A DNA stretch of 63,127 nucleotides from positions 1 through 63,127 of the forward strand of contig JALRKT010000004.1 of assembly GCA_023268805.1 (NCBI GenBank). The letters run 5' to 3'. Positions 1 through 63,127 of the stretch are shown here, one piece after another (the first letter of the stretch is position 1; each line of letters starts with the position of its first letter). The notes below the pieces were generated by a model that was not told the origin of the DNA, ran no database searches, and worked only from the letters and a program-made list of their open reading frames with translations. A program made the translations under genes and the position numbers. Source of the DNA: Bacilli bacterium (lineage in GTDB: Bacteria > Bacillota_I > Bacilli_A > RFN20 > CAG-826).

Positions 1-1107
1 CCTGATGTGAAGAAACGAAAAATTAGCCCTCGTCGTCTTTTTGATATGATTGCCTCTTTACAAGGGGAATCAGGTTATCCTTACCTCATGTTTGTGGATA
101 ACGTGAATAAAGTGAATCCATTATCCATGCCGGTTAAATTCTCCAATCTTTGCACTGAAATCTTACAACCAACGGTCACGTCACACTATGCGGATTATGA
201 TAAGCATGACGAAGATGACATTGGGATGGATGTTTCATGTAACTTAGCTTCGGGTCATATGGGTAATATGATTCGTCACAATACCATCAAGGAAACTGTT
301 TTCGCAGCGATGGATGTCATGAACTCGGTTTCCACCAATACGAATATTGGGTATGTTCCTGCGGTTGCAAAAGCGAACCGAATGAACCGATCCGTCGGTT
401 TTGGTATCATGGGACATCACGGTTATATTGCAGAAAATTACATTTTATTTGGCTCGGAAGAAGATATTGATCTTGTCGACGTCTTCTTTAACTTAGTCAA
501 TTATTACTCCCTTGTTCACTCCATGGAAAAAGCGAAAGCGACGAAACTGAAATTTTATCAATTTGAATCCAGTCACTATGCCTCCGGAAAATACTTTGAA
601 GGTCGTGGTGCCATTTATCCTAAAACAGACAAAGTGAAAGAACTTTTTAAAGAGGTTGCCATTCCTACTGACGAAGACTGGGCAGAGCTTAAAGCGAATG
701 TCATGAAGTACGGCTTGTATAACTCACACCGTCTCGCCGTTGCTCCCAACGGCTCCATCGCGTATGTCATGTCGGCAACCCCATCCTTGACACCGATCAA
801 GCAGCTTATTGAAGAACGAACCTATGGGAATTCGAAAACCTATTTCCCTATGCCGGCCTTGGATACGTCTGCTTTCATGTATGAAACCGCCTATAAAATT
901 GATAACTATAAAGTCATTGATGTCATTGCAACCGCACAAAAACACGTTGATCAAGGGATTTCTTTTGAATTAGGAATCACGTCGGATGTGACAACCAAAG
1001 AACTCATTAAATACTATTTGTATGCGCACTACCAAGGCATCAAAACCTTGTACTATACGCGTACGCAAAAATTAAAAATTGAAGAATGTGAATCGTGTGT
1101 TGTTTAG
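1..1107 (+). CDS. nrdE: Class Ib ribonucleoside-diphosphate reductase alpha subunit, C-terminal part (5' end lies outside the window)
   Basis: The frame is open from base 1. The translation has the class I RNR motifs 'FSNLCTEI', 'AVAPNGSIAYV' and 'TLYYTRT', plus the C-terminal 'CESC' redox pair. nrdF and nrdI follow. Confidence 0.9.
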   Translation, partial: PDVKKRKISPRRLFDMIASLQGESGYPYLMFVDNVNKVNPLSMPVKFSNLCTEILQPTVTSHYADYDKHDEDDIGMDVSCNLASGHMGNMIRHNTIKETVFAAMDVMNSVSTNTNIGYVPAVAKANRMNRSVGFGIMGHHGYIAENYILFGSEEDIDLVDVFFNLVNYYSLVHSMEKAKATKLKFYQFESSHYASGKYFEGRGAIYPKTDKVKELFKEVAIPTDEDWAELKANVMKYGLYNSHRLAVAPNGSIAYVMSATPSLTPIKQLIEERTYGNSKTYFPMPALDTSAFMYETAYKIDNYKVIDVIATAQKHVDQGISFELGITSDVTTKELIKYYLYAHYQGIKTLYYTRTQKLKIEECESCVV

Positions 1108-1119
1108 GAGGATAAATGT

Positions 1120-2220
1120 ATGGCCATGAATAAAAAAAGTCTTGATATCGCGATTGGAAGTTTACATTTTAATCCTGTTTCCGCATTTTCCGGCGCGAAC
1201 TGGAATGGAACGGATGATACGTTTACGCAACAATTTTACGAGCAAAATTTATCGCAATTTTGGCGCCCTGAAGACGTTTCTTTACAATCCGATTTACTCG
1301 TTTGGAAAGTTTTACCGGATACCGTTAAACATGCCTACGCACTCAATTTACTTATTTTGACGTTTTTAGATACGTATCAAGGGGACATTGGCATGCCGGT
1401 AGTATCACGTTCCATTGCCGATGAATTTCATCAACGTAAGGCGGTCATCAACTGGATGGCGGCGATGGAAAACGCAGTTCATGCCAAATCCTATTCCAAT
1501 ATTTTTATGACGTTTTTATCCACCCAAGAAATAGATGAATTATTTGCCTGGGGCAAACAAAATCGTAATTTGCAAAACATCATGACGCTCATTGTTGGTC
1601 AATATGAAAAACTTGATCAAATGAATTACATGAAAAAATACAACCCTTCCCAAGTGGATTTCTCTGATGAACAATTCAAGGAAACACAATGGAAAGCCAT
1701 GGTTGCCTCTGTGTTTTTAGAAACATGGTTGTTTTACTCGGGTTTCTATTACCCCCTTTATTTCTATGGCCAAGGCAAAATGATGCAAGCGGGAGAAATC
1801 ATCAACCTCATCTTGCGTGATGAAGCCATTCATGGTCTTTATGTTGGTAAATTAGCGATTGAAATTTATCAATCCTTTAGTAAAGAAAAACAAGAAGTTC
1901 TTAATGACTGGATGATGGATTTCATGAAGAAATTGTACAAAGAGCAAGAAGAACTCGCCGAAACGGTTTATGATCCCGTGGACTTAACCCACGATGTCAA
2001 AGTCTTTGTACGTTATAACTGCAATAAAGCCTTGATGAATCTTGGCTTTGATCCCGTATATGAACACGAAGAAGTCAACCCTGTTGTCCTCAATGGGTTA
2101 AACACGGAAACAAAAACCATGGATTACTTCTCCATGAAAGGGAATGGGTATCAAAAAATGAAATCCGTTGCCTTAGATGATGATGACTTCGTGTTTAATA
2201 AACCCAAAATTAATCAATAA
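1120..2220 (+). CDS. nrdF: Ribonucleotide reductase beta (R2F) subunit
   Basis: 366 aa with metal-ligand motifs 'MENAVHAKSY' and 'LRDEAIHG'. AGGAGG lies 8-13 nt upstream. The gene sits directly after nrdE. Confidence 0.92.
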   Translation: MAMNKKSLDIAIGSLHFNPVSAFSGANWNGTDDTFTQQFYEQNLSQFWRPEDVSLQSDLLVWKVLPDTVKHAYALNLLILTFLDTYQGDIGMPVVSRSIADEFHQRKAVINWMAAMENAVHAKSYSNIFMTFLSTQEIDELFAWGKQNRNLQNIMTLIVGQYEKLDQMNYMKKYNPSQVDFSDEQFKETQWKAMVASVFLETWLFYSGFYYPLYFYGQGKMMQAGEIINLILRDEAIHGLYVGKLAIEIYQSFSKEKQEVLNDWMMDFMKKLYKEQEELAETVYDPVDLTHDVKVFVRYNCNKALMNLGFDPVYEHEEVNPVVLNGLNTETKTMDYFSMKGNGYQKMKSVALDDDDFVFNKPKINQ

Positions 2221-2492
2221 TGGCTGCGCAAAAAGCTTTTTTGTTAACGAAAGACCAATGTCCTCATTGTGAGCATCTCAAACAATTTTTAGCCTTGGCA
2301 TTACGTAATCACTATCAAGATTGCTTCGATTATGTTCATCAAACAAACCATGCGGAACAGTTTGCAACCCTTGTCAGTAAACATGGCATTAAAGAAACAC
2401 CAGCACTCATTATGGGTGACGATGTACTTCAAGGATTTGCGCCACAAGCGACACTTAATTTTTTAATCAAACATTTTGGAAAACGGCCATGA
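2220..2492 (+). CDS. Small thioredoxin-fold redoxin (NrdH/glutaredoxin-like) with a CPHC active site
   Basis: 90 aa. 'CPHC' lies near the N-terminus and 'ETPALI' (cis-Pro region) lies downstream. The start overlaps the nrdF stop (TAATG) and its stop overlaps the nrdI start. Confidence 0.7.
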   Translation: MAAQKAFLLTKDQCPHCEHLKQFLALALRNHYQDCFDYVHQTNHAEQFATLVSKHGIKETPALIMGDDVLQGFAPQATLNFLIKHFGKRP

Positions 2493-2863
2493 GTCTTACC
2501 ATCGTCGTTGATTCAATGACTGGTCAAGGAAAACGTTTTGCGGAAAAAATGGGTTTTCCTGTGGTGATGATTCAAGATGTGACCGATACCATCCAAGGTC
2601 CCATCTTTCTTATCACACGTTCTTACAACTTTGGCCAAATCCCCGATTTAACCAAAACATTTTTAGAAAAGCATCACGAAAAAGTCATCGGTGTTGCCGT
2701 GGGTGGCAACCGTACGTGGGGTCAGAATTTTGGTGCGGCTGGCGATAAAATTCATGCACAGTACCAGATTCCACTGGTACAAAAATTTGAAGGAATAGGG
2801 TTTCCTAACGAAGTCAAAACAGTTCAACAATGGTTAAAAGATTACGTGGAAAAGAACCTTTAA
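2489..2863 (+). CDS. nrdI: Flavodoxin-like RNR activation protein NrdI
   Basis: 124 aa. It has an N-terminal 'VVDSMTGQGKRFAEKM' FMN loop and a 'VGGNRTWGQNFG' motif. It lies in the nrd operon. Confidence 0.85.
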   Translation: MSLTIVVDSMTGQGKRFAEKMGFPVVMIQDVTDTIQGPIFLITRSYNFGQIPDLTKTFLEKHHEKVIGVAVGGNRTWGQNFGAAGDKIHAQYQIPLVQKFEGIGFPNEVKTVQQWLKDYVEKNL

Positions 2864-2911
2864 CAAATTTAATCACCACAAACCCAAAAAAATTGATAAA
2901 ATAAGGGCAAT

Positions 2912-3214
2912 ATGGCAAAGAAAAAACTCACTAATCCGAACGCTGATTTACCACCATTACTCGTTTTATCGACGTTCTTGGCTGAAAAAAAGCGTGAATT
3001 CGTGACAGAAAAACTCAAAGAATTTGGGCTTGTTCGTCAAGAATTTTTTAACCGTAAACTCGGTCATAAAAAAGCAGATTTCCCGTTTAAGAAATTTTTA
3101 GGAAAACGCTATCGTTACGTGACGGCGCCGATGACGGAGGAAGAAGTCAATCAACTCTTCGCGATCATTCAAACGCTCACGAGTCTTCAAAAACAAACGA
3201 AGAAAATTGATTAA
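2912..3214 (+). CDS. Hypothetical basic 100-aa protein
   Basis: Clean ORF with a weak SD (AAGGG) and a terminator immediately downstream. I recognise no family. Confidence 0.5.
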   Translation: MAKKKLTNPNADLPPLLVLSTFLAEKKREFVTEKLKEFGLVRQEFFNRKLGHKKADFPFKKFLGKRYRYVTAPMTEEEVNQLFAIIQTLTSLQKQTKKID

Positions 3215-3215
3215 T

Positions 3216-3236
3216 AGAACCGCAAGGTTCTTTTTT
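3216..3236 (+). terminator. Rho-independent terminator
   Basis: Hairpin AGAACC-GCAA-GGTTCT followed by T6. Confidence 0.6.
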
Positions 3237-3270
3237 CTTGAGTCACGTGATACGATGGATTCGAGGGATT

Positions 3271-3669
3271 ATGATGAATATTTTTTTCACCTTTCTATTG
3301 AGTGCACTTGTCTTCACGGTATTAGATTTATTTTGGCTCGTTAAAGTGGCTCCTCACCTTTATCGTCGCCATATTGGCCATCTCATGGCCGAAAAAGTTA
3401 ATCGAATCGGTGCGTTACTATTTTATGTTTTATACCATGTCGGACTTGTTGTATTTGTCCTTCTCCCTGCGCAAGGAAAACTTTTTGAAGGATGGTTATT
3501 GGGGAGTTTATTTGGACTCGTTACGTATGCAACCTATGATATAACAAACTTAGCGACGCTTAAAGCATGGCCGGTAAAAATTACGGTCATTGATTTGTTG
3601 TGGGGGACATTTTTGACGGGCGTTTCTACCGTGATTACGTTATGGCTCATGGGGGTTTTTGGTTTATGA
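3271..3669 (+). CDS. DUF2177-like small integral membrane protein
   Basis: About 132 aa with 4 TM helices. ATG at 3271 is preceded by GAGGG. The ORF-track TTG start at 3238 lies inside the upstream terminator, so I reject it. Confidence 0.6.
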   Translation: MMNIFFTFLLSALVFTVLDLFWLVKVAPHLYRRHIGHLMAEKVNRIGALLFYVLYHVGLVVFVLLPAQGKLFEGWLLGSLFGLVTYATYDITNLATLKAWPVKITVIDLLWGTFLTGVSTVITLWLMGVFGL

Positions 3670-4502
3670 TTGGTGTTTTAATTTTAACGGGACTTGTCAT
3701 CACCGTCAGTGTGATTCTCTTACATTTCACCATTTATTTTTTTAAAGCAGAAGCAAAAAATAATTATGGAATCATTGATATTGGTTGGGGACTTGGGTTT
3801 GTTTGGATTGCTTGGGCACTCATCCTTGTTCGGACCCAGCTTCTTGGCGTGAATAGTAATTTTCTTTCGTTAATCACCGTGCTCGTTACAACGATTTGGG
3901 GCGTGCGTTTATCTACCCATATTCGTCGTCGTAACGAAGGAAAACCAGAAGATTATCGTTACGTTGCGATGCGGGCAAAAATTCAACCTCCGTTGCGAAA
4001 ACTAAAAGGGTTTGTCAAAATTTTTCTTGTCCAAGCCCTCTTTATGTTTTTGATTGCCTGGGTCTTGATTGCCAATATTATGGTGTCGGGAAATGTGATT
4101 GAACCGTGGATGTATGGTCCACTTCTAGGGGGACTATTACTGTGGATGGTTGGCTTTTATTTTCAAGCGGTCGGCGACGCTCAATTAGCCCGTTTTAAAA
4201 AAAATCCAGTGAACAAAGGCAAACTCATGACCACCGGATTGTGGGCACTTACGCGGCACCCAAATTATGTCGGTGAAGTCTTTATGTGGTGGGGAATCAC
4301 CATCATGGGTTTTGGTAATGGATTTATCATTTCCATGCCTTGGTTGCCTTTCATCGCCATTTTTTCAGCACTTGTCGTCACATTTTTACTTCGGTATTTA
4401 TCCGGTGTTCCTTTATTAGAAAAAAGGATGGTTAACCATCCTGATTTTGCAGCCTATACGAAACGCACATCGATTTTCTTACCGTGGTTTCCTAAAAAAT
4501 AA
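3666..4502 (+). CDS. DUF1295 / steroid-5-alpha-reductase-like (ICMT-fold) membrane protein
   Basis: Polytopic, with the C-terminal 'LTRHPNYVGEVFMWWG' motif typical of DUF1295. ATG 3666 overlaps the upstream stop (ATGA). The longer ORF-track start at 3600 would overlap by 70 nt. Confidence 0.7.
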   Translation: MIGVLILTGLVITVSVILLHFTIYFFKAEAKNNYGIIDIGWGLGFVWIAWALILVRTQLLGVNSNFLSLITVLVTTIWGVRLSTHIRRRNEGKPEDYRYVAMRAKIQPPLRKLKGFVKIFLVQALFMFLIAWVLIANIMVSGNVIEPWMYGPLLGGLLLWMVGFYFQAVGDAQLARFKKNPVNKGKLMTTGLWALTRHPNYVGEVFMWWGITIMGFGNGFIISMPWLPFIAIFSALVVTFLLRYLSGVPLLEKRMVNHPDFAAYTKRTSIFLPWFPKK

Positions 4503-4503
4503 A

Positions 4504-4917
4504 TTAAAGCGGAATTGAAGAATTCAAAATAATGTGGGCGATGATAAGTCCCGTTATGATAAAGGGTAATATTTCGTGAATTTTATTCAAAACACGAATG
4601 TTGCCCTTTTTTTGTTCTTGTAAATAACCCGTAACACCTTGCGCGATTAATAAACCAATGAGGGTTCCTCCCGTTAAACTTGGGGAACCGGTGATCGAGA
4701 ATTGAAGGGCAGCATGGGCCAATGCGCTCAACAAGGCAAGGATGCCAAAGTAGCGATGGTTTTTTTGCAAAAATAATAAGATTTGTAAATCAAGCGACGT
4801 TTTCTTTTCCTTAAGCTTATTGCGCTTCACAACGGATGCTAACGTGAGCTGAACGAGTTTTCGTGTCATGCTCATCGCGATAAAAAAGACCGTAATAAAT
4901 CCTAATAATGGGCCCAT
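4504..4917 (-). CDS. Four-TM membrane protein with intramembrane His residues, unknown family
   Basis: 137 aa. 'HRYFGILALLSALAHAAL' and 'IIAHIIL' place His residues inside predicted helices. GGAGG lies upstream of the start. Confidence 0.55.
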   Translation of the reverse strand: MGPLLGFITVFFIAMSMTRKLVQLTLASVVKRNKLKEKKTSLDLQILLFLQKNHRYFGILALLSALAHAALQFSITGSPSLTGGTLIGLLIAQGVTGYLQEQKKGNIRVLNKIHEILPFIITGLIIAHIILNSSIPL

Positions 4918-4926
4918 ATTTCCTCC

Positions 4927-5562
4927 TTAATCACGGAATTGTTCCGGATCAATAATGTGCTTCTGATACCATTTTATCACGGTTTGGATTTCATCACTTG
5001 AGAGTTGATGTCCGTGTTTAAACCACGCTAATTCGACCGTTGCTTTTTGTGTTTGAAAACGGTGCACAAGTTGATTGGTTTGCGCTTGCGTGACAATAGG
5101 ATCTTCGGTGCCTGCCGTCACTAAAATATCTACATCCTCGATCGGTGTAGGGACGACCTTGGGATCGATATCCATCGGATGCATTAAGATTGCCTGGCGA
5201 AAACTCATCGGTTTTTTTAACATCATTTGGGCAATCATATTGGCGCCATTAGAATAACCAACACCGAGGAGATCCTGGCGATCCAGCTGATATTGTTCGC
5301 ACGCTTTATTCAAAAATGCATCGAGTGCATCGACACGCATGCGGATGTCGTCATAATCAAAGACACCTTCTGCTAAGCGTTTAAAAAAACGGTTCATCCC
5401 AAACTCGCTTACATCACCCCGCAATGCTAAAACACTCGCCTCATGATCAATCATCTGCGCAATGCTTAAAAGGTCGTTTTCATTTCCGCCTGTTCCGTGA
5501 AAAAGCACCAGTGTGGGTCGTCGCGGATTGGTCCCCGGAATATATTTATGAATCATAAGCAT
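4927..5562 (-). CDS. Phospholipase/carboxylesterase-family alpha/beta hydrolase (MhqD/YodD-like)
   Basis: 'LVLFHGTGGNENDL', the 'GYSNGAN' nucleophile elbow and a C-terminal 'HGH'. ATG 5562 has GAGG 6 nt upstream. The ORF-track GTG at 5574 is part of that SD. Confidence 0.75.
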   Translation of the reverse strand: MLMIHKYIPGTNPRRPTLVLFHGTGGNENDLLSIAQMIDHEASVLALRGDVSEFGMNRFFKRLAEGVFDYDDIRMRVDALDAFLNKACEQYQLDRQDLLGVGYSNGANMIAQMMLKKPMSFRQAILMHPMDIDPKVVPTPIEDVDILVTAGTEDPIVTQAQTNQLVHRFQTQKATVELAWFKHGHQLSSDEIQTVIKWYQKHIIDPEQFRD

Positions 5563-5630
5563 TTTTCGCCTCACTTTTTATCAACGGATTTATACTAATA
5601 TTACCAATTATGGTGAAAAAAGGAGATTTT

Positions 5631-6455
5631 ATGAGCGCAAAAGTTGAATTGTCGTTCGATCAAAAAGTAGACAAACTCCTTGGTTTTAACAAAACCATGG
5701 GTCTTGTTCACTTAATCCAAGGGGTTCTCATGATGGCGTTTGCCTTCTTTGTGTATCCCAATATTTCCGAACAAGGGGCCTTTAATATCGATGTCATCGG
5801 TAATTACCTTGAGTTCGTTCCAGGTGAAGGGTTAGTCTTAACCGTCACAGACACGTTATTTCAATTACCTTTCTTACCGTTAACTGCAAGTTTCTTGCTC
5901 TTATCGGCTTTATTCCACTTCCTTATCGCCTTCCCTTTCAAGAAGAAATATCGTGAAGGTTTACGTGTCGGTATCAACCAATTCCGTTGGTATGAATATG
6001 CGTTATCGTCCTCTTTAATGATTGTCTTAATTTCTTCCTTATTCGGTGTTCGCGATGTGGCCGTCTTTGCCTTAATCGCATTAGCGAATGCGGCGATGAA
6101 CTTCTTTGGTTTAGATATGGAATTACTCAACGCAGGCGAATCCAAAGTCGGTAAGAAAATCAACTGGTTACCCTTTATCTTCGGGACCGTCGTTGGTCTT
6201 GCTCCTTGGGTTGCCATTGCCTTCTACATTGGGGTGAACCCCAATTTAGATGCTGTTCCTGGTTTCGTTTGGGCGATTTTAGCCACCTACTTTATCGCTT
6301 TCAACACCTTCCCCGTCAACATGCTTCTTCAATACTTAGGCGTCGGTAAATTTAAAGACTATCTTGTCGGTGAACGTGGTTATATCATCTTATCGTTAGT
6401 TGCGAAAACCATCTTAACCTGGCTCGTCCTCTTCGGTGCCTTCCAACCTTCCTAA
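5631..6455 (+). CDS. Heliorhodopsin (7-TM retinal-binding protein)
   Basis: Motif-by-motif match to heliorhodopsin 48C12, recalled from memory: 'GLVHLIQ', 'LSALFHF', 'FRWYEYALSSSLMIVLI' (Glu counterion) and 'GERGYIILSLVAKT' (Schiff-base Lys). SD AAAGGAG lies at 5619-5625. Confidence 0.88.
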   Translation: MSAKVELSFDQKVDKLLGFNKTMGLVHLIQGVLMMAFAFFVYPNISEQGAFNIDVIGNYLEFVPGEGLVLTVTDTLFQLPFLPLTASFLLLSALFHFLIAFPFKKKYREGLRVGINQFRWYEYALSSSLMIVLISSLFGVRDVAVFALIALANAAMNFFGLDMELLNAGESKVGKKINWLPFIFGTVVGLAPWVAIAFYIGVNPNLDAVPGFVWAILATYFIAFNTFPVNMLLQYLGVGKFKDYLVGERGYIILSLVAKTILTWLVLFGAFQPS

Positions 6456-6484
6456 CGAATCCCGTTAAAATAAGGTAAAATAAA

Positions 6485-6511
6485 AGCTAAGGGAAACCCT
6501 TAGCTTTTTTT
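6485..6511 (+). terminator. Rho-independent terminator/attenuator after heliorhodopsin, abutting the next start codon
   Basis: AGCTAAGGG-AAA-CCCTTAGCT plus a T7 run. The last T is the base before ATG 6512. Confidence 0.75.
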
Positions 6512-7465
6512 ATGAATCATCCTCAAAAACCCGAAATATATCAAGGCTTCGGCCAAACCAATCGCTACTTTGAAGGCTGGTACTTTAAACATGTGACGGC
6601 GGATCAAACGTTCTCACTTGCGCTCATTCCTGGTATCTCGCTTTCTAAGAAAGATCCGCATGCCTTTGTCCAAGCATTTTTAGTCGATAACGGGGAAGAA
6701 CCACGGCTTGATTATCATTATTTTCGTTTTCCCACCTCGGATTTTTCTGCCGATAAGAAACGCTTTCACGTAAAAGTAGGAACCAATACATTCTCATTAG
6801 ATCAATCCCGTATTGATTTGAAAAATGACGATGTTCACTTGCGTGGTGACTTCCATTATCAAGGTCGTATTCCGCTTCCAAAAAACATTTTGAATCCTTC
6901 CATAATGGGACCGTTTGCCTATCTCCCAGCGATGGAATGTTACCATGGCGTACTTTCGCTAAATCATTCGATCACGGGATCGCTATCTGTGAATGATGAC
7001 GTGATTGAATTTACAAGCGGTAAGGGTTATTTAGAAAAGGATTGGGGGCGTTCATTCCCTGAAAATTATGTGTGGGTTCAAGCGAATCATTTCTCGGAAG
7101 ACAATATTTCTTTTTTCTTTTCTTATGCGAAGATTCCTTATTTAGGGTTAAAATTCCTTGGTGTTATTGGTCATCTTTATGTCGCAGGTCAACATTACCG
7201 ATTTGCAACGTATAATGGCGCCAAAGTCATCCAAGAAGTGATTACCCAACGTTCTGGTCACTATATTCTCAAGAAAGGTTCTTTGATGCTTGAATTTGAA
7301 GCGACGATTGATCGCGTTGCCTCCCTTAAATCACCAAAATTAGGGACGATGGACCATCAAATTAAAGAAGGATTATCCGGGCATGTTTCCTTACGATTAA
7401 CAAAAGGGAAACGCCTGCTATATCAAGGGGTCAGCAGCTCGGCTGGCATTGAGTTAATGCGATGA
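6512..7465 (+). CDS. Tocopherol-cyclase-family (VTE1-like) protein
   Basis: 'NRYFEGWYFKH' is near the N-terminus and 'GKGYLEKDWGRSFPENYVWVQANHF' is mid-protein. Both are hallmark tocopherol-cyclase motifs. Confidence 0.7.
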   Translation: MNHPQKPEIYQGFGQTNRYFEGWYFKHVTADQTFSLALIPGISLSKKDPHAFVQAFLVDNGEEPRLDYHYFRFPTSDFSADKKRFHVKVGTNTFSLDQSRIDLKNDDVHLRGDFHYQGRIPLPKNILNPSIMGPFAYLPAMECYHGVLSLNHSITGSLSVNDDVIEFTSGKGYLEKDWGRSFPENYVWVQANHFSEDNISFFFSYAKIPYLGLKFLGVIGHLYVAGQHYRFATYNGAKVIQEVITQRSGHYILKKGSLMLEFEATIDRVASLKSPKLGTMDHQIKEGLSGHVSLRLTKGKRLLYQGVSSSAGIELMR

Positions 7466-8403
7466 AAAAGAAAATAAAATGGGGGCGGATCATGGCCCTA
7501 ACGCTTTATGTTATCACGGTGGGATTTTGGACTGCTTCGGGGTTTAAAACCTCAGAAATCATACAAACCCGTCAATACGTTTACGAAGCGTATGCGAAAG
7601 AACTTCAACTTGATGAAGAGCGCACCATCTTTTATCGCGAAGCTGGGGATACCAATGCGCCTGTGATGCTCTTTATTCATGGATTTTTAGGATCAAGTTA
7701 TGATTTTATTCACGTTTTTGAGCATTTTAAATCCACCCATCATGTCATCGCGGTTGATTTAATAGGTTTTGGACTATCGAGTAAACCTCGTAATTATGAT
7801 TATGGTAAAGAAAATCAAGCGCGAACGGTGCTTGAATTTATCGAAGCCAAGCAATTAAACGATATTACCTTGATGGCCCATTCCATGGGAGGGGAGGTTT
7901 CCTTTCATCTTACCCACCTTGCTCCTGAAAAAATTTCCCAACTTATGTTGGTCGGGTCTGCAGGATACTATCCGGAAGGGGCAATGACCAATCCTCCTAG
8001 TTTACCTCTTTTCATGTACAAAGAAGTGGTTCAAAACTATTACATTCAACGAGCCTTCTTTTTTACCGCCTACTCAGAATACGAACGGAAAAATGGGCTT
8101 ATTACAAATGAAGATTTTGATGAAATGTATGTTGTCAATCGTACGATTCCCCCGGATATACTTAAACAATTTGGTGAGGATAATGATTCGCAAAATATGC
8201 AAGCGATATTCGATACAATCACGCAACCGATCCTGCTTCTTTGGGGTGAATTTGATGGATTTATTCCCCTTGCCACCGGGGAATTACTCCTACAAAGTTT
8301 GGGAGACAATGCCCATCTTGTCATGATGCCCAATGCGGGTCATCTTCCTTTTGATACCTTTTTTGAATTATTTATTGAACATGTGGAGGGATTTATCGCA
8401 TGA
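7462..8403 (+). CDS. Membrane-anchored alpha/beta hydrolase
   Basis: N-terminal TM helix, 'LFIHGFLGS', 'AHSMGG' nucleophile elbow and C-terminal 'NAGHLP'. ATGA overlap with the upstream gene. Confidence 0.8.
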   Translation: MKKKIKWGRIMALTLYVITVGFWTASGFKTSEIIQTRQYVYEAYAKELQLDEERTIFYREAGDTNAPVMLFIHGFLGSSYDFIHVFEHFKSTHHVIAVDLIGFGLSSKPRNYDYGKENQARTVLEFIEAKQLNDITLMAHSMGGEVSFHLTHLAPEKISQLMLVGSAGYYPEGAMTNPPSLPLFMYKEVVQNYYIQRAFFFTAYSEYERKNGLITNEDFDEMYVVNRTIPPDILKQFGEDNDSQNMQAIFDTITQPILLLWGEFDGFIPLATGELLLQSLGDNAHLVMMPNAGHLPFDTFFELFIEHVEGFIA

Positions 8404-8948
8404 AATATGTTTATCTTAAGCAAAAAGTATTCGCCATTCGGGATGAATACAAAGTGTATGATGAAGTTCAAAATGTCTTGTATGAGGCAAAAGGGAAATT
8501 CTTTTCGCTGCATAGTCATAAAGATATTTTTAAAGTCGATGATCCCACCCCCATTTATTCGATTCGACAAAAAGTTTTAACCTTTGTTCCTACGTATTTT
8601 TTATACGATCGTCAGAATGCCGTTGTCGCCAAGCTTGCCCAACAACTTCTTGCCTTTTTTGGGGTACGTTTTAACCTCTTAATTCAAGGGAAAAAATATG
8701 AAATTCAAGGCGATTTCTTTGGTTATAATTATCGAATTGCCGATGAAAATGGTACTGTGGTACAAATTCAAAAGAAGTTTTTAGCCTGGGGAGACACGTA
8801 TCAAGTGGCCATTGAAGATGGCTTTGATGAGGCCCTTGCCGTGAGTGTAGTGCTAATGATTGATGATTTTATTGATGATAAGCGTCGCCAAGCTGCTGCC
8901 GGTGGTATTGCCGCTTCATCTCATTCCTCAGGAGGTAGAAATCGATGA
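8400..8948 (+). CDS. LURP-one-related / DUF567 (YxjI-like, tubby/scramblase fold) protein
   Basis: 'LKQKVFAIRDEYKVYDE' and repeated beta-strand periodicity typical of DUF567. ATGA overlaps on both sides. Confidence 0.6.
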   Translation: MKYVYLKQKVFAIRDEYKVYDEVQNVLYEAKGKFFSLHSHKDIFKVDDPTPIYSIRQKVLTFVPTYFLYDRQNAVVAKLAQQLLAFFGVRFNLLIQGKKYEIQGDFFGYNYRIADENGTVVQIQKKFLAWGDTYQVAIEDGFDEALAVSVVLMIDDFIDDKRRQAAAGGIAASSHSSGGRNR

Positions 8949-10705
8949 AATTAATGCAACGTTGGTTGAATAACTTTTTATTAAAACCGTTGCAAGGAAG
9001 TTGGCAACGCTTCCCTGTCACATTAATTTATTCTTTTCTTTTAGGATTTTTGATGGTATTGAATGAAGACCTTGAACTAAACTGGTTGACCGATGTTTCT
9101 CAAGCCTTGTTCATTTTTCTTCCGTTAACGTTGAGTGTGACTCTCACAAGGGAAACGTTTGCGTGGTGGCGCTGGTCGAAGATCATCGATATTCTCACCG
9201 TAATCCTTCTCACCGGGCTTTATTTTGGTTGGTTGCAACTCGAAGCGAATCTTGCCGTGGGCTTCTTTCGCTTTTCAAATTTACTTTTTGGGTTTTATTT
9301 ATTGCCTTTATTTATCCGATATTTCCATGCGAATAAGGCGATCGAAAAACCCATCATTGATGGCATTAATGTTATTTTTACCGCGCTTGTTTATGCCTTA
9401 TTCCTCTTTGTCGGTGTCGCCATTATTTTATTGAGCACGAATATTTTGTTTAATTTATCGATTGCCTTTACCGTCTACTCGAATGTGCTTATCTTATCGC
9501 TTACGTATGTTTTTGTTCCCACATGGTTGAATGGCTTTCCTCGAGGAAACGAAAAAATCGAGGAAGGATCGTACTCCGTTATCTGGGAACGTATCTTCCT
9601 ATTTGTGCTTGCACCTGTCATCAGTGTCTTTATGATTTTTATCGTCATCTACTTGCTGACGGGTCTATTTCAAAGTGAACAATATAACGCGGGAATTTAT
9701 ACGTTATCAACCTTGGTGATTGCTTTTGCAGGGATTTCAACGCATGTCTCCACCCGTCGGTTTGTCGAACGTTATCCTTTAATAAAGCTTTTTCAAAACC
9801 TTTTCCCCATCGTTTTACTCGTGATTATGTTTGGGTATTATGTCGAACTCATTCGTGTGGGGATTGTCTTTGGATTTTCCATGGGTATCGTCCTCCAACT
9901 CATGATGGGAATATGGCCGATCAGTTACGCGATTTGGGTGCTCAAAAGACATCCTCAAGCCACCCAACGCGCCTTATTAACCCTTGTGGGCATTTATGTG
10001 TTCGCGGCCGTGATGCCTTTCGTCAATGGGGTTGGCATTGCCCGATTCATTTTACAAGGTCAATTTAACGCGGCGATTGAACGGCTCGATATGCTTGATG
10101 AAGAAGGGGAATTGATGGTCAAAAACGACCTTACACAAGAAGAATACAATCAACTTTTTTCGATTGTCACGTCCATGAATGAAATTGGCCTTGCTTCCTT
10201 TTCGGGCATTCCGGAATCGTATGAACACCCCTTTGATTTTCCCACGACCTTTGGGACGTATACCGATGACCCGGTCGTCGAATTTGTGGATTATTATTTT
10301 TCTTTATCGAATCAAATCTTAGATTTTTCTTCCTTTGACTATGAAACATTCTTATTTGTGCCTTCGATCATGGATCTTGTGGAAACACCTTACACCAGCG
10401 ACAACGTGACCATGTCACTGACCATGGAGGAAGAAACCGATTTACAACTTGATTGGAATATCACCTATGGTGATGAAGCCGTTACGATTGGTATTCTTGA
10501 GGAAATGATTGCCGTTTTGTTAGCGCGGCATTTCCCCGGTGAAGATATCCAACAAGCAGACTACACGGCAGTAAACCCTGAAGACTTACTCATTTCCTTC
10601 ACTTTTGAAACGTTTTCGATGGATATATGGGTGCAATCACTTATTTATTTTGATGGGTACTATCGTAATTTTGCAATGGGGGCCTATGTAGGTTTCTTCC
10701 GATGA
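8945..10705 (+). CDS. Large polytopic membrane protein (about 12 TM, possibly DUF4153-like) with a ~200-aa acidic C-terminal soluble domain
   Basis: 586 aa. Hydrophobic helices run through about residue 380, followed by an Asp/Glu-rich globular region. It is translationally coupled on both sides. Confidence 0.6.
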   Translation: MKLMQRWLNNFLLKPLQGSWQRFPVTLIYSFLLGFLMVLNEDLELNWLTDVSQALFIFLPLTLSVTLTRETFAWWRWSKIIDILTVILLTGLYFGWLQLEANLAVGFFRFSNLLFGFYLLPLFIRYFHANKAIEKPIIDGINVIFTALVYALFLFVGVAIILLSTNILFNLSIAFTVYSNVLILSLTYVFVPTWLNGFPRGNEKIEEGSYSVIWERIFLFVLAPVISVFMIFIVIYLLTGLFQSEQYNAGIYTLSTLVIAFAGISTHVSTRRFVERYPLIKLFQNLFPIVLLVIMFGYYVELIRVGIVFGFSMGIVLQLMMGIWPISYAIWVLKRHPQATQRALLTLVGIYVFAAVMPFVNGVGIARFILQGQFNAAIERLDMLDEEGELMVKNDLTQEEYNQLFSIVTSMNEIGLASFSGIPESYEHPFDFPTTFGTYTDDPVVEFVDYYFSLSNQILDFSSFDYETFLFVPSIMDLVETPYTSDNVTMSLTMEEETDLQLDWNITYGDEAVTIGILEEMIAVLLARHFPGEDIQQADYTAVNPEDLLISFTFETFSMDIWVQSLIYFDGYYRNFAMGAYVGFFR

Positions 10706-11703
10706 GTGGGTTGCTTTTTACCCCTTTTCAATGGGGTTCTCTTTCGCTTAAAAATCGCCTTGTCATGGCCCCGATGTGTATGTATAGTGCCAACGAAGAA
10801 GGACACGTACAACCGTTTCATCTCGCGCATTATCCTGCTCGTGCGTATGGCGGTGTGAGTTTAGTCATTGTTGAAGCCACCGCGGTTGAATCACGGGGTC
10901 GCATTTCGATTCACGATTTAGGTATTTATGATGATGCTCAACTAGCCGGATTACATCAACTTGTAAGTGCGGTTCATCATGGTGGCGCCAAAATTGCGAT
11001 TCAACTCGCTCACGCAGGAAAAAAATCAGGCGATATGTCCCAAGAAGCTATTTCTCCGTCTGCCATTCCGTTTACGCCTGAACACCGGATGCCCCGAGCG
11101 ATGACAAAAGAAGATATTCAAACCGTCATTCATCACTTCCGATTGGCTGCCCATCGTGCTCAACAAGCAGGATTTGATGGCGTTGAAATTCATGGGGCCC
11201 ATGGTTACCTCATTAATCAGTTTTTATCGCCATTAACGAATCATCGAACCGATGAATATGGTGGATCCATCGAAAATCGTACGCGTTTTTTAATTGAAAT
11301 TTTACAGGCAGTATCCACGGAATTTCATGGGGCCATTTGGGTCCGATTATCAGTAGAAGAATACGCCGAAGGCGGTCATCATGTGGAAGAAACCCTTCGC
11401 ATGTTGGATCTTATTAAACCTTACGTAGTTGGCGTTAATGTGAGTAGTGGGGGTGCAGTCCCTGTTTCTATTCAATCGTATCCGGGTTACCAACTTGGTT
11501 ATGCGAAAGCGATTGAAACGCAGGGTATTCCTACGATTGGGGGAGGCCTCGTCACCACCTACGAACAAATCGAAGATGCATTAGGTCAAGGCATATCGCT
11601 TATTTATCTAGGTCGAGAACTCTTGTTAAATCCTTACTTTTATTTACAGCTCGTTAAAAAGTATCATCCTCTCGACATGATTGCCCCGTACAAACGCGGA
11701 TAA
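10702..11703 (+). CDS. namA: NADPH dehydrogenase, Old Yellow Enzyme family (YqjM/NamA type)
   Basis: 'LKNRLVMAPMCMYS', 'IQLAHAGKK' and 'GVEIHGAHGYLINQFLSP' closely match B. subtilis YqjM. Confidence 0.88.
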   Translation: MSGLLFTPFQWGSLSLKNRLVMAPMCMYSANEEGHVQPFHLAHYPARAYGGVSLVIVEATAVESRGRISIHDLGIYDDAQLAGLHQLVSAVHHGGAKIAIQLAHAGKKSGDMSQEAISPSAIPFTPEHRMPRAMTKEDIQTVIHHFRLAAHRAQQAGFDGVEIHGAHGYLINQFLSPLTNHRTDEYGGSIENRTRFLIEILQAVSTEFHGAIWVRLSVEEYAEGGHHVEETLRMLDLIKPYVVGVNVSSGGAVPVSIQSYPGYQLGYAKAIETQGIPTIGGGLVTTYEQIEDALGQGISLIYLGRELLLNPYFYLQLVKKYHPLDMIAPYKRG

Positions 11704-11707
11704 GAAA

Positions 11708-11725
11708 AGCACCCTTTCGGGTGCT
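11708..11725 (-). terminator. Hairpin terminator for the minus-strand ABC operon
   Basis: AGCACCC-TTTC-GGGTGCT. The T-run lies only on the minus-strand side (GCTTTTC). Confidence 0.55.
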
Positions 11726-11864
11726 AGTCTTCGTCGTTTTCTGGGTTAGGTTGGTTGCTCGGTTTCTTTTTAATCATGGCATTAAAGACTTTGAGCTTTA
11801 AATAACCAATCCCGACGACCGCGACCGCGATGAGTACCCAGACCCACCAATCAAGTCCAAACAT
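11724..11864 (-). CDS. Unlisted 46-aa single-TM protein (MFGLDWWVWVLIAVAVVGIGYLKLKVFNAMIKKKPSNQPNPENDED)
   Basis: ATG 3 nt after the upstream permease stop, a Trp-rich TM helix and a charged tail. Its stop lies inside the terminator hairpin. It is below the 60-aa cutoff of the ORF track. Confidence 0.45.
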   Translation of the reverse strand: MFGLDWWVWVLIAVAVVGIGYLKLKVFNAMIKKKPSNQPNPENDED

Positions 11865-11867
11865 GGT

Positions 11868-12683
11868 TTAAAATCCCCTTTCTGCGCTTGCACGCTTGAC
11901 AAAATAACGAATGGAAATAACTGCAAGGAAGATCATATAGACCGCGCCAATTACTAAATAAAGGGTATAGGAGAGATCATCAGGACCTTGGGTTTGAAAC
12001 GCGAGATTTAAAAAGGCTTTCACGGGCCAAAAGTTGGGGGTGATGCCTAACAAATATTGTTTCCAATCCCCAAAAGCTTCTAATAATACAAGGGCAGGAA
12101 TAATGAAGAGGATGCCTGCGGTTTTCATCAACGCAAACCCTTCAATTTTATTTTTAGCAATCGCTGCGATCATCGCCCCAATTGTCGGTGTGAGGAGACT
12201 ACTAACCGCACTAAAAAGCAGTAAATCAAGGAAAGAAATTTCTGATAGTCCAAACCGAATCCCGTTAAAGGAATACGAATACGCATCGGAAAAAAAGAGG
12301 ATGATGCCGCCCACCATGACCAGTGTTCCTAAAAAACCAATTACATAGGTGTAAAGACTCTTAAACCATGCATAGCCTTGAACGGTCATGGGTGAGACTG
12401 CAATCGCTTGAATCGTTTTCTCATCTTTGTTTTCTAAGAGTGAGAATCCGAGTAAAATACCCGAGATCATGCCACCGACGGCGAGAATAACCACAAAAAT
12501 AATTGTTAGACTTAATGCGTATTCCCCGGAAGATGTTTCTAGACCGGTTCGTTCTAAAATCGAAGGAATGGCCCATCCCATAAAAAACAACATAAAAACA
12601 GGATAAATGAACATAAATAAGTTCATAGGGTCACGTAAGAGTGTTTTGAGTTCATAGCCTAGTAAAGCAAACCAGGATTTCAT
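11868..12683 (-). CDS. ABC-2 type exporter permease
   Basis: 271 aa, 6 TM, overlaps the upstream permease by 4 nt. Confidence 0.75.
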   Translation of the reverse strand: MKSWFALLGYELKTLLRDPMNLFMFIYPVFMLFFMGWAIPSILERTGLETSSGEYALSLTIIFVVILAVGGMISGILLGFSLLENKDEKTIQAIAVSPMTVQGYAWFKSLYTYVIGFLGTLVMVGGIILFFSDAYSYSFNGIRFGLSEISFLDLLLFSAVSSLLTPTIGAMIAAIAKNKIEGFALMKTAGILFIIPALVLLEAFGDWKQYLLGITPNFWPVKAFLNLAFQTQGPDDLSYTLYLVIGAVYMIFLAVISIRYFVKRASAERGF

Positions 12684-13396
12684 GCGCGTAAAGCCTCCTT
12701 TTTAAAGCGGGGATAAACATAAAGTGGAAAAATAAGCCCAGGAATGGCGACTAAAAAGAACATAGCGAGAAGGATCATTGTGATATCACGGTCGATGAGT
12801 AACGACTGAATGATGTATTGAGCGGCGTAACTTGGGGATAAAAACCCAACCCATTGAAATGACTCAGGAATAAGGTCTAAGGGAATAAGAATAGCGGGTA
12901 AATAAAACAAAAGTGCGACGCCCATATATTTGACGAGTAAACTCATAAAATCCGGACTTAAAAACATTAAGATAAAGCCAACACTAATGTGCGCAATCGT
13001 TGCCAAGATAATGTAAGCAAGGGCGAGGAGTAAAGGAATCCAGTAACTATGAATGAGTCCCATCGTCAGACTGATGAGGGTGATGGAAACAAGGGAAGGC
13101 ACGAGACTAGCAAGTATTTTTGCAACGAGAACCTTCCTAGGTGAAACAGGACTCACAAACAACGCTTGAAGCGTGCCTTCTTGTTTTTCAAAATAATAAG
13201 ACGAACCGATGAGGACAATGGTCATTAATCCTGCATCAAGGGCGAGCAGCTGTGGCATGAGTAATTCAGCCTCTTGAAAGGAAGTAAACGCCAAGACAAA
13301 GACCCAAATCAACGAGACAAACAATCCAAAATAAATAATTTTATAATGGAATAAACGTAAGACTTCGGATTTAAGTAAAAGCAACAGTTTAAGCAT
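12680..13396 (-). CDS. ABC-2 type exporter permease
   Basis: 238 aa, 6 TM, overlaps the ATPase gene by 8 nt. Confidence 0.75.
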   Translation of the reverse strand: MLKLLLLLKSEVLRLFHYKIIYFGLFVSLIWVFVLAFTSFQEAELLMPQLLALDAGLMTIVLIGSSYYFEKQEGTLQALFVSPVSPRKVLVAKILASLVPSLVSITLISLTMGLIHSYWIPLLLALAYIILATIAHISVGFILMFLSPDFMSLLVKYMGVALLFYLPAILIPLDLIPESFQWVGFLSPSYAAQYIIQSLLIDRDITMILLAMFFLVAIPGLIFPLYVYPRFKKEALRA

Positions 13397-14258
13397 GATC
13401 TTCCCCCGTAATCAAAATAAAGATTTTATCTAAAGAGGTTTCTTGACTATGCATGGTCACGATACGGTCTTCTTGAATCAATTGTTGAAAGAAGGCATCA
13501 CTGGCAAGTTTCTCCATGGGGAAAACGTGTTGTTTTAATCCTTCTTTTTCTTGGTATTCTACTTTAATTTCTCGAACACCATATTTAAGTTTTAATGCTT
13601 TCGGATTGGAGGCTTCTAATAATTTCCCATTCGCGATAAACGCCACTTCATCACATAATTCTTCGACATCCCCCATTAAATGGGTTGTGATAATGATGGT
13701 TTTACCTTTGGCTTTCTCTTCTAAAATAATGTCTTTTAAAATGCGGGCGTTGGCCGGATCCAGTCCGTTGGTGGGTTCATCTAAAAAGAGAACATCGCCA
13801 TCGTTTAAAAGTGCTTTGACAAAATTAAGGCGCATTTTCATGCCTTTGGAATATTGACCCACCTGTTGATGCATCGCATTGCCCAGACCGACCCGAATCA
13901 TGAGTTTTTCAAAATCAATGTGACGTTGATACAACGACGCAAAAAACTTCATGTTTTCATAACCTGAAAGTTTGTTGAAGTGAACAGGCATTTCAAAACC
14001 GACACCGATGCGTTCGTAATAGGCTTGTCCCAATTCATTTAACGATTGCCCAAAAAATCGAACATCGCCTTGGTAATCATTGAGTAACTTGATAAGAATT
14101 TTTTGTGTCGTTGATTTTCCTGCTCCAGAAGGTCCTAATAACCCAAAGATGGAACCTTTTGGAATTTTTAAAGAAATGTCATGAAGGACATTCCCCCTTT
14201 TTGGGGAGTAAGCAAAACTTAACTGATTAATTTCAAAAGCGTATTCCATCTTAATCAC
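13389..14258 (-). CDS. ABC transporter ATP-binding protein
   Basis: Walker A 'GPSGAGKST', signature 'YSKGMKMRL' and Walker B 'VLFLDEPTNGLD'. Confidence 0.9.
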   Translation of the reverse strand: MIKMEYAFEINQLSFAYSPKRGNVLHDISLKIPKGSIFGLLGPSGAGKSTTQKILIKLLNDYQGDVRFFGQSLNELGQAYYERIGVGFEMPVHFNKLSGYENMKFFASLYQRHIDFEKLMIRVGLGNAMHQQVGQYSKGMKMRLNFVKALLNDGDVLFLDEPTNGLDPANARILKDIILEEKAKGKTIIITTHLMGDVEELCDEVAFIANGKLLEASNPKALKLKYGVREIKVEYQEKEGLKQHVFPMEKLASDAFFQQLIQEDRIVTMHSQETSLDKIFILITGEDHA

Positions 14259-14781
14259 CCTCCTTTAGGGAAATATGTTTGATGTATTCAAAAGCTTTAC
14301 GGAATTCTTGGAAAATGGTGGGAGCATCTGCCCCATCCAATAATCGTTGCCGATATCCTAAGGCCATCACGTAAAACCATTGATAAATAAATTGAGGATC
14401 GACATCGTCTTTAAAGAGAGTTAAATCTTTTTCGGTAAAGGGATAAGGGGGGAGTTCTGGCGCTTTTTCTAAGTCGATGAGAATGAATTCGAAAAGATGT
14501 GGTGTCGCAAGTTCAAGTTTATATTTTGCGATTTGGAGGTCATACAGTTTCTCAAAGAAATGCCCTTGATTTTGATGGAACGTGTCTTGAAGATGTTGAA
14601 TGAGAGAAAGTGCATACGTTCGCGTCGCTTCATACAATGCCGCTTTGGTTTTAAAATGATGAAATAATAGCGGTTTGCTCACTCCAGCATGACGAGCAAT
14701 ATCGGCGATACTTGCCTTCTTTTTTCCCAACGTTGAAAAGATTTCAATCGCGGATTTCATGATGGAAAGTTTTGCGGACAT
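14251..14781 (-). CDS. TetR/AcrR-family transcriptional regulator (probably on a leaderless mRNA)
   Basis: The HTH 'SIADIARHAGVSKPLLFHHFKTK' lies close to the N-terminus if translation starts at ATG 14781. A consensus promoter ends 6 nt upstream of that ATG. The 44-codon ORF-track extension is rejected. Confidence 0.85.
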   Translation of the reverse strand: MSAKLSIMKSAIEIFSTLGKKKASIADIARHAGVSKPLLFHHFKTKAALYEATRTYALSLIQHLQDTFHQNQGHFFEKLYDLQIAKYKLELATPHLFEFILIDLEKAPELPPYPFTEKDLTLFKDDVDPQFIYQWFYVMALGYRQRLLDGADAPTIFQEFRKAFEYIKHISLKEGD

Positions 14782-14787
14782 AACCCT

Positions 14788-14816
14788 ATTATAAAGCGAC
14801 TGACCGATTCGGTCAA
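14788..14816 (-). promoter_or_regulatory. Consensus sigma-A promoter of the TetR/ABC operon
   Basis: On the minus strand: TTGACC (14816-14811), 17-nt spacer, TATAAT (14793-14788). The A of the ATG lies 7 nt after the -10 box. Confidence 0.7.
14801..14815. promoter_or_regulatory. Perfect 15-bp palindrome TGACCGA-T-TCGGTCA, candidate TetR operator
   Basis: Seven-bp arms that are exact reverse complements. It overlaps the -35 box and spacer of the TetR promoter and lies upstream of the divergent VTC gene. Confidence 0.7.
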
Positions 14817-14853
14817 TATGTTCATTTACATTCTTTTTTGCTACACTACAAGT

Positions 14854-15588
14854 ATGGCTGAAACCAACGTCTTTAAGCGGTACGAGAAAAAATTTGTCAT
14901 TACCCGTCATCAATTCGAAGGGCTTTTACAAACCATTCGTCGACACATGAAATATGACCCTTATTGTCTGGAAGGAAATACGTATCATCTTCGTAATGTT
15001 TATTACGACACAATTGATCATCAACTTATCTCTATCTCCTTGTTAAAACCTGATTTCAAGGAAAAATTACGGATTCGTAAGTATGGGGTTCAAGGGGATG
15101 GGACGAACTTAGTTTTTCTTGAAGTGAAACGAAAAATTCAAGGTGTTGTGACCAAACGTCGCGCTTCCATGAGTTTGACTGAAATCGATCAATTTATGCT
15201 GAAAGGTGAAATTCCGAGTCGAACGGATTATTATTCACAACAAATTTTAAAAGAACTTCATTATATGACTCATGTATATGAACTCAAAAAAGCGGTCTTC
15301 ATTGAATATGATCGTTTAGCATTTTTTGATAAAAAAGATGAAGAATTCAGAGTGACTTTTGATCAAAACATTTATACTAGATATGACAATTTTGATTTTG
15401 AAAGCCCAGATCGCGGTGTTTCTTTACTCAAAGAGGATCAAGTATTAATGGAAGTCAAAGTGGGGGACGCGATGCCTCTATGGTTTGCAAAAGCACTAAG
15501 TCGCCACAACATCTATCTTCATTCGTTTTCTAAGTATGGAAAAGCGTATGAACTTGAATTAGCAAAGGAGATTCGCAACGATGTTTGA
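14854..15588 (+). CDS. VTC-domain (CYTH-like, polyphosphate-polymerase-domain) protein
   Basis: 'FKRYEKKFVI', 'YYDT', 'KLRIRKY' and 'VFLEVKRK' match the bacterial VTC domain pattern. I take the start at MAETN. The ATG at 14818 is an alternative. Confidence 0.7.
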   Translation: MAETNVFKRYEKKFVITRHQFEGLLQTIRRHMKYDPYCLEGNTYHLRNVYYDTIDHQLISISLLKPDFKEKLRIRKYGVQGDGTNLVFLEVKRKIQGVVTKRRASMSLTEIDQFMLKGEIPSRTDYYSQQILKELHYMTHVYELKKAVFIEYDRLAFFDKKDEEFRVTFDQNIYTRYDNFDFESPDRGVSLLKEDQVLMEVKVGDAMPLWFAKALSRHNIYLHSFSKYGKAYELELAKEIRNDV

Positions 15589-16258
15589 TAATTTAAATAC
15601 TCAGCTCGACAATTTGGTGGCTGTGACCTTAGTCGTCATGGTATCTGCGGTTTTACTCGGTATTATCTTGGCCTATTTCTACATGTTTATTAAGCGAGAT
15701 GAAGGTTTTATTTCTGACTTTCCTTGGACGATGGTCATGATGCCTCCCGTCGTCGCAGTATTGATGATTATGCTTGCCAACAATCTTGCCGCAGGGATTG
15801 CGGTTGGGGGATTATTTGCGCTTACGCGTTTTCGTACGAATCAACGAAACACTGAAGATATTGCCTATGTTTTATTAACCGTGGTCATTGGCGTCATTGC
15901 CGGGACAGGTTACGTCGCGTTTGCTGCCGTCTTTACCTTATTCATGATGGCCATTATTCTTATTTTATTTTCGTTGAAATTTGGAAAGACATCCGATCGC
16001 AACATTGCCTTACGAATCATCGTTCCTGAAAGTTTAAATTATGAAAATCTATTTGACGATTTACTGAAGGAATATTGTTTATCAGCTCAACTTAACCGGG
16101 TGAGAACCATTGATTTTGGAACACTTTTTGAAATCTCTTATAGTGTTGTCATCAAAAAATCCACCAAACAAAAACAATTTATTGATAAAATTCGTGAACG
16201 TAATGGAAATTTAACGGTCACGATGACCGTACAACGCTTCAATCAAGTTGATTTTTAA
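15581..16258 (+). CDS. DUF4956-domain membrane protein (usual partner of bacterial VTC proteins)
   Basis: Four TM helices with 'GGLFALTRFRTNQRNTEDIAYVLLTVVIGVIAGTGY'. Overlaps the VTC gene by 8 nt. Confidence 0.7.
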   Translation: MFDNLNTQLDNLVAVTLVVMVSAVLLGIILAYFYMFIKRDEGFISDFPWTMVMMPPVVAVLMIMLANNLAAGIAVGGLFALTRFRTNQRNTEDIAYVLLTVVIGVIAGTGYVAFAAVFTLFMMAIILILFSLKFGKTSDRNIALRIIVPESLNYENLFDDLLKEYCLSAQLNRVRTIDFGTLFEISYSVVIKKSTKQKQFIDKIRERNGNLTVTMTVQRFNQVDF

Positions 16259-17145
16259 TGAAGTTATTTGTCCTTGCCGCTTTCTCACTACTACCCATCC
16301 TTCCACCGCAGTCAGCGGTTGATACCCACACGTTAGAATTTATTATTTTAAATGACGATCAAACGCAAACCGTTGAAGTTGAACATGGTGATTTTCTTTT
16401 TTCCGCACCCACCTTTACTCCGCGTGATAATGTCGTTCTAACCGCATGGTATGACGATGAAGCATTAACGCAGTGGCATGATTTTGATGTACCCATCCTC
16501 GCTTCAAAAACCTTGTATGCAGAATGGCGTTATCGAGGGACCTCCGTTCAGCCAGCAACCTTACGTGCATCCGAGGTTGGAGAACGTTTTGCTTCGGAAA
16601 CGATGACACTTTATTTTGATTTATATGAACCCTTAGCCTACCAAGTACGGTATCAATGGCAAGCGGCAAGGGTAACAGAACAACAATTTGAAGATATCGG
16701 AGGAGCAACCTTACCTTCTTTTTCACCGTATCGAAATGGTCGTTTTCAATATCGTCTTGAATATAAAGTACCCCTTTATAATGATGCAAATTTAGTCGTT
16801 GGTTCCATTCCGTATTACACCGCCCCGATCATCATAGAAATCTATGGCCAACAAACATATACCCTCCCCATTGTATTAGCCTCCTTTTTTGCATTGTTTC
16901 TTTTGGTCTATTATTTCCAAAAGAAACGCGCGATTTACTTTGATGTGGCAGGTGGTCAACCTATGCCGCCTGAAAAATTTCATGTAGGAGAAGATACCTC
17001 ACTTCTTCCGAAAGCGAAGAAAAAAGGTTATCGCTTTGTGGGGTGGTATTATGATAAAGATTACGAATTTCCTTTCAAAGGTAACCGAATGCCATTAAAA
17101 TCAATGAGATTGTATGCAAAATTCAAACCCACCCTCAAGAAATAA
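16258..17145 (+). CDS. Membrane protein with two Listeria/Bacteroides-type (InlB B-repeat, Flg_new) repeats flanking a TM helix
   Basis: 'LTAWYDDEALTQWHDFDVPILASKTLYAEW' and 'GYRFVGWYYDKDYEFPFKGNRMPLKSMRLYAKF', plus a signal-like N-terminus. TAATG coupling to the upstream gene. Confidence 0.6.
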   Translation: MKLFVLAAFSLLPILPPQSAVDTHTLEFIILNDDQTQTVEVEHGDFLFSAPTFTPRDNVVLTAWYDDEALTQWHDFDVPILASKTLYAEWRYRGTSVQPATLRASEVGERFASETMTLYFDLYEPLAYQVRYQWQAARVTEQQFEDIGGATLPSFSPYRNGRFQYRLEYKVPLYNDANLVVGSIPYYTAPIIIEIYGQQTYTLPIVLASFFALFLLVYYFQKKRAIYFDVAGGQPMPPEKFHVGEDTSLLPKAKKKGYRFVGWYYDKDYEFPFKGNRMPLKSMRLYAKFKPTLKK

Positions 17146-18103
17146 TAAAGCGCCAAAATTCAAAGAATTTCGCGTGAAAAAAGCAGGAATTCTCATGGAT
17201 TTTTTACGGGAATCACTTCCCAAAATGAGTCGAAATAATATCAAGTCATTACTTCGGCATAAGCAAGTTGCCGTTGAAGGGGTCCGTGTATCACGCTTTG
17301 ATTTTCCCTTGGCCGCGAATGACATGGTCATTGTCTTTTCCGAACGAAAGGTCGAATTGAAAGTATCACGACCTAAAATTATTTATGAAGATGATGAATT
17401 CTTGGTGATTGATAAGCCAAGTGGCCTATTAAGTATTGCCTCGGATAAAGAAAAAACAAAAACCGCCATCAAAGTGATGATGGAATATGTTCAAGACAAA
17501 AATCCGAATGCTCGCCTCTATGTGACCCACCGTATTGACCGCGATACCTCGGGGATTCTACTTTTCTCGAAACGGGAAGATCTTCGAAATATCCTTCAAG
17601 ATCGATGGAACGAACTGGTGACCAAACGCGGCTATTTTGCCATTGTTGAAGGGGTTCCCAAAGAAAAGAAGAAAACCATTAAATCATGGTTACGTCAGAC
17701 GACCACTCAACTCATGTATTCTCACTATGAAGAAGATGATGAAGGCCAAGAAGCGATTACACATTATGAAGTTAAACAAACTTCCGGCAATCATGCGTTA
17801 TTAGACGTACTGATTGATACTGGAAGAAAAAATCAAATTCGAGTTCATCTTAATGATTTGGGACACCCGATTATTGGTGATAAAAAATACCATAGTGAAA
17901 CCGATCCGTTAAAGCGATTAGGCCTTCACGCGTATGCCTTAGAATTCCATCATCCGATCACGCAAAAAAAGCTTAAATTCTATGCCCCTATTCCGAAATT
18001 ATTTCATCAGTTCATGAGTCAAACAAATACGCCATCCCCTCAGGACAAACCTAGAAAAAAACCTTATAATAAAAACCATGGAACTCGTCGAGCTAAGCGG
18101 TAA
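17114..18103 (+). CDS. RluA-family pseudouridine synthase with an S4 domain and a basic C-terminal tail
   Basis: Catalytic 'HRIDRDTSGILLF' and 'GRKNQIRVH'. An alternative start is ATG 17195. Confidence 0.85.
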   Translation: MQNSNPPSRNNKAPKFKEFRVKKAGILMDFLRESLPKMSRNNIKSLLRHKQVAVEGVRVSRFDFPLAANDMVIVFSERKVELKVSRPKIIYEDDEFLVIDKPSGLLSIASDKEKTKTAIKVMMEYVQDKNPNARLYVTHRIDRDTSGILLFSKREDLRNILQDRWNELVTKRGYFAIVEGVPKEKKKTIKSWLRQTTTQLMYSHYEEDDEGQEAITHYEVKQTSGNHALLDVLIDTGRKNQIRVHLNDLGHPIIGDKKYHSETDPLKRLGLHAYALEFHHPITQKKLKFYAPIPKLFHQFMSQTNTPSPQDKPRKKPYNKNHGTRRAKR

Positions 18104-21098
18104 ATTTCAACGAAGGTGGTTACGGCATACACGCCGACTTACTATCCAATGGAATCAGCCTGATTCCTTTTTGCGTTATGTTTTCTTCCTCGCTTTTATG
18201 GGCGTAATGTTCTTTGCGTATGCACTAGTTACCAATTTATTTACCATTCCATTAAGTGGGGATTATGTGTTACAGCAAATCCCGTTTTATTTGAATGGGT
18301 ATGATGATTGGTGGCATTTTTTTCGCACGGGTGAATTCGTTTTATGGGATTCATCGACCTACCTTGGTGCGAACCATATCGGTTCTAATTCTTTTTATTA
18401 TTATTTAAATCCATTCTTTCTACCTATTTTGCTTTTCCCACGAGCATTAGTCCCTCAAGGGATGGCCATCTTGATGATCGGCAAAATGGTTTTAGCCTCA
18501 TTAACGTTTCGCATTTATTTAAAATATCAAGGTGTTTCTGAAACCAATAGTCGTTTATTCTCTATGGCCTATGGATTTTCGGGTTGGATGGTCTATTACC
18601 TTTGGTTTAATCACTTCATGGAAGTTGCGGTGGTGTTTCCCCTTGTTTTACTTGGGATTGAAACTCTCTTAAAAGAAAAGAAGATTATCCTTTTAGCCTC
18701 CAGTCTGTTTTTGATGGGCATTACGAATTATTTCTTCCTTGTATCGACGAGTTTTACGGCGTTCTTCTACGCCGTCTTTCGTTATTTTCAAACGTTACCC
18801 CGTCGTTCATGGCAAGATTCATTGAAGATAATTGGACTTGGTTTTGTTGGCTTTTTGAGTGGACTGTTGATGTCAGGATTTGTCTTTTTACCTTCTGTTT
18901 TGGTTGCCGTCACGTCCGACCGTGTAGGTGGAGCGTGGTATCTTGATCGACTTATTGCCACCTGGACAGCAGAAGATTGGGAACAATTTTGGCGATTATT
19001 AACCGTCTGGCAAAATGCGTCTTTGACAGAAGAACCGTACAATAAGTTTTATCCCCTTGTTTCGTTTTTATTTCCAACAGTGAGCAATCGATCTTCGACC
19101 TTATTCCGTACGTCGAGTTACGATAATACGATTTCTAGTCTATTCATGTATACACCCTTGACGAAGCTCGTTGTTCCTTCGTAGCTACACTCCATCAAAC
19201 AAAAGAAAGATTCGCATTTCATCGCCTTGGGTATATTGCTATTTATGTTATTTACGCCGATTACCTATCAATTAGTTCATGGCTTTACCATTGACTACGG
19301 CCGTTGGCAAATCTTTGTCGTCACCATTGCCATTGCTTATGTCGCTTTACAATTTGAACATCGCCATGCGTTTAAGGTGTGGTATTTTGATGTCTCATTT
19401 GCGGTGATTTTTGGATTAGCGTTTTATGCCTTAGCCGTCGCTCAAGCCAATGAAAATCAGTATTTCTTTACGGCGTTAGAAGAACGCGAATGGGTGGCAA
19501 TTGGAACCCTTCTTTACATGATTGGTGTTTATTTATATTTCCGAAAACAGTATATGTCCAAAACGTTGACGGAAATCATGAAAAATGCCATTTTTTTTGA
19601 ATCGATTATTATGGGTGCTTTGATTATGAATATCCATGGATTAGTAAGCTATCCCAACCGAATTGACAATGGCCTTACCCTCATCCGTGATCAGCGGGAT
19701 GTGATTACTTCCATTAATCGTGAAGATGACGATTTATTCCGTATTTTCAATTTGAATAGTGGCGAATCAACGAATCTTGGGATGCGTCTAGGCTATAACG
19801 GGGTGACCGCTTTCCACTCCCTTTACAATTTCCATGTCAGTGATTTTAATGCCTGGTCGCACATGAATTACAACTATCGAGGATGGTCAATGGGATATCA
19901 TGAAAAACGTTATAACCTTGATACGTTTTTAGGCATCAAATATTACCTGATGCAAAATGTTTATGATTCGTATACGCGGTCGGCTGAACCAAATCCAGAC
20001 ACAGGCTATTATGATTATTTGTATCAAAATGTTCCACATGGTTTTACCAAAAATTATGAATTATCAACCGAATTAAATTCCGTTTATGAAAATCAAAACT
20101 TTATCGAAGGAGGGTTTAGTTTTGATACCCTCATTCGCACGAATAAAATCGAAGGGGCATCGATTTATGATTTTTTTGCGAACACCACTACGGAAGTTCT
20201 TACCAACGAAGAGGCGTATCTTACTGGGGGTATTCTTGATAATGAGGATGTTTTAAGCGTTCTAGAACAAGCACCTCATCTCCAAGTTCAAGATATACCG
20301 AATCGTAATATCGCACGCGTTTTTGCGAATGTTGAGTTTGTCACATGTCCTACGATTTTTAATCCGAATCTATTAAATGATTTAGAAGCTTGTGAAACCG
20401 CCTTGATCCCTCCTAATTCCACACTCAGTAATTTCCAAGGCGAATTTAAAACCATTCATTTAACACCGACAACAGGCAACCATTTTGCAGAGGAAACCTC
20501 CTTTTTTGCCTTACAACTTCGACTTTCTCATTTTTCCACCGTTTATTTCTTTGATGAGAATAACGAGATTATCGTTCGGGATGCCCATAGTTTTGTCAAT
20601 ACATCATTCAAGTTTATGCGCGGTTATTACCCCGATCGCCCGGTGAGCCGGATAGTGATCGTTCCTAAGTTTTCTTCAGGAACGATGTTTTATCCGGTTT
20701 TATACCGAGAAGCGTATTCTGATTATCTTGAACGCCTCAATTTATTAAATGCATATCCTTTAGAACGATTTACGCATACAAAAAACACCATGGAATTTGA
20801 AACGAATTATGATCAATCACGATTTATCGTCTTGCAAACTCCGTATGATCCGGGTTGGAATGTCACCTATTGGAACGATCAAGGTCAATCGTTTACTACA
20901 CCTGTGTACCGTGCACAAGGTGGCTTTATCGGGTTTGTTTCAGGAGAAGGATTTACACGTTATCGCGTTCATTATTGGACCCCGTACTTAACAGAAGGCT
21001 TATTACTCTCGTTATCGGGAGCTGTTTTATTGGGTGGTGTCACTGGCGCAGCGTGGTATATTCAACGAAAAAAAGACGACGTTAGTTCCGGTGCATAA
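18078..21098 (+). pseudogene. YfhO-family (GT-C fold) membrane glycosyltransferase interrupted by one in-frame TAG at 19182-19184
   Basis: ORFs 18078-19184 and 19227-21098 are in the same frame. The 14 codons between them contain no other stop. Together they give a ~1000-aa YfhO architecture: 'GDYVLQQIPFY', many TM helices, a large extracytoplasmic domain and a terminal TM helix. Confidence 0.65.
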
Positions 21099-21936
21099 GT
21101 TTATAAATGTAATTTTTTTGAATGGTCGTCATTTCAGAAACTTGACGTATAGCATCTTTCATGGATAATCCGGTTTCAGTGAGGTTTTGCACCAATTTAC
21201 GAAGTTCATCATCGCTTAACTTAATACTCATTTCATCTTTATTACCGTCAACGAGAACGACCATTTCTCCCTTAAGCGAAGTTGGGTCAATCTCGACCAA
21301 TTCTTGTAAGGTTCCACGAAGGTATTCTTCATGAAGTTTTGTGAGTTCTCTAGCAATCACCGCGCGACGATTTCCAAAAACTTCTAACATGTTTTTTAGG
21401 GTGCTATCAATACGATGTGGGGATTCATAAAAAATCAGGGTTTCTTTTCGCGTGTATAGATCCTTTAATTCATCCAATCGAGGTCCTTCTTTAGGAAGTA
21501 AAAAACCATGGAAATAAAAACGTTCGGTATTGAGACCTGAACCAATAAGAGCATTTAAAATGGCAGACGGACCAGAAATAACAACAACATGAATGTCTGA
21601 TTGTAATGCAAGTTGAATCAGGCGTTGTCCTGGATCGGAAATCCCGGGATATCCTGCATCGGATACGTACGCAATAGATTCGCCTTGAAGCACAGCTTGG
21701 ATGATCGTTTGAGACGCAAGATTTTCATTGTGTTCGTGACAAGGTATGAGTGGCTTTTGTAGATTAAAATGATGTAAAAGTTTACCTGTGACGCGTGTAT
21801 CTTCGCACGCGATTTTATCAACTTTCGACATGATTTCTAATGCCCGTGGAGAGAGTTCTTGTAAATTCCCAATAGGGGTGGCAATAAAGTACAGGGTGTG
21901 GGCTGGTTGGGGTTGAAAACTTTTATGTCTAATCAT
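21082..21936 (-). CDS. rsmI: 16S rRNA (cytidine1402-2'-O)-methyltransferase
   Basis: 'LYFIATPIGNLQELSPRAL', 'ACEDTR' and 'VSDAGYPGISDPG'. Confidence 0.9.
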   Translation of the reverse strand: MIRHKSFQPQPAHTLYFIATPIGNLQELSPRALEIMSKVDKIACEDTRVTGKLLHHFNLQKPLIPCHEHNENLASQTIIQAVLQGESIAYVSDAGYPGISDPGQRLIQLALQSDIHVVVISGPSAILNALIGSGLNTERFYFHGFLLPKEGPRLDELKDLYTRKETLIFYESPHRIDSTLKNMLEVFGNRRAVIARELTKLHEEYLRGTLQELVEIDPTSLKGEMVVLVDGNKDEMSIKLSDDELRKLVQNLTETGLSMKDAIRQVSEMTTIQKNYIYKLMHRN

Positions 21937-22747
21937 GAACTTTTTGACCTTGTTTACTTAATTCATCCACATGCATGAATACGATGTCGTGTTCTGGGGA
22001 TTGTAATTTAATGACACGGGTCAAAACGTTCATTGAACTAACACGGTACGTTTGTTGATTTAAGCGATAATGACTTCCTACTTTGGGTAAACTTTCTTTT
22101 AGTTCGGTATAGGCGTCATCTTCATATTTAAGGCAACATAATAATTTTCCACAGTGACCCGTTAACTTGGGAATGTTTAACGAGAGCATTTGATTTTTAG
22201 CGCGATTGATAGAAATATTATCGAACTCGTTAAGAAAGGAGGTGCAGCATAAAGGCAAACCACAAACCCCAATCGCACCAAGTAATTTTGCGCGATCACG
22301 TGCCCCAATTTGACGTAAGTCAATGCGCGTGTGAAATTGATTGGCGAGTTCTTTGACGAGTTCCCGGAAATCGATGCGTTCTTCGGCGACGAAAAGAAAA
22401 TAAAGTTTCGAACGATCTAAATTATATTCGGCACGAAACATATCCATTTTTAAATGAAGATTTTTAACAATATCTTTTGCTTGTATAAAGGCTTGTTTGG
22501 CGTCTTCTTCGTTACGATCAAATTGACGAATATCGTCTTTTGTCGCTTTTTTAATCACGGAATCGACGGTAAATTGACGCGTAAAGGATTCGATGGGAAC
22601 CGCCTGTTTTTTAACTTGTCCAAGTTCAGGACCTTTCGGGGTCTCGACAACGACCCATGTTTGAAGTTCAACAGGTTCATGAAAACGAACATAATGAACT
22701 TTTGGTAAATGATGGAATTGAACCCCCATGATAAACTCATTACTCAT
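21929..22747 (-). CDS. ricT: PSP1-domain protein (YaaT/RicT)
   Basis: Cys cluster 'GVCGLPLCC...GHCGKLLCCLKYE'. ATG 22747 forms an ATGA overlap with the holB stop. Confidence 0.85.
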   Translation of the reverse strand: MSNEFIMGVQFHHLPKVHYVRFHEPVELQTWVVVETPKGPELGQVKKQAVPIESFTRQFTVDSVIKKATKDDIRQFDRNEEDAKQAFIQAKDIVKNLHLKMDMFRAEYNLDRSKLYFLFVAEERIDFRELVKELANQFHTRIDLRQIGARDRAKLLGAIGVCGLPLCCTSFLNEFDNISINRAKNQMLSLNIPKLTGHCGKLLCCLKYEDDAYTELKESLPKVGSHYRLNQQTYRVSSMNVLTRVIKLQSPEHDIVFMHVDELSKQGQKVHD

Positions 22748-23733
22748 AGCAAACGCATTCCTTTCGTAAAGCGAATGAGCCATTGATCAAGAAGAAGAGG
22801 GACATTAACAGGAAGTCTTAACCGATGAATCGTTTCTTCTGTTAGTGTCACTAAGACATCATGATCGATGACCGTATCGTTTAATAATAATAACGCAGAA
22901 CGAAAATTTTTTAAAACAACCTTTTGATGAAATTGGAGGCGCAAAGATTGTTGTAAAAAAACAATCATCCAGGAAAACCATTGTTCAGCCAGTGTATTAT
23001 CTTGGATCAATGGAATGATGTTTTGTCGAAAATATAATTTCATGACCGATACTTTTTGCCCCATTAAACTGAGCCATTCCATGGTTGCTTTTTTTAACGC
23101 GACGTACGAAGAGGTTGACACCCATGCTTTAGCAAGTTCAGGCGTGGTGTAAAAAAACGAGGCTAATTGGGCATCATCTTCATTTAATCCAGCTTGTTGA
23201 TAAAGATCCACAAGTCGAGATTGTTCAATGGGTTTAAGCGTTACAACTTGAGAGCGCGATAGGATGGTTGGTAAAAGGCTATGAACTGATTCGGTCGTTA
23301 AGATAGCATAGATATCTTGTTGAGGTTCTTCCAAAAATTTTAATAAAGCATTGACGGCCTCAGGTGTCATCGTTTCCACGAGATGAAGGATGTAAATTTG
23401 CCGTTGAAAAATTTCTAAAGATGTGACAGAAAAGGACTGTTCAAGATTGAGAATATCTTGTTTTTTAATGGATGCTTCTTGACCATCAATCACGTGAAGA
23501 TCCACAAAATCACCGGCATCGATACGGCGACATGTTTGACATGTATCATCTGCGAGGGGTTGACCGTGTTCACAGACAAGGGATTTCGCTAAATAGATGG
23601 CAATTTCTTTGAGCGGTGTTCCTTTTTGTCCCGATAAAAGATAAGCATGCGACCATTTTTTTTGTGTTAAAGCGTGACTGAATAAATGGTGGATATGCGG
23701 TTGAAATTGTTGAAGATAATGGGAAATACTCAT
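22744..23733 (-). CDS. holB: DNA polymerase III delta' subunit
   Basis: 'HAYLLSG', a zinc module 'CEHGQPLADDTCQTCRR', 'LLKFLEEP' and 'TILSRSQ'. Confidence 0.85.
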   Translation of the reverse strand: MSISHYLQQFQPHIHHLFSHALTQKKWSHAYLLSGQKGTPLKEIAIYLAKSLVCEHGQPLADDTCQTCRRIDAGDFVDLHVIDGQEASIKKQDILNLEQSFSVTSLEIFQRQIYILHLVETMTPEAVNALLKFLEEPQQDIYAILTTESVHSLLPTILSRSQVVTLKPIEQSRLVDLYQQAGLNEDDAQLASFFYTTPELAKAWVSTSSYVALKKATMEWLSLMGQKVSVMKLYFRQNIIPLIQDNTLAEQWFSWMIVFLQQSLRLQFHQKVVLKNFRSALLLLNDTVIDHDVLVTLTEETIHRLRLPVNVPLLLDQWLIRFTKGMRLL

Positions 23734-24347
23734 GTAAGACGCTTTTTGATGTGAGCGTACGTGGTTTCGATGACATCATGTAAAGGTTGAGAAGCATCAA
23801 TGACCACAATCCGTTGTGGATATTTTTTTGCGAGGGCTAAATACGTCTGCCGAACTTGACGGTGGAAATCAAGACGTTCTAGATCAAGTCGGTTGACTTC
23901 ACGTTGTTTGTTTTGAGCAATTCGTTTTAGACCGAGTTCGGGTTCGATATCAAAAAGAAGGGTTAATTCAGGGAATGAACCTTCGGTGGCAAATAAATTG
24001 ATTTGCAACACCTCATCAAGACCAATGCCACGTGCCCCTCCTTGATACGCTAAACTGGAATCAATAAACCGGTCACAAATAACAATATGACCTGCTTGGA
24101 TACTGGGCCAAATTTTTTCGACGAGGTTTTGTCGACGACTTGCAGCATATAATAAGGCTTCAGCTCGTGCATCGAGCTTTAAGTTTTTTCGATCTAAGAT
24201 GATCGTACGAATTTGTTCGGCGATTTCAGTACCGCCGGGTTCTCGTGTTTCAATGATGGAGTGCCCTTCATCGATAAGCCGACGGATAACTTCTTTCATG
24301 ACCGATGTTTTTCCACTACCTTCGGGTCCCTCTAATGTAATAAACAT
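23730..24347 (-). CDS. tmk: Thymidylate kinase
   Basis: P-loop 'FITLEGPEGSGKTS', 'DRFIDSSLAYQG'. Confidence 0.93.
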   Translation of the reverse strand: MFITLEGPEGSGKTSVMKEVIRRLIDEGHSIIETREPGGTEIAEQIRTIILDRKNLKLDARAEALLYAASRRQNLVEKIWPSIQAGHIVICDRFIDSSLAYQGGARGIGLDEVLQINLFATEGSFPELTLLFDIEPELGLKRIAQNKQREVNRLDLERLDFHRQVRQTYLALAKKYPQRIVVIDASQPLHDVIETTYAHIKKRLT

Positions 24348-24349
24348 AC

Positions 24350-24952
24350 TTATTCTCCTTTGAGATTCGTTCGACCGGATAACGCTTTGGATAAGGTCAC
24401 TGCATCGGCGTAATCTAAGTTAGCACCCATCGGTAAGCCATAACCCAAACGCGTAATTTTGATGGATTTATGTTTCAATAGAACCGCTAAATATTGGGCC
24501 GTCGTTTCCCCTTCAAGGGTTGGACTCATCGCAAGAATCAGTTCGCCGTATGGTTTTTCTTCAAGACGTTTATATAAGCTTGGAATATTAAGTTGAGAAA
24601 CTTGAACGCCCTTTGAAGCGGATAGGACTCCCCCTAAAACATGGTAACGATAGGTCACGTCTTCAAGGCGTTCAAATGCAAAAACATCTTTTGGATAACT
24701 GACGACAACAAGGGTTTCATAGGGACGAGGGGATTGACAAATTTCACACGTTTCTGATTCGGTGTATAAACCACAAATGGAACACGTGCGAACGGTCGTT
24801 TTAACCGCAATCAAATCCTTGGCAAATTGTTGGACATCTTCCTCAGGAAGCTGCAAGACCGCCTGCGCCATCCGTTCAGCAGACTTTAAACCTACACCCG
24901 GAAGTTTATGAAATGATTCAGTTAGGTTTTGTAATGTTTTTAATGGTTTCAT
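24350..24952 (-). CDS. recR: Recombination protein RecR
   Basis: 'LPGVGLKSAERMA' HhH, a C4 zinc finger 'CSICG...CEIC' and a Toprim region. Confidence 0.93.
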   Translation of the reverse strand: MKPLKTLQNLTESFHKLPGVGLKSAERMAQAVLQLPEEDVQQFAKDLIAVKTTVRTCSICGLYTESETCEICQSPRPYETLVVVSYPKDVFAFERLEDVTYRYHVLGGVLSASKGVQVSQLNIPSLYKRLEEKPYGELILAMSPTLEGETTAQYLAVLLKHKSIKITRLGYGLPMGANLDYADAVTLSKALSGRTNLKGE

Positions 24953-26574
24953 ACATTAAATTTCCAATTACGAACGGTGGGTGGTGTTTGGGTTTTAGCA
25001 GGAAGTTTGCCTAATTGACGTAAGTCGAGAAAAAGTTTATTGAGCTTTAAGGATTCTTGACGGTTAACCGCATAGATAAGGACAGGTTCAGGATAAAGAT
25101 TTGCCAATACATCTTGTAATGCACTTTGATTTTGGACACGATTTAATTTGGCCGCTTGTAAGGCATTATCGTACTCCAAAATAAGAACGTACTCACTGAG
25201 TACATACGGTTTTCCATCTTTGAGTAAGGTTGCGATGGGGCCTATGGATTCATCCAGCATGAGGGTATCAAGTTGATCCCATTCTTTGAGAAGGGATTGC
25301 TTTTCTTCTTTATTTCCATCCAGCATAATTTTGATAATGTTCAGATCATCGATGTATAAGCTGTCACCTTCTTCCGATAATGAGGAAGCGGATGGTTGAA
25401 TTACTTTCGGTAAGGGTGAACTTACCAAGGGTTTGGCAGGTATGGGCGTTGGTTGCTTGACAGGCACCATGTCTTGTTTTTTCTCCATGAAGGAGAGCCC
25501 ACGAATTTCAAACATGTTCAACCAATTTCCGTTCACTTTGTAATCGGCTAACAAGAAGAAAATCATGTCTAATAAAGTATTAGTTTGTTCGATCGATAAG
25601 GAAAGAAGCAAACGATTCACATCCGCTTCTGTCAAAACTCGGAGTAAATCAAAATTTTTGGTTTTATAGGCAATAAGGATGTCTTTTAATACATCGATAA
25701 GATCATTGAGTAACCGTTTTTCATCCATTCCTTGTTGGATGAATTGATCAATGGCTTGAATAAATTGGGCCCCATCACTTTGACCAAAAGCCTCAAGCAC
25801 ACGAAGTTTTTCATCCAGGGATATCATGCCAAAGAGTTCAAGAATATCTTTTTCTTGAATGGTTTGCCCAGCATAGGCAATGGCTTGATCTAATAACGAT
25901 AAGGCGTCACGCATCCCCCCATCTGCTAATTGAACAAGTAACTGCAACGCAGCGGGTTCCATGGTAATCGATTCTTTTTCTAAAATAAGACGAATGCGTT
26001 CGGTAATGTCGGCTTGGCCAACCTTGCCAAAATCATAACGTTGGCATCGTGATAAAATCGTCGGAATTATTTTATGAGGTTCCGTCGTAGCAAGGACAAA
26101 CAAAACATGTGATGGCGGTTCTTCTAAGGTTTTTAATAAGGCATTGAACGCAGACGATGTCATCATGTGAACTTCATCAATAATGTAGACTTTGTAACGT
26201 CCCTTGATGGGAGAATATTTCACTTTATCGATGAGATCACGGACTTCTTCCACCCCGTTATTACTTGCAGCATCAATTTCAATCACATCCGGGTGGGCAT
26301 TTTGTGAAATGAGTTGGCAGTTTTCACATACATTGCATTGTTCGCCAAACCCTTTTTCACAGTTTAAGGCTTTCGCAAAAAGTTTTGCCATCGTCGTTTT
26401 TCCGGTTCCCCGAGGTCCGGAAAATAAATAGGCGTGGGAAAGCTTATTGGTTTGCAGCGCATTTTGTAAGGTTTTTACAATTGCGCTTTGCCCGGCAACT
26501 TCCGAAAAAGATTGCGGGCGATACGTTCGATAAAGTGCTTTATATGCCATAGTTTGATTGCCTAAATTATACAT
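24949..26574 (-). CDS. dnaX: DNA polymerase III tau/gamma subunit
   Basis: 'ALYRTYRPQSFSEVAGQ', 'GPRGTGKTT', a zinc module 'CNVCENC' and 'SRCQRYDF'. The start at 26574 has a GGGGTG SD. ATG 26550 aligns better with B. subtilis DnaX but has no SD. The ORF-track start at 26739 is rejected. Confidence 0.88.
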   Translation of the reverse strand: MYNLGNQTMAYKALYRTYRPQSFSEVAGQSAIVKTLQNALQTNKLSHAYLFSGPRGTGKTTMAKLFAKALNCEKGFGEQCNVCENCQLISQNAHPDVIEIDAASNNGVEEVRDLIDKVKYSPIKGRYKVYIIDEVHMMTSSAFNALLKTLEEPPSHVLFVLATTEPHKIIPTILSRCQRYDFGKVGQADITERIRLILEKESITMEPAALQLLVQLADGGMRDALSLLDQAIAYAGQTIQEKDILELFGMISLDEKLRVLEAFGQSDGAQFIQAIDQFIQQGMDEKRLLNDLIDVLKDILIAYKTKNFDLLRVLTEADVNRLLLSLSIEQTNTLLDMIFFLLADYKVNGNWLNMFEIRGLSFMEKKQDMVPVKQPTPIPAKPLVSSPLPKVIQPSASSLSEEGDSLYIDDLNIIKIMLDGNKEEKQSLLKEWDQLDTLMLDESIGPIATLLKDGKPYVLSEYVLILEYDNALQAAKLNRVQNQSALQDVLANLYPEPVLIYAVNRQESLKLNKLFLDLRQLGKLPAKTQTPPTVRNWKFNV

Positions 26575-26659
26575 AAAAACACCCCGAATGAAAACATGAA
26601 AAACCTTCGTAAAAAATTGTAATAAGCGATATTTATGGTAAGATAAACAAGGAAAATTT

Positions 26660-27721
26660 ATGGAAGAACATTTAAAAAATCGTTTATTGGCCATGCGTGA
26701 TCGCTTGAAGGTTGTTGATGAACTACTTTTAGATGCCAATGTTCTTTCCGACTCGCGTCAATTCAAAGCATTATCCAAAGAACGTTCGTTTTTAGATGAT
26801 GTAGTTTCTGTCTTTAATCGTTATGAAGAAAACGAACGAAATTATCACGATGCGCTCCTCATGAAAGATGATAAAGATGAAGAAATTGCTGCTCTTGGTA
26901 AATCCGAAACGGAACGGATTGAAAAAGAACAAATTACTTTACTTGATCAAATCAAAGTTTTACTTATTCCCCGTGATCCCAATGATGACAAAAATATTGT
27001 CGTAGAAATTCGTGGGGCAGCTGGCGGCGATGAAGCCTTTATTTTTGCGAATGATTTGTTTCGTATGTATACCAAATATTGCGAAGCAAACGGATGGAAA
27101 ATTCAAATGATTTCCGATGCGGGAGGTCAGTCCACCATCACGTTTTTAGTGAAAGGTGAAAATGTCTATTCCCGTTTGAAATTTGAATCCGGAGCACACC
27201 GTGTTCAACGGGTCCCAGAAACGGAAGCCTCTGGTCGCATTCATACTTCGACGGCAACGGTTTTGGTGATGCCTGAAGCAGAAGAAGTGGATATTACGAT
27301 TAATACGGCCGATCTTCAAGTGGATACGTATCGTTCCCAAGGAGCGGGCGGACAAAACGTGAATAAAACAGAATCTGCTGTCCGTATCACTCACCTTCCA
27401 ACCGGTATCGTGGTGTCTTGCCAAATTGAAAAATCTCAAATCCAAAACCGCGAACTTGCAATGAAGATGCTTTATGCAAAACTCCAAGCTCATAAACAAG
27501 CCGAAATCGATGAAAAAGTAGGAAACGAACGCAAACTTAAAGTCGGGACTGGGGAACGTAGCGAAAAAATTCGCACGTACAATTATCCGCAAAACCGTGT
27601 CACAGACCATCGTATTGGATTTACCATTCAAAAATTAGATCGTGTTATGGAAGGCGATCTTGAAGAAATTCTAGAAGCACTCAATCATTACGATCAACAA
27701 CAAAAACTCGCAGGAGAATAA
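26660..27721 (+). CDS. prfA: Peptide chain release factor 1
   Basis: 'PET' codon-recognition tripeptide and 'GAGGQNVNK' GGQ motif. Confidence 0.95.
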   Translation: MEEHLKNRLLAMRDRLKVVDELLLDANVLSDSRQFKALSKERSFLDDVVSVFNRYEENERNYHDALLMKDDKDEEIAALGKSETERIEKEQITLLDQIKVLLIPRDPNDDKNIVVEIRGAAGGDEAFIFANDLFRMYTKYCEANGWKIQMISDAGGQSTITFLVKGENVYSRLKFESGAHRVQRVPETEASGRIHTSTATVLVMPEAEEVDITINTADLQVDTYRSQGAGGQNVNKTESAVRITHLPTGIVVSCQIEKSQIQNRELAMKMLYAKLQAHKQAEIDEKVGNERKLKVGTGERSEKIRTYNYPQNRVTDHRIGFTIQKLDRVMEGDLEEILEALNHYDQQQKLAGE

Positions 27722-27722
27722 G

Positions 27723-28541
27723 ATGCAGACAGTGGGTGCGTATTATCATTCACTTCTCCAAAATGAAACCCTTAATCCCTTTGATTTACGGGAACTCTTC
27801 ATCCAGCAACTTTTCTTGCATTCTCACTCCGATTTTTATCTTCATTTGAATGATCCCTTTCAACCGAGTGATACCTTCTTCTCGGGAATCAAACGTCTTC
27901 GTCAGCAAGAACCGATTGCCTATATTGTTGGTTCTTCGGAATTTTACCACTGCCGTTTTCATGTCAATCCATCTGTTTTGATTCCTCGTCCTGAAACGGA
28001 AGAACTGATTGAATTGGTTTTAAAGAGAACTTCCACATGGACCGAACCCATGAATGTGATGGATATCGGAACCGGAAGTGGAGTCATTGCTTGTACTTTA
28101 AAAAGAAGCAAACCCACATGGAATATAGGGGCTTCGGATCTTTCGGAAAAAGCATTATCTATCGCTAAAAAGAATGCGAAAAAAATGAAATTAAAGATTG
28201 ATTTTCGCCTTGGCTCAGGGGTAGAACCATGGCTTACCTCCACGATACACGGGGTTGTTTCCAATCCCCCTTACATTTTGGATAAAAATACGATTGATTC
28301 TAATGTGCTAATGTATGAACCTCATCTCGCGCTGCTTACGGATGAAAAAACTGTACTCTATCGTCCGATTCTTGAGCTGTTTGTGACCCATCCAGAACTT
28401 AAATTTGTTGCGTTTGAATGTTTGCCGGACTGGAAAGCATGGTTTGAATCATTTCTTCAAACCTTACCGATTCCCTTATCCGTACAATTCAGTGAGGATA
28501 TTAATTCCAAGGTACGATTCGCCTGGATTGAACGAAAGTGA
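27723..28541 (+). CDS. prmC: Release-factor glutamine N5-methyltransferase
   Basis: 'DIGTGSG' SAM motif and 'NPPY'. Immediately downstream of prfA. Confidence 0.88.
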   Translation: MQTVGAYYHSLLQNETLNPFDLRELFIQQLFLHSHSDFYLHLNDPFQPSDTFFSGIKRLRQQEPIAYIVGSSEFYHCRFHVNPSVLIPRPETEELIELVLKRTSTWTEPMNVMDIGTGSGVIACTLKRSKPTWNIGASDLSEKALSIAKKNAKKMKLKIDFRLGSGVEPWLTSTIHGVVSNPPYILDKNTIDSNVLMYEPHLALLTDEKTVLYRPILELFVTHPELKFVAFECLPDWKAWFESFLQTLPIPLSVQFSEDINSKVRFAWIERK

Positions 28542-28566
28542 GTACAATGAAAGTAGAGGTTAATGT

Positions 28567-29019
28567 ATGAAATTAATTGTTGCCAGTGATCACGCTGGGT
28601 TTGCCTATAAAAAAATCATTTTGGACCACTTAGCCAAACGTTCTGATGTGACGATTGAAGATGGTGGTACTTTTTCTGAAGGATCGTGTCATTATCCTGA
28701 ATACGCGATTTCAGCTTCTGAACGCGTTGCCAACAAAGAATTTGATTTTGGCATTCTTCTTTGTGGTTCGGGGATGGGGGTTTCCATTGCGAGTAATAAA
28801 GTGAAAGGTGCCCGTTGTGCCGTCGGTTATCATGATGAAGCAACGAAGCGTGCTCGTATTGACAATGATGCCAATCTCATCGCCTTTGGAGCCCGTTATA
28901 TGGCGATGGAAGATATTCTTCGTCGTATTGATTTATTTTTAACAACGCCCTATGAAGGCGGTCGTCATCAAGTTCGCCTTGATCTTATCGCCGATTACGA
29001 AGCTAAAAATTATCGTTAA
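28567..29019 (+). CDS. rpiB: Ribose-5-phosphate isomerase B
   Basis: 'ASDHAGF', 'LCGSGMGVSIASNK' and 'NDANLIAFGAR'. Confidence 0.9.
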   Translation: MKLIVASDHAGFAYKKIILDHLAKRSDVTIEDGGTFSEGSCHYPEYAISASERVANKEFDFGILLCGSGMGVSIASNKVKGARCAVGYHDEATKRARIDNDANLIAFGARYMAMEDILRRIDLFLTTPYEGGRHQVRLDLIADYEAKNYR

Positions 29020-29048
29020 ATTTCCCGATTCAACACCTATTAAACGGT

Positions 29049-30209
29049 GTGGAAATCATTCAACCATGTTCTTTTTGCGGTAATCGTGAAACGGATCTTT
29101 TTGATACGCGTAAAGGGGTTCGCTATTGTCGGGTTTGTTTACCCTTTCAAACGGAACCGATTGTCATTCAAGCACAACCATTTTCAATCGAGCATGTGCT
29201 TAAACTTGGCTATGCATTAACGCCTGCACAACAACGCGTTTCTGAGGGCATTTTAACCGCCATTCAACAACAGAAGGATGTCATGGTCGATGCAGTGACA
29301 GGAAGTGGAAAAACAGAAATTGTTTTTGCATCGATTTTATGGACATTAAAACAAGGGGGACGAGTAGGCTTTGTGATTCCCCGACGCGATGTTGTTCGCG
29401 AACTCTTTCCTCGGCTAGTAAACGCCTTTCCCTTTTCTACATGCGTGGAAGTCTATGGAGGACATACCGATCAATTAGAGGGACATATCACGGTACTGAC
29501 AACCCACCAACTCTATCGTTACCAACATTATTTTTCCTTGCTTGTTTTTGATGAAGTGGATGCCTTTCCCTATGTTGGAAATCGTGTTCTAAAAAAGATG
29601 GTCAAACGTTCGGTCAAAGGGAGCATTATTTATTTATCAGCAACATTTACTCCGTATGTTTTAAAGGCGTTTCATGAGATCGGAGGTCATATTGAACGCT
29701 TGGAAATTCGCCATCATCAACATCCGATGCCCCAGTTAAAATGGATTCGAACTTGGCAATTTCTTAGTTATTTTTTGATGATTGATCGTGTGAAAATATG
29801 GGTCAAAAATCATAAACCCGTCATCATCTTTGTTCCAACGCTTGCTGAAGGGAAACGCCTTTTTCAATGGTTATCATTATGGATTCCAAAAGGAAGATGG
29901 GTGCATGCGGGGACGCCCTCGCGTGATGAAGATATTGAGGCATTCAAGCAAGGAAAAGTTCATTATCTTGTGTCTACTTCCATTCTGGAACGCGGAATTA
30001 CATTAGTTCATCTACAAGTTATTATTGCGTCTGCAGACCATCCGTTGATGGAAGAAAAAACACTCATTCAAATGGCGGGAAGAGTCGGACGGAAAAAGGA
30101 GGATCCTAATGGTGAAGTTATCCTATATGCCCAAGTGGTTACACCGGCCATGGTTGCAAGTTACCAACGCATTGAAAATGCCAACCGTGCATTGTCAGAT
30201 TTGTTTTAA
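29049..30209 (+). CDS. comFA: ComFA-like DEAD/DEAH helicase (competence-associated)
   Basis: N-terminal Cys4 'CSFCG...CRVC', Walker A 'AVTGSGKTE', 'FDEVDAF' and 'QMAGRVGR'. Confidence 0.8.
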   Translation: MEIIQPCSFCGNRETDLFDTRKGVRYCRVCLPFQTEPIVIQAQPFSIEHVLKLGYALTPAQQRVSEGILTAIQQQKDVMVDAVTGSGKTEIVFASILWTLKQGGRVGFVIPRRDVVRELFPRLVNAFPFSTCVEVYGGHTDQLEGHITVLTTHQLYRYQHYFSLLVFDEVDAFPYVGNRVLKKMVKRSVKGSIIYLSATFTPYVLKAFHEIGGHIERLEIRHHQHPMPQLKWIRTWQFLSYFLMIDRVKIWVKNHKPVIIFVPTLAEGKRLFQWLSLWIPKGRWVHAGTPSRDEDIEAFKQGKVHYLVSTSILERGITLVHLQVIIASADHPLMEEKTLIQMAGRVGRKKEDPNGEVILYAQVVTPAMVASYQRIENANRALSDLF

Positions 30210-30783
30210 AAGCATGACCCAAGAATGGCGAGTTTCTTATCCACGCTGTGAGTCGTGTGATTTAAAGTTAGAACGCTTGTGGACGTCGCAAAAAATAGAA
30301 GGATATCGCTGTTGGATTCTTTTTAAATATAATGATTTTTTTAAGTCCTTGCTTTATCGCTATAAAGGGTTAGGTGAACGCGCACTTAGTCTAAGTTTTC
30401 TGCAAGGTGTTACCATGTGGTTTTGGATTCATTTTGAGAATGCGGTCATTATTTTGCCACCCGTTCATTTTATGGATGACGATCGTCGAGGTTTTTCTCC
30501 ATTAAAGGAAATTTTTAAACGTGTTGGTCCATGTTATCAACCGTTTTTTAAACAAGGGGACTACAAGCAAAGCGATCAATCCTTTCCAAAGCGAAAGGAT
30601 ATTGGGTATCATCTCCGCGTAGAGGATAGTCAATTAAAAACGTTAAAATCGCATCAAAAACTAGTTTGTGTGGATGATGTTTTAACGTCGGGAGAAACGA
30701 TGAAATGGATGTTTCAACAACTAAAACATCGAGGTTTTAAAAATCTTCATGGTTTTGTCCTCGCACATCCAACGAAAGCATGA
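30178..30783 (+). CDS. comFC: ComFC-like phosphoribosyltransferase-domain protein
   Basis: N-terminal 'CQIC...CESC' and the PRT motif 'LVCVDDVLTSGET'. The start is chosen at MPTVHC. The ORF-track start at 30109 is an alternative. Confidence 0.75.
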   Translation: MPTVHCQICFKSMTQEWRVSYPRCESCDLKLERLWTSQKIEGYRCWILFKYNDFFKSLLYRYKGLGERALSLSFLQGVTMWFWIHFENAVIILPPVHFMDDDRRGFSPLKEIFKRVGPCYQPFFKQGDYKQSDQSFPKRKDIGYHLRVEDSQLKTLKSHQKLVCVDDVLTSGETMKWMFQQLKHRGFKNLHGFVLAHPTKA

Positions 30784-30827
30784 CATTCTTAGGTATAAAA
30801 TGGTAAAATAAATAACTGGTAAAAAAT

Positions 30828-33233
30828 ATGTCATTTATAGAAAAATTATTTCGTCTTGATGAACGTCAATTAAATAAATATCTCAAAGAAGCGGATAAGG
30901 TTTTGGCTTATGAATCGGAAATCGCTGCCTTAACGGATGAACAACTTCAAGCTAAGACGCCTTACTTTAGAGAGCTATTAGCCCAAGGTAAAAACTTAGA
31001 AGACATCAAATACGAAGCATTTGCTGTTGCTCGTGAAGCGGCGAAACGTACGTTGAAAATGACCCCGTTTAAAGTTCAAATTGTGGGAGCCTTAGTTCTT
31101 CACGGTGGAAACGTCGCAGAAATGCGTACGGGGGAAGGAAAAACGTTAACGGCGACCATGGCTGTTTACTTAAATGCACTCGGTGGTAAAGGAGTCCACG
31201 TTATCACGGTCAACGAATATTTAGCAAAACGTGACGCGGAATGGATGGGGACCATTTATCAATTTTTAGGATTAAAAGTAGGGGTGAACGTTCGTGAAAA
31301 AACCCCTGAACAAAAACAAGAAGCCTATCAATGTGATATTACCTATTCAACCAACTCCGAGGTTGGCTTCGACTATTTGCGTGATAACATGACAGCAAAT
31401 CCAAAAACTCGCGTCTTACGTGGATTAAATTTTGCAGTTATTGACGAAGCAGATTCAATTTTGATTGATGAATCGCGTACCCCTTTAATTATTTCGGGTG
31501 GCGCCAAAACGTCTGAAGCAGAGTTTATTAAGTTTGATCGCTTTGTGAAATCGTTAAAAAAAGACAAACATTTTACGATTGATGTCAAATCGAAGACGGC
31601 AATGTTAACCGATTCCGGTTCAACCTTGGCGGAAATGGCATTTAATATTAAAAACCTTTATTCCCCCGAGCACAGTGAAAAAGTTCACCGTATTCATCAA
31701 TCGTTAAAAGCTAACCATATTATGGTCAAAGACGTCGATTATTTAGTCGACCAAGAAAATAATGTTCAAATTATTGACCAATTTACGGGTCGCATCCTTA
31801 AGGGTCGAGAATTCTCGGATGGATTGCATCAAGCCATTCAAGCGAAAGAAGGGGCGACATTTCGCTCGGAAACCATCACGATGGCGACCATTACCTATCA
31901 AAACTTTTTCCGCCTTTATCAAAAACTCGGTGGGATGACCGGAACCGCCAAGACGGAAGAAGAGGAATTTATCAAAATTTATAACATGAAGGTTGTCGTC
32001 ATTCCGACCAACGTTCCGATTAAACGTAAAGATGACGTCGATTTAGTGTTTGCCTCCAAAGCCGCCAAGCTAGCGGCTCTTGTGAAAGAAATTAAAACCC
32101 GCCACGCCCATCAACAACCGTTATTGATTGGGACCCCTTCGGTTGAAGCCAGTGAAGAACTTTCTCGTTTGCTCACTAAAGAAGGTTTGAAACATTTTGT
32201 CTTAAATGCCAAAAATCACGCATCAGAAGCTGAAATTGTTCAACATGCTGGTGAAAAAGGTTCGATTACGATTGCAACCAACATGGCGGGTCGTGGTACC
32301 GATATTAAGATCAATGATGAAGTTCGTGCCCTCGGTGGCTTGTGTGTGTTAGGAACAGAACGTCACGAAGCCCGTCGTATTGATAACCAATTACGGGGTC
32401 GTTCAGGTCGACAAGGGGATCCTGGTTATTCTCGATTCTTTGTGTCTTTAGATGATGATTTAATGGTGCGCTTTGGCTCGGATAACTTACGGACCATGTT
32501 TAAATCACTCGGGGATGATGCGATCGAAAATCGCTTGCTCATGAATGCCATTACTGGCGCGCAAAAACGAATTGAAGGACAAAACTTTGATATTCGTAAA
32601 AGCGTTTTGGACTATGATAACGTCTTAGCAAAACAACGAAGTGTCATGTACAGCCGTCGTGATGCGATTTTATTTGCTGATGATATCAATGATATTATTA
32701 ACGACACGTTCAACAGTGCTGGATTATCGTTTGCCGAAAAAAGTGTCATTCCTGATGATCGAACCAAATCGATTGATGGTGAAAAATTAAAAATGAGTCT
32801 AGAACCTCGCTTCTTACCCGAAGGAACCATTCAACCCAAAGCATTTTCTGAATCGCCTCTTGAAGAAGTGGCAGAAGATATTACCGTGTTACTTTTAAAG
32901 CAATACAAGCAACTCATCAAAGATTGGCCCCCAGAAATTATTAAACAAATTCCTCGTCAATTATTATTGAAAATTATTGACCGAAATTGGCCTCGTCATA
33001 TTGATGCGATGGACCATTTACGTCAAAGTATTCACCTCCGTTCGTATGCACAGTCCAACCCCTTACAGGATTACGTCAATGAAGGGTTTAAAATGTTTAA
33101 AGATTTGAATCAAAAAATTGCCGTTGAATTTGTCGGTACAATTTTATCTGCCAAACTCGAAATGAAAACGCAACCAGCCGTGCCTCCGGTCGTTGAACCA
33201 GGTTACCAACCGGCAAAGGAACCTTCAAAATGA
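30828..33233 (+). CDS. secA: Preprotein translocase ATPase SecA
   Basis: 'MRTGEGKTL', 'DEADSILIDE', 'MTGTA' and 'TNMAGRGTDI'. It lacks the C-terminal zinc-finger tail. Confidence 0.96.
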   Translation: MSFIEKLFRLDERQLNKYLKEADKVLAYESEIAALTDEQLQAKTPYFRELLAQGKNLEDIKYEAFAVAREAAKRTLKMTPFKVQIVGALVLHGGNVAEMRTGEGKTLTATMAVYLNALGGKGVHVITVNEYLAKRDAEWMGTIYQFLGLKVGVNVREKTPEQKQEAYQCDITYSTNSEVGFDYLRDNMTANPKTRVLRGLNFAVIDEADSILIDESRTPLIISGGAKTSEAEFIKFDRFVKSLKKDKHFTIDVKSKTAMLTDSGSTLAEMAFNIKNLYSPEHSEKVHRIHQSLKANHIMVKDVDYLVDQENNVQIIDQFTGRILKGREFSDGLHQAIQAKEGATFRSETITMATITYQNFFRLYQKLGGMTGTAKTEEEEFIKIYNMKVVVIPTNVPIKRKDDVDLVFASKAAKLAALVKEIKTRHAHQQPLLIGTPSVEASEELSRLLTKEGLKHFVLNAKNHASEAEIVQHAGEKGSITIATNMAGRGTDIKINDEVRALGGLCVLGTERHEARRIDNQLRGRSGRQGDPGYSRFFVSLDDDLMVRFGSDNLRTMFKSLGDDAIENRLLMNAITGAQKRIEGQNFDIRKSVLDYDNVLAKQRSVMYSRRDAILFADDINDIINDTFNSAGLSFAEKSVIPDDRTKSIDGEKLKMSLEPRFLPEGTIQPKAFSESPLEEVAEDITVLLLKQYKQLIKDWPPEIIKQIPRQLLLKIIDRNWPRHIDAMDHLRQSIHLRSYAQSNPLQDYVNEGFKMFKDLNQKIAVEFVGTILSAKLEMKTQPAVPPVVEPGYQPAKEPSK

Positions 33234-34340
33234 TTGATTTTTCCCTCATCAAAGCGGAGTTAAATGACTTGAAATTACTCGTTCAACAAGTCAGTGATTC
33301 TCTTTGACCCTACTCGCGTAAAACAACAAATTGATCGTGACGAAGCCCAGATGAATGATGATCATTTTTGGGATGATCAACGGGAAGCCAAAAAAGTCGT
33401 TCAACGTCTCAATGAAGCGCGTCATCAATGGGAACAATATCATGCGATTATCAACGGGTTTAAAGAACTTGAAGAACTTTTTCAACTCCTCGAAGATGAT
33501 CCTTCCATTTACGATAGTTTTCGTTCCGAACTCGATCACTTAAAAAAACAAGCGCATGAAGCGCGTCAATTGCTCTTCTTTTCTGGAGAATTCGATGGAC
33601 TGAATGCAATTCTAGAACTTCATCCTGGTGCAGGAGGGACGGAAAGCCATGATTGGGCAGACATGCTTTATCGTATGTATGTTCGGTACGTAGAATGGCA
33701 AAAATTTTCGATTCAGGTACTGGATTACCAAGCCGGTGAAGAAGCGGGCGTTAAAAGTGTCACGTTACTTGTCAAAGGCCCTCATGCCTATGGCTTACTC
33801 AAATCAGAAAAAGGCGTCCATCGGCTCGTACGCATTTCTCCGTTTGACGCGAATGGACGTCGCCATACTTCGTTTGCCTCCGTCAATGTCATTCCCGAAA
33901 TTCAAGATACGATTGATTTAGAAATTCCCGACAAAGATTTACGCATTGATACGTATCGCTCGGGGGGTGCCGGTGGACAAAACGTTAATAAAGTCGAAAG
34001 TGCCGTTCGCATTACTCACATTCCTACAGGACTCGTCGCTTCGTGTCAGATTGAACGTAGTCAGATTCAAAATAAAGAAATGGCAATGAATATGTTAAAA
34101 GCCCAGTTATATCAACGAAAAAAACAAGAACAACAACAAGCGATGGATGCGATTGTTGGTGAACAAAAAGATATTGAGTGGGGCAGTCAAATTCGTTCCT
34201 ATGTTTTCCAACCGTATACGTTAGTCAAAGATCACCGTACGAACTATCAAGAAGGCGATGTGAATCGGGTGATGGATGGCGATATTTCTGGTTTTATTCA
34301 AGCGTATTTAGAAAAGGAGGCCAAAGTACGTGGATCGTAA
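33230..34340 (+). CDS. prfB: Peptide chain release factor 2, made by a programmed +1 frameshift (frame 0 is 33230-33304, then 33306-34340)
   Basis: Frame 0 gives MIDFSLIKAELNDLKLLVQQVSDSL and then TGA. The +1 frame continues DPTRVKQQ... with 'SPF' and 'GGAGGQNVNK'. ATGA overlap with secA. Confidence 0.93.
33302..33308 (+). promoter_or_regulatory. prfB recoding site CTT TGA C
   Basis: The canonical RF2 autoregulatory shift heptamer is read directly in the sequence. Confidence 0.9.
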
Positions 34341-35232
34341 ATCATGGTTCCTCTCCTTACTTCAATTAGCTGTTGCCAACATTGTTTTAGCAACAGGGAC
34401 TTCGTTTTTTCTTGCGCCCCTTAATATTGTCAATGGCGGACTAAGTGGAATTGCCATCATTTTTAAAGCATTATGGGGGTGGGATTTAGATGTGACTACC
34501 GCGATTTTTGCTTGGTTACTCTTTTTACTGGGCTATGTCACCCTTGGAAAATCATTTTCACTTAAAACATTATTTGCAACGATTTCATACCCTTTATTCG
34601 TAGTGATTTTTATTCGGTTTATCGGGATTGATGCCTTGGCCTTCGAAGCGTCTAACGATATTCATCGCCTCCTCGCCAGTTTATTTGGAGGGGCATTAGT
34701 GGGTTTTGGTGTTGCTTTAGCGTTTTTAGCAGGAGGATCCACAGGGGGCGTGGATGTTCTTGTGTTATTGGGTAAAAAATGGTTTGATTGGACCACCTCT
34801 GCAACCGCTTTTTGGGTCGATGTCCTCATTATTGGCATTGGTTTTCTTGTCTTTGGGGTCTATCAAGGATTATTTGGCATTATTTCAACGGTTATGTCAT
34901 CCCTCGTTATTGAACTCGTTTTTGTCGGTGGATCAAAGATGTATTGGGTTACGATTATTTCTCATCAAACCAAGCCCATCTTAGACTATATTCATCATCA
35001 ACTGGAACGAGGATCAACGCTTTTGCCTGCCATTGGTGGTTATACCGACGAACCTTACCAAGTCATCCAAGTCGCGATTGCTCGTCATGATTACTATGCG
35101 TTAAAACAAGCGGTATCATCGCTTGATCCCAAAGCGTTTGTGATCTTCACGCAAGCACGTTCCATTCATGGAGAAGGATTTGATCCATTTCCTGTTTCTC
35201 CGTTACCGAAACGACGAAAGGTGAAGTCTTAA
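34330..35232 (+). CDS. YitT-family membrane protein (DUF161 plus C-terminal DUF2179)
   Basis: Five or six TM helices with 'VNGGLSGIA' and 'GGSTGGVD', plus a C-terminal soluble domain. GTG start overlaps the prfB end. Confidence 0.75.
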   Translation: MDRKSWFLSLLQLAVANIVLATGTSFFLAPLNIVNGGLSGIAIIFKALWGWDLDVTTAIFAWLLFLLGYVTLGKSFSLKTLFATISYPLFVVIFIRFIGIDALAFEASNDIHRLLASLFGGALVGFGVALAFLAGGSTGGVDVLVLLGKKWFDWTTSATAFWVDVLIIGIGFLVFGVYQGLFGIISTVMSSLVIELVFVGGSKMYWVTIISHQTKPILDYIHHQLERGSTLLPAIGGYTDEPYQVIQVAIARHDYYALKQAVSSLDPKAFVIFTQARSIHGEGFDPFPVSPLPKRRKVKS

Positions 35233-37203
35233 ATGCCGGATTTTAAAATTGTTTCTCCCTATCAACCGACAGGAGATCAACCGATAGCCATTCAACAACT
35301 CGTAGAAGGATTAAACGAAAATCGTCGATTTCAAGTGCTTCTTGGTGCGACAGGAACGGGTAAAACGTTTACCATTGCCAACGTCATTGAAAAAACACAA
35401 CGACCCACCCTCGTGTTAGTTCATAACAAAACATTAGCAGGGCAATTGTACGGGGAATTTAAGGAACTATTCCCGCACAATCGTGTGGAATATTTCGTCA
35501 GTAACTTTGATTTTTATCAACCAGAAGCGTACTTACCAAAATCGGATACGTACATCGAAAAAAATGCGATGATGAATGACGAAATCGAAATGATGCGTAC
35601 TTCCGCGATTAACAGTTTACTGGAACGTCGGGACACGATTGTCGTCGCTTCGGTGGCCGCCATTTATGGGTTAACCGATCCACAGGAATATCAACGGCTT
35701 GCCTTTTATTTGCGCGTGGGTGAAACCATAGATCGGAAGCAATTATTCAAACAACTCATCGATGCGCAGTATGAACGTCAACCCTTTGACATCGCCCCTG
35801 GAGGGTTTCGTGTTCGTGGGGATGTGATTGAAATTGCGGTGCCAGGATTAGAAGACAAAGCCTTACGAATTGATACGTTTGGGGATGAAATTGAATCCAT
35901 GGCCCTTGTTGATACCGTCACTGGTGAAACCGTTGCCCGTTATAAAAGTTATGCGATTTATCCTGCCTATGGGCACGCCTCGACGCATGAACGTGTGTTA
36001 AAAGCATGTAAATCGATTGAAGCCGAATTACACGAACGTCTCGCGTATTTCAAACAAGAAAATAAACTATTGGAAGCGCAACGATTAGAGCTTCGAACCA
36101 AACAAGATTTAGAATCCTTACGTGAATTTGGCATGTGTCCAGGTATTGAAAACTATTCGCGTCATATCGATCAACGTCAACCCGGTGTTCGCCCTTTTTG
36201 TTTACTCGATTACTTCCCGAAAGATGCTTTACTTGTCGTGGATGAATCGCACGTAAGTTTCCCTCAAGTTCGGGGGATGTATAACGGGGATCGTGCGCGA
36301 AAAGAAACGCTGGTTGAATATGGATTCCGCTTACCGTCAGCGTTAGATAACCGTCCTTTAAAGTTTCCAGAATTTGAAGCGATTCTCCCCAATGTCATTT
36401 GTACTTCAGCGACGCCTGGAGATTATGAACTCACACAGGCAGAACAACGTGTCGTCGAACAAATTATTCGTCCGACAGGACTTGTCGATCCAACGATTTC
36501 TATTCGTCCTACCATGGGTCAAATTGATGATTTAATGCAAGAAATACGCCAGCGTGTTGACGCTAAAGAACGCGTAATGGTCGTTACCTTAACGATCAAG
36601 ATGGCAGAAGATTTAACCGCGTATTTGAAAAATAAGGGCATGAAGGTCGTCTACATGCACGCGGAAACAAAAACATTAGAACGTGCCCAAGTCATTTATC
36701 AACTTCGTAAAGGTAAATATGACGTTCTCATTGGGATTAATTTATTACGAGAAGGGCTCGATATCCCCGAAGTATCTTTAATTACCATTTTGGATGCAGA
36801 CAAAGAAGGTTTTTTACGTTCAACACGCTCCCTCATTCAAATTATTGGTCGGGCGGCACGCAATGCTAAAGGCAAAGTGATCATGTACGCGGATAAAATG
36901 ACCGATTCCATGAAAGCCGCGATTCAAGAAACGGACCGTCGTCGTGCGATTCAACAAGCTTACAATGAACAATTTGGCATTACCCCAAAAACGATTCAAA
37001 AAGACGTTATTTCGCCTCTTAGCATGCAAGAAGAAACGGATGTGACCCGATTATTAGAAGGTAAAGCCTCCCGTTCTGAAATTGAAAACCGTATTAAAGA
37101 ATTTGAAAAAATTATGAAAGAAGCGGCGAAAGCGTATGACTTTGAACGGGCCGCAGAAGTTCGCGATGTCATCTTCGAACTCAAAGCCCAATTGAAGAAT
37201 TAA
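35233..37203 (+). CDS. uvrB: Excinuclease ABC subunit B
   Basis: '[12 protein letters not shown]', 'VDESHV', '[13 protein letters not shown]' and the C-terminal UVR motif 'FERAAEVRD'. Confidence 0.96.
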
Positions 37204-37258
37204 TGTAGTTTAAATTTAAGTCAAAGTAAGGTATATTTATAACCTGTAGGAGAACATT

Positions 37259-37486
37259 ATGAACTTTTTAGATATTAGCTTTATTGTCGTTTCATTCATC
37301 ATTATTATTTTATCGTTACTTCAAGGTGGAAAATCTGAAGGAGCGTCGGGTGCCATCACGGGGGCAGGGATGAACGTATTTGTGAAAACAAAAGAACGAG
37401 GATCTGAACTCATCGTCTCGTGGTTAACCCTTGGTTTTGGGATGTTATTTTTCTTACTTGCGTTACTGACCAACGCCTTAGCCTAG
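37259..37486 (+). CDS. secG: Preprotein translocase subunit SecG
   Basis: 75 aa with two TM helices and 'LLQGGKSEG'. AGGAG SD. Confidence 0.85.
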   Translation: MNFLDISFIVVSFIIIILSLLQGGKSEGASGAITGAGMNVFVKTKERGSELIVSWLTLGFGMLFFLLALLTNALA

Positions 37487-37511
37487 TCAAACAGAAATAG
37501 TTTATGAAATA

Positions 37512-37538
37512 AGAGTGAGTGAATATCACTCTTTTTTT
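37512..37538 (+). terminator. Rho-independent terminator after secG
   Basis: AGAGTGA-GTGAATA-TCACTCT plus T7. Confidence 0.75.
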
Positions 37539-37564
37539 CTTGGCGTTTTATTTTGATATAATGA

Positions 37565-38371
37565 ATGACGATGACCATTAAAGCATTTGTAGAACAAGAA
37601 AAAAGCAAACTAAAAACAACGATTTCATCGTTAAAATCAACCCCCCATTTGGTGATTATTCAAGCGAATGAAAACGAAGGTTCCAATATTTATATTCGTG
37701 GCAAAATTCAAGATTGTCAGGATGTAGGCATTAAAGCAACTCACGTCCGTTATCCCATCACAATAACGGAAGCCGATCTCCTTAAAGAAATTCAACGATA
37801 TAACGACGATCCCTCTGTGGATGGGTTGCTCGTTCAAGTGCCGTTACCTGATACCATTCGCCCTAGTGTTATTCGGGAAGCAATCGTGCCATCCAAGGAT
37901 GTCGATGGCTTTCATCCTTTATCGTCGATGATGGCGTGTACCCCCAAAGGCATCGTGGATTATTTAGCCGCCATTGGTTTTCCGTTTAAAGGAAAGCATG
38001 CAGTCGTCATCGGGCGATCGTTTATCGTCGGAAAACCCTTATCGACCGCGTTACTAGACCGCGATTGTACGGTTTCGATGATTCATTCCAAAACCGAAGA
38101 GGCAACAAAATTGGCGTTACTCCAATCCGCGGACCTTATTTGTGTTGCCGTCGGTCAAAAATGGTTTTTATCGGATGAGAAAATTAAACCGAGTGCTATT
38201 CTCGTCGATATTGGCATTAATCGTGAAGATGGTCTCTTGTTTGGGGATATTAAACCAGGCCGGCATGCCGCGCTACAAACACCTGTTCCGGGTGGCGTGG
38301 GTTTACTTACGCGTTTATCTTTGTTGAAAAATGTTGTTGAGGCGTACCATCTTCGTCATCAATCGTCTTGA
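37565..38371 (+). CDS. folD: Bifunctional methylenetetrahydrofolate dehydrogenase/cyclohydrolase
   Basis: 'DGLLVQVPLP', 'KDVDGFHP', 'VIGRSFIVGKP' and 'TPVPGGVG'. The true start may be ATG 37571 (see findings). Confidence 0.9.
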   Translation: MTMTIKAFVEQEKSKLKTTISSLKSTPHLVIIQANENEGSNIYIRGKIQDCQDVGIKATHVRYPITITEADLLKEIQRYNDDPSVDGLLVQVPLPDTIRPSVIREAIVPSKDVDGFHPLSSMMACTPKGIVDYLAAIGFPFKGKHAVVIGRSFIVGKPLSTALLDRDCTVSMIHSKTEEATKLALLQSADLICVAVGQKWFLSDEKIKPSAILVDIGINREDGLLFGDIKPGRHAALQTPVPGGVGLLTRLSLLKNVVEAYHLRHQSS

Positions 38372-38907
38372 TGGCGCAATAATACTTTAAATAACGAATA
38401 GCCACTGAAATAAATAAGAACACCCCCGATGAAAAACATAATAATATCGGGGGTTTTATTTAAATTAAATAAGACAAGAATTGCCAATCCCCATGCTCCT
38501 AACCCCAGCATCCAATCGAGAATCGTTAAACGACGATGAAAATAACGGGCAATAAAGTAAAGACGATAAAAGCCATAACCGACTAAACCGAGTAAAGTTA
38601 ACCAGGCCACAAGTGCAGCTAGCGAACTTGCTGGAATAAAGATAAAGAGAATCGCCAGCAAAAGTAAAATTATTAATGGCGACACGAGCGCATTTGACAT
38701 CCGTTGAAACTGCGAAACATATCGATATAGCTTAAAGCCATAATAGGAAATAAGAATAAGTCCTAATAAGCCAATGACAGCCCCTAGAACAGAATAAACA
38801 AAACGTGGATTGATCATCGCAAGTAATCCTAATACAAGGGTCGATCCAAAAAAGAATAGTTGACTAAGCTCTTCAAGTTTCCATGGTTTTTGTTTCATCA
38901 TTCTCAT
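38359..38907 (-). CDS. Six-TM membrane protein (HdeD/DUF308-like?)
   Basis: 182 aa and very hydrophobic. Its end converges on and overlaps the folD end by 13 nt. Confidence 0.5.
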   Translation of the reverse strand: MRMMKQKPWKLEELSQLFFFGSTLVLGLLAMINPRFVYSVLGAVIGLLGLILISYYGFKLYRYVSQFQRMSNALVSPLIILLLLAILFIFIPASSLAALVAWLTLLGLVGYGFYRLYFIARYFHRRLTILDWMLGLGAWGLAILVLFNLNKTPDIIMFFIGGVLIYFSGYSLFKVLLRHQDD

Positions 38908-38968
38908 TGTAGCAAAACTTTCTATTCATCGAGAATTGTCCTATAATAAAAAACATTATTGGAGTAGA

Positions 38969-40204
38969 ATGATGAAACAAGAAATTTTACGTCGTTTTGC
39001 CGAACTTACGGTTCGTCGTGGGGTTAATGTCAAACAAGGTCAAGATGTGATTATTCATGCAGAACTCGATCAACCCGAATTTATTACGATGGTGGTCGAA
39101 GAAGCCTATAAAGCAGGTGCACGAAAAGTTCGTGTCAAATGGACTCACTTACCGATAAGTAAAGTGAATGCCTTAGCCATGGATGAAGCAGCGGCGAGTG
39201 AAATTGAAGCGTGGCAACATGCCGAATTACAACACAACGTCGATACGCTTCCTGCTCAAATTCATATTCGTTCGGTTGATCCCGATGGCATGAAGGGCAT
39301 TGATCAAGAAAAAATGACGCGTATTTCTAAAGCGACGACACCGATTATGTTGAAATACCGTGAACAAATGGATAATAAATTCCAATGGACGATCATTGGG
39401 GTTCCTTCCGTCAAATGGTCTGAAAAAGTCTTTCCCCATTTAAAAGGGGACGCCGCAGTGGAGGCAATGTGGGACGCCATCATTAAAGCGACCCGTGTCA
39501 CGGAAGACCCGTTAAAAGAATGGGATCGTCATAATACCACCTTACAAGCACGTTGCCGTCAACTGGATGCGCTCAACCTTGATTACTTACACTTTCAATC
39601 CCAAAACGGAACCGATTTTAAAATTTGGATGATTCCAGAAGCGAAATGGTTAGGGGGAGGCGAACACCTGATTGATGGTCATTTCTATAACCCTAATATG
39701 CCAACCGAAGAAGTTTTCATTACCCCCAAAGCAGGTAAAGCGGAAGGGAAAGTGGTCGCGAGCAAACCTTTATCGTACGCGGGCGAACTTATTGAAGATT
39801 TCTCAGTGACTTTTGCCGAGGGTAAAGTCGTGAAAGTCGAAGCAAAACGTAATCAAGCCTTACTGGAAAAAATGGTCGCCATGGATGAAGGTGCCTCCCG
39901 TATTGGTGAACTTGCTCTCGTTCCCTTTGACTCTCCGATTCAACAATCAGGATTACTTTTCTATAACACGTTATTTGATGAAAATGCCTCGTGCCATATT
40001 GCCTTAGGTCGAGCCTATGTCAATTCCATTAAAGGTTACGCGAACATGACGCGTGAACAATTAACGCAAATGGGATGTAATACATCCATGATCCATGTGG
40101 ACTTTATGATTGGATCCAAGGATTTATCGATTACCGGTGTCACACGAACAGGGGAAACGGTGACCATCTTCGAAAAGGGTAATTGGTCGCCATCCTTAAA
40201 ATAA
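38969..40204 (+). CDS. M29-family aminopeptidase (AmpS/PepS type)
   Basis: 'LAELTVRRGVNVKQGQ', 'EEVFITP' and 'FDENASCHIALG'. ATG 38969 follows GGAG. The ORF-track start at 38936 is rejected. Confidence 0.85.
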   Translation: MMKQEILRRFAELTVRRGVNVKQGQDVIIHAELDQPEFITMVVEEAYKAGARKVRVKWTHLPISKVNALAMDEAAASEIEAWQHAELQHNVDTLPAQIHIRSVDPDGMKGIDQEKMTRISKATTPIMLKYREQMDNKFQWTIIGVPSVKWSEKVFPHLKGDAAVEAMWDAIIKATRVTEDPLKEWDRHNTTLQARCRQLDALNLDYLHFQSQNGTDFKIWMIPEAKWLGGGEHLIDGHFYNPNMPTEEVFITPKAGKAEGKVVASKPLSYAGELIEDFSVTFAEGKVVKVEAKRNQALLEKMVAMDEGASRIGELALVPFDSPIQQSGLLFYNTLFDENASCHIALGRAYVNSIKGYANMTREQLTQMGCNTSMIHVDFMIGSKDLSITGVTRTGETVTIFEKGNWSPSLK

Positions 40205-40221
40205 ACAATAATATATGGATG

Positions 40222-40251
40222 AAAAAAACCCTTCGTGATGAAGGGTTTTTT
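40222..40251. terminator. Bidirectional terminator between the aminopeptidase gene and glnA
   Basis: A7-CCCTTC-GTGAT-GAAGGG-T6. Confidence 0.8.
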
Positions 40252-40271
40252 ATTGGCGAAGAATACGTTAC

Positions 40272-41606
40272 TTAAAGATGGAGATAACGATCGATTTCCC
40301 ATTGAGAAACGAAGGTGCGGTAGCTATCCCATTCTTTTTCTTTGGCGATGAGGTACTTATCAAAGGTGTGTTTGCCTAAGACATCGAGCATTAATGGATC
40401 TTTTTTCATTTCCTTTAAGGCATCTTTAAGGTTTTCTGGAAGGTTTTGAATGCCTTGCGCTTCGCGTTGTTCGCGGGTTAATTCAAAGATGTTGTCATAG
40501 ACGGGTGGTACGGTTTCCTTGGCGGTGGCAATGCCGTCTAATCCCGCGGATAAAATAAAGGCGAGGGCTAAATAGGGGTTGGCGGTTGGATCGACGTTAC
40601 GAAGTTCAGTGCGGGTGGAATTGCCACGCGCTGCAGGAATACGAATCATCGCTGAACGGTTTGCATCGGACCAGCACGCATAGCAAGGAGCTTCATAACC
40701 GGGAATGATACGTTTATAACTATTTACTGTTGGGTTGGTTAAGGCGGCAATAGAACGGGAATGATTTAAAATCCCCGTCATCCATGAACGAGCCACTTCG
40801 GATAATTGCTTATCGCCTTTAGGATCGAAGAAAGCATTTTCTCCTTTGGCATTCGTTAAGGACATGTTGGTATGCATCCCTGAACCATTAATACCGGCAA
40901 TCGGTTTAGGCATGAAACTCGCGTGAAGCCCATGTTTGTGGGCGATGACTTTAACTACAGTTTTGAAAAGTTGGAGATTATCACACGCTTTTAAGACATC
41001 TTGGAAACGGAAGTTAATTTCATGTTGACCAATCGCCACTTCGTGGTGCGATGCTTGCACGAGTAAACCGAGTTTGTCGAGTTCAATGGCAATGTCGCGA
41101 CGGGTGTAGTTATCGCCATCCATGGGGGCTAAATCAAAGTAACCTGCATCATCATTGGGTTCCACAACCGGTTTTCCATCTTTTAATTTGAACAAGAAAA
41201 ACTCGGGTTCAAAACCGACGTTAAGCGAACCAAAACCAGCGGCTTCCATTTTTTGAATGGCTTTTTTAAGAATAAAGCGAGGATCGCCTTCAAAAGGTTC
41301 ACCTTTGGGGGTATAAACATCACATACAAAACGGGCAACTTTTCCTAAGGCTAAATCTTCAAACGTTAAGATTTTCCATGAATCAAAGTCCGGATACAAG
41401 TACATATCCGCTTCTTTGATGCGGACGAATCCTTCAATGGAAGATCCATCAAACATGATCTTATTGTCTAAGGCATCTTCAAGCCGTGAAACAGGTAAAT
41501 CCACGGATTTAACCATCCCAAGCATGTCGGTAAACTGCATACGAATAAAACGAACATCTTCTTTTTTAGCAAAGGCTAAAATGTCTGCTTTGGACCATAC
41601 GGACAT
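40272..41606 (-). CDS. glnA: Glutamine synthetase type I
   Basis: 'FDGSSIEGF', 'GSGMHTNMS' and 'NRSAMIRIP'. 444 aa. Confidence 0.96.
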   Translation of the reverse strand: MSVWSKADILAFAKKEDVRFIRMQFTDMLGMVKSVDLPVSRLEDALDNKIMFDGSSIEGFVRIKEADMYLYPDFDSWKILTFEDLALGKVARFVCDVYTPKGEPFEGDPRFILKKAIQKMEAAGFGSLNVGFEPEFFLFKLKDGKPVVEPNDDAGYFDLAPMDGDNYTRRDIAIELDKLGLLVQASHHEVAIGQHEINFRFQDVLKACDNLQLFKTVVKVIAHKHGLHASFMPKPIAGINGSGMHTNMSLTNAKGENAFFDPKGDKQLSEVARSWMTGILNHSRSIAALTNPTVNSYKRIIPGYEAPCYACWSDANRSAMIRIPAARGNSTRTELRNVDPTANPYLALAFILSAGLDGIATAKETVPPVYDNIFELTREQREAQGIQNLPENLKDALKEMKKDPLMLDVLGKHTFDKYLIAKEKEWDSYRTFVSQWEIDRYLHL

Positions 41607-41636
41607 AAAGAGTCCCCCTTTTGAAATGTTAACTTC

Positions 41637-41664
41637 ATTATAAAATTAGGATTTTTATTGTCAA
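41637..41664 (-). promoter_or_regulatory. Near-consensus sigma-A promoter for glnA
   Basis: On the minus strand: TTGACA (41664-41659), 16-nt spacer, TATAAT (41642-41637). A GGGGG SD lies before the ATG. Confidence 0.6.
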
Positions 41665-41674
41665 TAAGAACGTT

Positions 41675-42913
41675 TTACGATTCATCGTCATGATCGTTAT
41701 CATCGTCGTCATCGTCATCATCATCGTCATGATTGTGATCATGTTCGTCTCTCTTGTCGCGCCATTCATCGGTTTCTTGGTCATTTTCATCGAGTTCATA
41801 GGCTAAATATTCATAACCAATCACTTGAAGGTTTTCGTCAAGAATTTCGACGACCAAGACTTTGATTTTCCCTTTGACTTGTCCATTTTCAGTGGCTAAG
41901 GTAAAAGAGATTTTTAAGATATTTTCGCCGTCTTCCGTTTCGTATTCAAATTTGAAACGATCTTGAACGCGATTTTCATCATTTTCTTCCAGGAAAAGAA
42001 GTTCAATTTCAGTTTCATCTTGATCGATTTCCAATTTGAAAATCGAGACATTCAAGACATTATCGACCATTTTGCGAATACGAATTTTTGTTTCGTCCTC
42101 TTCGTATTTATAAATGGATTCGATGTAATTACTGGCGTCCGCTTCCGCTTTAAAGGAGAGAATAATTTCATCGTCTTCGATGACTTTAGAACCACTGACA
42201 AGAAGCGGTTCACCTTGATTAATCGTTAATTCGCCTTGAAGGGTATAAAAAGTTTCTTCATTCACCGTTTCAACATTATCGAGATTGTAATAAAGCGCAT
42301 AATCAATTGGATTCCCTTGAATATCGAAGACAGAGAAGCGATCGACATAAGCGAACGGTTGATCGATTAAGACTTCGGTCGTGACAATGGGGGCATCTGC
42401 TCGCCCAAGTAATTGTTCAAATAATCCTAAATAAGGACGAATTAAAGTCATCGTTTCGTCGAAGTCATAAGAAGGTCGTGTGGGTTTCGTTAATCGGATC
42501 CCAGCAAGCTGTGCGGCATTCACATTGGTTAAATTCGTAAACAAAGAGGCCGTGGTTATCGTTGAAACGGAAAGCGCCGCTTTATCGCCTTCAAGGCGAA
42601 GCGGAGGTAGCGTAACTTCTGAACTGGTTACGATGGAAGGATTTTCGGATGTAATAGAGGTTGTAGTCGTGGAATTCGAATCGGTAATCGATGGCGTTGA
42701 AGAGGTGATGGCAATCGGGGTCGAGGTTCCAATTAAAATCCCCACGACAAAGAAACCAAGAACGAGGGTTGCAGTTGGGAAAAAACGCCAGATTGAGAAC
42801 GTTTTCCTGGGTGTAGGAGCTCCAAACCGTTCAATCATAAATGAAGAAAGATCAGGTTCAATTCGGGTTGCTTCGTGTTTGAGTTTTTTAAGAAGGTCTT
42901 TATTGTTCATCAC
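41675..42913 (-). CDS. Membrane-anchored putative anti-sigma factor with a Ser/Thr-rich linker, an acidic extracytoplasmic domain and an Asp/His tail
   Basis: Short cytoplasmic N-terminus, one TM helix ('FFPTATLVLGFFVVGILIG'), and a 14-nt overlap with the upstream ECF sigma gene. The C-terminus is 'HDHNHDDDDDDDDDDNDHDDES'. Confidence 0.6.
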   Translation of the reverse strand: MMNNKDLLKKLKHEATRIEPDLSSFMIERFGAPTPRKTFSIWRFFPTATLVLGFFVVGILIGTSTPIAITSSTPSITDSNSTTTTSITSENPSIVTSSEVTLPPLRLEGDKAALSVSTITTASLFTNLTNVNAAQLAGIRLTKPTRPSYDFDETMTLIRPYLGLFEQLLGRADAPIVTTEVLIDQPFAYVDRFSVFDIQGNPIDYALYYNLDNVETVNEETFYTLQGELTINQGEPLLVSGSKVIEDDEIILSFKAEADASNYIESIYKYEEDETKIRIRKMVDNVLNVSIFKLEIDQDETEIELLFLEENDENRVQDRFKFEYETEDGENILKISFTLATENGQVKGKIKVLVVEILDENLQVIGYEYLAYELDENDQETDEWRDKRDEHDHNHDDDDDDDDDDNDHDDES

Positions 42914-43427
42914 GGAACGCCTCCCTCAATGTTTTCATCGCCTTATTGTATTTCCATGTTACGGTACCAAGCGGTAAGGATAACATATCTGCAATCTCGC
43001 GATGTTTATAGTCACCAATCGCATACAAGAAAACAATGTGAGCTTCATCCTCAGGAAGAAGCGCTTTGGCTTTTTGAATAATGGGAGAATCAAATTCATA
43101 CGTATCGTGTCCGCCATCAAGGACATCATTCATTTCTTGGGTGTCAAAAGAATCTTCACGTTGACGAACGTTAATAAGATTTAACGCGGTATTTTTTGCA
43201 ATCGTAAGCATCCAATTGAGCCCATTGGTTTTGGGTTGAAATTGATGAATGTTTTGAAAGATTTTCATGTACGTATCTTGCATGATATCTTCGGCAAGAT
43301 GAATGTCACGGAGATAGGGCAAAATAAAACTAAAAACACCTCGCTTCGTTTGCAAGTATAACTCATTCATCGCTTCGACTTCCCCTTGTTGAATACGAAC
43401 TAATAATGCGTGGATGGAAGCATTCAT
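42900..43427 (-). CDS. ECF-type sigma-70 family RNA polymerase sigma factor
   Basis: 175 aa. Region 2 'AEDIMQDTYMKIF' and region 4 'YKHREIADMLSLPLGTVTWKYNKAM'. Confidence 0.82.
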   Translation of the reverse strand: MNASIHALLVRIQQGEVEAMNELYLQTKRGVFSFILPYLRDIHLAEDIMQDTYMKIFQNIHQFQPKTNGLNWMLTIAKNTALNLINVRQREDSFDTQEMNDVLDGGHDTYEFDSPIIQKAKALLPEDEAHIVFLYAIGDYKHREIADMLSLPLGTVTWKYNKAMKTLREAFRDEQ

Positions 43428-43550
43428 TCTTCATTACTTTACACCAAAAAAAAGCAGGATGCGAATGAAGTTCAGTAATTTTTTTAGCTACGGAGATGGG
43501 ATTCATTACCCATTAAACAACTTAATAAGGAATTTTATTGGTAATTTTAT

Positions 43551-43859
43551 TTAAACGATTTCTACCATGAGCAGCGTAGAAAAAGGAAAATTTCCGTGCT
43601 TGGTTTTTACTGTTTTTTCATCGAGATTTAAGCGGATGACATGTGTGTTGATTTTTTTGCGTTCCCCATCTTCAAAGTATTCAATAACCACGTTTTTACC
43701 AACACTTTCAAGAAGATTACGATTTATAGCTTCTGCGGCTTCCTGCGACAAGTGTGGTTTTGTTGAACGTACGCGTTGTTGCTTCATGCGTTGCATGGTT
43801 CCCTTTTGCTCAATGAGGGAAGCGTAAGGGGCCCATTTTTTCATCCCTCGATCCTTCAT
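43551..43859 (-). CDS. YolD-like protein
   Basis: 'RGMKKWAPYASL' N-terminus. 102 aa. Overlaps the upstream Y-family polymerase gene by 4 nt. Confidence 0.75.
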   Translation of the reverse strand: MKDRGMKKWAPYASLIEQKGTMQRMKQQRVRSTKPHLSQEAAEAINRNLLESVGKNVVIEYFEDGERKKINTHVIRLNLDEKTVKTKHGNFPFSTLLMVEIV

Positions 43860-45121
43860 TTACGATGACCTCCAATTAAGGTGTGACGTTCCACCGTTGT
43901 GGAAGCTTCAAGGAGAGCAGACGTACGCAAGACCGCGTTGTGTCCAAAACGATGCTTGATACTGGCAATCGTTTGTTGAAGTTTTCTCTTCTTTTCTGCA
44001 AGAAAGGGATCCACAAATAAATCGAGTTGTTCGTTTTTTAAGGGAACAAGTTTGCGAAAGGCAAAGGTCACGTTGCGAATCGGTTTATCCTCCACGTATT
44101 TGTGAAAAAGCACCATGAGCGCCCGATATAAAACATCTTCATCATCGGTAGCCCGTATCAAACTCATTTGGTGAGAAAATCCTCCCAACGTTTTGGAATA
44201 ACCAATCGAAAGGTGAACAAGACTGGATAATTGGTTTTCAAGCCGTAATCGTAAACATAAATCATCACACATTTCCCGAATGACCACAGGAATTTCACTC
44301 GGGTTATAATCGCGATATAACACTTGTCCCATACTAATACCAGGCGATTCGGGTACATATTTTTCTCGAATATTCGATTCATCGATACCATTGGCGTGAC
44401 GGTGGAGTTGTTCACCCATGATCCCAAACTGGGCATGCAGTCGGTGCAAGGGGTAATGTGCAAGATCACCAATCGTGAAAATGCCGAGTTGTTGGAGGCG
44501 AATTTCCATGCGTTTGGCGACACCCCACATCTCACCAATCGGGAGAGGCCACAGTTTTTCCTGAAGTTGGTGTTGATACCAACTTGCAATCCCATTAGGG
44601 GATTTTTTGGATTCATTATCCAAGGCACTTTTCGCTAAAAATGGATTGTCCCCAATGCCGACGGTGGAGATTAACTTCATTCGTTGATATAACGTATTTT
44701 TGATTTTAAGCATTAAGGCTTCCGCATCCATGTTGTAGTAAGCAAGATACGGTCCTAAGTTGAGAAAGGCTTCATCAATGCTATACACATGTAAATCGTC
44801 TTCCCCCACAAAATCAAGTAACGTTTGCATGACTTGGGCCGAACGTTGTAAATACAAACTCATGCGGGGTGTCGCAAAAATAATATCGTTGCGTTTCGGT
44901 AATTCAAAAACACGGAGACGAGAAGGAACACCGAGTTGACGTAAAAACGGAGAAACGGCTAAAACAATCGTGCCAGTCCCGCGGGTTTTATCCGCGACAA
45001 CAAGAGGGGTTTTATACGGATCTAATCCACGTTCAACACATTCTACGACCGCATAAAAGCTTTTTAAATCGAGAACGGAAATGACATTAGGATACGTTGG
45101 CGAAGGTTTTGCTTTTAACAT
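43856..45121 (-). CDS. Y-family (UmuC/YqjW/UvrX-like) translesion DNA polymerase
   Basis: 'VLDLKSFYAVVECV', 'SIDEAFL' and HhH 'IGEMWGVAKRM'. Confidence 0.88.
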   Translation of the reverse strand: MLKAKPSPTYPNVISVLDLKSFYAVVECVERGLDPYKTPLVVADKTRGTGTIVLAVSPFLRQLGVPSRLRVFELPKRNDIIFATPRMSLYLQRSAQVMQTLLDFVGEDDLHVYSIDEAFLNLGPYLAYYNMDAEALMLKIKNTLYQRMKLISTVGIGDNPFLAKSALDNESKKSPNGIASWYQHQLQEKLWPLPIGEMWGVAKRMEIRLQQLGIFTIGDLAHYPLHRLHAQFGIMGEQLHRHANGIDESNIREKYVPESPGISMGQVLYRDYNPSEIPVVIREMCDDLCLRLRLENQLSSLVHLSIGYSKTLGGFSHQMSLIRATDDEDVLYRALMVLFHKYVEDKPIRNVTFAFRKLVPLKNEQLDLFVDPFLAEKKRKLQQTIASIKHRFGHNAVLRTSALLEASTTVERHTLIGGHRK

Positions 45122-45200
45122 AGGTGGACTTTTATTGTAGGAAATTTTTTGGTAAAGATAAACGAAAGTTTTCTATGAAAACATTTCTTCATTTCCGATA

Positions 45201-45227
45201 AAAAAAGACCTCTAAAGAGGTCCTTTT
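45201..45227. terminator. Bidirectional terminator downstream of the permease gene
   Basis: A6-GACCTC-TAAA-GAGGTC-CT5. Confidence 0.75.
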
Positions 45228-45250
45228 TATTCCCCCGTCACGGTTAATAA

Positions 45251-46705
45251 TTAACGTTTCTTCGCGACGTTTTTGGTTTTTGGGGTGGTTGCTTTTTTCA
45301 CGGGTTTTGCCGTCGGTGTTACCGGGGCAACATCCGCGACAGCAAGGTGTTTTTTATCCATAAAAACATCGTAAACACCATTCCCAATGAGTAAGACAAA
45401 TAATCCTAAGATCGTCGGTTCGAAACTATTGATTAATGTCACCACAAGTAAGATGACCATGCCAGCGATCGCCAATGCAGGAACATAGGGGTATCCCCAG
45501 ACGCGATACGTACGTTTGGCTTCTTTCATCGTCTTACGGAAGCGGAAGATGGAGAAGAAGATAAGTGTGTTAAAGATTAGCCCACCAAACAAGATGAGTG
45601 TGAGTAAGTAGTTGACGTTGTCATAACCGAGTAAAACGATGATGATGGAGACAATTGTTTGACCTAAAATGGCGACCCATGGGGTGCCGAATTTACGATC
45701 CACTTGGCCAAACACAGACGGCATCGTTTCATCTTGCGCCATCGCATAGTACACACGTGGGAATGAAAGAATTGAACCGTTGAGCGCTCCGAAAATGGAG
45801 ATGACAATCGCACCAAAGACAATCAAGCTTAGAGCATCCGCGAAATTGGCAAAGATGGTTCCGAACGCTCCAAAGATAGCAGTGACATCAAAACCAGCAC
45901 TAAGTGCACCTTCTGCGGCAGCCGTTAACGTAGAGAGATCAAGAATTCGGTATAAACCAACCACAAATAAGACATAGACACCCATCACGAGTAAGACAGC
46001 GATGGATAATGCTTTTGGTAAATCTCGTTGGGCATCTTTCATTTCTTCGACCACGTTGTTTAAGTTGGTCCAACCTTCATAGGCGAACAAGGTACGGGCA
46101 ACGGCAAAGAGTAATCCGGAAATGAGTAAACCGAACTCCACATTTTCTGCGCCGTTGGACGCAAAAATATCCGTTTGAGTTCCGAAAAATAAACCATAGA
46201 AAATGACAATTAATAGCGGAATGAGTTTCGCCACAAAAAAGACGTTTTGAACGACTTTTCCATAACGTAATCCTAAATAATTAACCAAGGATAAGATAAG
46301 AATGACACCGATGGCAATCGCGGCAGTTGTCACGCTATCAAAAGGTGCATTCAGCATGTAACCAAACGCTTGGGCAAAAAGCAGAGCCAATAAGGCGACA
46401 GAACCACTGCTTGATAAGAAGAAGTTCGTGATACCTGATAAGAAAGCGAGGCGAGGACCGTATGCTTTCTTTAAATAAACATAATAACCGCCGGTCTTCG
46501 GAAATAACGTGCCTAATTCAGCATACGTTAAAGCAGAGAATAACGTTAAAATCCCCCCGACGATCCAGGCAACCAGAGAAAGACTAAGACTATTGGATGC
46601 TAATCCAAGCACGAGCATGGAAAAGAAATAGATACCCGATCCAATCATAATCCCTGCTAAAATCGCAATACTAGAGAACAATCCGAGTTCGCGTTTAAGT
46701 TTCAT
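45251..46705 (-). CDS. APC-superfamily amino acid permease with a basic C-terminal tail
   Basis: Twelve TM helices, 'GSGIYF', 'AELGTLFPKTGGYYVY'. Confidence 0.85.
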   Translation of the reverse strand: MKLKRELGLFSSIAILAGIMIGSGIYFFSMLVLGLASNSLSLSLVAWIVGGILTLFSALTYAELGTLFPKTGGYYVYLKKAYGPRLAFLSGITNFFLSSSGSVALLALLFAQAFGYMLNAPFDSVTTAAIAIGVILILSLVNYLGLRYGKVVQNVFFVAKLIPLLIVIFYGLFFGTQTDIFASNGAENVEFGLLISGLLFAVARTLFAYEGWTNLNNVVEEMKDAQRDLPKALSIAVLLVMGVYVLFVVGLYRILDLSTLTAAAEGALSAGFDVTAIFGAFGTIFANFADALSLIVFGAIVISIFGALNGSILSFPRVYYAMAQDETMPSVFGQVDRKFGTPWVAILGQTIVSIIIVLLGYDNVNYLLTLILFGGLIFNTLIFFSIFRFRKTMKEAKRTYRVWGYPYVPALAIAGMVILLVVTLINSFEPTILGLFVLLIGNGVYDVFMDKKHLAVADVAPVTPTAKPVKKATTPKTKNVAKKR

Positions 46706-46783
46706 ATGAAACCTCCTAAAAAATCTAAAGATAAAGTATCAAAAAGATTGCTAGGATGCAAAGAATAAGTTTCCGTGAAAACA

Positions 46784-48247
46784 TTATTTTTGTTCGACTT
46801 TTTGGAGTGCTTTGAAGTGTAAAGTGGGGAAACGTGCGGCAAAGACTTCATCTAATCGGCCCACAGGCGTGGAATGTGGCGCAGTTTTCACGATGTCAGG
46901 TTGAGTCTTTGCTTCGTGGGCAATTTGTTTGAAAATGGCAATAAATTGATCCAGTGTTTCTTTGGATTCCACTTCGGTCGGTTCAATCATAATGGATTGT
47001 TCAACTAGGAGAGGGAAATAAATCGTCGGTGCGTGAATACCAAAATCAAGGGTACGTTTGGCAATGTCTAAGGTTTTTACCCCGGTTGATTGGTCCAGGA
47101 GCCCACTGAATACAAATTCATGCATACATGGTTTTTGAATGACTAACTTATAGTCATTTTTTAACGATTCTTTAATGTAGTTGGCGTTTAAAACGGCATT
47201 GGGTCCGACATTCATGAGGTCATGGGCGACGGTGCGAATGTAGGAATAAGCGCGAATCATCACCAGGAAGTTCCCATAAAATCCACCGACTTGACCACAT
47301 GCATGTTCAGGGTAGGATAACGTGTAGTCCTCACCGACTTTCGTCACCACCGGACTAGGTAGATAATCCACAAGATGGGCGGCAACACTAACGGGACCAG
47401 AACCCGGACCTCCTCCACCATGCGGTGTGGAAAAGGTTTTGTGTAAATTCATGTGCATAATATCAAAACCCATATCGCCGGGTCGGGCGATACCGAGTAA
47501 GGGATTTAAATTGGCACCATCGTAATAGAGTAAGCCTCCCACATCGTGAACGGCTTTGGAGATTTTTAAGATATCTTTTTCGAATAAACCCATCGTGTTC
47601 GGGTTCGTTAACATGATACCGGCGATGGTGTCATCCAGGAAAGGTAATAACGTATCAATATCCACTAAGCCATCTTTGGAAGGTAAGGTTATCGTTTCAT
47701 ATCCAAGCATCATGGCACTGGCAGGGTTGGTTCCATGTGCAGAATCAGGAATAATGACTTTAGTACGGCGGTAGTCACCGCGTAATTCGTGATAATGTTT
47801 CATGACCATCAGACCAATGAGTTCCCCGTGGGCACCAGCAAACGTGTTGAGGGTGGTCCCTTTCATCCCGGTGATTTCGTTAAGCATCGTCGCTGTTTCG
47901 TTATAAAGCTTAAGAAGAGGTTGCACCGTGGATAGTGGTTGTAAGGGATGAATGAGGCGGAACCCATCTAAAGAGGCCATTTCATCATTGATTTTAGGAT
48001 TATACTTCATCGTACAGGAACCCAGAGGATAAAACCCTGATTCAATGCCAATATTCTTTTGGGAAACTTTCGTATAATGACGAACAACCTCAAGTTCAGA
48101 AACTTCAGGAAGATCAGCAGGTGTGTCACGGAATAAGGAGGCATCTAACGTGGTGGATACATCTCCGTCTTGGAACCCTTGTTGGGTTAATTCAAACCCA
48201 ATCCGTCCGGGTGAAGAAAGTTCAAAAATAAGGCGATTATAAGCCAT
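46784..48247 (-). CDS. gcvPB: Glycine dehydrogenase (decarboxylating) subunit 2
   Basis: The PLP-lysine region 'NLHKTFSTPHGGGGPG'. ATG 48247 is preceded by AAGGAGG. Confidence 0.93.
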   Translation of the reverse strand: MAYNRLIFELSSPGRIGFELTQQGFQDGDVSTTLDASLFRDTPADLPEVSELEVVRHYTKVSQKNIGIESGFYPLGSCTMKYNPKINDEMASLDGFRLIHPLQPLSTVQPLLKLYNETATMLNEITGMKGTTLNTFAGAHGELIGLMVMKHYHELRGDYRRTKVIIPDSAHGTNPASAMMLGYETITLPSKDGLVDIDTLLPFLDDTIAGIMLTNPNTMGLFEKDILKISKAVHDVGGLLYYDGANLNPLLGIARPGDMGFDIMHMNLHKTFSTPHGGGGPGSGPVSVAAHLVDYLPSPVVTKVGEDYTLSYPEHACGQVGGFYGNFLVMIRAYSYIRTVAHDLMNVGPNAVLNANYIKESLKNDYKLVIQKPCMHEFVFSGLLDQSTGVKTLDIAKRTLDFGIHAPTIYFPLLVEQSIMIEPTEVESKETLDQFIAIFKQIAHEAKTQPDIVKTAPHSTPVGRLDEVFAARFPTLHFKALQKVEQK

Positions 48248-49556
48248 GATGAACCTCCTTGATACGTGAGACAAACGCATCGATATCCGTTTTTGTTTTG
48301 CTTTCAGAACAATAAAATATCACGCGCTGATCTTCAAGACGTTGTCCTAATAAGTATCCGTGTTGTAAGAGCCCGTTTTCTAATGCTTCGGAGTCACCGA
48401 CATATGTCAGCGCCACTTCATAAGCAAAGGGTGCTTGAAAGGCCATCGTAAAGAGATTTGTCTTCACAAGTTCCTGGGCAAGGTAATGGGCTGCTTGAGT
48501 GGCTTGATCAAAAGCTTTCACGAGCCCTTGTTTTCCCATCGAAGCACAATAAATCGTAGCCTGTAATGCGAGTAAGGATTGATTTGAACAAATGTTCGAG
48601 TTCGCTTTTTCCCGACGAATGTGTTGTTCTCGGGCTTGTAAGGTTAAGACGAAACCACGTTCGCCCTTGGAATCTTTAGTATAACCACAAATACGGCCTG
48701 GCATTTTTCTTACATAGTCCATTTTCGTTGCTAGATAACCTAAATAAGGACCGCCGAAGGATAAAGGAAGACCTAAGGATTGCGCTTCTCCACAAACGAT
48801 GTCTGCCCCTAAAGAACCTGGCGTTTTTAAACGAGATAAGGCAAAAGGATCGTTGTAGGAAATAACCAGGGCTTTTTGGCCATGAATCGCGGTCACAAAA
48901 CGATCAAAATACTCGATATTTCCGTAACGATTTGGGTAACTAAAAATCACCGCTGAAAACGGTTCTTGCATCGCTTTTTCAAGCGCGTTTATATCAATGA
49001 GTCCGGCTTTGGAAGGTAAGACATCCAAGATTATATTTCGATAATGTGCATACGTTTGGATGACTTTTTCCACATGTGGAAGTAAGGGGGAGGCAACAAT
49101 TAATCGACGGTGTGTGGCAATATTAACGGCCATCATCATCGCTTCAGCAAGCGCGGTGGGTCCATCATAAACCGAGGCATTCGAAACTTCCATGCCCGTG
49201 AGTTCAGTGATCATCGATTGCCATTCGAAAATATATTGCAAGGTCCCTTGCGCCACTTCGGGTTGATAGGGTGTGTAGGACGTTAAAAATTCTTGACGCG
49301 AACTCAACGTGTCGACGATAGCAGGACGTTCATGTTCATAAGCGCCAAAGCCGCGGTAAGATTCTAATACGGTGCCTTGATTTGCCTTGAGGTGTTTGCG
49401 TAATTGGTGTTCGGATAAGCGTGGCAAAATGGCATACGGTTTTTTCAACCGTAACGAAGAGGGGATATCAATTAATAAGTCATCAACATCTGGGACGTTG
49501 ATGACTTTTAACATGTCTTTACGATTGGTATCGGTCAGCGGCAAGTATTTGAACAT
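48237..49556 (-). CDS. gcvPA: Glycine dehydrogenase (decarboxylating) subunit 1
   Basis: 'MFKYLPLTD...' N-terminus and 'FLTSYTPYQPE'. TTG 49565 is an alternative start. Confidence 0.9.
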   Translation of the reverse strand: MFKYLPLTDTNRKDMLKVINVPDVDDLLIDIPSSLRLKKPYAILPRLSEHQLRKHLKANQGTVLESYRGFGAYEHERPAIVDTLSSRQEFLTSYTPYQPEVAQGTLQYIFEWQSMITELTGMEVSNASVYDGPTALAEAMMMAVNIATHRRLIVASPLLPHVEKVIQTYAHYRNIILDVLPSKAGLIDINALEKAMQEPFSAVIFSYPNRYGNIEYFDRFVTAIHGQKALVISYNDPFALSRLKTPGSLGADIVCGEAQSLGLPLSFGGPYLGYLATKMDYVRKMPGRICGYTKDSKGERGFVLTLQAREQHIRREKANSNICSNQSLLALQATIYCASMGKQGLVKAFDQATQAAHYLAQELVKTNLFTMAFQAPFAYEVALTYVGDSEALENGLLQHGYLLGQRLEDQRVIFYCSESKTKTDIDAFVSRIKEVHHGL

Positions 49557-49568
49557 ACACTTCAACGA

Positions 49569-49934
49569 CTATTTCGCTAAGGCGTCATAGTCTTCCTTGC
49601 TCAATAGTTTAGCAAATTCACTTGGATTTGTGACCTTTAATTTAATCATCCAATTTTCTTCAGCATTGTCATTAATAAGTTCGGGATTTGTGGCGACTGC
49701 TTCGTTGATTTCTAAGACTTCTCCTGACATAGGAAGATAGAGATCAGACGCGGATTTCACGGATTCAACAACGCCAAAAATATCATTTTCTTTGAAGGCT
49801 TTACCGGGATTCGGTAAATCGACAAACACGATGGTACCTAAACTTGCTTGCGCGAAATCGGTAATGCCAATGGTGGCAATATCATCGTGGATGACCACCC
49901 ATTCGTGGGAGGGGGAATAACGTTTTTCTGACAT
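49569..49934 (-). CDS. gcvH: Glycine cleavage system H protein
   Basis: Lipoyl-lysine motif 'VESVKSASD'. 121 aa. Confidence 0.93.
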   Translation of the reverse strand: MSEKRYSPSHEWVVIHDDIATIGITDFAQASLGTIVFVDLPNPGKAFKENDIFGVVESVKSASDLYLPMSGEVLEINEAVATNPELINDNAEENWMIKLKVTNPSEFAKLLSKEDYDALAK

Positions 49935-49945
49935 GGGTAATCTCC

Positions 49946-51040
49946 TTAGCGTTTATACTGCTTTTGCATAAATATCATATCACGAACGACGGCGCGTAAG
50001 GGGGTCGTTCTCATCATGACGGTGACTTCTTGACCGAGTTCATAATACGGGGCATCTAAAAGCGCCATGGCTAACCCTTTGTCACGGCCAGGAAGTAAAT
50101 ATCCTGTTGTGACATGGCCGATCTTTTGATCCCCCATTAGAACAGGATATTCTGCCCGGATGACACCCCGATCGCGGAGTTCAAGACCGACAAGTTTTCG
50201 TTTTAACGGGACGTCTTTGATGGCGAGAAGTGCCTCTTTACCGACAAATTCTTTATCCCATTTGAGTGCGAAGGATAATCCTGCTTCTAGCGGATGAATT
50301 TCTGGTGAGATTTCATGGGAATAAAGAGGGAGTGCCGCTTCGAAACGTAAGGTGTCACGCGCGCCCAATCCACAGGGGGTGACATCATCTCGTTTTAACA
50401 AAGCCTCCCATAATAGGGTGGTCGTTTCTACGTCCGCATAAATTTCAAAGCCATCACTTCCGGTATAACCTGAACGGGAAATCATGAGCCAATGGCCTTG
50501 ATGTTTGGTTTCAATGTAGGTCATAAATTTAAGTTGAGATAATTCCACTTTTTTGGTAATGACGGCTTGTAAGGCTTTTTCCGCCAGTGGTCCTTGAAGG
50601 GCGAGTTGGCACATGGATAACGTCACGACCTCAAGATGAACATCATACTGATGTTTTTGTTGATGAGATCGCAGCCACTCTAAATCAATGACGGCGTTAA
50701 TCGCATTAATCACGATAAGAATTTTTTGTTTTGAAAACGGATAGGCGATGAGATCATCGATAGGGTAACCTTCCTGATTCAACAAAAGTCCATAAACGGC
50801 TTTGTGAGTTTCAGGTTCAGGGAGGCGATTGGTGATCAGGGATTCAACAAAGGGGATTGAATCCTTTCCTGTAATTAATACACGACCCATGTGGGAGACA
50901 TCAAATAAACCGGATGTTAGTCGTACGGCTTGATGTTCTTTGACAAGACCTACAAAATCTTGTGGGACGGTAAAACCGCCATAATAGACCATTTTGGCGC
51001 CATGACGGAGAAGGGTTTCATGTAAGGGAAGTTGGGGCAT
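49946..51040 (-). CDS. gcvT: Aminomethyltransferase (glycine cleavage T protein)
   Basis: 'GLFDVSHMG', 'SRSGYTGSDGFE' and 'GLGARDTLRFEA'. Confidence 0.93.
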   Translation of the reverse strand: MPQLPLHETLLRHGAKMVYYGGFTVPQDFVGLVKEHQAVRLTSGLFDVSHMGRVLITGKDSIPFVESLITNRLPEPETHKAVYGLLLNQEGYPIDDLIAYPFSKQKILIVINAINAVIDLEWLRSHQQKHQYDVHLEVVTLSMCQLALQGPLAEKALQAVITKKVELSQLKFMTYIETKHQGHWLMISRSGYTGSDGFEIYADVETTTLLWEALLKRDDVTPCGLGARDTLRFEAALPLYSHEISPEIHPLEAGLSFALKWDKEFVGKEALLAIKDVPLKRKLVGLELRDRGVIRAEYPVLMGDQKIGHVTTGYLLPGRDKGLAMALLDAPYYELGQEVTVMMRTTPLRAVVRDMIFMQKQYKR

Positions 51041-51141
51041 ATGTATTTTCCTAATAGTACTATCATATAAAAAAATAATCTTTATGGTTTTAAAATCATT
51101 CTAGATGGTGTAAAATTAGTCAAAATTTAGCGGAGGGTTCT

Positions 51142-53289
51142 ATGAATAAAACCAATCTCTTTTTAACCTTACTAGGCGTGGGTGTTCTCACAGCCTGTAC
51201 AACTGCCACATCCAGTAGCGGATTACTTTCTTCGGAATCACCTTCCGAAACGTCTTCGGAAGTTTCTTCGGAAGATCCAGTAGAAAAAACCCTAGAAATT
51301 TCGCGAGAAACATGGCCGTTATTAACGTATGATCCGTACGTTCCAACGCGGGCGTTTTTTAACAATTTACAGTTCCGTTATTTCGGAGCCAGTGATGAAC
51401 CCGATGGTCAGATTACCGATGCCATCAATGGTAACTCAGCATCCTTTTATATGTATAACGTCGACGCCATCGACAACATTGAAAAGATTACGGTAACCTT
51501 GGCAAAGAATAAAACGCAAAAGAATTTTGAAATGTTTGCGGCCACCGATATTGTCGGACCTGAACTCGATGAATTCAAAGTCCCTTATACCCAAACAGCA
51601 GCGTTAGTGTATGAGTATGATTTTTCTGGGTTAAATGTCAACCATTTCCGTTTCAAAAATGGGCTTTACACCCTCATGATTAAATCCATCGTGTTAACCA
51701 TATCCTCTTCGTTTGAATTCCCGGACGCGATTAGTACGGGTGGTGGTGAACAACTTCCAGATACAGGTGACGGTTTTTATAAATTAGAATCTCCCACGAT
51801 TACCCGGGATGATTTTAAGTGGATGACCGGTTCTGCCCTCGATGGTGGTGCGATGCCTCATGTGGGGAATGTCAACCTTCTTATTGTTCCTGTGAACTTC
51901 CTCGACTTTAATTGTGGTGCACAAGACATTTGTGATGCCCGCCGTGATAAGTTAGAGCAAAGTTTCTTTGGTGAATCGGAAGAGATGGAATATGAATCGG
52001 TTGCCTCCTATTATGAAAAGTCAAGTTATGGCCGACTCAATATTGGTGGGGTCGTTACTCCCGAATTCCAAGTCGGTAAAACGGCGGTGGAATGGGCCCG
52101 TGAAGTTCGTCCTACCATTGATCCAGGGATTCAATCTTACTACAATCCTACCTGGGGATTGACCGAAGACATTACCGCTTGGTATCGTGCACAACGCGAA
52201 GTCAATCAAGTTGATTTCCCGTTACCCATTGAAGAATTTGATCAAAACGATGATGGTTGGATTGATGCGCTTATCATGATTTATAACGCGCCGTCCTATC
52301 CAAATGGCAATTATCCGGATGATGTCGAAGATACGTTCTGGGCCTATTGCTACTGGAACTATAATATGCTTGATTTTGAAAGTGAAAATGATGCGGATTA
52401 TCCGATTCCTTTCACCTTCTTCTTTGCAAGTCATGACTTTATGTATGAAGGGTATGGCACGGGAACCGTAGATCCCCATACGTTTATCCACGAAATGGGT
52501 CACATTTTAGGATTACAAGACTACTACACCTACGACGGACTCAATGGGGATTGGGGTGCGGCTGGCGCCTTGGATATGATGGACAATAACGTCCTTGATC
52601 ATAACGCTTATTCTAAATTCTTACTTGAATGGATTGAACCATACGTCATTGATAACACCAAGCAAGAAACAACCTTAACAATTCAACCTTTTGAATCCAG
52701 TGGTGATGCCATCATTATTAATAATGGCTTTAATGGTTCGCCGTATGATGAATACTTAATTATTGAATTCTATACACCAACCGGATTGAATGAAAAACAT
52801 TCCTTAACACCGTATCCGGGTAATGGATTACAAGGCTTTACTATTCCTGGATTGAAGATTTATCACGTCGATTCTCGTATTGGGGCTTACAATTCCGAAA
52901 CAAGTAATTTTGTGGGATTCTCGGATGAAGTGATTCGCGTCGAATCCGAAGATATCGAAGCCGGGGCAACGTATGAATATTACATGATTACGAACTCCAA
53001 CTCTCCGAGCCGTCACCGCTTAAACGGAACCCGTGGAACCCCCGAGGCTCAATACATGAAATTGCTTCACTTGTTAGAATCCAATGGAATCAACACGTTC
53101 CGCGACGGTTTTGATGCAAGTAATGACACCTTATTCGTTGAAGGGGATACATTCACACCGCTCAAACATTTTTCGAGTTTCCCCATCTTTGGACAATTTA
53201 ATGATGGTTCAGAAATTGGTTTTGAAATCCGTGTGGATAACATCACGAGTGAAGGGGCGACGATTACCTTTACGCGCTTCTCTTTCTAA
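51142..53289 (+). CDS. Lipoprotein, M6 (immune inhibitor A-like) zinc metalloprotease with a ~200-aa N-terminal extra domain
   Basis: Lipobox 'GVLTAC', Ser-rich linker, 'HTFIHEMGHILGLQDYY' (HExxH) and GGAGGG SD. Confidence 0.75.
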   Translation: MNKTNLFLTLLGVGVLTACTTATSSSGLLSSESPSETSSEVSSEDPVEKTLEISRETWPLLTYDPYVPTRAFFNNLQFRYFGASDEPDGQITDAINGNSASFYMYNVDAIDNIEKITVTLAKNKTQKNFEMFAATDIVGPELDEFKVPYTQTAALVYEYDFSGLNVNHFRFKNGLYTLMIKSIVLTISSSFEFPDAISTGGGEQLPDTGDGFYKLESPTITRDDFKWMTGSALDGGAMPHVGNVNLLIVPVNFLDFNCGAQDICDARRDKLEQSFFGESEEMEYESVASYYEKSSYGRLNIGGVVTPEFQVGKTAVEWAREVRPTIDPGIQSYYNPTWGLTEDITAWYRAQREVNQVDFPLPIEEFDQNDDGWIDALIMIYNAPSYPNGNYPDDVEDTFWAYCYWNYNMLDFESENDADYPIPFTFFFASHDFMYEGYGTGTVDPHTFIHEMGHILGLQDYYTYDGLNGDWGAAGALDMMDNNVLDHNAYSKFLLEWIEPYVIDNTKQETTLTIQPFESSGDAIIINNGFNGSPYDEYLIIEFYTPTGLNEKHSLTPYPGNGLQGFTIPGLKIYHVDSRIGAYNSETSNFVGFSDEVIRVESEDIEAGATYEYYMITNSNSPSRHRLNGTRGTPEAQYMKLLHLLESNGINTFRDGFDASNDTLFVEGDTFTPLKHFSSFPIFGQFNDGSEIGFEIRVDNITSEGATITFTRFSF

Positions 53290-53314
53290 ACAAATCAACC
53301 TCATAAAACAAAAG

Positions 53315-53343
53315 AAAACTTCCCTCGCGGGAAGTTTTTTTTC
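53315..53343. terminator. Bidirectional terminator between the protease gene and the tRNA
   Basis: A-run-CTTCCC-TCGC-GGGAAG-T8. Confidence 0.8.
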
Positions 53344-53348
53344 TAGCT

Positions 53349-53424
53349 TGGTGGAGCTGACGAGGATCGAACTCGCTACCTCATCGTTGCGAACGATGCG
53401 CTCTACCAAATGAGCTACAGCCCC
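53349..53424 (-). tRNA. tRNA-Ala (anticodon CGC), with encoded CCA
   Basis: The reverse complement folds as a 76-nt cloverleaf. The acceptor is GGGGCUG with the G3:U70 Ala identity pair, the anticodon loop is UUCGCAA and the T-loop is UUCGAUC. Confidence 0.9.
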
Positions 53425-53513
53425 AAACCATACATAACTCTATCAAATTCGTGCCGAATTCACAATTTATTTTGCTTTAAAAACATTTTTACAATTTTTT
53501 GTTATGAAAATAT

Positions 53514-53527
53514 TGTAAGCGATTACA
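53514..53527. promoter_or_regulatory. Catabolite-responsive element (cre) / LacI-family operator TGTAAGCGATTACA
   Basis: Fits TGWNANCGNTNWCA at every constrained position. It overlaps a TTTACA-17-TATTGT promoter-like element (53488-53516) upstream of the glycan locus. Confidence 0.65.
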
Positions 53528-53548
53528 AACTAGATTATGATATAAGAA

Positions 53549-53572
53549 ACCGATTTCCTAAATCGGTATTTT
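53549..53572 (+). promoter_or_regulatory. Leader hairpin (possible attenuator) upstream of the phosphorylase-like gene
   Basis: Perfect 8-bp stem ACCGATTT-CCT-AAATCGGT followed by ATTTT, 13 nt before ATG 53585. Confidence 0.4.
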
Positions 53573-53584
53573 GGAATCACTTTT

Positions 53585-56500
53585 ATGAAAAAATACACGT
53601 TAGAACATTATCAAAAACAAAAAACCTTTGCCGGTTTTTTACCTGGCATTAGCGGTACATTGGGTATCCCTATGTGGTCATTTTATGTCAATCGTGGCCA
53701 AGCGATTGCCTCATTTGGGGTGCGTGATAAAAATGGGGCGATCATGGAATTTTATCCTGCTAACCAAGCATATGCGTATGTGGCAGTCAATGGCTTTCGA
53801 ACCTTCATCAAAGTCGACGGGGTTTTTTATGAATGTTTTCAAGAAAAAAACCAATCCTTGCAAACCATGGATGTTGAAGCGCATCAACTTGCATTAACGG
53901 AAGACATTCCCCACTTAGGATTGCGAGTCAAAATCACGTATTTTACGTTACCTCAAGCAAGCGTTTCTGCGTTAATTCGAAAAGTTTCCTTCGTTAACCT
54001 TGACGGGAAAAAGAAAAACATTGAAATCCTTGATGGGTTAAATCAAATGTTACCTTCTGGTATTGATCATGGCGGTTACAAAGCGGTCAGTAATTTACTG
54101 CAATCCTGGATGCAAGTCGATACGTTTGATCACGGTATTTTCTTAAAGTTACGGGCTTCCACCGCCGACTCCAGTGAAGTCAGCGATGTTCAAGATGGTA
54201 ATTTTTACTTTTATGAAGGATTACCGACCTCGCATTATGTGTATGACTATAAATTGATTTATGCACGAGACACTTCGTTCCAAACCCCTTACCGTTTTCT
54301 GGAACATTCCTTTAATGATTTAGTCAAACAAACCCAAGCCGCGGTCAATCAAGTGCCGTGTGCATTTGTGCTTTCACACTTTGAACTCAATGAAAGTGCT
54401 GCATTCTATGGTGTCTTTGGTTATGGCAAAGATAAAGCCATGATTGAAACGTTCCGTCAAAAGGTAAATGTCGCGTATTTAGACCGTAAGCTTCAAGAAA
54501 ATCAAACGTTAATTCGTGATTTGGTTGGCCATGTGCATACCGAAACATCGGAAGAAATGTTTGATGCGTATGTGGAACAATGTTTTTTAGATAACGTCCT
54601 TCGTGGTGGATTCCCGATGATGTTTGAAACCAAAAAAGGTCCTATTGCTTACCACGTATACTCTCGTAAACACGGTGACTTAGAACGTGACTATAACTTC
54701 TTTTCACTTGAACCAGCGTATTTCTCACAAGGGAATGGCGCCTTCCGTGATGTTTTACAAAATCGTCGTAATGACATTTACATTCAACCCAAAATGGATG
54801 ACTTTTCCATTCGTCAATTTGGATCCTTTATTCAAGCGGATGGCTATAATCCCTTAAGTATTGAAGGGCTCGTATTCTCGTTTGAAGGTGATCTTAACGC
54901 GTTTGCCAAAGGATACCACACCTTACTCAAAGAGTCTTTTTCACCCGGTGAAGTCGCGACTTTAGCGGCGCGCTTGGGCGATGATCCCATTCAAACTGTT
55001 ACAAAGGTTTTAAAACATTCCACGTATGAATTTAAAGCGACCTATGGTGAAGGTTATTGGGAAGATCACTTTACCTATCATCATGATTTAATTGCTGCGT
55101 ATTTAGATGTTTATCCGGATCGTTTAAATACATTAATGTTTCACGCGATTTATCCGTACTTTGTCTCCCCGGCTCGTGTTCGTCCACGTTCGGAAAAATA
55201 CGTCTTAAAAAACGGAAAAGTTCGTCAATATTACGCCGCTCATCATGACCATCACGCCCCCGTACGTGGCTGGTTAAACGATGCCGAAGGTCGCGTTGTT
55301 GAACATACCCTTTTTACCAAATTACTCACATTGTCTATCAATAAATTTGCACACCTTGATCCGGACGCCATGGGGCTCATGTATGAAGGGGAACGACCTG
55401 GCTGGAATGATGCGATGAATGGGTTGCCTGGATTATTTGGTTCGGGCGTGAGTGAACTGTTTGAACTGGCTAAACTGGTAGCCTTTTTAACGACAATTCC
55501 TGTCACGGACGCTTTGGATGTGTTAACGCCCCTCGTACCGTTAATGGATACGTTATTATCCTTGAAATCCGTGCAAGGGATGGAAGCGTGGAATACACGC
55601 ATGACCGCATTAGAAACGTACCGCGATGCTTTACGTCAACCGGTGACATCGACCGCAGTGGATGGTGAACGTATTCAAAAGCTTCTCAAGCATATGCATC
55701 AATTCTTAAGCGATGCCGTCACACGATTAGAACAATCCGAAGCGATTATTCCGACGTACTTTATGTATGAGGCAGTTCGGTATGAACCTTTAAATATTGC
55801 GGTCGATCATGGTCAACCCACCGTGAAGGTCACCGCTTTTAAACGTCATCCGTTACCTCATTTCCTTGAAGGACCGACCCGTTATTTATCATCAATTCAA
55901 CCTAAAATTACGAAAGGCAAGGCGCTTGTGGAGGCCATTCGTCAATCCGAAATTTTTGATACCCCTTTAAAACTCTATAAAACCAGTGAATCCTTGGACG
56001 CAATGTCAATGGAACTTGGACGTATTCGTGCCTTTACCCCGGGTTGGCTTGAACGAGAATCCGATTTCCTTCATATGAGTTATAAATTTTTCCTTGGTCT
56101 TTTTAAAGCCGGACTTTATGAAGAATATTATCGTGACATTGCCACCGGTATGACCTGCTTTATGGATCCTTCGGTCTATGGTCGCTCTCCGTTAGAAAAC
56201 TCTTCCTTTATTGCCACCTCGAATAACCCGGATGCGACCAAACATGGTCAAGGGTTCTTTGCCCGCTTATCCGGTTCAACCGCCGAAGTGATTTCTTTGT
56301 GGAAACTCATGTTTATGGGTCCGACGCTGTTTTCGATGAACGAGGGCGAAATACAATTTTCCATTCAACCACATTTACCGGCTCATTATTTTAAAAACGG
56401 AATGGTGAAAACCACCTTGTTTGGTGAAATCACATTAACCATTCATTATGAAGGCAAACTGCCAACATATGATTCATCAGTCGTCGTCGAAGCGTATGCG

Positions 56501-56629
56501 TTAAAAAATGCGCATGACGCCATTCGACTCCCTGGTTCGGTGATAAAAGGTAAGTACGCGGAAGCGATCCGTGACTTACGTTATCAACATATCGATGTTT
56601 TCTTGAAAGGAGGTCGTGAACCCGGTTAA
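53585..56629 (+). CDS. Large cytoplasmic (alpha/alpha)6-barrel glycoside phosphorylase/hydrolase-like protein (GH94/GH149/GH161-like); exact family unresolved
   Basis: 1014 aa with no signal peptide. 'GNGAFRDVLQNRRND' and 'ERPGWNDAMNGLPG' resemble the RDxxQ and DWND motifs of GH94-type phosphorylases. It lies in a sugar-uptake operon. Confidence 0.5.
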   Translation: MKKYTLEHYQKQKTFAGFLPGISGTLGIPMWSFYVNRGQAIASFGVRDKNGAIMEFYPANQAYAYVAVNGFRTFIKVDGVFYECFQEKNQSLQTMDVEAHQLALTEDIPHLGLRVKITYFTLPQASVSALIRKVSFVNLDGKKKNIEILDGLNQMLPSGIDHGGYKAVSNLLQSWMQVDTFDHGIFLKLRASTADSSEVSDVQDGNFYFYEGLPTSHYVYDYKLIYARDTSFQTPYRFLEHSFNDLVKQTQAAVNQVPCAFVLSHFELNESAAFYGVFGYGKDKAMIETFRQKVNVAYLDRKLQENQTLIRDLVGHVHTETSEEMFDAYVEQCFLDNVLRGGFPMMFETKKGPIAYHVYSRKHGDLERDYNFFSLEPAYFSQGNGAFRDVLQNRRNDIYIQPKMDDFSIRQFGSFIQADGYNPLSIEGLVFSFEGDLNAFAKGYHTLLKESFSPGEVATLAARLGDDPIQTVTKVLKHSTYEFKATYGEGYWEDHFTYHHDLIAAYLDVYPDRLNTLMFHAIYPYFVSPARVRPRSEKYVLKNGKVRQYYAAHHDHHAPVRGWLNDAEGRVVEHTLFTKLLTLSINKFAHLDPDAMGLMYEGERPGWNDAMNGLPGLFGSGVSELFELAKLVAFLTTIPVTDALDVLTPLVPLMDTLLSLKSVQGMEAWNTRMTALETYRDALRQPVTSTAVDGERIQKLLKHMHQFLSDAVTRLEQSEAIIPTYFMYEAVRYEPLNIAVDHGQPTVKVTAFKRHPLPHFLEGPTRYLSSIQPKITKGKALVEAIRQSEIFDTPLKLYKTSESLDAMSMELGRIRAFTPGWLERESDFLHMSYKFFLGLFKAGLYEEYYRDIATGMTCFMDPSVYGRSPLENSSFIATSNNPDATKHGQGFFARLSGSTAEVISLWKLMFMGPTLFSMNEGEIQFSIQPHLPAHYFKNGMVKTTLFGEITLTIHYEGKLPTYDSSVVVEAYALKNAHDAIRLPGSVIKGKYAEAIRDLRYQHIDVFLKGGREPG

Positions 56630-56681
56630 CACACCTCGCTTTCGAAATTGTTCACTGACGACTCATCATGAAAGGAGAAAA

Positions 56682-59285
56682 ATGATGAAAAAAATGACGA
56701 CTTGGTTACCCTTAGGAACCTTCGCACTCATCCTTGCTGCGTGTGGCGGCACATCGTCCTCGCAAGTGGCGAGCTCGACCCCAGCCTCATCGACAGTTCC
56801 GAGTTCAGAAGTCACCTCTTCAGTAACCGCCTTAACGTCGATTACCATCAGCGGGGCTGATGATATCGAACTCGAATTTGACGTAGACTTTAACCTGTTT
56901 ACAGGTGTAACCGCGATTGGGAACGACGGTGTTGATTATTCTGATGAATTAACACTTTCCTCGATCTCAAGCGCAGTAAACGCGACCACCGGTGACTTAG
57001 ACACCACCGATACGGGTGTCCACGTTGTTCGTTACTTAGTAACGGTTGGCGACGTGAGCGCCTCCAAATTCCGTAACATTACTGTCAATCAACCGGAAGC
57101 GACAGGGATGTTAATCAACCCCGACTTTTCCTTAGGAACAGCGGGTTGGGATGATCCTTCCGTGGTTTATATCGCGGATGGTGCTGCGATGACGCTTTCC
57201 ACCGAAAACGGTGAATTTAAAGCCGAAGTCACAGCAGGATTTAACTTCTTCACGCCACGCTTTGGTCAAATGAATATTCCGTTTGAACAAGGTAAAACGT
57301 ATGAAGTATCCTTTGATGCCCGTTCGACGGTACAAAAAGAAATCGCCCTTCAAGTTGGGGAATTATTATCCTCTGCTCCTTGGTTTACCGATTTCTTACC
57401 GCCTGCGGAAAACATCATTTATCGTACGATTGGCACCACCATGGCACGCTACTCGTACAAATTCACCATGACCCAAGACAACCCACGTGGTGGGATCTTA
57501 TTTGGTTTAGGTCGTGTGAATAATCAATCCGTGAATGCGACGTTGTACTTTGACAACATGAGTATTACCGAATCGACTGTGGATCCTGACACCACCGCAC
57601 CGGCGTTCTTTGGTGTTCAAGAATCCGTAAACCTCTTAGTGGGTGCAACGTATGATCCACGTGCCGGTGTCACCGCCCTTGACGTGGTTGATGGGGATGT
57701 CACTGCCGATATCATTGTGGAAATTTTAGATGCCAATGACCAAGTGGTTCAAAGTGTGGATACATCCGCTGCTGCCACCTTCACCGTGAACTATTCGGTT
57801 GAAGATGCTGCTGGCAATGAAGCCACCGCGTCCACTGAAGTCAATGTCGTTGATTTAGTTTTTAAAGATGAAAATCTTTTAACCAATGGAAGTTTTGGTA
57901 CAGAAATTGGTGCAGAATGGGCTTACTGGCAACAAGACTGGGGAACCCCACCTGTGGTGAATCGTAGTCAAGATGTGGCTGCTGGAACCTATAGTTTAGA
58001 TATTACAGGTGGTGGTGACGCTGTTTGGGCGATTCAATTCTTTCAAGACGGTGTTGAACTCACCGAAGGAACAACCTATCGCTTCTCGATTACTGCGAGT
58101 GCAACGGTTGCCCGTAAAATCAGTGTTGGTATCGGTTATGGTGATCCATGGAACGAATATGGTCGCCAAAACGGATTAGACATTGGTACGACCTCCTCCA
58201 CCCAAGAATTTGTCTTCACGGTGACCAAAGCCACAGCGGATGTCAAAGTGGTGTTAGAACTTGGTACCCAAGAAGGTTTCGCGAATGGAACCCTTGTTTT
58301 AGAAGAAGTTCGTTTACAACGCTTAGAAGCCGATGCCCTTATTGCCAATAACCAATTTGACCTTTCGGGTTGGAGAGGTTTTGCCAATACATGGGAAGGT
58401 ACTGCGTTTGAAGCAGGTGTGGTCGAAGGTGAATTCGCGATGACCGTCACCGCTGAAAATGCGTATGAATCATGGCATCTTCAAATCGTCCAAGACGCGG
58501 AATCGTTAGCCGGTCTTCCGGGAACCTCTGCCTTCTTAGATATCGATCCAGAAAAAACCTATACGTTAACCTTTGATGCGTATGCGACAGAAGAAGTGAC
58601 GTTAACACCGAACATCTTTGGTCAAGGTATTTGGACGAACCACGTTCAATCGCCTGCGTCTGTATTATCCACGGAAAAACAAACGTTCACCAAAACCGTA
58701 ACTACAGTTGGTGCAGCCATTAATGACACAGAAAAACTAGCGTTTGAATTTGGTAATGGATTAACCTTAGGTGCCAATCCGATCACCGTTTACTTAGACA
58801 ATGTGTCGCTTAAAGAAGGTGACGTTGCTGTTCCTACCCTTTATAACGGCGATATGGAAACGGTCTTAGGAGGCCACACTGTCTTTGGTGATGCTTCCAT
58901 GAAGCAAACGGCGGAAGGCGCTTTAATCACTGTCAACAGTTTAGGTAGTCAAGCTTATGAACCACATTACTACTACATTCTTCCAAACTTGGGTGTTGGT
59001 ACGTATCAACTTAAGTTCGTGGTGACAAGCTCTGTGACCCGTGACTTACGTTTCAACATTGTTCTCCCCGATGCGGGTTATGCGTCCATTCTTGAAGGTG
59101 GCTTTACCGACTTTGGTGTCACCGAAGATGTCGCTTATACCTTCACGGCAACCATCGTTGTGGAACAACCCATTACGAATGTGAAAATGGAGCTTGACTT
59201 CGGGACAATAGGCGGCGATAAAATCTCCTTAGCTGGAGAATTCCTCCTCTCTGAAGTCCTTTTATATCGCAACTTTAACGCGTAA
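56682..59285 (+). CDS. Surface lipoprotein with two Ig-like (DUF5011-type) and four CBM4/9/22-like modules
   Basis: Lipobox 'LILAAC' after ATG 56682 (SD AAAGGAG). Module openings repeat: 'INPDFSLGTAGWD', 'LTNGSFGTEIGAEW', 'IANNQFDLSGWRGF' and 'LYNGDMETVLGGH'. Ig-like segments include 'VTAIGNDGVDYSD' and 'VTALDVVDGDVTAD'. Confidence 0.65.
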   Translation: MMKKMTTWLPLGTFALILAACGGTSSSQVASSTPASSTVPSSEVTSSVTALTSITISGADDIELEFDVDFNLFTGVTAIGNDGVDYSDELTLSSISSAVNATTGDLDTTDTGVHVVRYLVTVGDVSASKFRNITVNQPEATGMLINPDFSLGTAGWDDPSVVYIADGAAMTLSTENGEFKAEVTAGFNFFTPRFGQMNIPFEQGKTYEVSFDARSTVQKEIALQVGELLSSAPWFTDFLPPAENIIYRTIGTTMARYSYKFTMTQDNPRGGILFGLGRVNNQSVNATLYFDNMSITESTVDPDTTAPAFFGVQESVNLLVGATYDPRAGVTALDVVDGDVTADIIVEILDANDQVVQSVDTSAAATFTVNYSVEDAAGNEATASTEVNVVDLVFKDENLLTNGSFGTEIGAEWAYWQQDWGTPPVVNRSQDVAAGTYSLDITGGGDAVWAIQFFQDGVELTEGTTYRFSITASATVARKISVGIGYGDPWNEYGRQNGLDIGTTSSTQEFVFTVTKATADVKVVLELGTQEGFANGTLVLEEVRLQRLEADALIANNQFDLSGWRGFANTWEGTAFEAGVVEGEFAMTVTAENAYESWHLQIVQDAESLAGLPGTSAFLDIDPEKTYTLTFDAYATEEVTLTPNIFGQGIWTNHVQSPASVLSTEKQTFTKTVTTVGAAINDTEKLAFEFGNGLTLGANPITVYLDNVSLKEGDVAVPTLYNGDMETVLGGHTVFGDASMKQTAEGALITVNSLGSQAYEPHYYYILPNLGVGTYQLKFVVTSSVTRDLRFNIVLPDAGYASILEGGFTDFGVTEDVAYTFTATIVVEQPITNVKMELDFGTIGGDKISLAGEFLLSEVLLYRNFNA

Positions 59286-59300
59286 GGAGGTAAGGAATCG

Positions 59301-60791
59301 ATGAATAAGACCTTACTCAAATTCTCGTTAGTAACAGGATTCATCCTCGTCGGATGCGGTGGTACTTCCACCGCTTCCAGCGGGGTGGCTTCGAGTACTA
59401 CGAATTCAACGACGTCGCAAACGACCAGCCAAACGCTTCGTCCTGTGACGTTATCGTATGCCGACTGGGGTAACCAAGAATTCAATCAACGCATGATTGA
59501 TGCGTTTGAAGCACGTTATCCGCATATCACGGTGGAATTACGCCAAGATATTACCGGAAGTGGTGCTGAATTTACCGGAAACCTGATTACAGCAGCGCAA
59601 GCGGGTCTTTTACCCGATGTCTTTGCGACTGACAACGTGCCGACCGTTATTAACGCGGGCTTAACGTTAGATGTTGCGGAATACTGGGATGAAGATCCGG
59701 ATGCAGAACTCGTCTACGAAAACATCGCACTTGCGGGTGTCTATAATGGCAAACGTTATGCGGTGCCAAGTTTCCAATTTTTAAAAGGAATTTTAATCAA
59801 CCTCAACATCTTTGAACGTGCCAATTTAAGCACGATTGAAGGGAAATATCGTATTGATAATGACGGGTATCCTGTCAAAGATTGGACGTTTGAAGAATTC
59901 GTGAATATCGCTAAAGATATTAAAAACTTTGATCTTATCAATACCGAAAACCTCGTTGTCGGTATGGATACATGGTATGGAACCCCAGACTTCCAACAAG
60001 TTTGGCCCACCATGAGCAATGCGTCAACGCAGTATGATACGTGGGATGGTACGCAATTTAACTACACCTCTTCCGCCTGGGTCGATGCGATGGAAGCTAA
60101 AGTGGATCTTCATCAATTAACCGATGGAACCACAACACGCTTCACCGAAGAAGATTTGAACGCCGAAGAAAATGATGAATTACGTACTTACATGATCCAA
60201 ACCGGTTACGCCGCAATGGACATTGAAGGTTCGTGGCAATTCTGGGTCATTAAAGATGCGATGGATAATCGTGACTTTGAACTCGGATTCTGGCCTTATC
60301 CCCAAGGGGATGCGGGTTTCTTCCCGCCCACAATCTTAGACTTCCAAGCCATCTCATCACAAACCGCGCATCCTGAAGAAGCGTATTTGCTCGCGAAATG
60401 GATGACGTTTGGTCGCGACGGTTGGAATGCACGCTTAGATTTACTCGAAGAGGATTTTGATGACGCGCTTAATGAAGGCGTCACACCGAACTTCCTCGAC
60501 CGTTTCCCGGTCGCGGCGTATGATGGGGTTTGGGACCGTGTTCGTGGCCTTGTCGATGGCATTGAAGGCATCGATTATATTTTCGATAATATCGAAAAAT
60601 CAAAACCTGACCTTGATAAATGGTTACCCGGTTACAAAGATTTCTGGGCCTGGGTCTATGATCCAGAAAACGCGTATAATTGGGATAGTTTAGTGACCGC
60701 AGGGTCAACTGCTGTTCCAACGTATGCCGCGCAATGGCAAGCACAAATCAATTCGCTTGTCAGTCAACAATTAACGACACTAGGAAGTTAA
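59301..60791 (+). CDS. ABC transporter extracellular solute-binding lipoprotein (family 1, sugar type)
   Basis: Lipobox 'ILVGCGG', Ser/Thr linker, 'LSYADWGNQEF' and 'LPDVFATDN'. GGAGG SD. Confidence 0.82.
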   Translation: MNKTLLKFSLVTGFILVGCGGTSTASSGVASSTTNSTTSQTTSQTLRPVTLSYADWGNQEFNQRMIDAFEARYPHITVELRQDITGSGAEFTGNLITAAQAGLLPDVFATDNVPTVINAGLTLDVAEYWDEDPDAELVYENIALAGVYNGKRYAVPSFQFLKGILINLNIFERANLSTIEGKYRIDNDGYPVKDWTFEEFVNIAKDIKNFDLINTENLVVGMDTWYGTPDFQQVWPTMSNASTQYDTWDGTQFNYTSSAWVDAMEAKVDLHQLTDGTTTRFTEEDLNAEENDELRTYMIQTGYAAMDIEGSWQFWVIKDAMDNRDFELGFWPYPQGDAGFFPPTILDFQAISSQTAHPEEAYLLAKWMTFGRDGWNARLDLLEEDFDDALNEGVTPNFLDRFPVAAYDGVWDRVRGLVDGIEGIDYIFDNIEKSKPDLDKWLPGYKDFWAWVYDPENAYNWDSLVTAGSTAVPTYAAQWQAQINSLVSQQLTTLGS

Positions 60792-60813
60792 CTATTTCCT
60801 TTGTTACAATGAA

Positions 60814-60840
60814 CCTAGGGGAGATTATCCCCTAGGTTTT
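60814..60840 (+). terminator. Stem-loop (partial terminator/stabiliser) after the binding-protein gene
   Basis: Perfect 9-bp stem CCTAGGGGA-GATTA-TCCCCTAGG followed by T4. Confidence 0.6.
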
Positions 60841-60851
60841 ACCACCATAAA

Positions 60852-63083
60852 ATGAAGCATAAATTAACCTCACTTTTCCAAAATAGACAACAAAAAACCA
60901 TTCTCCTCATGGTGTTTATTTTAAGCGCGGTTATTTTAGTCTTTATGGTCAGTTCCGGGACGACAGCGCTTAACCAATACTATCCTTCGATTGCTGCGAT
61001 GAATGACCTCGATTATCCTTCTCTCAATGATGTGTATGGCATTCCGACGTACACGGCGAAAGCACGTGTGTATCAAGAACAAAATTACCCTCAATCCGAT
61101 TATGAAAAGACGTTTGCAGGCGATGATCTTGAAGGCACCGAGTTCATACCTGATGGCGCAGAAGAAGAAGCGATGGTGGCGGACTATGAAGCTTTCTCAG
61201 GCATAACGACGCCTGTATTTACTGTTGACGCCACGTCATCCTTATCCTTCACCTTTGATTTTAATTTTGCGACGCTTAATTACTTTACCGTTGATTATTA
61301 CCTTCTTGATGACGGCGTTGAAGACACCAAAGTCAGTGTTCGTATCAATGGAGAACTCCAATTTTATGAAGCGCAAGCGATGGTATTACCTTCTTCATGG
61401 GCCTTTGTCAGTGATACCTTCGCGCTCGACCGGTATGAAAATGAGCTTCAACCCAATTCACAAAAAGTCAAACAATGGGCGAATGTGGAACTCAAAGATC
61501 CGCGTGCCTTGCATGCAGGGGCCTTTGCCTTTTTCCTTGAAGCGGGAGATGAAGTAACCTTTGAATTTGTGAATGCCCCCTTCCTCATCGGTGCCATTCA
61601 TGCGATTAAACAGCCCAAACTTCCGACGTATGAACGGTATTTAGAACGTCAACCTCAAGGTGAGGTGATTGACACGTTATCCCTTATTTCCGCCCGTAGC
61701 ATGGTGACGCGTTCGGATTCTTCCATTCGCTTACGAACCGAACAAGATGCCTCGACCCTTGCTTATGACACCCAATTTTTACGTTTGAATACCATTTTTG
61801 GGGATTCCTGGGAAAAAGGTGGCCAAGCGATTACGTACGAAATTGATGTAGAAACCGCGGGTTTTTATCATTTATCATTCCGTTATCGCCAATACTTATT
61901 GAATGATATGATGGCCCATCGCCGCATCTTCGTTAATGGCGAAGTTCCTTTTGATACGATGGAAGCTTTTCCTTTCCCCTTTACGATGCAATTTAAAAAT
62001 CGAACCCTAAAAAACGAACAAGGGAATGCCTATCAATTTTATTTGGAAGAAGGAATTAACACGATTACTTTAGAAGCGGTGAACTATCCGTATCGTCGTG
62101 CGATTGAAACCATTCAATATGTAATGGCGCAAATCCAATCGCTTTCCTTATCGATTAAACGTTATACCGCAGGCAGTAACGATCTTTACCGTGACTGGGA
62201 TATTGAAACGTATTTCCCCAATGCCAAAACCGATATTGAATTATGGGCGGATCAACTCCAAGCGATGTATGATGCACTTTTGCCATTATCCATTAATACC
62301 CGGCCTTCCCAACTTGCTAATTTAATCGTCAGTATTGCCCGATTACGTTCGATTGCGAGCCAAATTAATCGCTTACCGAGCCGCATGGTGCAATTTTCTG
62401 ATGGCGATTCAAGCGTCAACCAAATGCTTGGGGTCATGCTCCAAGAATTTTTCCGTTCCTCCTTAGAAATTGAACGAACAATGGTGCACGGCAATGTGTC
62501 CTTACCAAGACCGACGGCTAATTTCTTGCGTTCTGCCTATGAAGGTTCTGCGCGTCTCATTCTTTCGTTTATTAATAATCCGTATTCTGCCACCGATATG
62601 AATGAAGAAGACTTAAATGTTTGGGTGAATCATCCGCGTCAATATATTGAAATCATGCAAGCGATGATCGATCAATCCTACCCAGGAACGCGTCGCGTGA
62701 CCTTATCGCAAATGCCGGATGAAAATAAACTAATTCTCTCCAATATTTCTGGGCAATCCCCGGATGTCGCCATCGGCGTGAACCATTGGATTCCCTATGA
62801 TTTTGCTGCACGAGATGCCGCCTTAGACTTACGTCAATTTTCGGGGTATGAAGAAACCGTCTCCCACTTCTCCAAAGGGGCGATGATTCCTTATATTTTT
62901 GAAGAGGGGGTCTTTGGTCTTCCGGGTACGCAAAATTTCTGGGTTACTTTTTATCGCCGTGATATTTTAGCGTCCATCGGGATGAATGAGATTCCGCAAA
63001 CATGGGATGATGTTGTGGGTTCTTTTCGACCGAACCAGCTGGCGATTTTGCGTGCGATTGCTTTAATGCCACGCCAGATTTAG
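60852..63083 (+). CDS. N-terminally membrane-anchored protein with two CBM6/35-like beta-sandwich modules and the beginning of a family-1 solute-binding domain; the 3' end looks truncated or disrupted
   Basis: TM helix 'ILLMVFILSAVILVFMV'. 'AGFYHLSFRYRQ...IFVNGE...EEGINTITLEA' is a CBM6-like pattern. From about residue 585 the sequence is solute-binding-like, up to 'IPQTWDDV'. Only about 160 aa of that domain are present before the stop. Confidence 0.55.
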   Translation: MKHKLTSLFQNRQQKTILLMVFILSAVILVFMVSSGTTALNQYYPSIAAMNDLDYPSLNDVYGIPTYTAKARVYQEQNYPQSDYEKTFAGDDLEGTEFIPDGAEEEAMVADYEAFSGITTPVFTVDATSSLSFTFDFNFATLNYFTVDYYLLDDGVEDTKVSVRINGELQFYEAQAMVLPSSWAFVSDTFALDRYENELQPNSQKVKQWANVELKDPRALHAGAFAFFLEAGDEVTFEFVNAPFLIGAIHAIKQPKLPTYERYLERQPQGEVIDTLSLISARSMVTRSDSSIRLRTEQDASTLAYDTQFLRLNTIFGDSWEKGGQAITYEIDVETAGFYHLSFRYRQYLLNDMMAHRRIFVNGEVPFDTMEAFPFPFTMQFKNRTLKNEQGNAYQFYLEEGINTITLEAVNYPYRRAIETIQYVMAQIQSLSLSIKRYTAGSNDLYRDWDIETYFPNAKTDIELWADQLQAMYDALLPLSINTRPSQLANLIVSIARLRSIASQINRLPSRMVQFSDGDSSVNQMLGVMLQEFFRSSLEIERTMVHGNVSLPRPTANFLRSAYEGSARLILSFINNPYSATDMNEEDLNVWVNHPRQYIEIMQAMIDQSYPGTRRVTLSQMPDENKLILSNISGQSPDVAIGVNHWIPYDFAARDAALDLRQFSGYEETVSHFSKGAMIPYIFEEGVFGLPGTQNFWVTFYRRDILASIGMNEIPQTWDDVVGSFRPNQLAILRAIALMPRQI

Positions 63084-63127
63084 GTAACAACCAAATCATC
63101 AGTGCAATGAACGCGATCAGAGCAATG

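Follow-up and report, generated by a model that had tools for sequence, protein, structure and literature searches.

The open reading frame at positions 5631-6455 (plus strand) of the 63,127-nt stretch of DNA analysed here, referred to as the window, is confirmed at the level of sequence as a genuine, strongly conserved and intact heliorhodopsin (HeR) gene. On balance, its product is probably a retinal-scavenging, slow-cycling light sensor that operates inside an island of photo-oxidative-stress genes. Heliorhodopsins are abundant in sunlit waters, and their cellular role has been settled in only a few cases. One more intact HeR copy adds little by itself; the conserved pairing of this gene with a tocopherol-cyclase-like (TocCyc-like) gene directly downstream is the only lead worth pursuing at the locus.

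A preliminary description of this DNA had proposed an intact HeR of 274 aa, and this is borne out by profile searches and by end-to-end alignment with solved HeRs (PDB 9vfc, 6su3 and 6is6), the protein having seven TM helices. The Pfam profile PF18761 matches far above its cut-off (E=1.8e-82; 276.7 bits against 26.7) over profile positions 3-241 of 242, and the NCBIfam HeR equivalog NF038020 scores 253.4 bits against a cut-off of 100; at scores of this size, chance is excluded as the source of the matches. The reading frame extends from the ATG at 5631 to a TAA stop at 6453-6455, with an alternative longer reading of 281 aa from the ATG at 5610. The start at 5631 is likely the correct one because a Shine-Dalgarno sequence read on the plus strand, AAGGAG at 5620-5625, lies 5 nt before it and because homologues are 274-276 aa in length.

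The signature His, His, Glu and Lys residues are all present, the Glu and Lys at the codons that had been reported for them, and all four fall in the columns of the corresponding residues of 48C12 and TaHeR. H27 in the GLVHLIQ motif (codon 5709-5711) occupies the H23 column of 48C12, and H96 in LSALFHF (codon 5916-5918) the H80 column; these conserved His residues are absent from some HeRs (Chazan et al., bioRxiv 10.1101/2021.02.16.431466). The counterion E122 lies in FRWYEYALSS (codon 5994-5996) and aligns with E107 of 48C12, this segment reading FRWVEYSLSS in 48C12 and RWFEYSISAS in TaHeR. The Schiff-base K259 lies in SLVAKT (codon 6405-6407) and aligns with K241 of 48C12 and K238 of TaHeR, where the motif is SLVAKS in both proteins and SLVSKS in Cv06. 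The loops on the N-terminal side hold 14 Lys/Arg residues and those on the opposite side none; by the positive-inside rule, an inverted topology with a cytoplasmic N-terminus is predicted, which puts the loop segments FKKKYREGLR, ESKVGKK and GKFKDY on the cytoplasmic face. In the alignment, the protein also displays the fenestration motif (F182, F224, T186, P228, G189 and N225), defined in 48C12 numbering as aromatics at 162/206, small residues at 166/210, Gly169 and Asn207, and hypothesized in a preprint to be a carotenoid-binding, ‘two-antenna’ site (bioRxiv 10.1101/2025.11.27.691015).

Among solved structures, the best match is Cv06 from the alga Chromera velia (PDB 9vfc, E=1.9e-50; bioRxiv 10.1101/2025.11.27.691015), which has an identical GINQFRWYEYALSSSLMI stretch in helix 3. 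Its fenestration columns F212/C216/G219/F254/N255/P258 correspond to F182/T186/G189/F224/N225/P228 in the window, such that F, G, F, N and P are shared, including the Pro, and both proteins carry Met at the position of Q213 in 48C12. Cv06 differs in being a eukaryotic protein of 317 aa that is extended at its N-terminus, carries 9 inserted residues ahead of helix 7 and has C216 in place of T186. 48C12, from a freshwater actinobacterial fosmid (PDB 6su3/6uh3), belongs to the same family and aligns over residues 12-273 (E=1.5e-41); H23, H80, E107, K241, N16, Q26, S76, N101, W105, Y108, E149 and S237 of 48C12 are all kept. In comparison, the window protein has an extracellular helix 1-2 loop that is approximately 12 residues longer and carries M231 for Q213, P228 for A210 and T186 for C166; its host is Bacilli/Acholeplasma-like, whereas that of 48C12 is an actinobacterium. 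TaHeR, from a Thermoplasmatales archaeon (PDB 6is6, E=1.1e-40), aligns at the Glu counterion, the Schiff-base Lys and both His residues, but is archaeal and has shorter loops. The HeR of Acholeplasma laidlawii (LS483439.1, locus L082, 11067-11876) is 56% identical over 267 residues and, as in the window, sits directly beside and co-oriented with a tocopherol-cyclase-family gene. There, however, the order is TocCyc followed by HeR, the flanking genes are HARE-HTH and CTP synthase, and neither DUF2177 nor DUF1295 is found within 10 kb. A. laidlawii is the nearest culturable model; literature searches turned up no paper that ties heliorhodopsin to Acholeplasma, except for one passing mention.

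The gene comes from an uncultured freshwater bacterium of the Bacilli with affinities to the Acholeplasmataceae and Izemoplasmatales. By record annotation, the locus that is 99% identical, like every close relative, comes from a Bacillota, Bacilli, Acholeplasmataceae or Izemoplasmatales MAG, which points to a monoderm host. In further comparing orthologous loci, HeR is 86-91% identical to its orthologues and the flanking genes of the same loci are 35-74% identical. The dN of HeR is 0.09-0.15 versus 0.21-0.60 for its neighbours in the same genome pairs, or 3-4 times lower; only dN was compared between genes, as dS was above 2 or undefined (saturated) and omega was unreliable. These values indicate strong purifying selection on HeR, which is better conserved than any other gene of the locus and turns up on numerous contigs, drawn from many samples.

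Nearly every ORF of 100 aa or more in the 63-kb window was scanned with Pfam, and no crtE/B/I/Y gene, no member of the blh/brp family and no second rhodopsin came up; tblastn of the CrtI, CrtB-like and photolyase proteins of a sister locus against the whole window gave no match. The absence of such genes, as stated in the preliminary description, is upheld by these searches; no gene of the canonical retinal pathway (phytoene synthase/desaturase, lycopene cyclase and carotene-cleaving oxygenase) was found among these ORFs of the 63 kb. Genes of 484, 498 and 442 aa at 45-51 kb were considered as a crtN/crtP-type cluster and rejected, as Pfam assigns them to an amino-acid permease and the glycine cleavage system. 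The preliminary description had called the retinal source unexplained; this is accurate in that the window holds no pathway, but it is not peculiar to this locus. blh is rare beside HeR genes, and where blh and HeR co-occur genome-wide, it is mostly with another rhodopsin (Chazan et al., bioRxiv 10.1101/2021.02.16.431466). Because this absence is already documented as typical of heliorhodopsins, the missing nearby retinal genes are no anomaly. With no retinal route in the window, the chromophore would most likely be taken up from the surroundings or made by a pathway yet to be found, which has also been suggested for most heliorhodopsin carriers; external scavenging of retinal has been proposed for Saccharibacteria, which carry rhodopsins but no blh.

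The gene neighbourhood begins with a DUF2177 membrane protein at 3274-3669 (plus strand; 131 aa as called in locus L075, the longest ORF starting at 3238; PF09945, E=2.5e-39) and a DUF1295 membrane protein of the steroid-5-alpha-reductase/ICMT-like type at 3666-4502 (plus strand; 278 aa, longest ORF from 3600; PF06966, E=3.8e-57). On the minus strand follow a 137 aa cytochrome-b561-like membrane protein at 4504-4917, with a weak PF01292 match below the cut-off (E=4e-6), and a carboxylesterase/dienelactone-hydrolase-like gene at 4927-5562 (211 aa, longest ORF to 5574; Pfam DLH and Abhydrolase_2), which is divergent from HeR and occurs in 16 loci. Downstream of HeR on the plus strand, the TocCyc-like gene at 6512-7465 is followed by an overlapping run of genes: an alpha/beta hydrolase at 7462-8403, whose start overlaps the TocCyc-like end (PF00561, E=1.5e-30; kept in 13 loci), a LURP-one-related (LOR) family gene at 8400-8948 (PF04525, E=7.7e-14; kept in 11 loci), a 586-aa protein at 8945-10705 (9 loci) and, as the last gene, an old-yellow-enzyme type NADPH:flavin oxidoreductase at 10702-11703. 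The 586-aa protein has multiple TM segments and a C-terminal soluble domain by hydropathy and has no match in Pfam, NCBIfam or PDB. The oxidoreductase is NamA-like (PF00724, E=1.3e-76); NF010047 matches it with E=2.1e-117 and 392 bits, below the equivalog cut-off of 431. Further along, an ABC-2 exporter with a TetR regulator is encoded at 11868-14913, the ABC genes lying 5.4 kb from HeR and on the opposite strand. No NCBIfam model names the TocCyc-like, DUF2177, DUF1295, LOR, 586-aa or cytochrome-b561-like proteins. In contigs with an identical HeR, SOUL and superoxide dismutase genes are located just upstream of the part covered by the window.

HeR had earlier been placed among membrane and redox genes, which holds but can be made more specific, as this is a recurrent published HeR neighbourhood that includes DUF2177, tocopherol cyclase and alpha/beta hydrolase here and, in relatives, photolyase. 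Recurrent HeR neighbours have been given as DUF2177, tocopherol cyclase, photolyase, SOUL, alpha/beta hydrolase and ABC transporters (Chazan et al., bioRxiv 10.1101/2021.02.16.431466; PMC11109279), and the window shows most of these published groups; DegV and glutamine synthetase, prominent HeR neighbours elsewhere, are not adjacent here. Neither survey draws particular attention to the HeR/TocCyc-like pair or to the fact that Acholeplasmatales keep it. Across 74 species-level related HeR loci, TocCyc-like genes are the most frequent neighbours (22 loci, co-oriented with HeR in 21), followed by DUF1295 (21), DUF2177 (21), photolyase (12) and CrtI (8); DUF1295 is paired with DUF2177. The order in the sister clade is DUF2177-DUF1295-(photolyase, CrtB-like, CrtI)-HeR-TocCyc-...-photolyase-DPRP, in which the position of photolyase, CrtB-like and CrtI is filled in the window by the cytochrome-b561-like gene and the esterase. 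The HeR/TocCyc pair is also present in Peloplasma and in A. laidlawii, the order being inverted and the flanks unrelated in the latter. Among close HeR relatives, roughly half (the Izemoplasma-type loci) have no TocCyc, DUF2177 or DUF1295 nearby. Viewed from the other gene, HeR adjoins the TocCyc-like gene in 10 of 80 metagenomic TocCyc-like loci, all 10 being at least 44% identical to that of the window, and it is never adjacent to homologues of 43% identity or less in this set. As neither the distant TocCyc-like homologues nor the Izemoplasma-type HeR loci show the link, the association is clade-limited, and part of it could stem from inherited gene order.

The TocCyc-like protein is a soluble protein of 317 aa with a double beta-barrel. 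By profile score and fold it belongs to the tocopherol cyclase family, PF14249 matching with E=7e-20 and 71.8 bits (cut-off 26.7), although only residues 130-315 are covered. An AF2 model (pLDDT 93.2) has as its best fold neighbours AttH (2ich), kievitone hydratase and fungal Diels-Alderases, with TM of 0.5-0.65; no solved tocopherol cyclase appeared in a sequence-profile search of PDB chains or among the fold matches. No prenylquinol-synthesis genes were seen in the window. Tocopherol cyclase also occurs near proton pumps, where it has been read as an oxidative-stress gene (Chazan et al., bioRxiv 10.1101/2021.02.16.431466).

HeR had been credited with its own Shine-Dalgarno sequence and terminator; beyond the former, the latter is represented by an intrinsic-terminator-like hairpin and U-run at 6482-6511 (plus strand), with the core stem GCTAAGGG / CCCTTAGC and the U-run abutting the next ATG. 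The fold has a predicted energy of -19.7 kcal/mol (z=-4.97 vs shuffles), and a hairpin with a T-run is found at the same position in 19 of 21 same-strand HeR-to-TocCyc loci, the stem sequences differing between the two clades. With this hairpin between them, HeR and the TocCyc-like gene may not be strictly co-transcribed. A promoter scan before HeR returned no sigma-70-like site, with counts no higher than in shuffled sequences. By eye, a TATACT can be seen at 5591-5596 before HeR, as can a putative conserved TG-extended -10 in the sister loci.

In the probable mechanism, K259 of HeR would carry all-trans-retinal in a protonated Schiff base for which E122 is the single counterion, and the protein would most likely function as a slow-cycling light sensor and not as a pump. 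It would stand at the centre of a light/photo-oxidative-stress island made up of DUF2177-DUF1295, the TocCyc-like gene, the alpha/beta hydrolase, the old yellow enzyme and the ABC-2 exporter, a picture to which the upstream SOUL and superoxide dismutase genes and the photolyases and carotenoid genes of relatives may also belong. In Chlamydomonas, singlet oxygen induces DUF2177, DUF1295, SOUL and ABC-2 transporters together (PMC4067076), HeRs have been linked to oxidative-stress genes (Chazan et al., bioRxiv 10.1101/2021.02.16.431466), and a light-switch role in easing oxidative stress has been proposed for them (PMC8612252); the stress roles of the neighbours are suggested by their family names and by analogy with the algal regulon. 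HeR would probably relay the light signal through direct physical contact with a partner, for which the adjacent TocCyc-like enzyme is the best candidate. Such binding and regulation of a partner by HeR has been described for an ABC transporter (PMC11109279) and for glutamine synthetase (PMC9529153).

A further proposal is a dedicated two-gene module of HeR and the TocCyc-like protein, in which either the enzyme acts on an isoprenoid/polyene double bond and so makes or modifies a lipid ligand of HeR, or HeR light-gates the enzyme; the ligand could be a carotenoid antenna (an endogenous hydroxy-carotenoid), or the reaction a step of a blh-independent retinal route. This is regarded as rather unlikely. 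In 21 of 22 loci the two genes lie side by side on the same strand, and they stay together in at least four flank contexts as well as through the order inversion in A. laidlawii. The modelled AttH/kievitone-hydratase/decalin-cyclase double-barrel fold is that of enzymes acting on lipophilic prenyl/polyene substrates, the sister clade has CrtB-like and CrtI genes beside the pair, the fenestration motif proposed for carotenoid binding is present, and other HeRs regulate enzymes, e.g., glutamine synthetase (PMC9529153). Against this, a terminator-like hairpin intervenes between the two genes at almost every locus, TocCyc-like genes of greater divergence are neither HeR-linked nor beside crt genes, the clade of the window keeps the pair although the 63 kb contain no crt gene, and Chazan et al. 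place tocopherol cyclase near proton pumps too, as an oxidative-stress gene. That Acholeplasma-type bacteria keep a dedicated pair of HeR and a TocCyc-like protein of the AttH/CrtC-type double barrel through rearrangements, for ligand supply or light-switching, is likewise rather unlikely.

Regulation by HeR of an already reported partner class, namely glutamine synthetase, photolyase or an ABC transporter, is improbable at this locus. Representatives of the published partner groups (PMC11109279) do exist, as the window encodes both a glutamine synthetase and an ABC-2 exporter with TetR, and photolyases flank HeR in sister clades. However, in the AbHeR/AbGS operon type the glutamine synthetase gene is part of the HeR operon, whereas glnA of the window (40272-41606, minus strand) lies 34 kb from HeR and outside its operon; the ABC genes are 5.4 kb off on the opposite strand, ABC-2 not being the heterodimeric MDR type that was studied, and no photolyase was detected in the window by Pfam scans or tblastn. 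A light-driven or light-gated ion transporter, like some viral heliorhodopsins, is very unlikely: the fold is the same and members of the viral subfamily have been shown to transport ions, but the protein carries the 48C12-type residues and the fenestration motif, which the transporting subfamily wholly lacks, and the closest HeR relatives are bacterial. That the gene is a relic encoding a chromophore-free apoprotein with no light function in this lineage is hardly credible, for although no retinal or carotenoid gene occurs in 63 kb and the carotenoid and photolyase genes of the sister clade are missing at the corresponding position, every functional residue is kept, dN is 3-4 times below that of the neighbours, no gene of the locus is better conserved, and HeR recurs on many contigs across many samples.

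The interest of the locus lies in the clean comparison that it provides, in which one clade has HeR together with carotenoid and photolyase genes and a neighbouring clade is without them at this position and keeps DUF2177-DUF1295 and the TocCyc-like gene. This constitutes a natural contrast for asking where heliorhodopsins obtain their retinal. As the pair is also present in A. laidlawii, an organism amenable to culture, a vague ‘oxidative-stress neighbourhood’ becomes a specific, testable partner hypothesis; if true, a light-switched TocCyc-like enzyme would represent a new class of HeR effector that guards membranes from photo-oxidation.

The gene at 5631-6455 encodes an intact heliorhodopsin and has a ribosome-binding site and terminator of its own. 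The open reading frame extends on the forward strand from ATG 5631 to the TAA at 6453-6455 and encodes 274 aa; a second in-frame ATG, at 5610, would extend the product to 281 aa, but ATG 5631 is the likely start because the Shine-Dalgarno sequence AAGGAG (5620-5625) ends 5 nt upstream of it and homologues are 274-276 aa in length. The preliminary description had named the gene a heliorhodopsin from the sequence alone, and the HMM search it proposed bears this out: the Pfam Heliorhodopsin model PF18761 matches the product over nearly its entire profile (E=1.8e-82), and the score with the NCBIfam equivalog model is 253 bits, well over its cut-off of 100. The ribosome-binding site and terminator assigned there were likewise recovered, the latter as a hairpin followed by a U-run at 6482-6511 (-19.7 kcal/mol; z=-4.97 versus shuffles).

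Comparison with solved structures aligns residues 12-273 to Cv06 from Chromera velia (9vfc, E=1.9e-50), 48C12 (6su3, E=1.5e-41) and TaHeR (6is6, E=1.1e-40). In the 48C12 alignment, N20, H27, Q30, S92, H96, N116, W120, E122, Y123, E164, S255 and K259 correspond to N16, H23, Q26, S76, H80, N101, W105, E107, Y108, E149, S237 and K241, and the TaHeR alignment gives identical columns for these key residues. The proposed counterion Glu (codon 5994-5996) and Schiff-base Lys (codon 6405-6407) match E122 and K259 exactly, confirming both columns in either alignment. The loops connecting the seven hydrophobic segments carry 14 Lys/Arg on the N-terminal side and 0 on the opposite side, a distribution predictive of the inverted (N-in) topology by which the family is defined.

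The protein adds a member to a known family, and large surveys have already covered its lineage and gene context; the family is abundant in the environment rather than rare. The closest match, at 99% protein identity, is on a contig of 'MAG: Bacillota bacterium SFB_3D_100_73', followed at 75-91% by freshwater and brackish MAGs titled Bacilli, Bacillota, Acholeplasmataceae, Izemoplasmatales or Mycoplasmatota; at 50-56% come, among others, complete genomes of Acholeplasmataceae and Clostridia genomes. Close relatives occur on dozens of contigs from many samples, and 3768 proteins of the protein collection match at E<=1e-20. Some relatives may hold two heliorhodopsin genes, as an Acholeplasmatales contig (L040) has a second, divergent match (46% identity) at about 8840-9600, roughly 8.8 kb from the first.

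As described in the preliminary account, no crtE/B/I/Y or blh/brp gene is found in the 63 kb: a Pfam scan of essentially all window ORFs of at least 100 aa matched no carotenoid- or retinal-synthesis family of this kind and no type-1 rhodopsin, and tblastn of CrtI, CrtB-like and photolyase proteins from a sister locus against the whole window was negative. A candidate C30 carotenoid cluster at 45-50 kb (genes of 484, 498 and 442 aa) was rejected, its Pfam matches being an amino-acid permease and glycine dehydrogenase subunits. The absence of a retinal pathway is the rule in this family and not an exception. In a survey of thousands of heliorhodopsin loci, blh rarely adjoins the gene and, genome-wide, accompanies it mostly when another rhodopsin is present, from which an unknown route to retinal was inferred (Chazan et al., bioRxiv 10.1101/2021.02.16.431466). 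Most heliorhodopsins have also been proposed, in a 2025 preprint, to bind external xanthophylls through a lateral fenestration (10.1101/2025.11.27.691015), and the motif of that study is present here as F182, T186, G189, F224, N225 and P228.

The missing pathway could suggest a relic that has lost its chromophore; this is very unlikely, as every functional residue is retained and the gene diverges less than those flanking it. Against orthologous loci the heliorhodopsin is 86-91% identical, whereas flanking genes are 35-74% identical, and its non-synonymous divergence is 0.09-0.15 compared to 0.21-0.60 for the tocopherol-cyclase-like (TocCyc-like), hydrolase, LURP-one-related (LOR), DUF1295 and DUF2177 genes across the same pairs of genomes; saturation at synonymous sites is the reason why no ratios are given.

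The neighbourhood of the heliorhodopsin is the informative part of the locus. ORFs within 7 kb of the gene were compared by tblastn and all-against-all clustering across the 74 loci yielded by a scan of species-representative genomes, and since many of these loci are short the counts are minimum values. The most frequent neighbour is the TocCyc-like gene (22 of 74 loci, 21 co-oriented), whose median offset of +878 places it immediately downstream, followed by DUF1295 and DUF2177 (21 each), esterase (16), alpha/beta hydrolase and cytochrome-b561-like proteins (13 each), photolyase (12), LOR and arginine deiminase (11 each), CrtI (8) and SQS_PSY (7). In the window clade the order is DUF2177-DUF1295, then cytochrome-b561-like and esterase genes on the reverse strand, then heliorhodopsin-TocCyc-hydrolase-LOR-586aa-OYE, where 586aa is a membrane protein and OYE an old yellow enzyme. 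In the sister clade of Acholeplasmataceae-titled MAGs (L016/L079, L012, L018-L020, L032-L033), DUF2177-DUF1295 is followed by photolyase, SQS_PSY and CrtI on the reverse strand, heliorhodopsin-TocCyc, arginine deiminase and photolyase-DPRP-TMEM164; carotenoid and photolyase genes thus hold the exact position of two unrelated genes of the window. The 503-aa protein of this clade belongs to the phytoene desaturase family (TIGR02734, 433 bits, cut-off 238), and its 305-aa neighbour most closely resembles CrtB. L079 shows the whole set as a compact 'light island' at 4921-16673: DUF2177, DUF1295, photolyase, CrtB-like, CrtI, heliorhodopsin, TocCyc-like, arginine deiminase, a second photolyase, a photolyase-related DPRP protein and a TMEM164-family membrane protein. 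DUF2177, photolyase and DUF1295 again lie upstream in a distant tier (L044, L046-L048), whose heliorhodopsins are 51-53% identical to those of the sister clade and 52-56% to that of the window.

Contigs with an identical heliorhodopsin reach past the left edge of the window (L077 71-2399, L078 105-2433) and encode, just left of nrdEF-nrdI, an ABC-3 metal transporter, Fur, a SOUL-domain protein and an Fe/Mn superoxide dismutase. Among published heliorhodopsin neighbours, DUF2177 and DegV are characteristic, and SOUL, photolyase and tocopherol cyclase are among those linked to oxidative stress (Chazan et al., bioRxiv 10.1101/2021.02.16.431466). The ten neighbour groups defined in PMC11109279 include alpha/beta hydrolase, DUF2177, photolyase, glutamine synthetase and ABC transporters; the same paper showed that a heliorhodopsin regulates an ABC transporter in a light-dependent manner. 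Some members are flanked by carotenoid and photolyase genes, and the family has been proposed to act as light switches mitigating oxidative stress (Bulzu et al., PMC8612252). In Chlamydomonas, singlet oxygen co-induces DUF2177, DUF1295, SOUL proteins and ABC-2 transporters under SAK1 control (PMC4067076), independently tying the window's neighbours to photo-oxidative stress.

By Pfam, the remainder of the window encodes a class Ib ribonucleotide reductase with NrdI, DUF2177 and DUF1295 proteins, the small cytochrome-b561-like protein and esterase (reverse strand), the overlapping five-gene run from TocCyc-like to OYE, an ABC-2 exporter with a TetR regulator, polyphosphate-related VTC/DUF4956 genes, glutamine synthetase, an ECF sigma factor, a Y-family polymerase, the glycine cleavage system, probable large surface proteins and housekeeping genes (DNA polymerase III subunits, RecR, Tmk, RF1, RF2, SecA, UvrB, FolD). 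Within the five-gene run, the 586-aa protein (8945-10705), whose gene overlaps its neighbours, has about ten hydrophobic segments and a soluble C-terminal domain, is 34-41% identical in 9 related loci and has no match in Pfam, NCBIfam or PDB. The RF2 gene (33230-34340) carries a classical programmed +1 frameshift, its short ORF starting at ATG 33230, which overlaps the SecA stop, and reading into CTT TGA C at 33302-33308, after which translation would proceed in the frame of ORF 33294-34340 (PCRF and RF-1 domains). A YfhO-family membrane protein gene (18078-21098) is split by TAG 19182-19184 into ORFs 18078-19184 (profile positions 2-243) and 19227-21098 (positions 315-835), which may reflect pseudogenisation, misassembly or a genuine split. 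On the reverse strand at 41675-43427, the gene for the 175-aa ECF-type sigma factor precedes that for a 412-aa protein with one membrane pass and no family match, presumably an anti-sigma factor, with a long Asp/His-rich C-terminal tail (HDHNHDDDDDDDDDDNDHDDES). Four large consecutive genes at 53585-63083 (1014, 889, 496 and 743 aa) for the most part match no family and probably encode surface proteins, the second alone having CBM_4_9 carbohydrate-binding and Ig-like domains.

The TocCyc-like protein (6512-7465) matches Pfam only in its C-terminal 186 residues (E=7e-20), and has no match among NCBIfam models or PDB sequences. Its AlphaFold2 model, built with 37 homologues, is confident and nearly all beta (pLDDT 93.2, pTM 0.90), and Foldseek against the PDB gives matches at E=7e-10 to 9e-7 (TM 0.5-0.65). 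These matches are AttH (2ich), kievitone hydratase, a 25-phosphosteroid lyase and the fungal decalin-forming cyclases Fsa2, Phm7 and CghA. All are enzymes whose double barrel accommodates a lipophilic substrate (prenyl, polyene or steroid) and which carry out hydration, cyclisation or elimination at its C=C bonds. Double-bond protonation chemistry of this kind would be shared by tocopherol cyclase and the carotenoid 1,2-hydratase CrtC.

Named homologues in the protein search come from cultured Acholeplasma laidlawii, A. granularum and Peloplasma aerotolerans. In the complete A. laidlawii genome (LS483439.1, 10001-11876 of the collected locus), the homologue lies directly upstream of a 269-aa heliorhodopsin (56% identical to that of the window) on the same strand, so that the order is the reverse of that in the window, with unrelated flanking genes; literature searches turned up no paper discussing an A. 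laidlawii heliorhodopsin. The Peloplasma arrangement is photolyase / heliorhodopsin-TocCyc. In the reverse test, on 80 metagenomic loci encoding TocCyc-like proteins, 10 have a heliorhodopsin immediately upstream. In each of these the TocCyc-like protein is at least 44% identical to that of the window, and none of the more distant homologues has such a neighbour; CrtI occurs among the 80 only where a heliorhodopsin is also present. The link is therefore real, but limited to one subfamily and clade. The gap between the two genes (window 6456-6511) holds a terminator-like hairpin and T-run in 19 of the 21 co-oriented loci (among L001-L032), with stem sequences that vary from clade to clade. The U-run of the window clade touches the TocCyc-like ATG and no Shine-Dalgarno sequence is visible before this start, while AGGAG lies 3' of the hairpin in the sister clade. 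Rather than forming a simple operon, the two genes probably differ in expression level.

Taken with its neighbours, the heliorhodopsin is most likely a light sensor with a slow cycle that uses scavenged retinal, sits within a photo-oxidative-stress island and signals to a partner by contact. A dedicated partner module formed by the heliorhodopsin and the TocCyc-like enzyme seems rather improbable. The persistent pairing with an AttH-fold TocCyc-like enzyme is the one lead with some novelty, and it is testable in the culturable Acholeplasma laidlawii.

Follow-up and report, generated by a model that had tools for sequence, protein, structure and literature searches.

Heliorhodopsins (HeRs) have been shown experimentally to regulate adjacently encoded proteins: AbHeR regulates a glutamine synthetase (PMC9529153), TfHeR a photolyase (PMC9769723), and HeR regulation of the OmrDE ABC transporter has also been described (PMC11109279). 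HeR gene neighbourhoods are enriched in oxidative-stress families and in DUF2177 and DUF1295, both characteristic HeR neighbours (Chazan et al. 2021). The adjacency considered here has appeared in the literature once: the same survey lists, by family only and in passing, a tocopherol-cyclase family gene (PF14249) that adjoins HeR in an Acholeplasmataceae genome. It reports neither a terminator between the two genes nor a five-gene extension, and contains neither a HeR-independent link of this family to crtB and crtI nor the reversed gene order of A. laidlawii (Chazan et al. 2021).

We analysed a stretch of 63,127 nt from a Bacilli bacterium (GCA_023268805.1, contig JALRKT010000004.1, positions 1 to 63,127, forward strand), hereafter the window. 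DUF2177 and DUF1295 genes are likewise present in it; DegV, another HeR neighbour in the published survey, is absent. As in the experimentally studied pairs, HeR adjoins an enzyme gene, giving a candidate sensor-plus-effector layout in a monoderm. The partner, however, is an uncharacterised VTE1-like enzyme, and a covarying terminator separates the two genes.

Table 1. Features of the HeR region, with positions in the window and predicted anti-SD duplex energies of the start sites.
Feature	Position	Strand	Anti-SD duplex (kcal/mol)	Evidence and remarks
DUF2177 membrane protein	3238..3669	+		PF09945 2.5e-39; with DUF1295, upstream edge of the conserved HeR island
DUF1295 (steroid-reductase/ICMT-like) membrane protein	3600..4502	+		PF06966 3.8e-57
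Small cytochrome-b561-like membrane protein	4504..4917	-		PF01292 4e-6, under cut-off
MhqD-like carboxylesterase, dienelactone-hydrolase fold	4927..5574	-		NF047577 MhqD 2.6e-51; PF01738
Heliorhodopsin (HeR)	5631..6455	+	-8.9	PF18761 2e-82; NF038020 253 bits, cut-off 100
TAAAAT, weak -10-like hexamer	6476..6481	+		Foot of hairpin
Intrinsic-terminator hairpin and T7	6482..6511	+		12-bp stem 6482-6493/6497-6508, loop AAA
VTE1-like (tocopherol-cyclase family), predicted soluble beta-barrel enzyme	6512..7465	+	-3.3 (none)	PF14249; SD-less start
Alpha/beta hydrolase (ABH), N-terminal membrane anchor	7462..8403	+	-2.2 (none)	PF00561 Abhydrolase_1 1.5e-30; hydrophobic N-terminus
LURP-one-related protein (LOR)	8400..8948	+	-9.8	PF04525 7.7e-14; own strong SD
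MEM586, 586-aa orphan membrane protein	8945..10705	+	-11.6	About 12 predicted helices and a C-terminal alpha/beta domain; own strong SD
YqjM/NamA-type Old Yellow Enzyme ene-reductase (OYE)	10702..11703	+	-3.1 (none)	PF00724 Oxidored_FMN 1.3e-76; translationally coupled
Closing hairpin, GC-rich	11708..11725	.		Common to a convergent TetR/ABC-2 exporter operon

The HeR ORF opens at 5610, where the SD duplex energy is +2.8 kcal/mol; the SD-supported start is the one tabulated. Both its Schiff-base Lys (SLVAK) and its counter-ion Glu (RWYEY) are recognisable in the sequence, and neither varies in set A3. Downstream lie five ORFs joined by ATGA overlaps at all four junctions, and these overlaps are kept across the window clade. 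The same layout, down to the T7 that touches the start codon, recurs in eight related loci (L001-L004, L081-L084) and is thus not an assembly accident. An earlier, sequence-only reading of this DNA had recorded the five ORFs, the overlaps, the T7 abutting ATG 6512 and the missing SD there, all of which hold. Pfam and NCBIfam profile searches bear out its family assignments, and behind the HeR terminator the five genes are indeed coupled in translation as a single unit. Its expectation of stoichiometric translation is not supported, because ATGA denotes coupling only and two junctions have a strong SD of their own while two have none. Nor is the quintet as such linked to HeR: the conserved linkage is that of HeR with VTE1-like, and the other four genes are specific to the clade.

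The conserved, ancestral unit is HeR followed by an intrinsic-terminator hairpin and VTE1-like. Of 80 species-level VTE1-like loci, 14 have a HeR gene no more than 6 kb away and 66 have none nearby; HeR, in 12 loci, is by far the commonest specific neighbour, ahead of a specific cluster found in 5. Acholeplasma-related lineages carry the pair in several arrangements, as a rule set apart between genes of the opposite strand, and its flanks differ by lineage. Its order is reversed in the cultivable A. laidlawii, and the two genes are divergent in a Methanobacterium and convergent, 3.9 kb apart, in L176. Among 80 HeR loci of archaeal type, not one is near a VTE1-like gene. The neighbourhood comparison proposed earlier therefore gives a divided answer: VTE1-like is strongly enriched beside HeR within Acholeplasma-like lineages but is common without HeR, and close relatives also include carriers without HeR. 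Much of the pair's conservation is shared within a single broad lineage and may in part be inherited synteny.

The hairpin between the two genes has an energy of -15.9 kcal/mol, and its seven T (6505-6511) abut the start codon of VTE1-like. A hairpin and T-run were found in all 16 of the HeR-first, same-strand gaps that were read in sequence. When 13 distinct gap sequences are aligned, the stem covaries, with compensatory changes at 7 of 9 stem pairs and pairing in 97% of cells, a level that none of 500 shuffles reached. This arrangement resembles internal intercistronic terminators that set unequal expression in having a conserved, covarying hairpin and U-tract between two co-oriented genes, with no room downstream for a separate full promoter. 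It differs in that sister lineages have an extended -10 promoter ending at the foot of the terminator stem, so that transcription of the downstream gene can start independently and the terminator may be bypassed from a nested promoter. The window clade differs again: its U-tract meets the start codon, and the SD before VTE1-like has been lost. The TAAAAT hexamer at the stem foot, which has neither a TG extension nor a -35 and was not reported by the promoter scan, may be a remnant of the nested promoter of the sister lineages. Dependence of VTE1-like on read-through from HeR, as proposed earlier, is a plausible conjecture for the window clade but was overstated, given the extended -10 of the sister lineages.

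VTE1-like matches PF14249 (Tocopherol_cycl) at 7e-20 (71.8 bits against a cut-off of 26.6), with the best Pfam stretch covering only residues 130-315. Its AF2 model (pLDDT 91) retrieved in Foldseek the Diels-Alderases Fsa2, Phm7 and CghA, kievitone hydratase (KHS, 7a0q) and a 25-phosphosteroid lyase, with E values of 1e-7 to 6e-10, TM scores of 0.5-0.6 and identities of 9-14%; this fold match carries no information on the substrate. AttH/CrtC-type hydratases (7a0q) and decalin-forming Diels-Alderases, which have the same overall double beta-barrel fold (E 6e-10 to 2e-8), are cofactor-free and act on prenyl or polyene chains, but VTE1-like has no sequence family match to them (only PF14249 at E<=0.01) and the likeness is one of fold. 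With plant and cyanobacterial VTE1 (slr1737) it has PF14249 in common, and its predicted beta-barrel is compatible with acid-catalysed closure of a ring on a prenyl chain. Unlike those proteins, it occurs in a non-photosynthetic heterotroph in which we found no other tocopherol-pathway gene, and in sister lineages it has genes for carotenoid synthesis and photolyase as neighbours. Nor is it odd for a heterotroph to have a VTE1 homologue, as had been supposed, since at least 594 genome stretches in a one-genome-per-species collection encode one, including those of Bacteroidota, Spirochaetes and methanogens, mostly without HeR nearby. Because such genes are common in strict anaerobes and methanogens not known for carotenoids, where their neighbours are heterogeneous, the general substrate of the family may be something other than a carotenoid.

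In sister lineages the pair stands divergent to genes for a crtI-family protein (449 bits, cut-off 238), SQS_PSY (crtB), DUF92, a CTP-transferase-like protein and a class II photolyase (L008, L010, L033, L085-L091). VTE1-like directly adjoins crtI without HeR in L009 and L017, a photolyase is adjacent in L007, L018 and L174, cryptochrome-DASH, DPRP and a rib operon lie downstream in sister islands, and DUF1722 lies upstream in L176. The DUF2177-DUF1295 pair is found upstream of HeR in L081-L091 as in the window, where the GTG start listed for DUF1295 falls inside DUF2177 and the true start therefore probably lies beyond 3669; DUF1295 orthologues have 259-277 aa. These surroundings fit the link to light and photo-oxidative stress suggested by the sequence-only reading, although genes placed beside crt and photolyase genes may have light regulation in common with them and not a pathway. 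In the window, the MhqD-like esterase (174 bits; the equivalog cut-off for NF047577 is 325) and the b561-like gene, the latter kept only in the window clade, sit where sister clades have crtI-crtB-photolyase. A Pfam scan of window ORFs of at least 150 aa yielded no blh, photolyase or crt family, and the crt, photolyase, DUF92 and CTP-transferase-like proteins of sister lineages had no tblastn match in the window, so that the source of a carotenoid substrate is not established for this organism.

The four genes behind VTE1-like follow HeR/VTE1-like only in the window's freshwater clade, to which the full five-gene set with DUF2177, DUF1295 and the esterase upstream is also restricted. They evolve fast (MEM586 is 35-62% identical, against 86-95% for HeR). 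ABH has the GxSxG motif HSMGG and is translationally coupled without an SD of its own; its closest solved relatives, alpha/beta hydrolases and lipases, include 6i8w and 4opm (E 8e-20 and 5e-20), which we take to be TM-anchored PlaF-type phospholipase A1 enzymes. OYE is closest among NCBIfam models to NamA (392 bits, just under the cut-off of 431), and its solved relatives include 3gr7 (7.5e-89) and YqjM 1z41 (8e-83). A sequence search found no solved relative of LOR. MEM586 has no Pfam or NCBIfam match, its homologues form only 19 clusters in 5.8 billion proteins (35-98% identical), and its AF2 model (pLDDT 75) has no Foldseek PDB match at E<=0.001.

The reading we prefer, at a probability of roughly 40%, is that the locus is a light and photo-oxidative-stress island in which VTE1-like would modify a carotenoid or prenyl lipid, extended here by lipid-repair-type genes and expressed at a low level. 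Compatible with it, although rather unlikely in our judgement, is direct photoregulation, in which HeR would bind VTE1-like and alter its activity in the light; the module's membrane proteins may be bound as well. The partner was encoded next to HeR in all three published cases and the pair here is tight and persistent across varied flanks and orders, but a terminator stands between the genes and VTE1-like starts without an SD, which suggests that the two proteins are made in very different amounts. In sister lineages VTE1-like also appears to have a promoter of its own, and close relatives carry it without HeR. We think it unlikely that VTE1-like supplies a chromophore or antenna by forming a beta-ionone-type ring or hydroxylated end group on a crtB/crtI carotenoid, which would be a precursor of HeR-bound retinal or would dock in the HeR fenestration. 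VTE1-like would then be the missing step where blh and lycopene cyclase are absent, and indeed the islands have crtB and crtI with no recognisable lycopene cyclase or blh, VTE1-like is the sole uncharacterised soluble enzyme always present in them, its adjacency to HeR is kept in both gene orders, and ring closure by C=C protonation is VTE1 chemistry and fits the fold. HeR genomes rarely have blh, others have postulated an unknown retinal pathway (Chazan et al. 2021; PMC7734400), and a carotenoid-binding fenestration is predicted in 91% of HeRs in the literature. Set against this, the fenestration proposal is based on docking and supposes imported carotenoids, the islands encode no cleavage enzyme, VTE1-like stays beside crt where HeR has been lost and has no HeR nearby in most loci, archaeal-type HeRs lack it nearby, and the window has no crt genes.

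That the genes have no functional link, with synteny inherited in one lineage, an accidental fusion of five unrelated genes and a hairpin that simply terminates HeR, seems doubtful. The association is hardly found outside Acholeplasma-like Bacilli (1 of 876 Actinobacteria and 2 of 175 Chloroflexi; Chazan et al. 2021, Dataset S3), most VTE1-like genes have no HeR nearby, and the added genes are clade-specific and fast-evolving; yet the adjacency has outlived an inversion of order, a change of both flanks and an insertion, the pairing in the methanogen is independent, HeR is the top specific neighbour among the 80 loci, and all four overlaps persist throughout the clade. The quinone or chromanol pathway of the sequence-only reading found no support. 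UbiA-type prenyltransferase, HPPD and a tocopherol-type methyltransferase were absent from the Pfam scan of window ORFs of at least 150 aa and from every sister island examined, and what recurs beside VTE1-like elsewhere is carotenoid synthesis. The DUF92 and CTP_transf_1 families include plant VTE6 and VTE5, respectively. Proteins of the sister islands might act like them to activate phytol or geranylgeraniol, with VTE1-like cyclising a prenylquinol; the operon next to the pair does hold DUF92 and a weak CTP_transf_1 match (E 9e-4, below threshold), and the Pfam family and the oxidative-stress context would suit a tocopherol-type antioxidant. With non-photosynthetic hosts and many carriers that are quinone-poor anaerobes, we nevertheless regard this route as highly improbable.

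In the preferred reading of a photo-oxidative-stress island, VTE1-like would be a beta-barrel enzyme that needs no cofactor. It would protonate a C=C bond in a long isoprenoid or polyene lipid, and then close a ring or add an oxygen nucleophile, as do VTE1 and CrtC-type hydratases. Its substrate would most likely be a carotenoid or related prenyl lipid from the crtB/crtI operon that flanks the sister-lineage pair, a tocopherol precursor being unlikely. HeR would sense light and may bind VTE1-like, just as HeRs of other bacteria bind glutamine synthetase and photolyase. The four added genes would act on oxidised membrane lipids, removing or repairing them, and would reduce reactive enals. With a terminator in front, an SD-less start and ABH dependent on coupling, the enzymes would be made in amounts that are a small fraction of that of HeR. 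The host is a freshwater, Acholeplasma-related member of the Bacilli, and the region is best explained as the distal part of a HeR 'light island', which as a whole would serve the response to light and photo-oxidative damage.

Downstream of the heliorhodopsin gene (HeR), all four junctions between the five co-oriented ORFs read ATGA, as the sequence-only reading had described, and searches of Pfam and NCBIfam uphold the family labels that it gave to these ORFs: a tocopherol-cyclase-family protein (VTE1-like), an alpha/beta hydrolase (ABH), LOR, a 586-aa membrane protein (MEM586) and an Old Yellow Enzyme (OYE). Overlapping stop and start codons on a single strand are the layout of a translationally coupled operon, and a terminator scan of the plus strand across 6512-11703 found no canonical terminator (a long GC-rich stem followed by a clean T-run), returning two short 5-bp stem matches only (9351-9363 and 10720-10737); the total for the region is at chance level. 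The stop/start overlaps are kept in related loci of the same freshwater clade (L001-L004 and L082-L084), where the last junction is 8 nt. Pairing to the anti-Shine-Dalgarno sequence is strong before HeR, LOR and MEM586 and absent before VTE1-like, ABH and OYE, in agreement with the earlier claim that the ATG at 6512 has no Shine-Dalgarno (SD) sequence. An Rfam scan of the whole window returned one tRNA only; around the module it listed neither a riboswitch nor any other known RNA.

The hairpin that closes the unit is shared with a convergent operon made up of a TetR regulator gene and three genes for an ABC-2 exporter. This operon is absent from L082-L084, in which a VTC-DUF4956 gene directly follows OYE. 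At a further freshwater locus, L081, LOR is missing or degraded between ABH and MEM586 (only a 32-aa ORF is called) and the remaining module is intact.

Features of the module, its surroundings and the loci compared with it (window positions unless a locus is named)
Feature	Position	Strand	Remark
VTE1-like	6512-7465	+	PF14249 Tocopherol_cycl, E = 7e-20, 71.8 bits against a cut-off of 26.6
ABH	7462-8403	+	Abhydrolase_1; hydrophobic N-terminus; nucleophile motif HSMGG
LOR	8400-8948	+	LOR PF04525
MEM586	8945-10705	+	586 aa; no Pfam or NCBIfam family
OYE	10702-11703	+	Oxidored_FMN PF00724, 258.6 bits; best NCBIfam model NamA
Closing hairpin	11708-11725		3' end of the unit
TetR and ABC-2 exporter operon	11868-14913	-	
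DUF2177	3238-3669		
DUF1295 as listed	3600-4502		GTG start
b561-like and MhqD-like genes	4504-5574	-	between DUF1295 and HeR
YfhO-family protein, both ORFs	18078-21098		
YfhO-family ORF 1	18078-19184		profile 2-243
YfhO-family ORF 2	19227-21098		profile 315-835
LOR slot	L081:10792-11495		missing or degraded
HeR in two overlapping ORFs	L011:4048-4846		
A. laidlawii pair (LS483439.1)	L172:9001-10876		VTE1-like, then HeR
SOUL gene	L020:1474-1989		Izemoplasmatales
SOUL gene	L030:769-1299		Izemoplasmatales
A. granularum VTE1-like locus	L175:1829-3665		
Extended -10, TGgTATAAT	L005:9951-9959		
Extended -10, TGaTATAAT	L033:9936-9944		
Extended -10, TGaTATAAT	L085:8834-8842		
Extended -10, TGnTATACT	L089:8833-8841		
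Extended -10, TGnTATACT	L090:3254-3262		

A scan of the VTE1-like alignment against one genome per species identified at least 594 carriers, including Bacillota, Acholeplasmataceae, Izemoplasmatales, Bacteroidota, Spirochaetes, Desulfobacteria and several methanogens; for a heterotroph to have such a homologue is therefore ordinary. We compared gene neighbourhoods by tblastn with the window proteins on the best 80 of these loci (at least 594). Among these 80, the whole block (DUF1295, b561-like, MhqD-like esterase, HeR, VTE1-like, ABH, LOR, MEM586 and OYE) occurs only in L001-L004, and a look-up of close HeR relatives placed the five-gene block also in the freshwater contigs L081-L084. In marine and other lineages (L085-L091) the HeR/VTE1-like pair lies inside a different island. 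HeR is directly 5' of VTE1-like on the same strand at L005, L007, L008, L010, L013, L016 and L033, is partly visible at the contig end of L006, and is divergent from VTE1-like in a Methanobacterium (L050). At L011 it is split between two overlapping ORFs (a frameshift or pseudogene) beside a crt operon, with VTE1-like 5 kb away past an insertion that carries a response regulator among other genes. Overall, no other specific neighbour of VTE1-like is as frequent among the best 80 loci as HeR (12 loci, versus 5 for the next specific cluster). The pair is also present in two cultured species. In Peloplasma aerotolerans a photolyase gene is divergent from HeR-VTE1-like; in Acholeplasma laidlawii the order is reversed, with a 91-nt AT-rich gap, and the pair lies 3' of dnaX-ybaB-recR with no crt genes adjacent. 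At L176 the pair is convergent, with 3.9 kb between the genes. HeR-linked VTE1-like genes occupy at least four positions in a neighbour-joining tree.

A metagenome search that started from the Methanobacterium-type HeR gave 80 loci (57-92% identical) and found VTE1-like within 5 kb at none of them, so a link holding for HeRs in general or across domains is ruled out; the pairing at L050 is an isolated case. The published table of HeR neighbours lists tocopherol cyclase for only 1 of 876 Actinobacteria and 2 of 175 Chloroflexi (Chazan et al.). Given these three counts, the association is specific to Acholeplasma-like Bacilli, and pervasive there. The adjacency itself is already on record: Chazan et al. 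place tocopherol cyclase among the oxidative-stress-type neighbours of HeR, and in a supplementary legend they describe it as 'typical' of a mollicute, with DUF2177, DegV and DUF1295. A literature search found nothing on HeR in Acholeplasma. The HeR/VTE1-like pair recurs, and the full block is restricted to the clade of the window. Accurate as the sequence-only reading was in what it observed, its interpretation stands only in part: the real unit is HeR, a covarying terminator and VTE1-like, a pair belonging to a light island in Acholeplasma-like bacteria, and the five-gene module is a clade-specific extension of it.

Outside mollicutes the neighbours of VTE1-like are unrelated to one another (IDO, DUF190, pterin dehydratase, CobU, Gfo/Idh/MocA, M48 protease and MarR). 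A common partner there is not upheld; only SOUL recurs, in two Izemoplasmatales, in which the gene for this heme-binding protein lies 19-27 nt 5' of VTE1-like. This family, too, has been reported in the vicinity of HeRs. In Acholeplasma granularum, where HeR is not close to VTE1-like, the gene 32 nt past VTE1-like encodes a different alpha/beta hydrolase (BD-FAE / Peptidase_S9 type), and ribBA comes next; VTE1-like with an esterase may be a recurrent pairing.

HeR is complete in the window, with an SD-supported start at 5631, and scores above the curated cut-offs (PF18761, 276.6 bits against 26.7, E = 2e-82; NF038020, 253.4 bits against 100). Its translation carries SLVAK, with the TM7 lysine, and RWYEY, with the TM3 glutamate, both in columns that are invariant in the HeR alignment; as in HeR 48C12, these residues are the retinal Schiff-base lysine and its counter-ion. 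HeR and VTE1-like are adjacent and co-oriented, the layout of a candidate HeR-effector operon. HeRs regulate an adjacent glutamine synthetase (PMC9529153), photolyase (PMC9769723) and ABC transporter (PMC11109279). The window also encodes a glutamine synthetase, a known HeR partner in Actinobacteria, 34 kb from HeR in a region (35233-45121) that further holds UvrB, an ECF-type sigma factor and a Y-family DNA polymerase; 3' of the sigma factor gene is a 412-aa gene with no known family.

The 56 nt between the HeR stop codon at 6455 and the ATG at 6512 contain a 12-bp stem with 5 GC pairs, a loop of 3 nt and seven T abutting the ATG, which at -15.9 kcal/mol has the form of an intrinsic terminator. 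A hairpin followed by a T-run is found in all 16 HeR-first gaps examined (43-56 nt). On an alignment of 13 distinct gap sequences, seven of nine stem pairs have changed on both sides and 97.4% of cells pair, a level of covariation reached by 0 of 500 shuffles, and slid registers collapse. The hairpin is thus an RNA structure under selection. A protein operator palindrome is ruled out, because the arms covary instead of keeping their sequence and a T-run always follows.

The junction differs between clades in how the downstream gene could be reached. Loci outside the window clade have a spacer with an SD (AGGAG or GGTGA) separating T-run and ATG; the window clade is missing this spacer. In several sister lineages an extended -10 (TGnTATAAT or TGnTATACT, with a background frequency of 8e-5 per nt) ends no more than 3 nt from the 5' arm of the hairpin. 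Transcripts starting about 7 nt past this element would begin inside the stem and would therefore escape termination, so that the element at the stem foot would be a predicted promoter nested in the terminator. The window has only TAAAAT at the equivalent site (6476-6481), with neither TG nor -35, and read-through is for this reason the more likely route to the downstream genes, with a weak independent start as the less likely one. By either transcription route, production of the module enzymes is predicted to stay far below that of HeR.

The sister lineages also connect VTE1-like to carotenoid genes. The operon divergent from their HeR/VTE1-like pair encodes a crtI-family desaturase (449 bits against a cut-off of 238; nearest equivalogs CrtID and CrtD), a phytoene/squalene synthase, DUF92, a weakly CTP-transferase-like membrane protein and a class II photolyase, and at L009 and L017, where HeR is missing, a distance of 100 nt separates VTE1-like and crtI. 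As crt genes both flank the pair and accompany VTE1-like where HeR is missing, the tie of VTE1-like to carotenoid genes is no less firm than its tie to HeR. Further members of the light islands are cryptochrome-DASH, DPRP photolyase-related genes, a riboflavin operon and DUF1722; neither lycopene cyclase nor blh was found in any island examined. The window has no tblastn match to the crt, photolyase, DUF92 or CTP-transferase-like proteins, and a Pfam scan of its ORFs of at least 150 aa found no tocopherol, carotenoid, retinal or DegV gene. Genes for a b561-like protein and an MhqD-like carboxylesterase fill the slot that crtI-crtB-photolyase takes in the sister clades, in what looks like a block replacement.

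VTE1-like belongs to its family by a limited stretch: the best PF14249 match spans residues 130-315 only, this is the sole Pfam model at E <= 0.01 (the CrtC and Lipocalin_9 models do not match), no NCBIfam model matches, and a PDB sequence search with the VTE1-like profile found no solved structure. Its AF2 model (pLDDT 91) is almost wholly beta-strand, and Foldseek matches it in the PDB to three kinds of enzyme (E 6e-10 to 5e-7, TM 0.5-0.6): the decalin-forming Diels-Alderases Fsa2, Phm7 and CghA (best E 6e-10, TM 0.6), kievitone hydratase (7a0q/7a0t, E 2e-8, TM 0.49-0.50) and 25-phosphosteroid lyase. All work without a cofactor and close around a long hydrophobic chain, be it a polyene, prenyl or steroid one. 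Kievitone hydratase, which is a prenyl hydratase of the CrtC family, shares the fold of VTE1-like but not its Pfam family.

These matches and the neighbouring genes bear on what VTE1-like does. Our preferred, still tentative, reading (probability about 0.4) is that it modifies a carotenoid or prenyl lipid in a response to light and photo-oxidative stress; HeRs have themselves been argued to be photo-oxidative-stress sensors (Bulzu et al.). A tocopherol pathway, which the family name suggests, is very improbable: a functional VTE1 in chromanol synthesis would be expected to have companion genes, yet HPPD, a UbiA-type homogentisate prenyltransferase and the MPBQ and gamma-tocopherol methyltransferases were found neither in window ORFs of at least 150 aa (Pfam scan) nor in related islands. 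A literature search returned no work on what tocopherol-cyclase homologues do outside cyanobacteria. Alternatively, VTE1-like could supply a chromophore precursor or an antenna carotenoid to HeR, which we regard as unlikely. On its side are the rarity of blh in HeR genomes (Chazan et al.) and a carotenoid-binding fenestration predicted in 91% of HeRs (2025 preprint); on the other are the loci that join VTE1-like to crtI where HeR is missing. In its most specific form, a long shot, VTE1-like would represent a new class of cofactor-free carotenoid end-group enzymes (a cyclase or 1,2-hydratase): in Acholeplasma-like monoderms it would convert what the adjacent crtB/crtI operon produces into a carotenoid, ring-bearing or hydroxylated, that HeR needs as retinal precursor or antenna. 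If true, this would fill a gap in HeR-bearing genomes that have neither blh nor lycopene cyclase. Modification of a carotenoid or prenyl lipid remains the reading that we favour.

Of the four added genes, OYE passes its Pfam profile (PF00724); it scores 392 bits with NamA NF010047, below the equivalog cut-off of 431, and matches YqjM (1z41) at 8e-83. The hydrophobic N-terminus of ABH reads IMALTLYVITVGFWTASGF, and its GxSxG motif is HSMGG. The closest solved relatives of ABH include 6i8w and 4opm, which are PlaF-type membrane-anchored phospholipase A1 enzymes (6i8w being PlaF); the match to 6i8w (8e-20) covers residues 49-172 only, and many unrelated hydrolases score alike. A sequence search found no solved relative of LOR. 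MEM586 is a fast-evolving orphan with only 19 homologous clusters and a moderate AF2 model that has no structural match. By family names, these genes together with the MhqD-like esterase, DUF1295 and DUF2177 would fit a role in dealing with membrane lipids that have been damaged and with reactive carbonyls. The five-gene extension is of local interest only, as a clade-specific lipid- and electrophile-handling gene set.

Two gene models in the window call for comment. DUF1295 as listed overlaps DUF2177 by 70 nt; its true start is probably near 3670, because orthologues of 259-277 aa start 1-4 nt past DUF2177. A YfhO-family membrane protein is spread over two ORFs; the possible reasons are a frameshift, decay to a pseudogene and a true split of the gene.

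The pair bears on the function of heliorhodopsin and on the source of its chromophore in organisms that have no blh. A conserved VTE1-like partner, whose fold family cyclises or hydrates polyenes and which adjoins carotenoid genes, would make one candidate answer directly testable, including in A. laidlawii, and offers a first way into the function of the tocopherol-cyclase family in bacteria and archaea, where it has a large uncharacterised branch.
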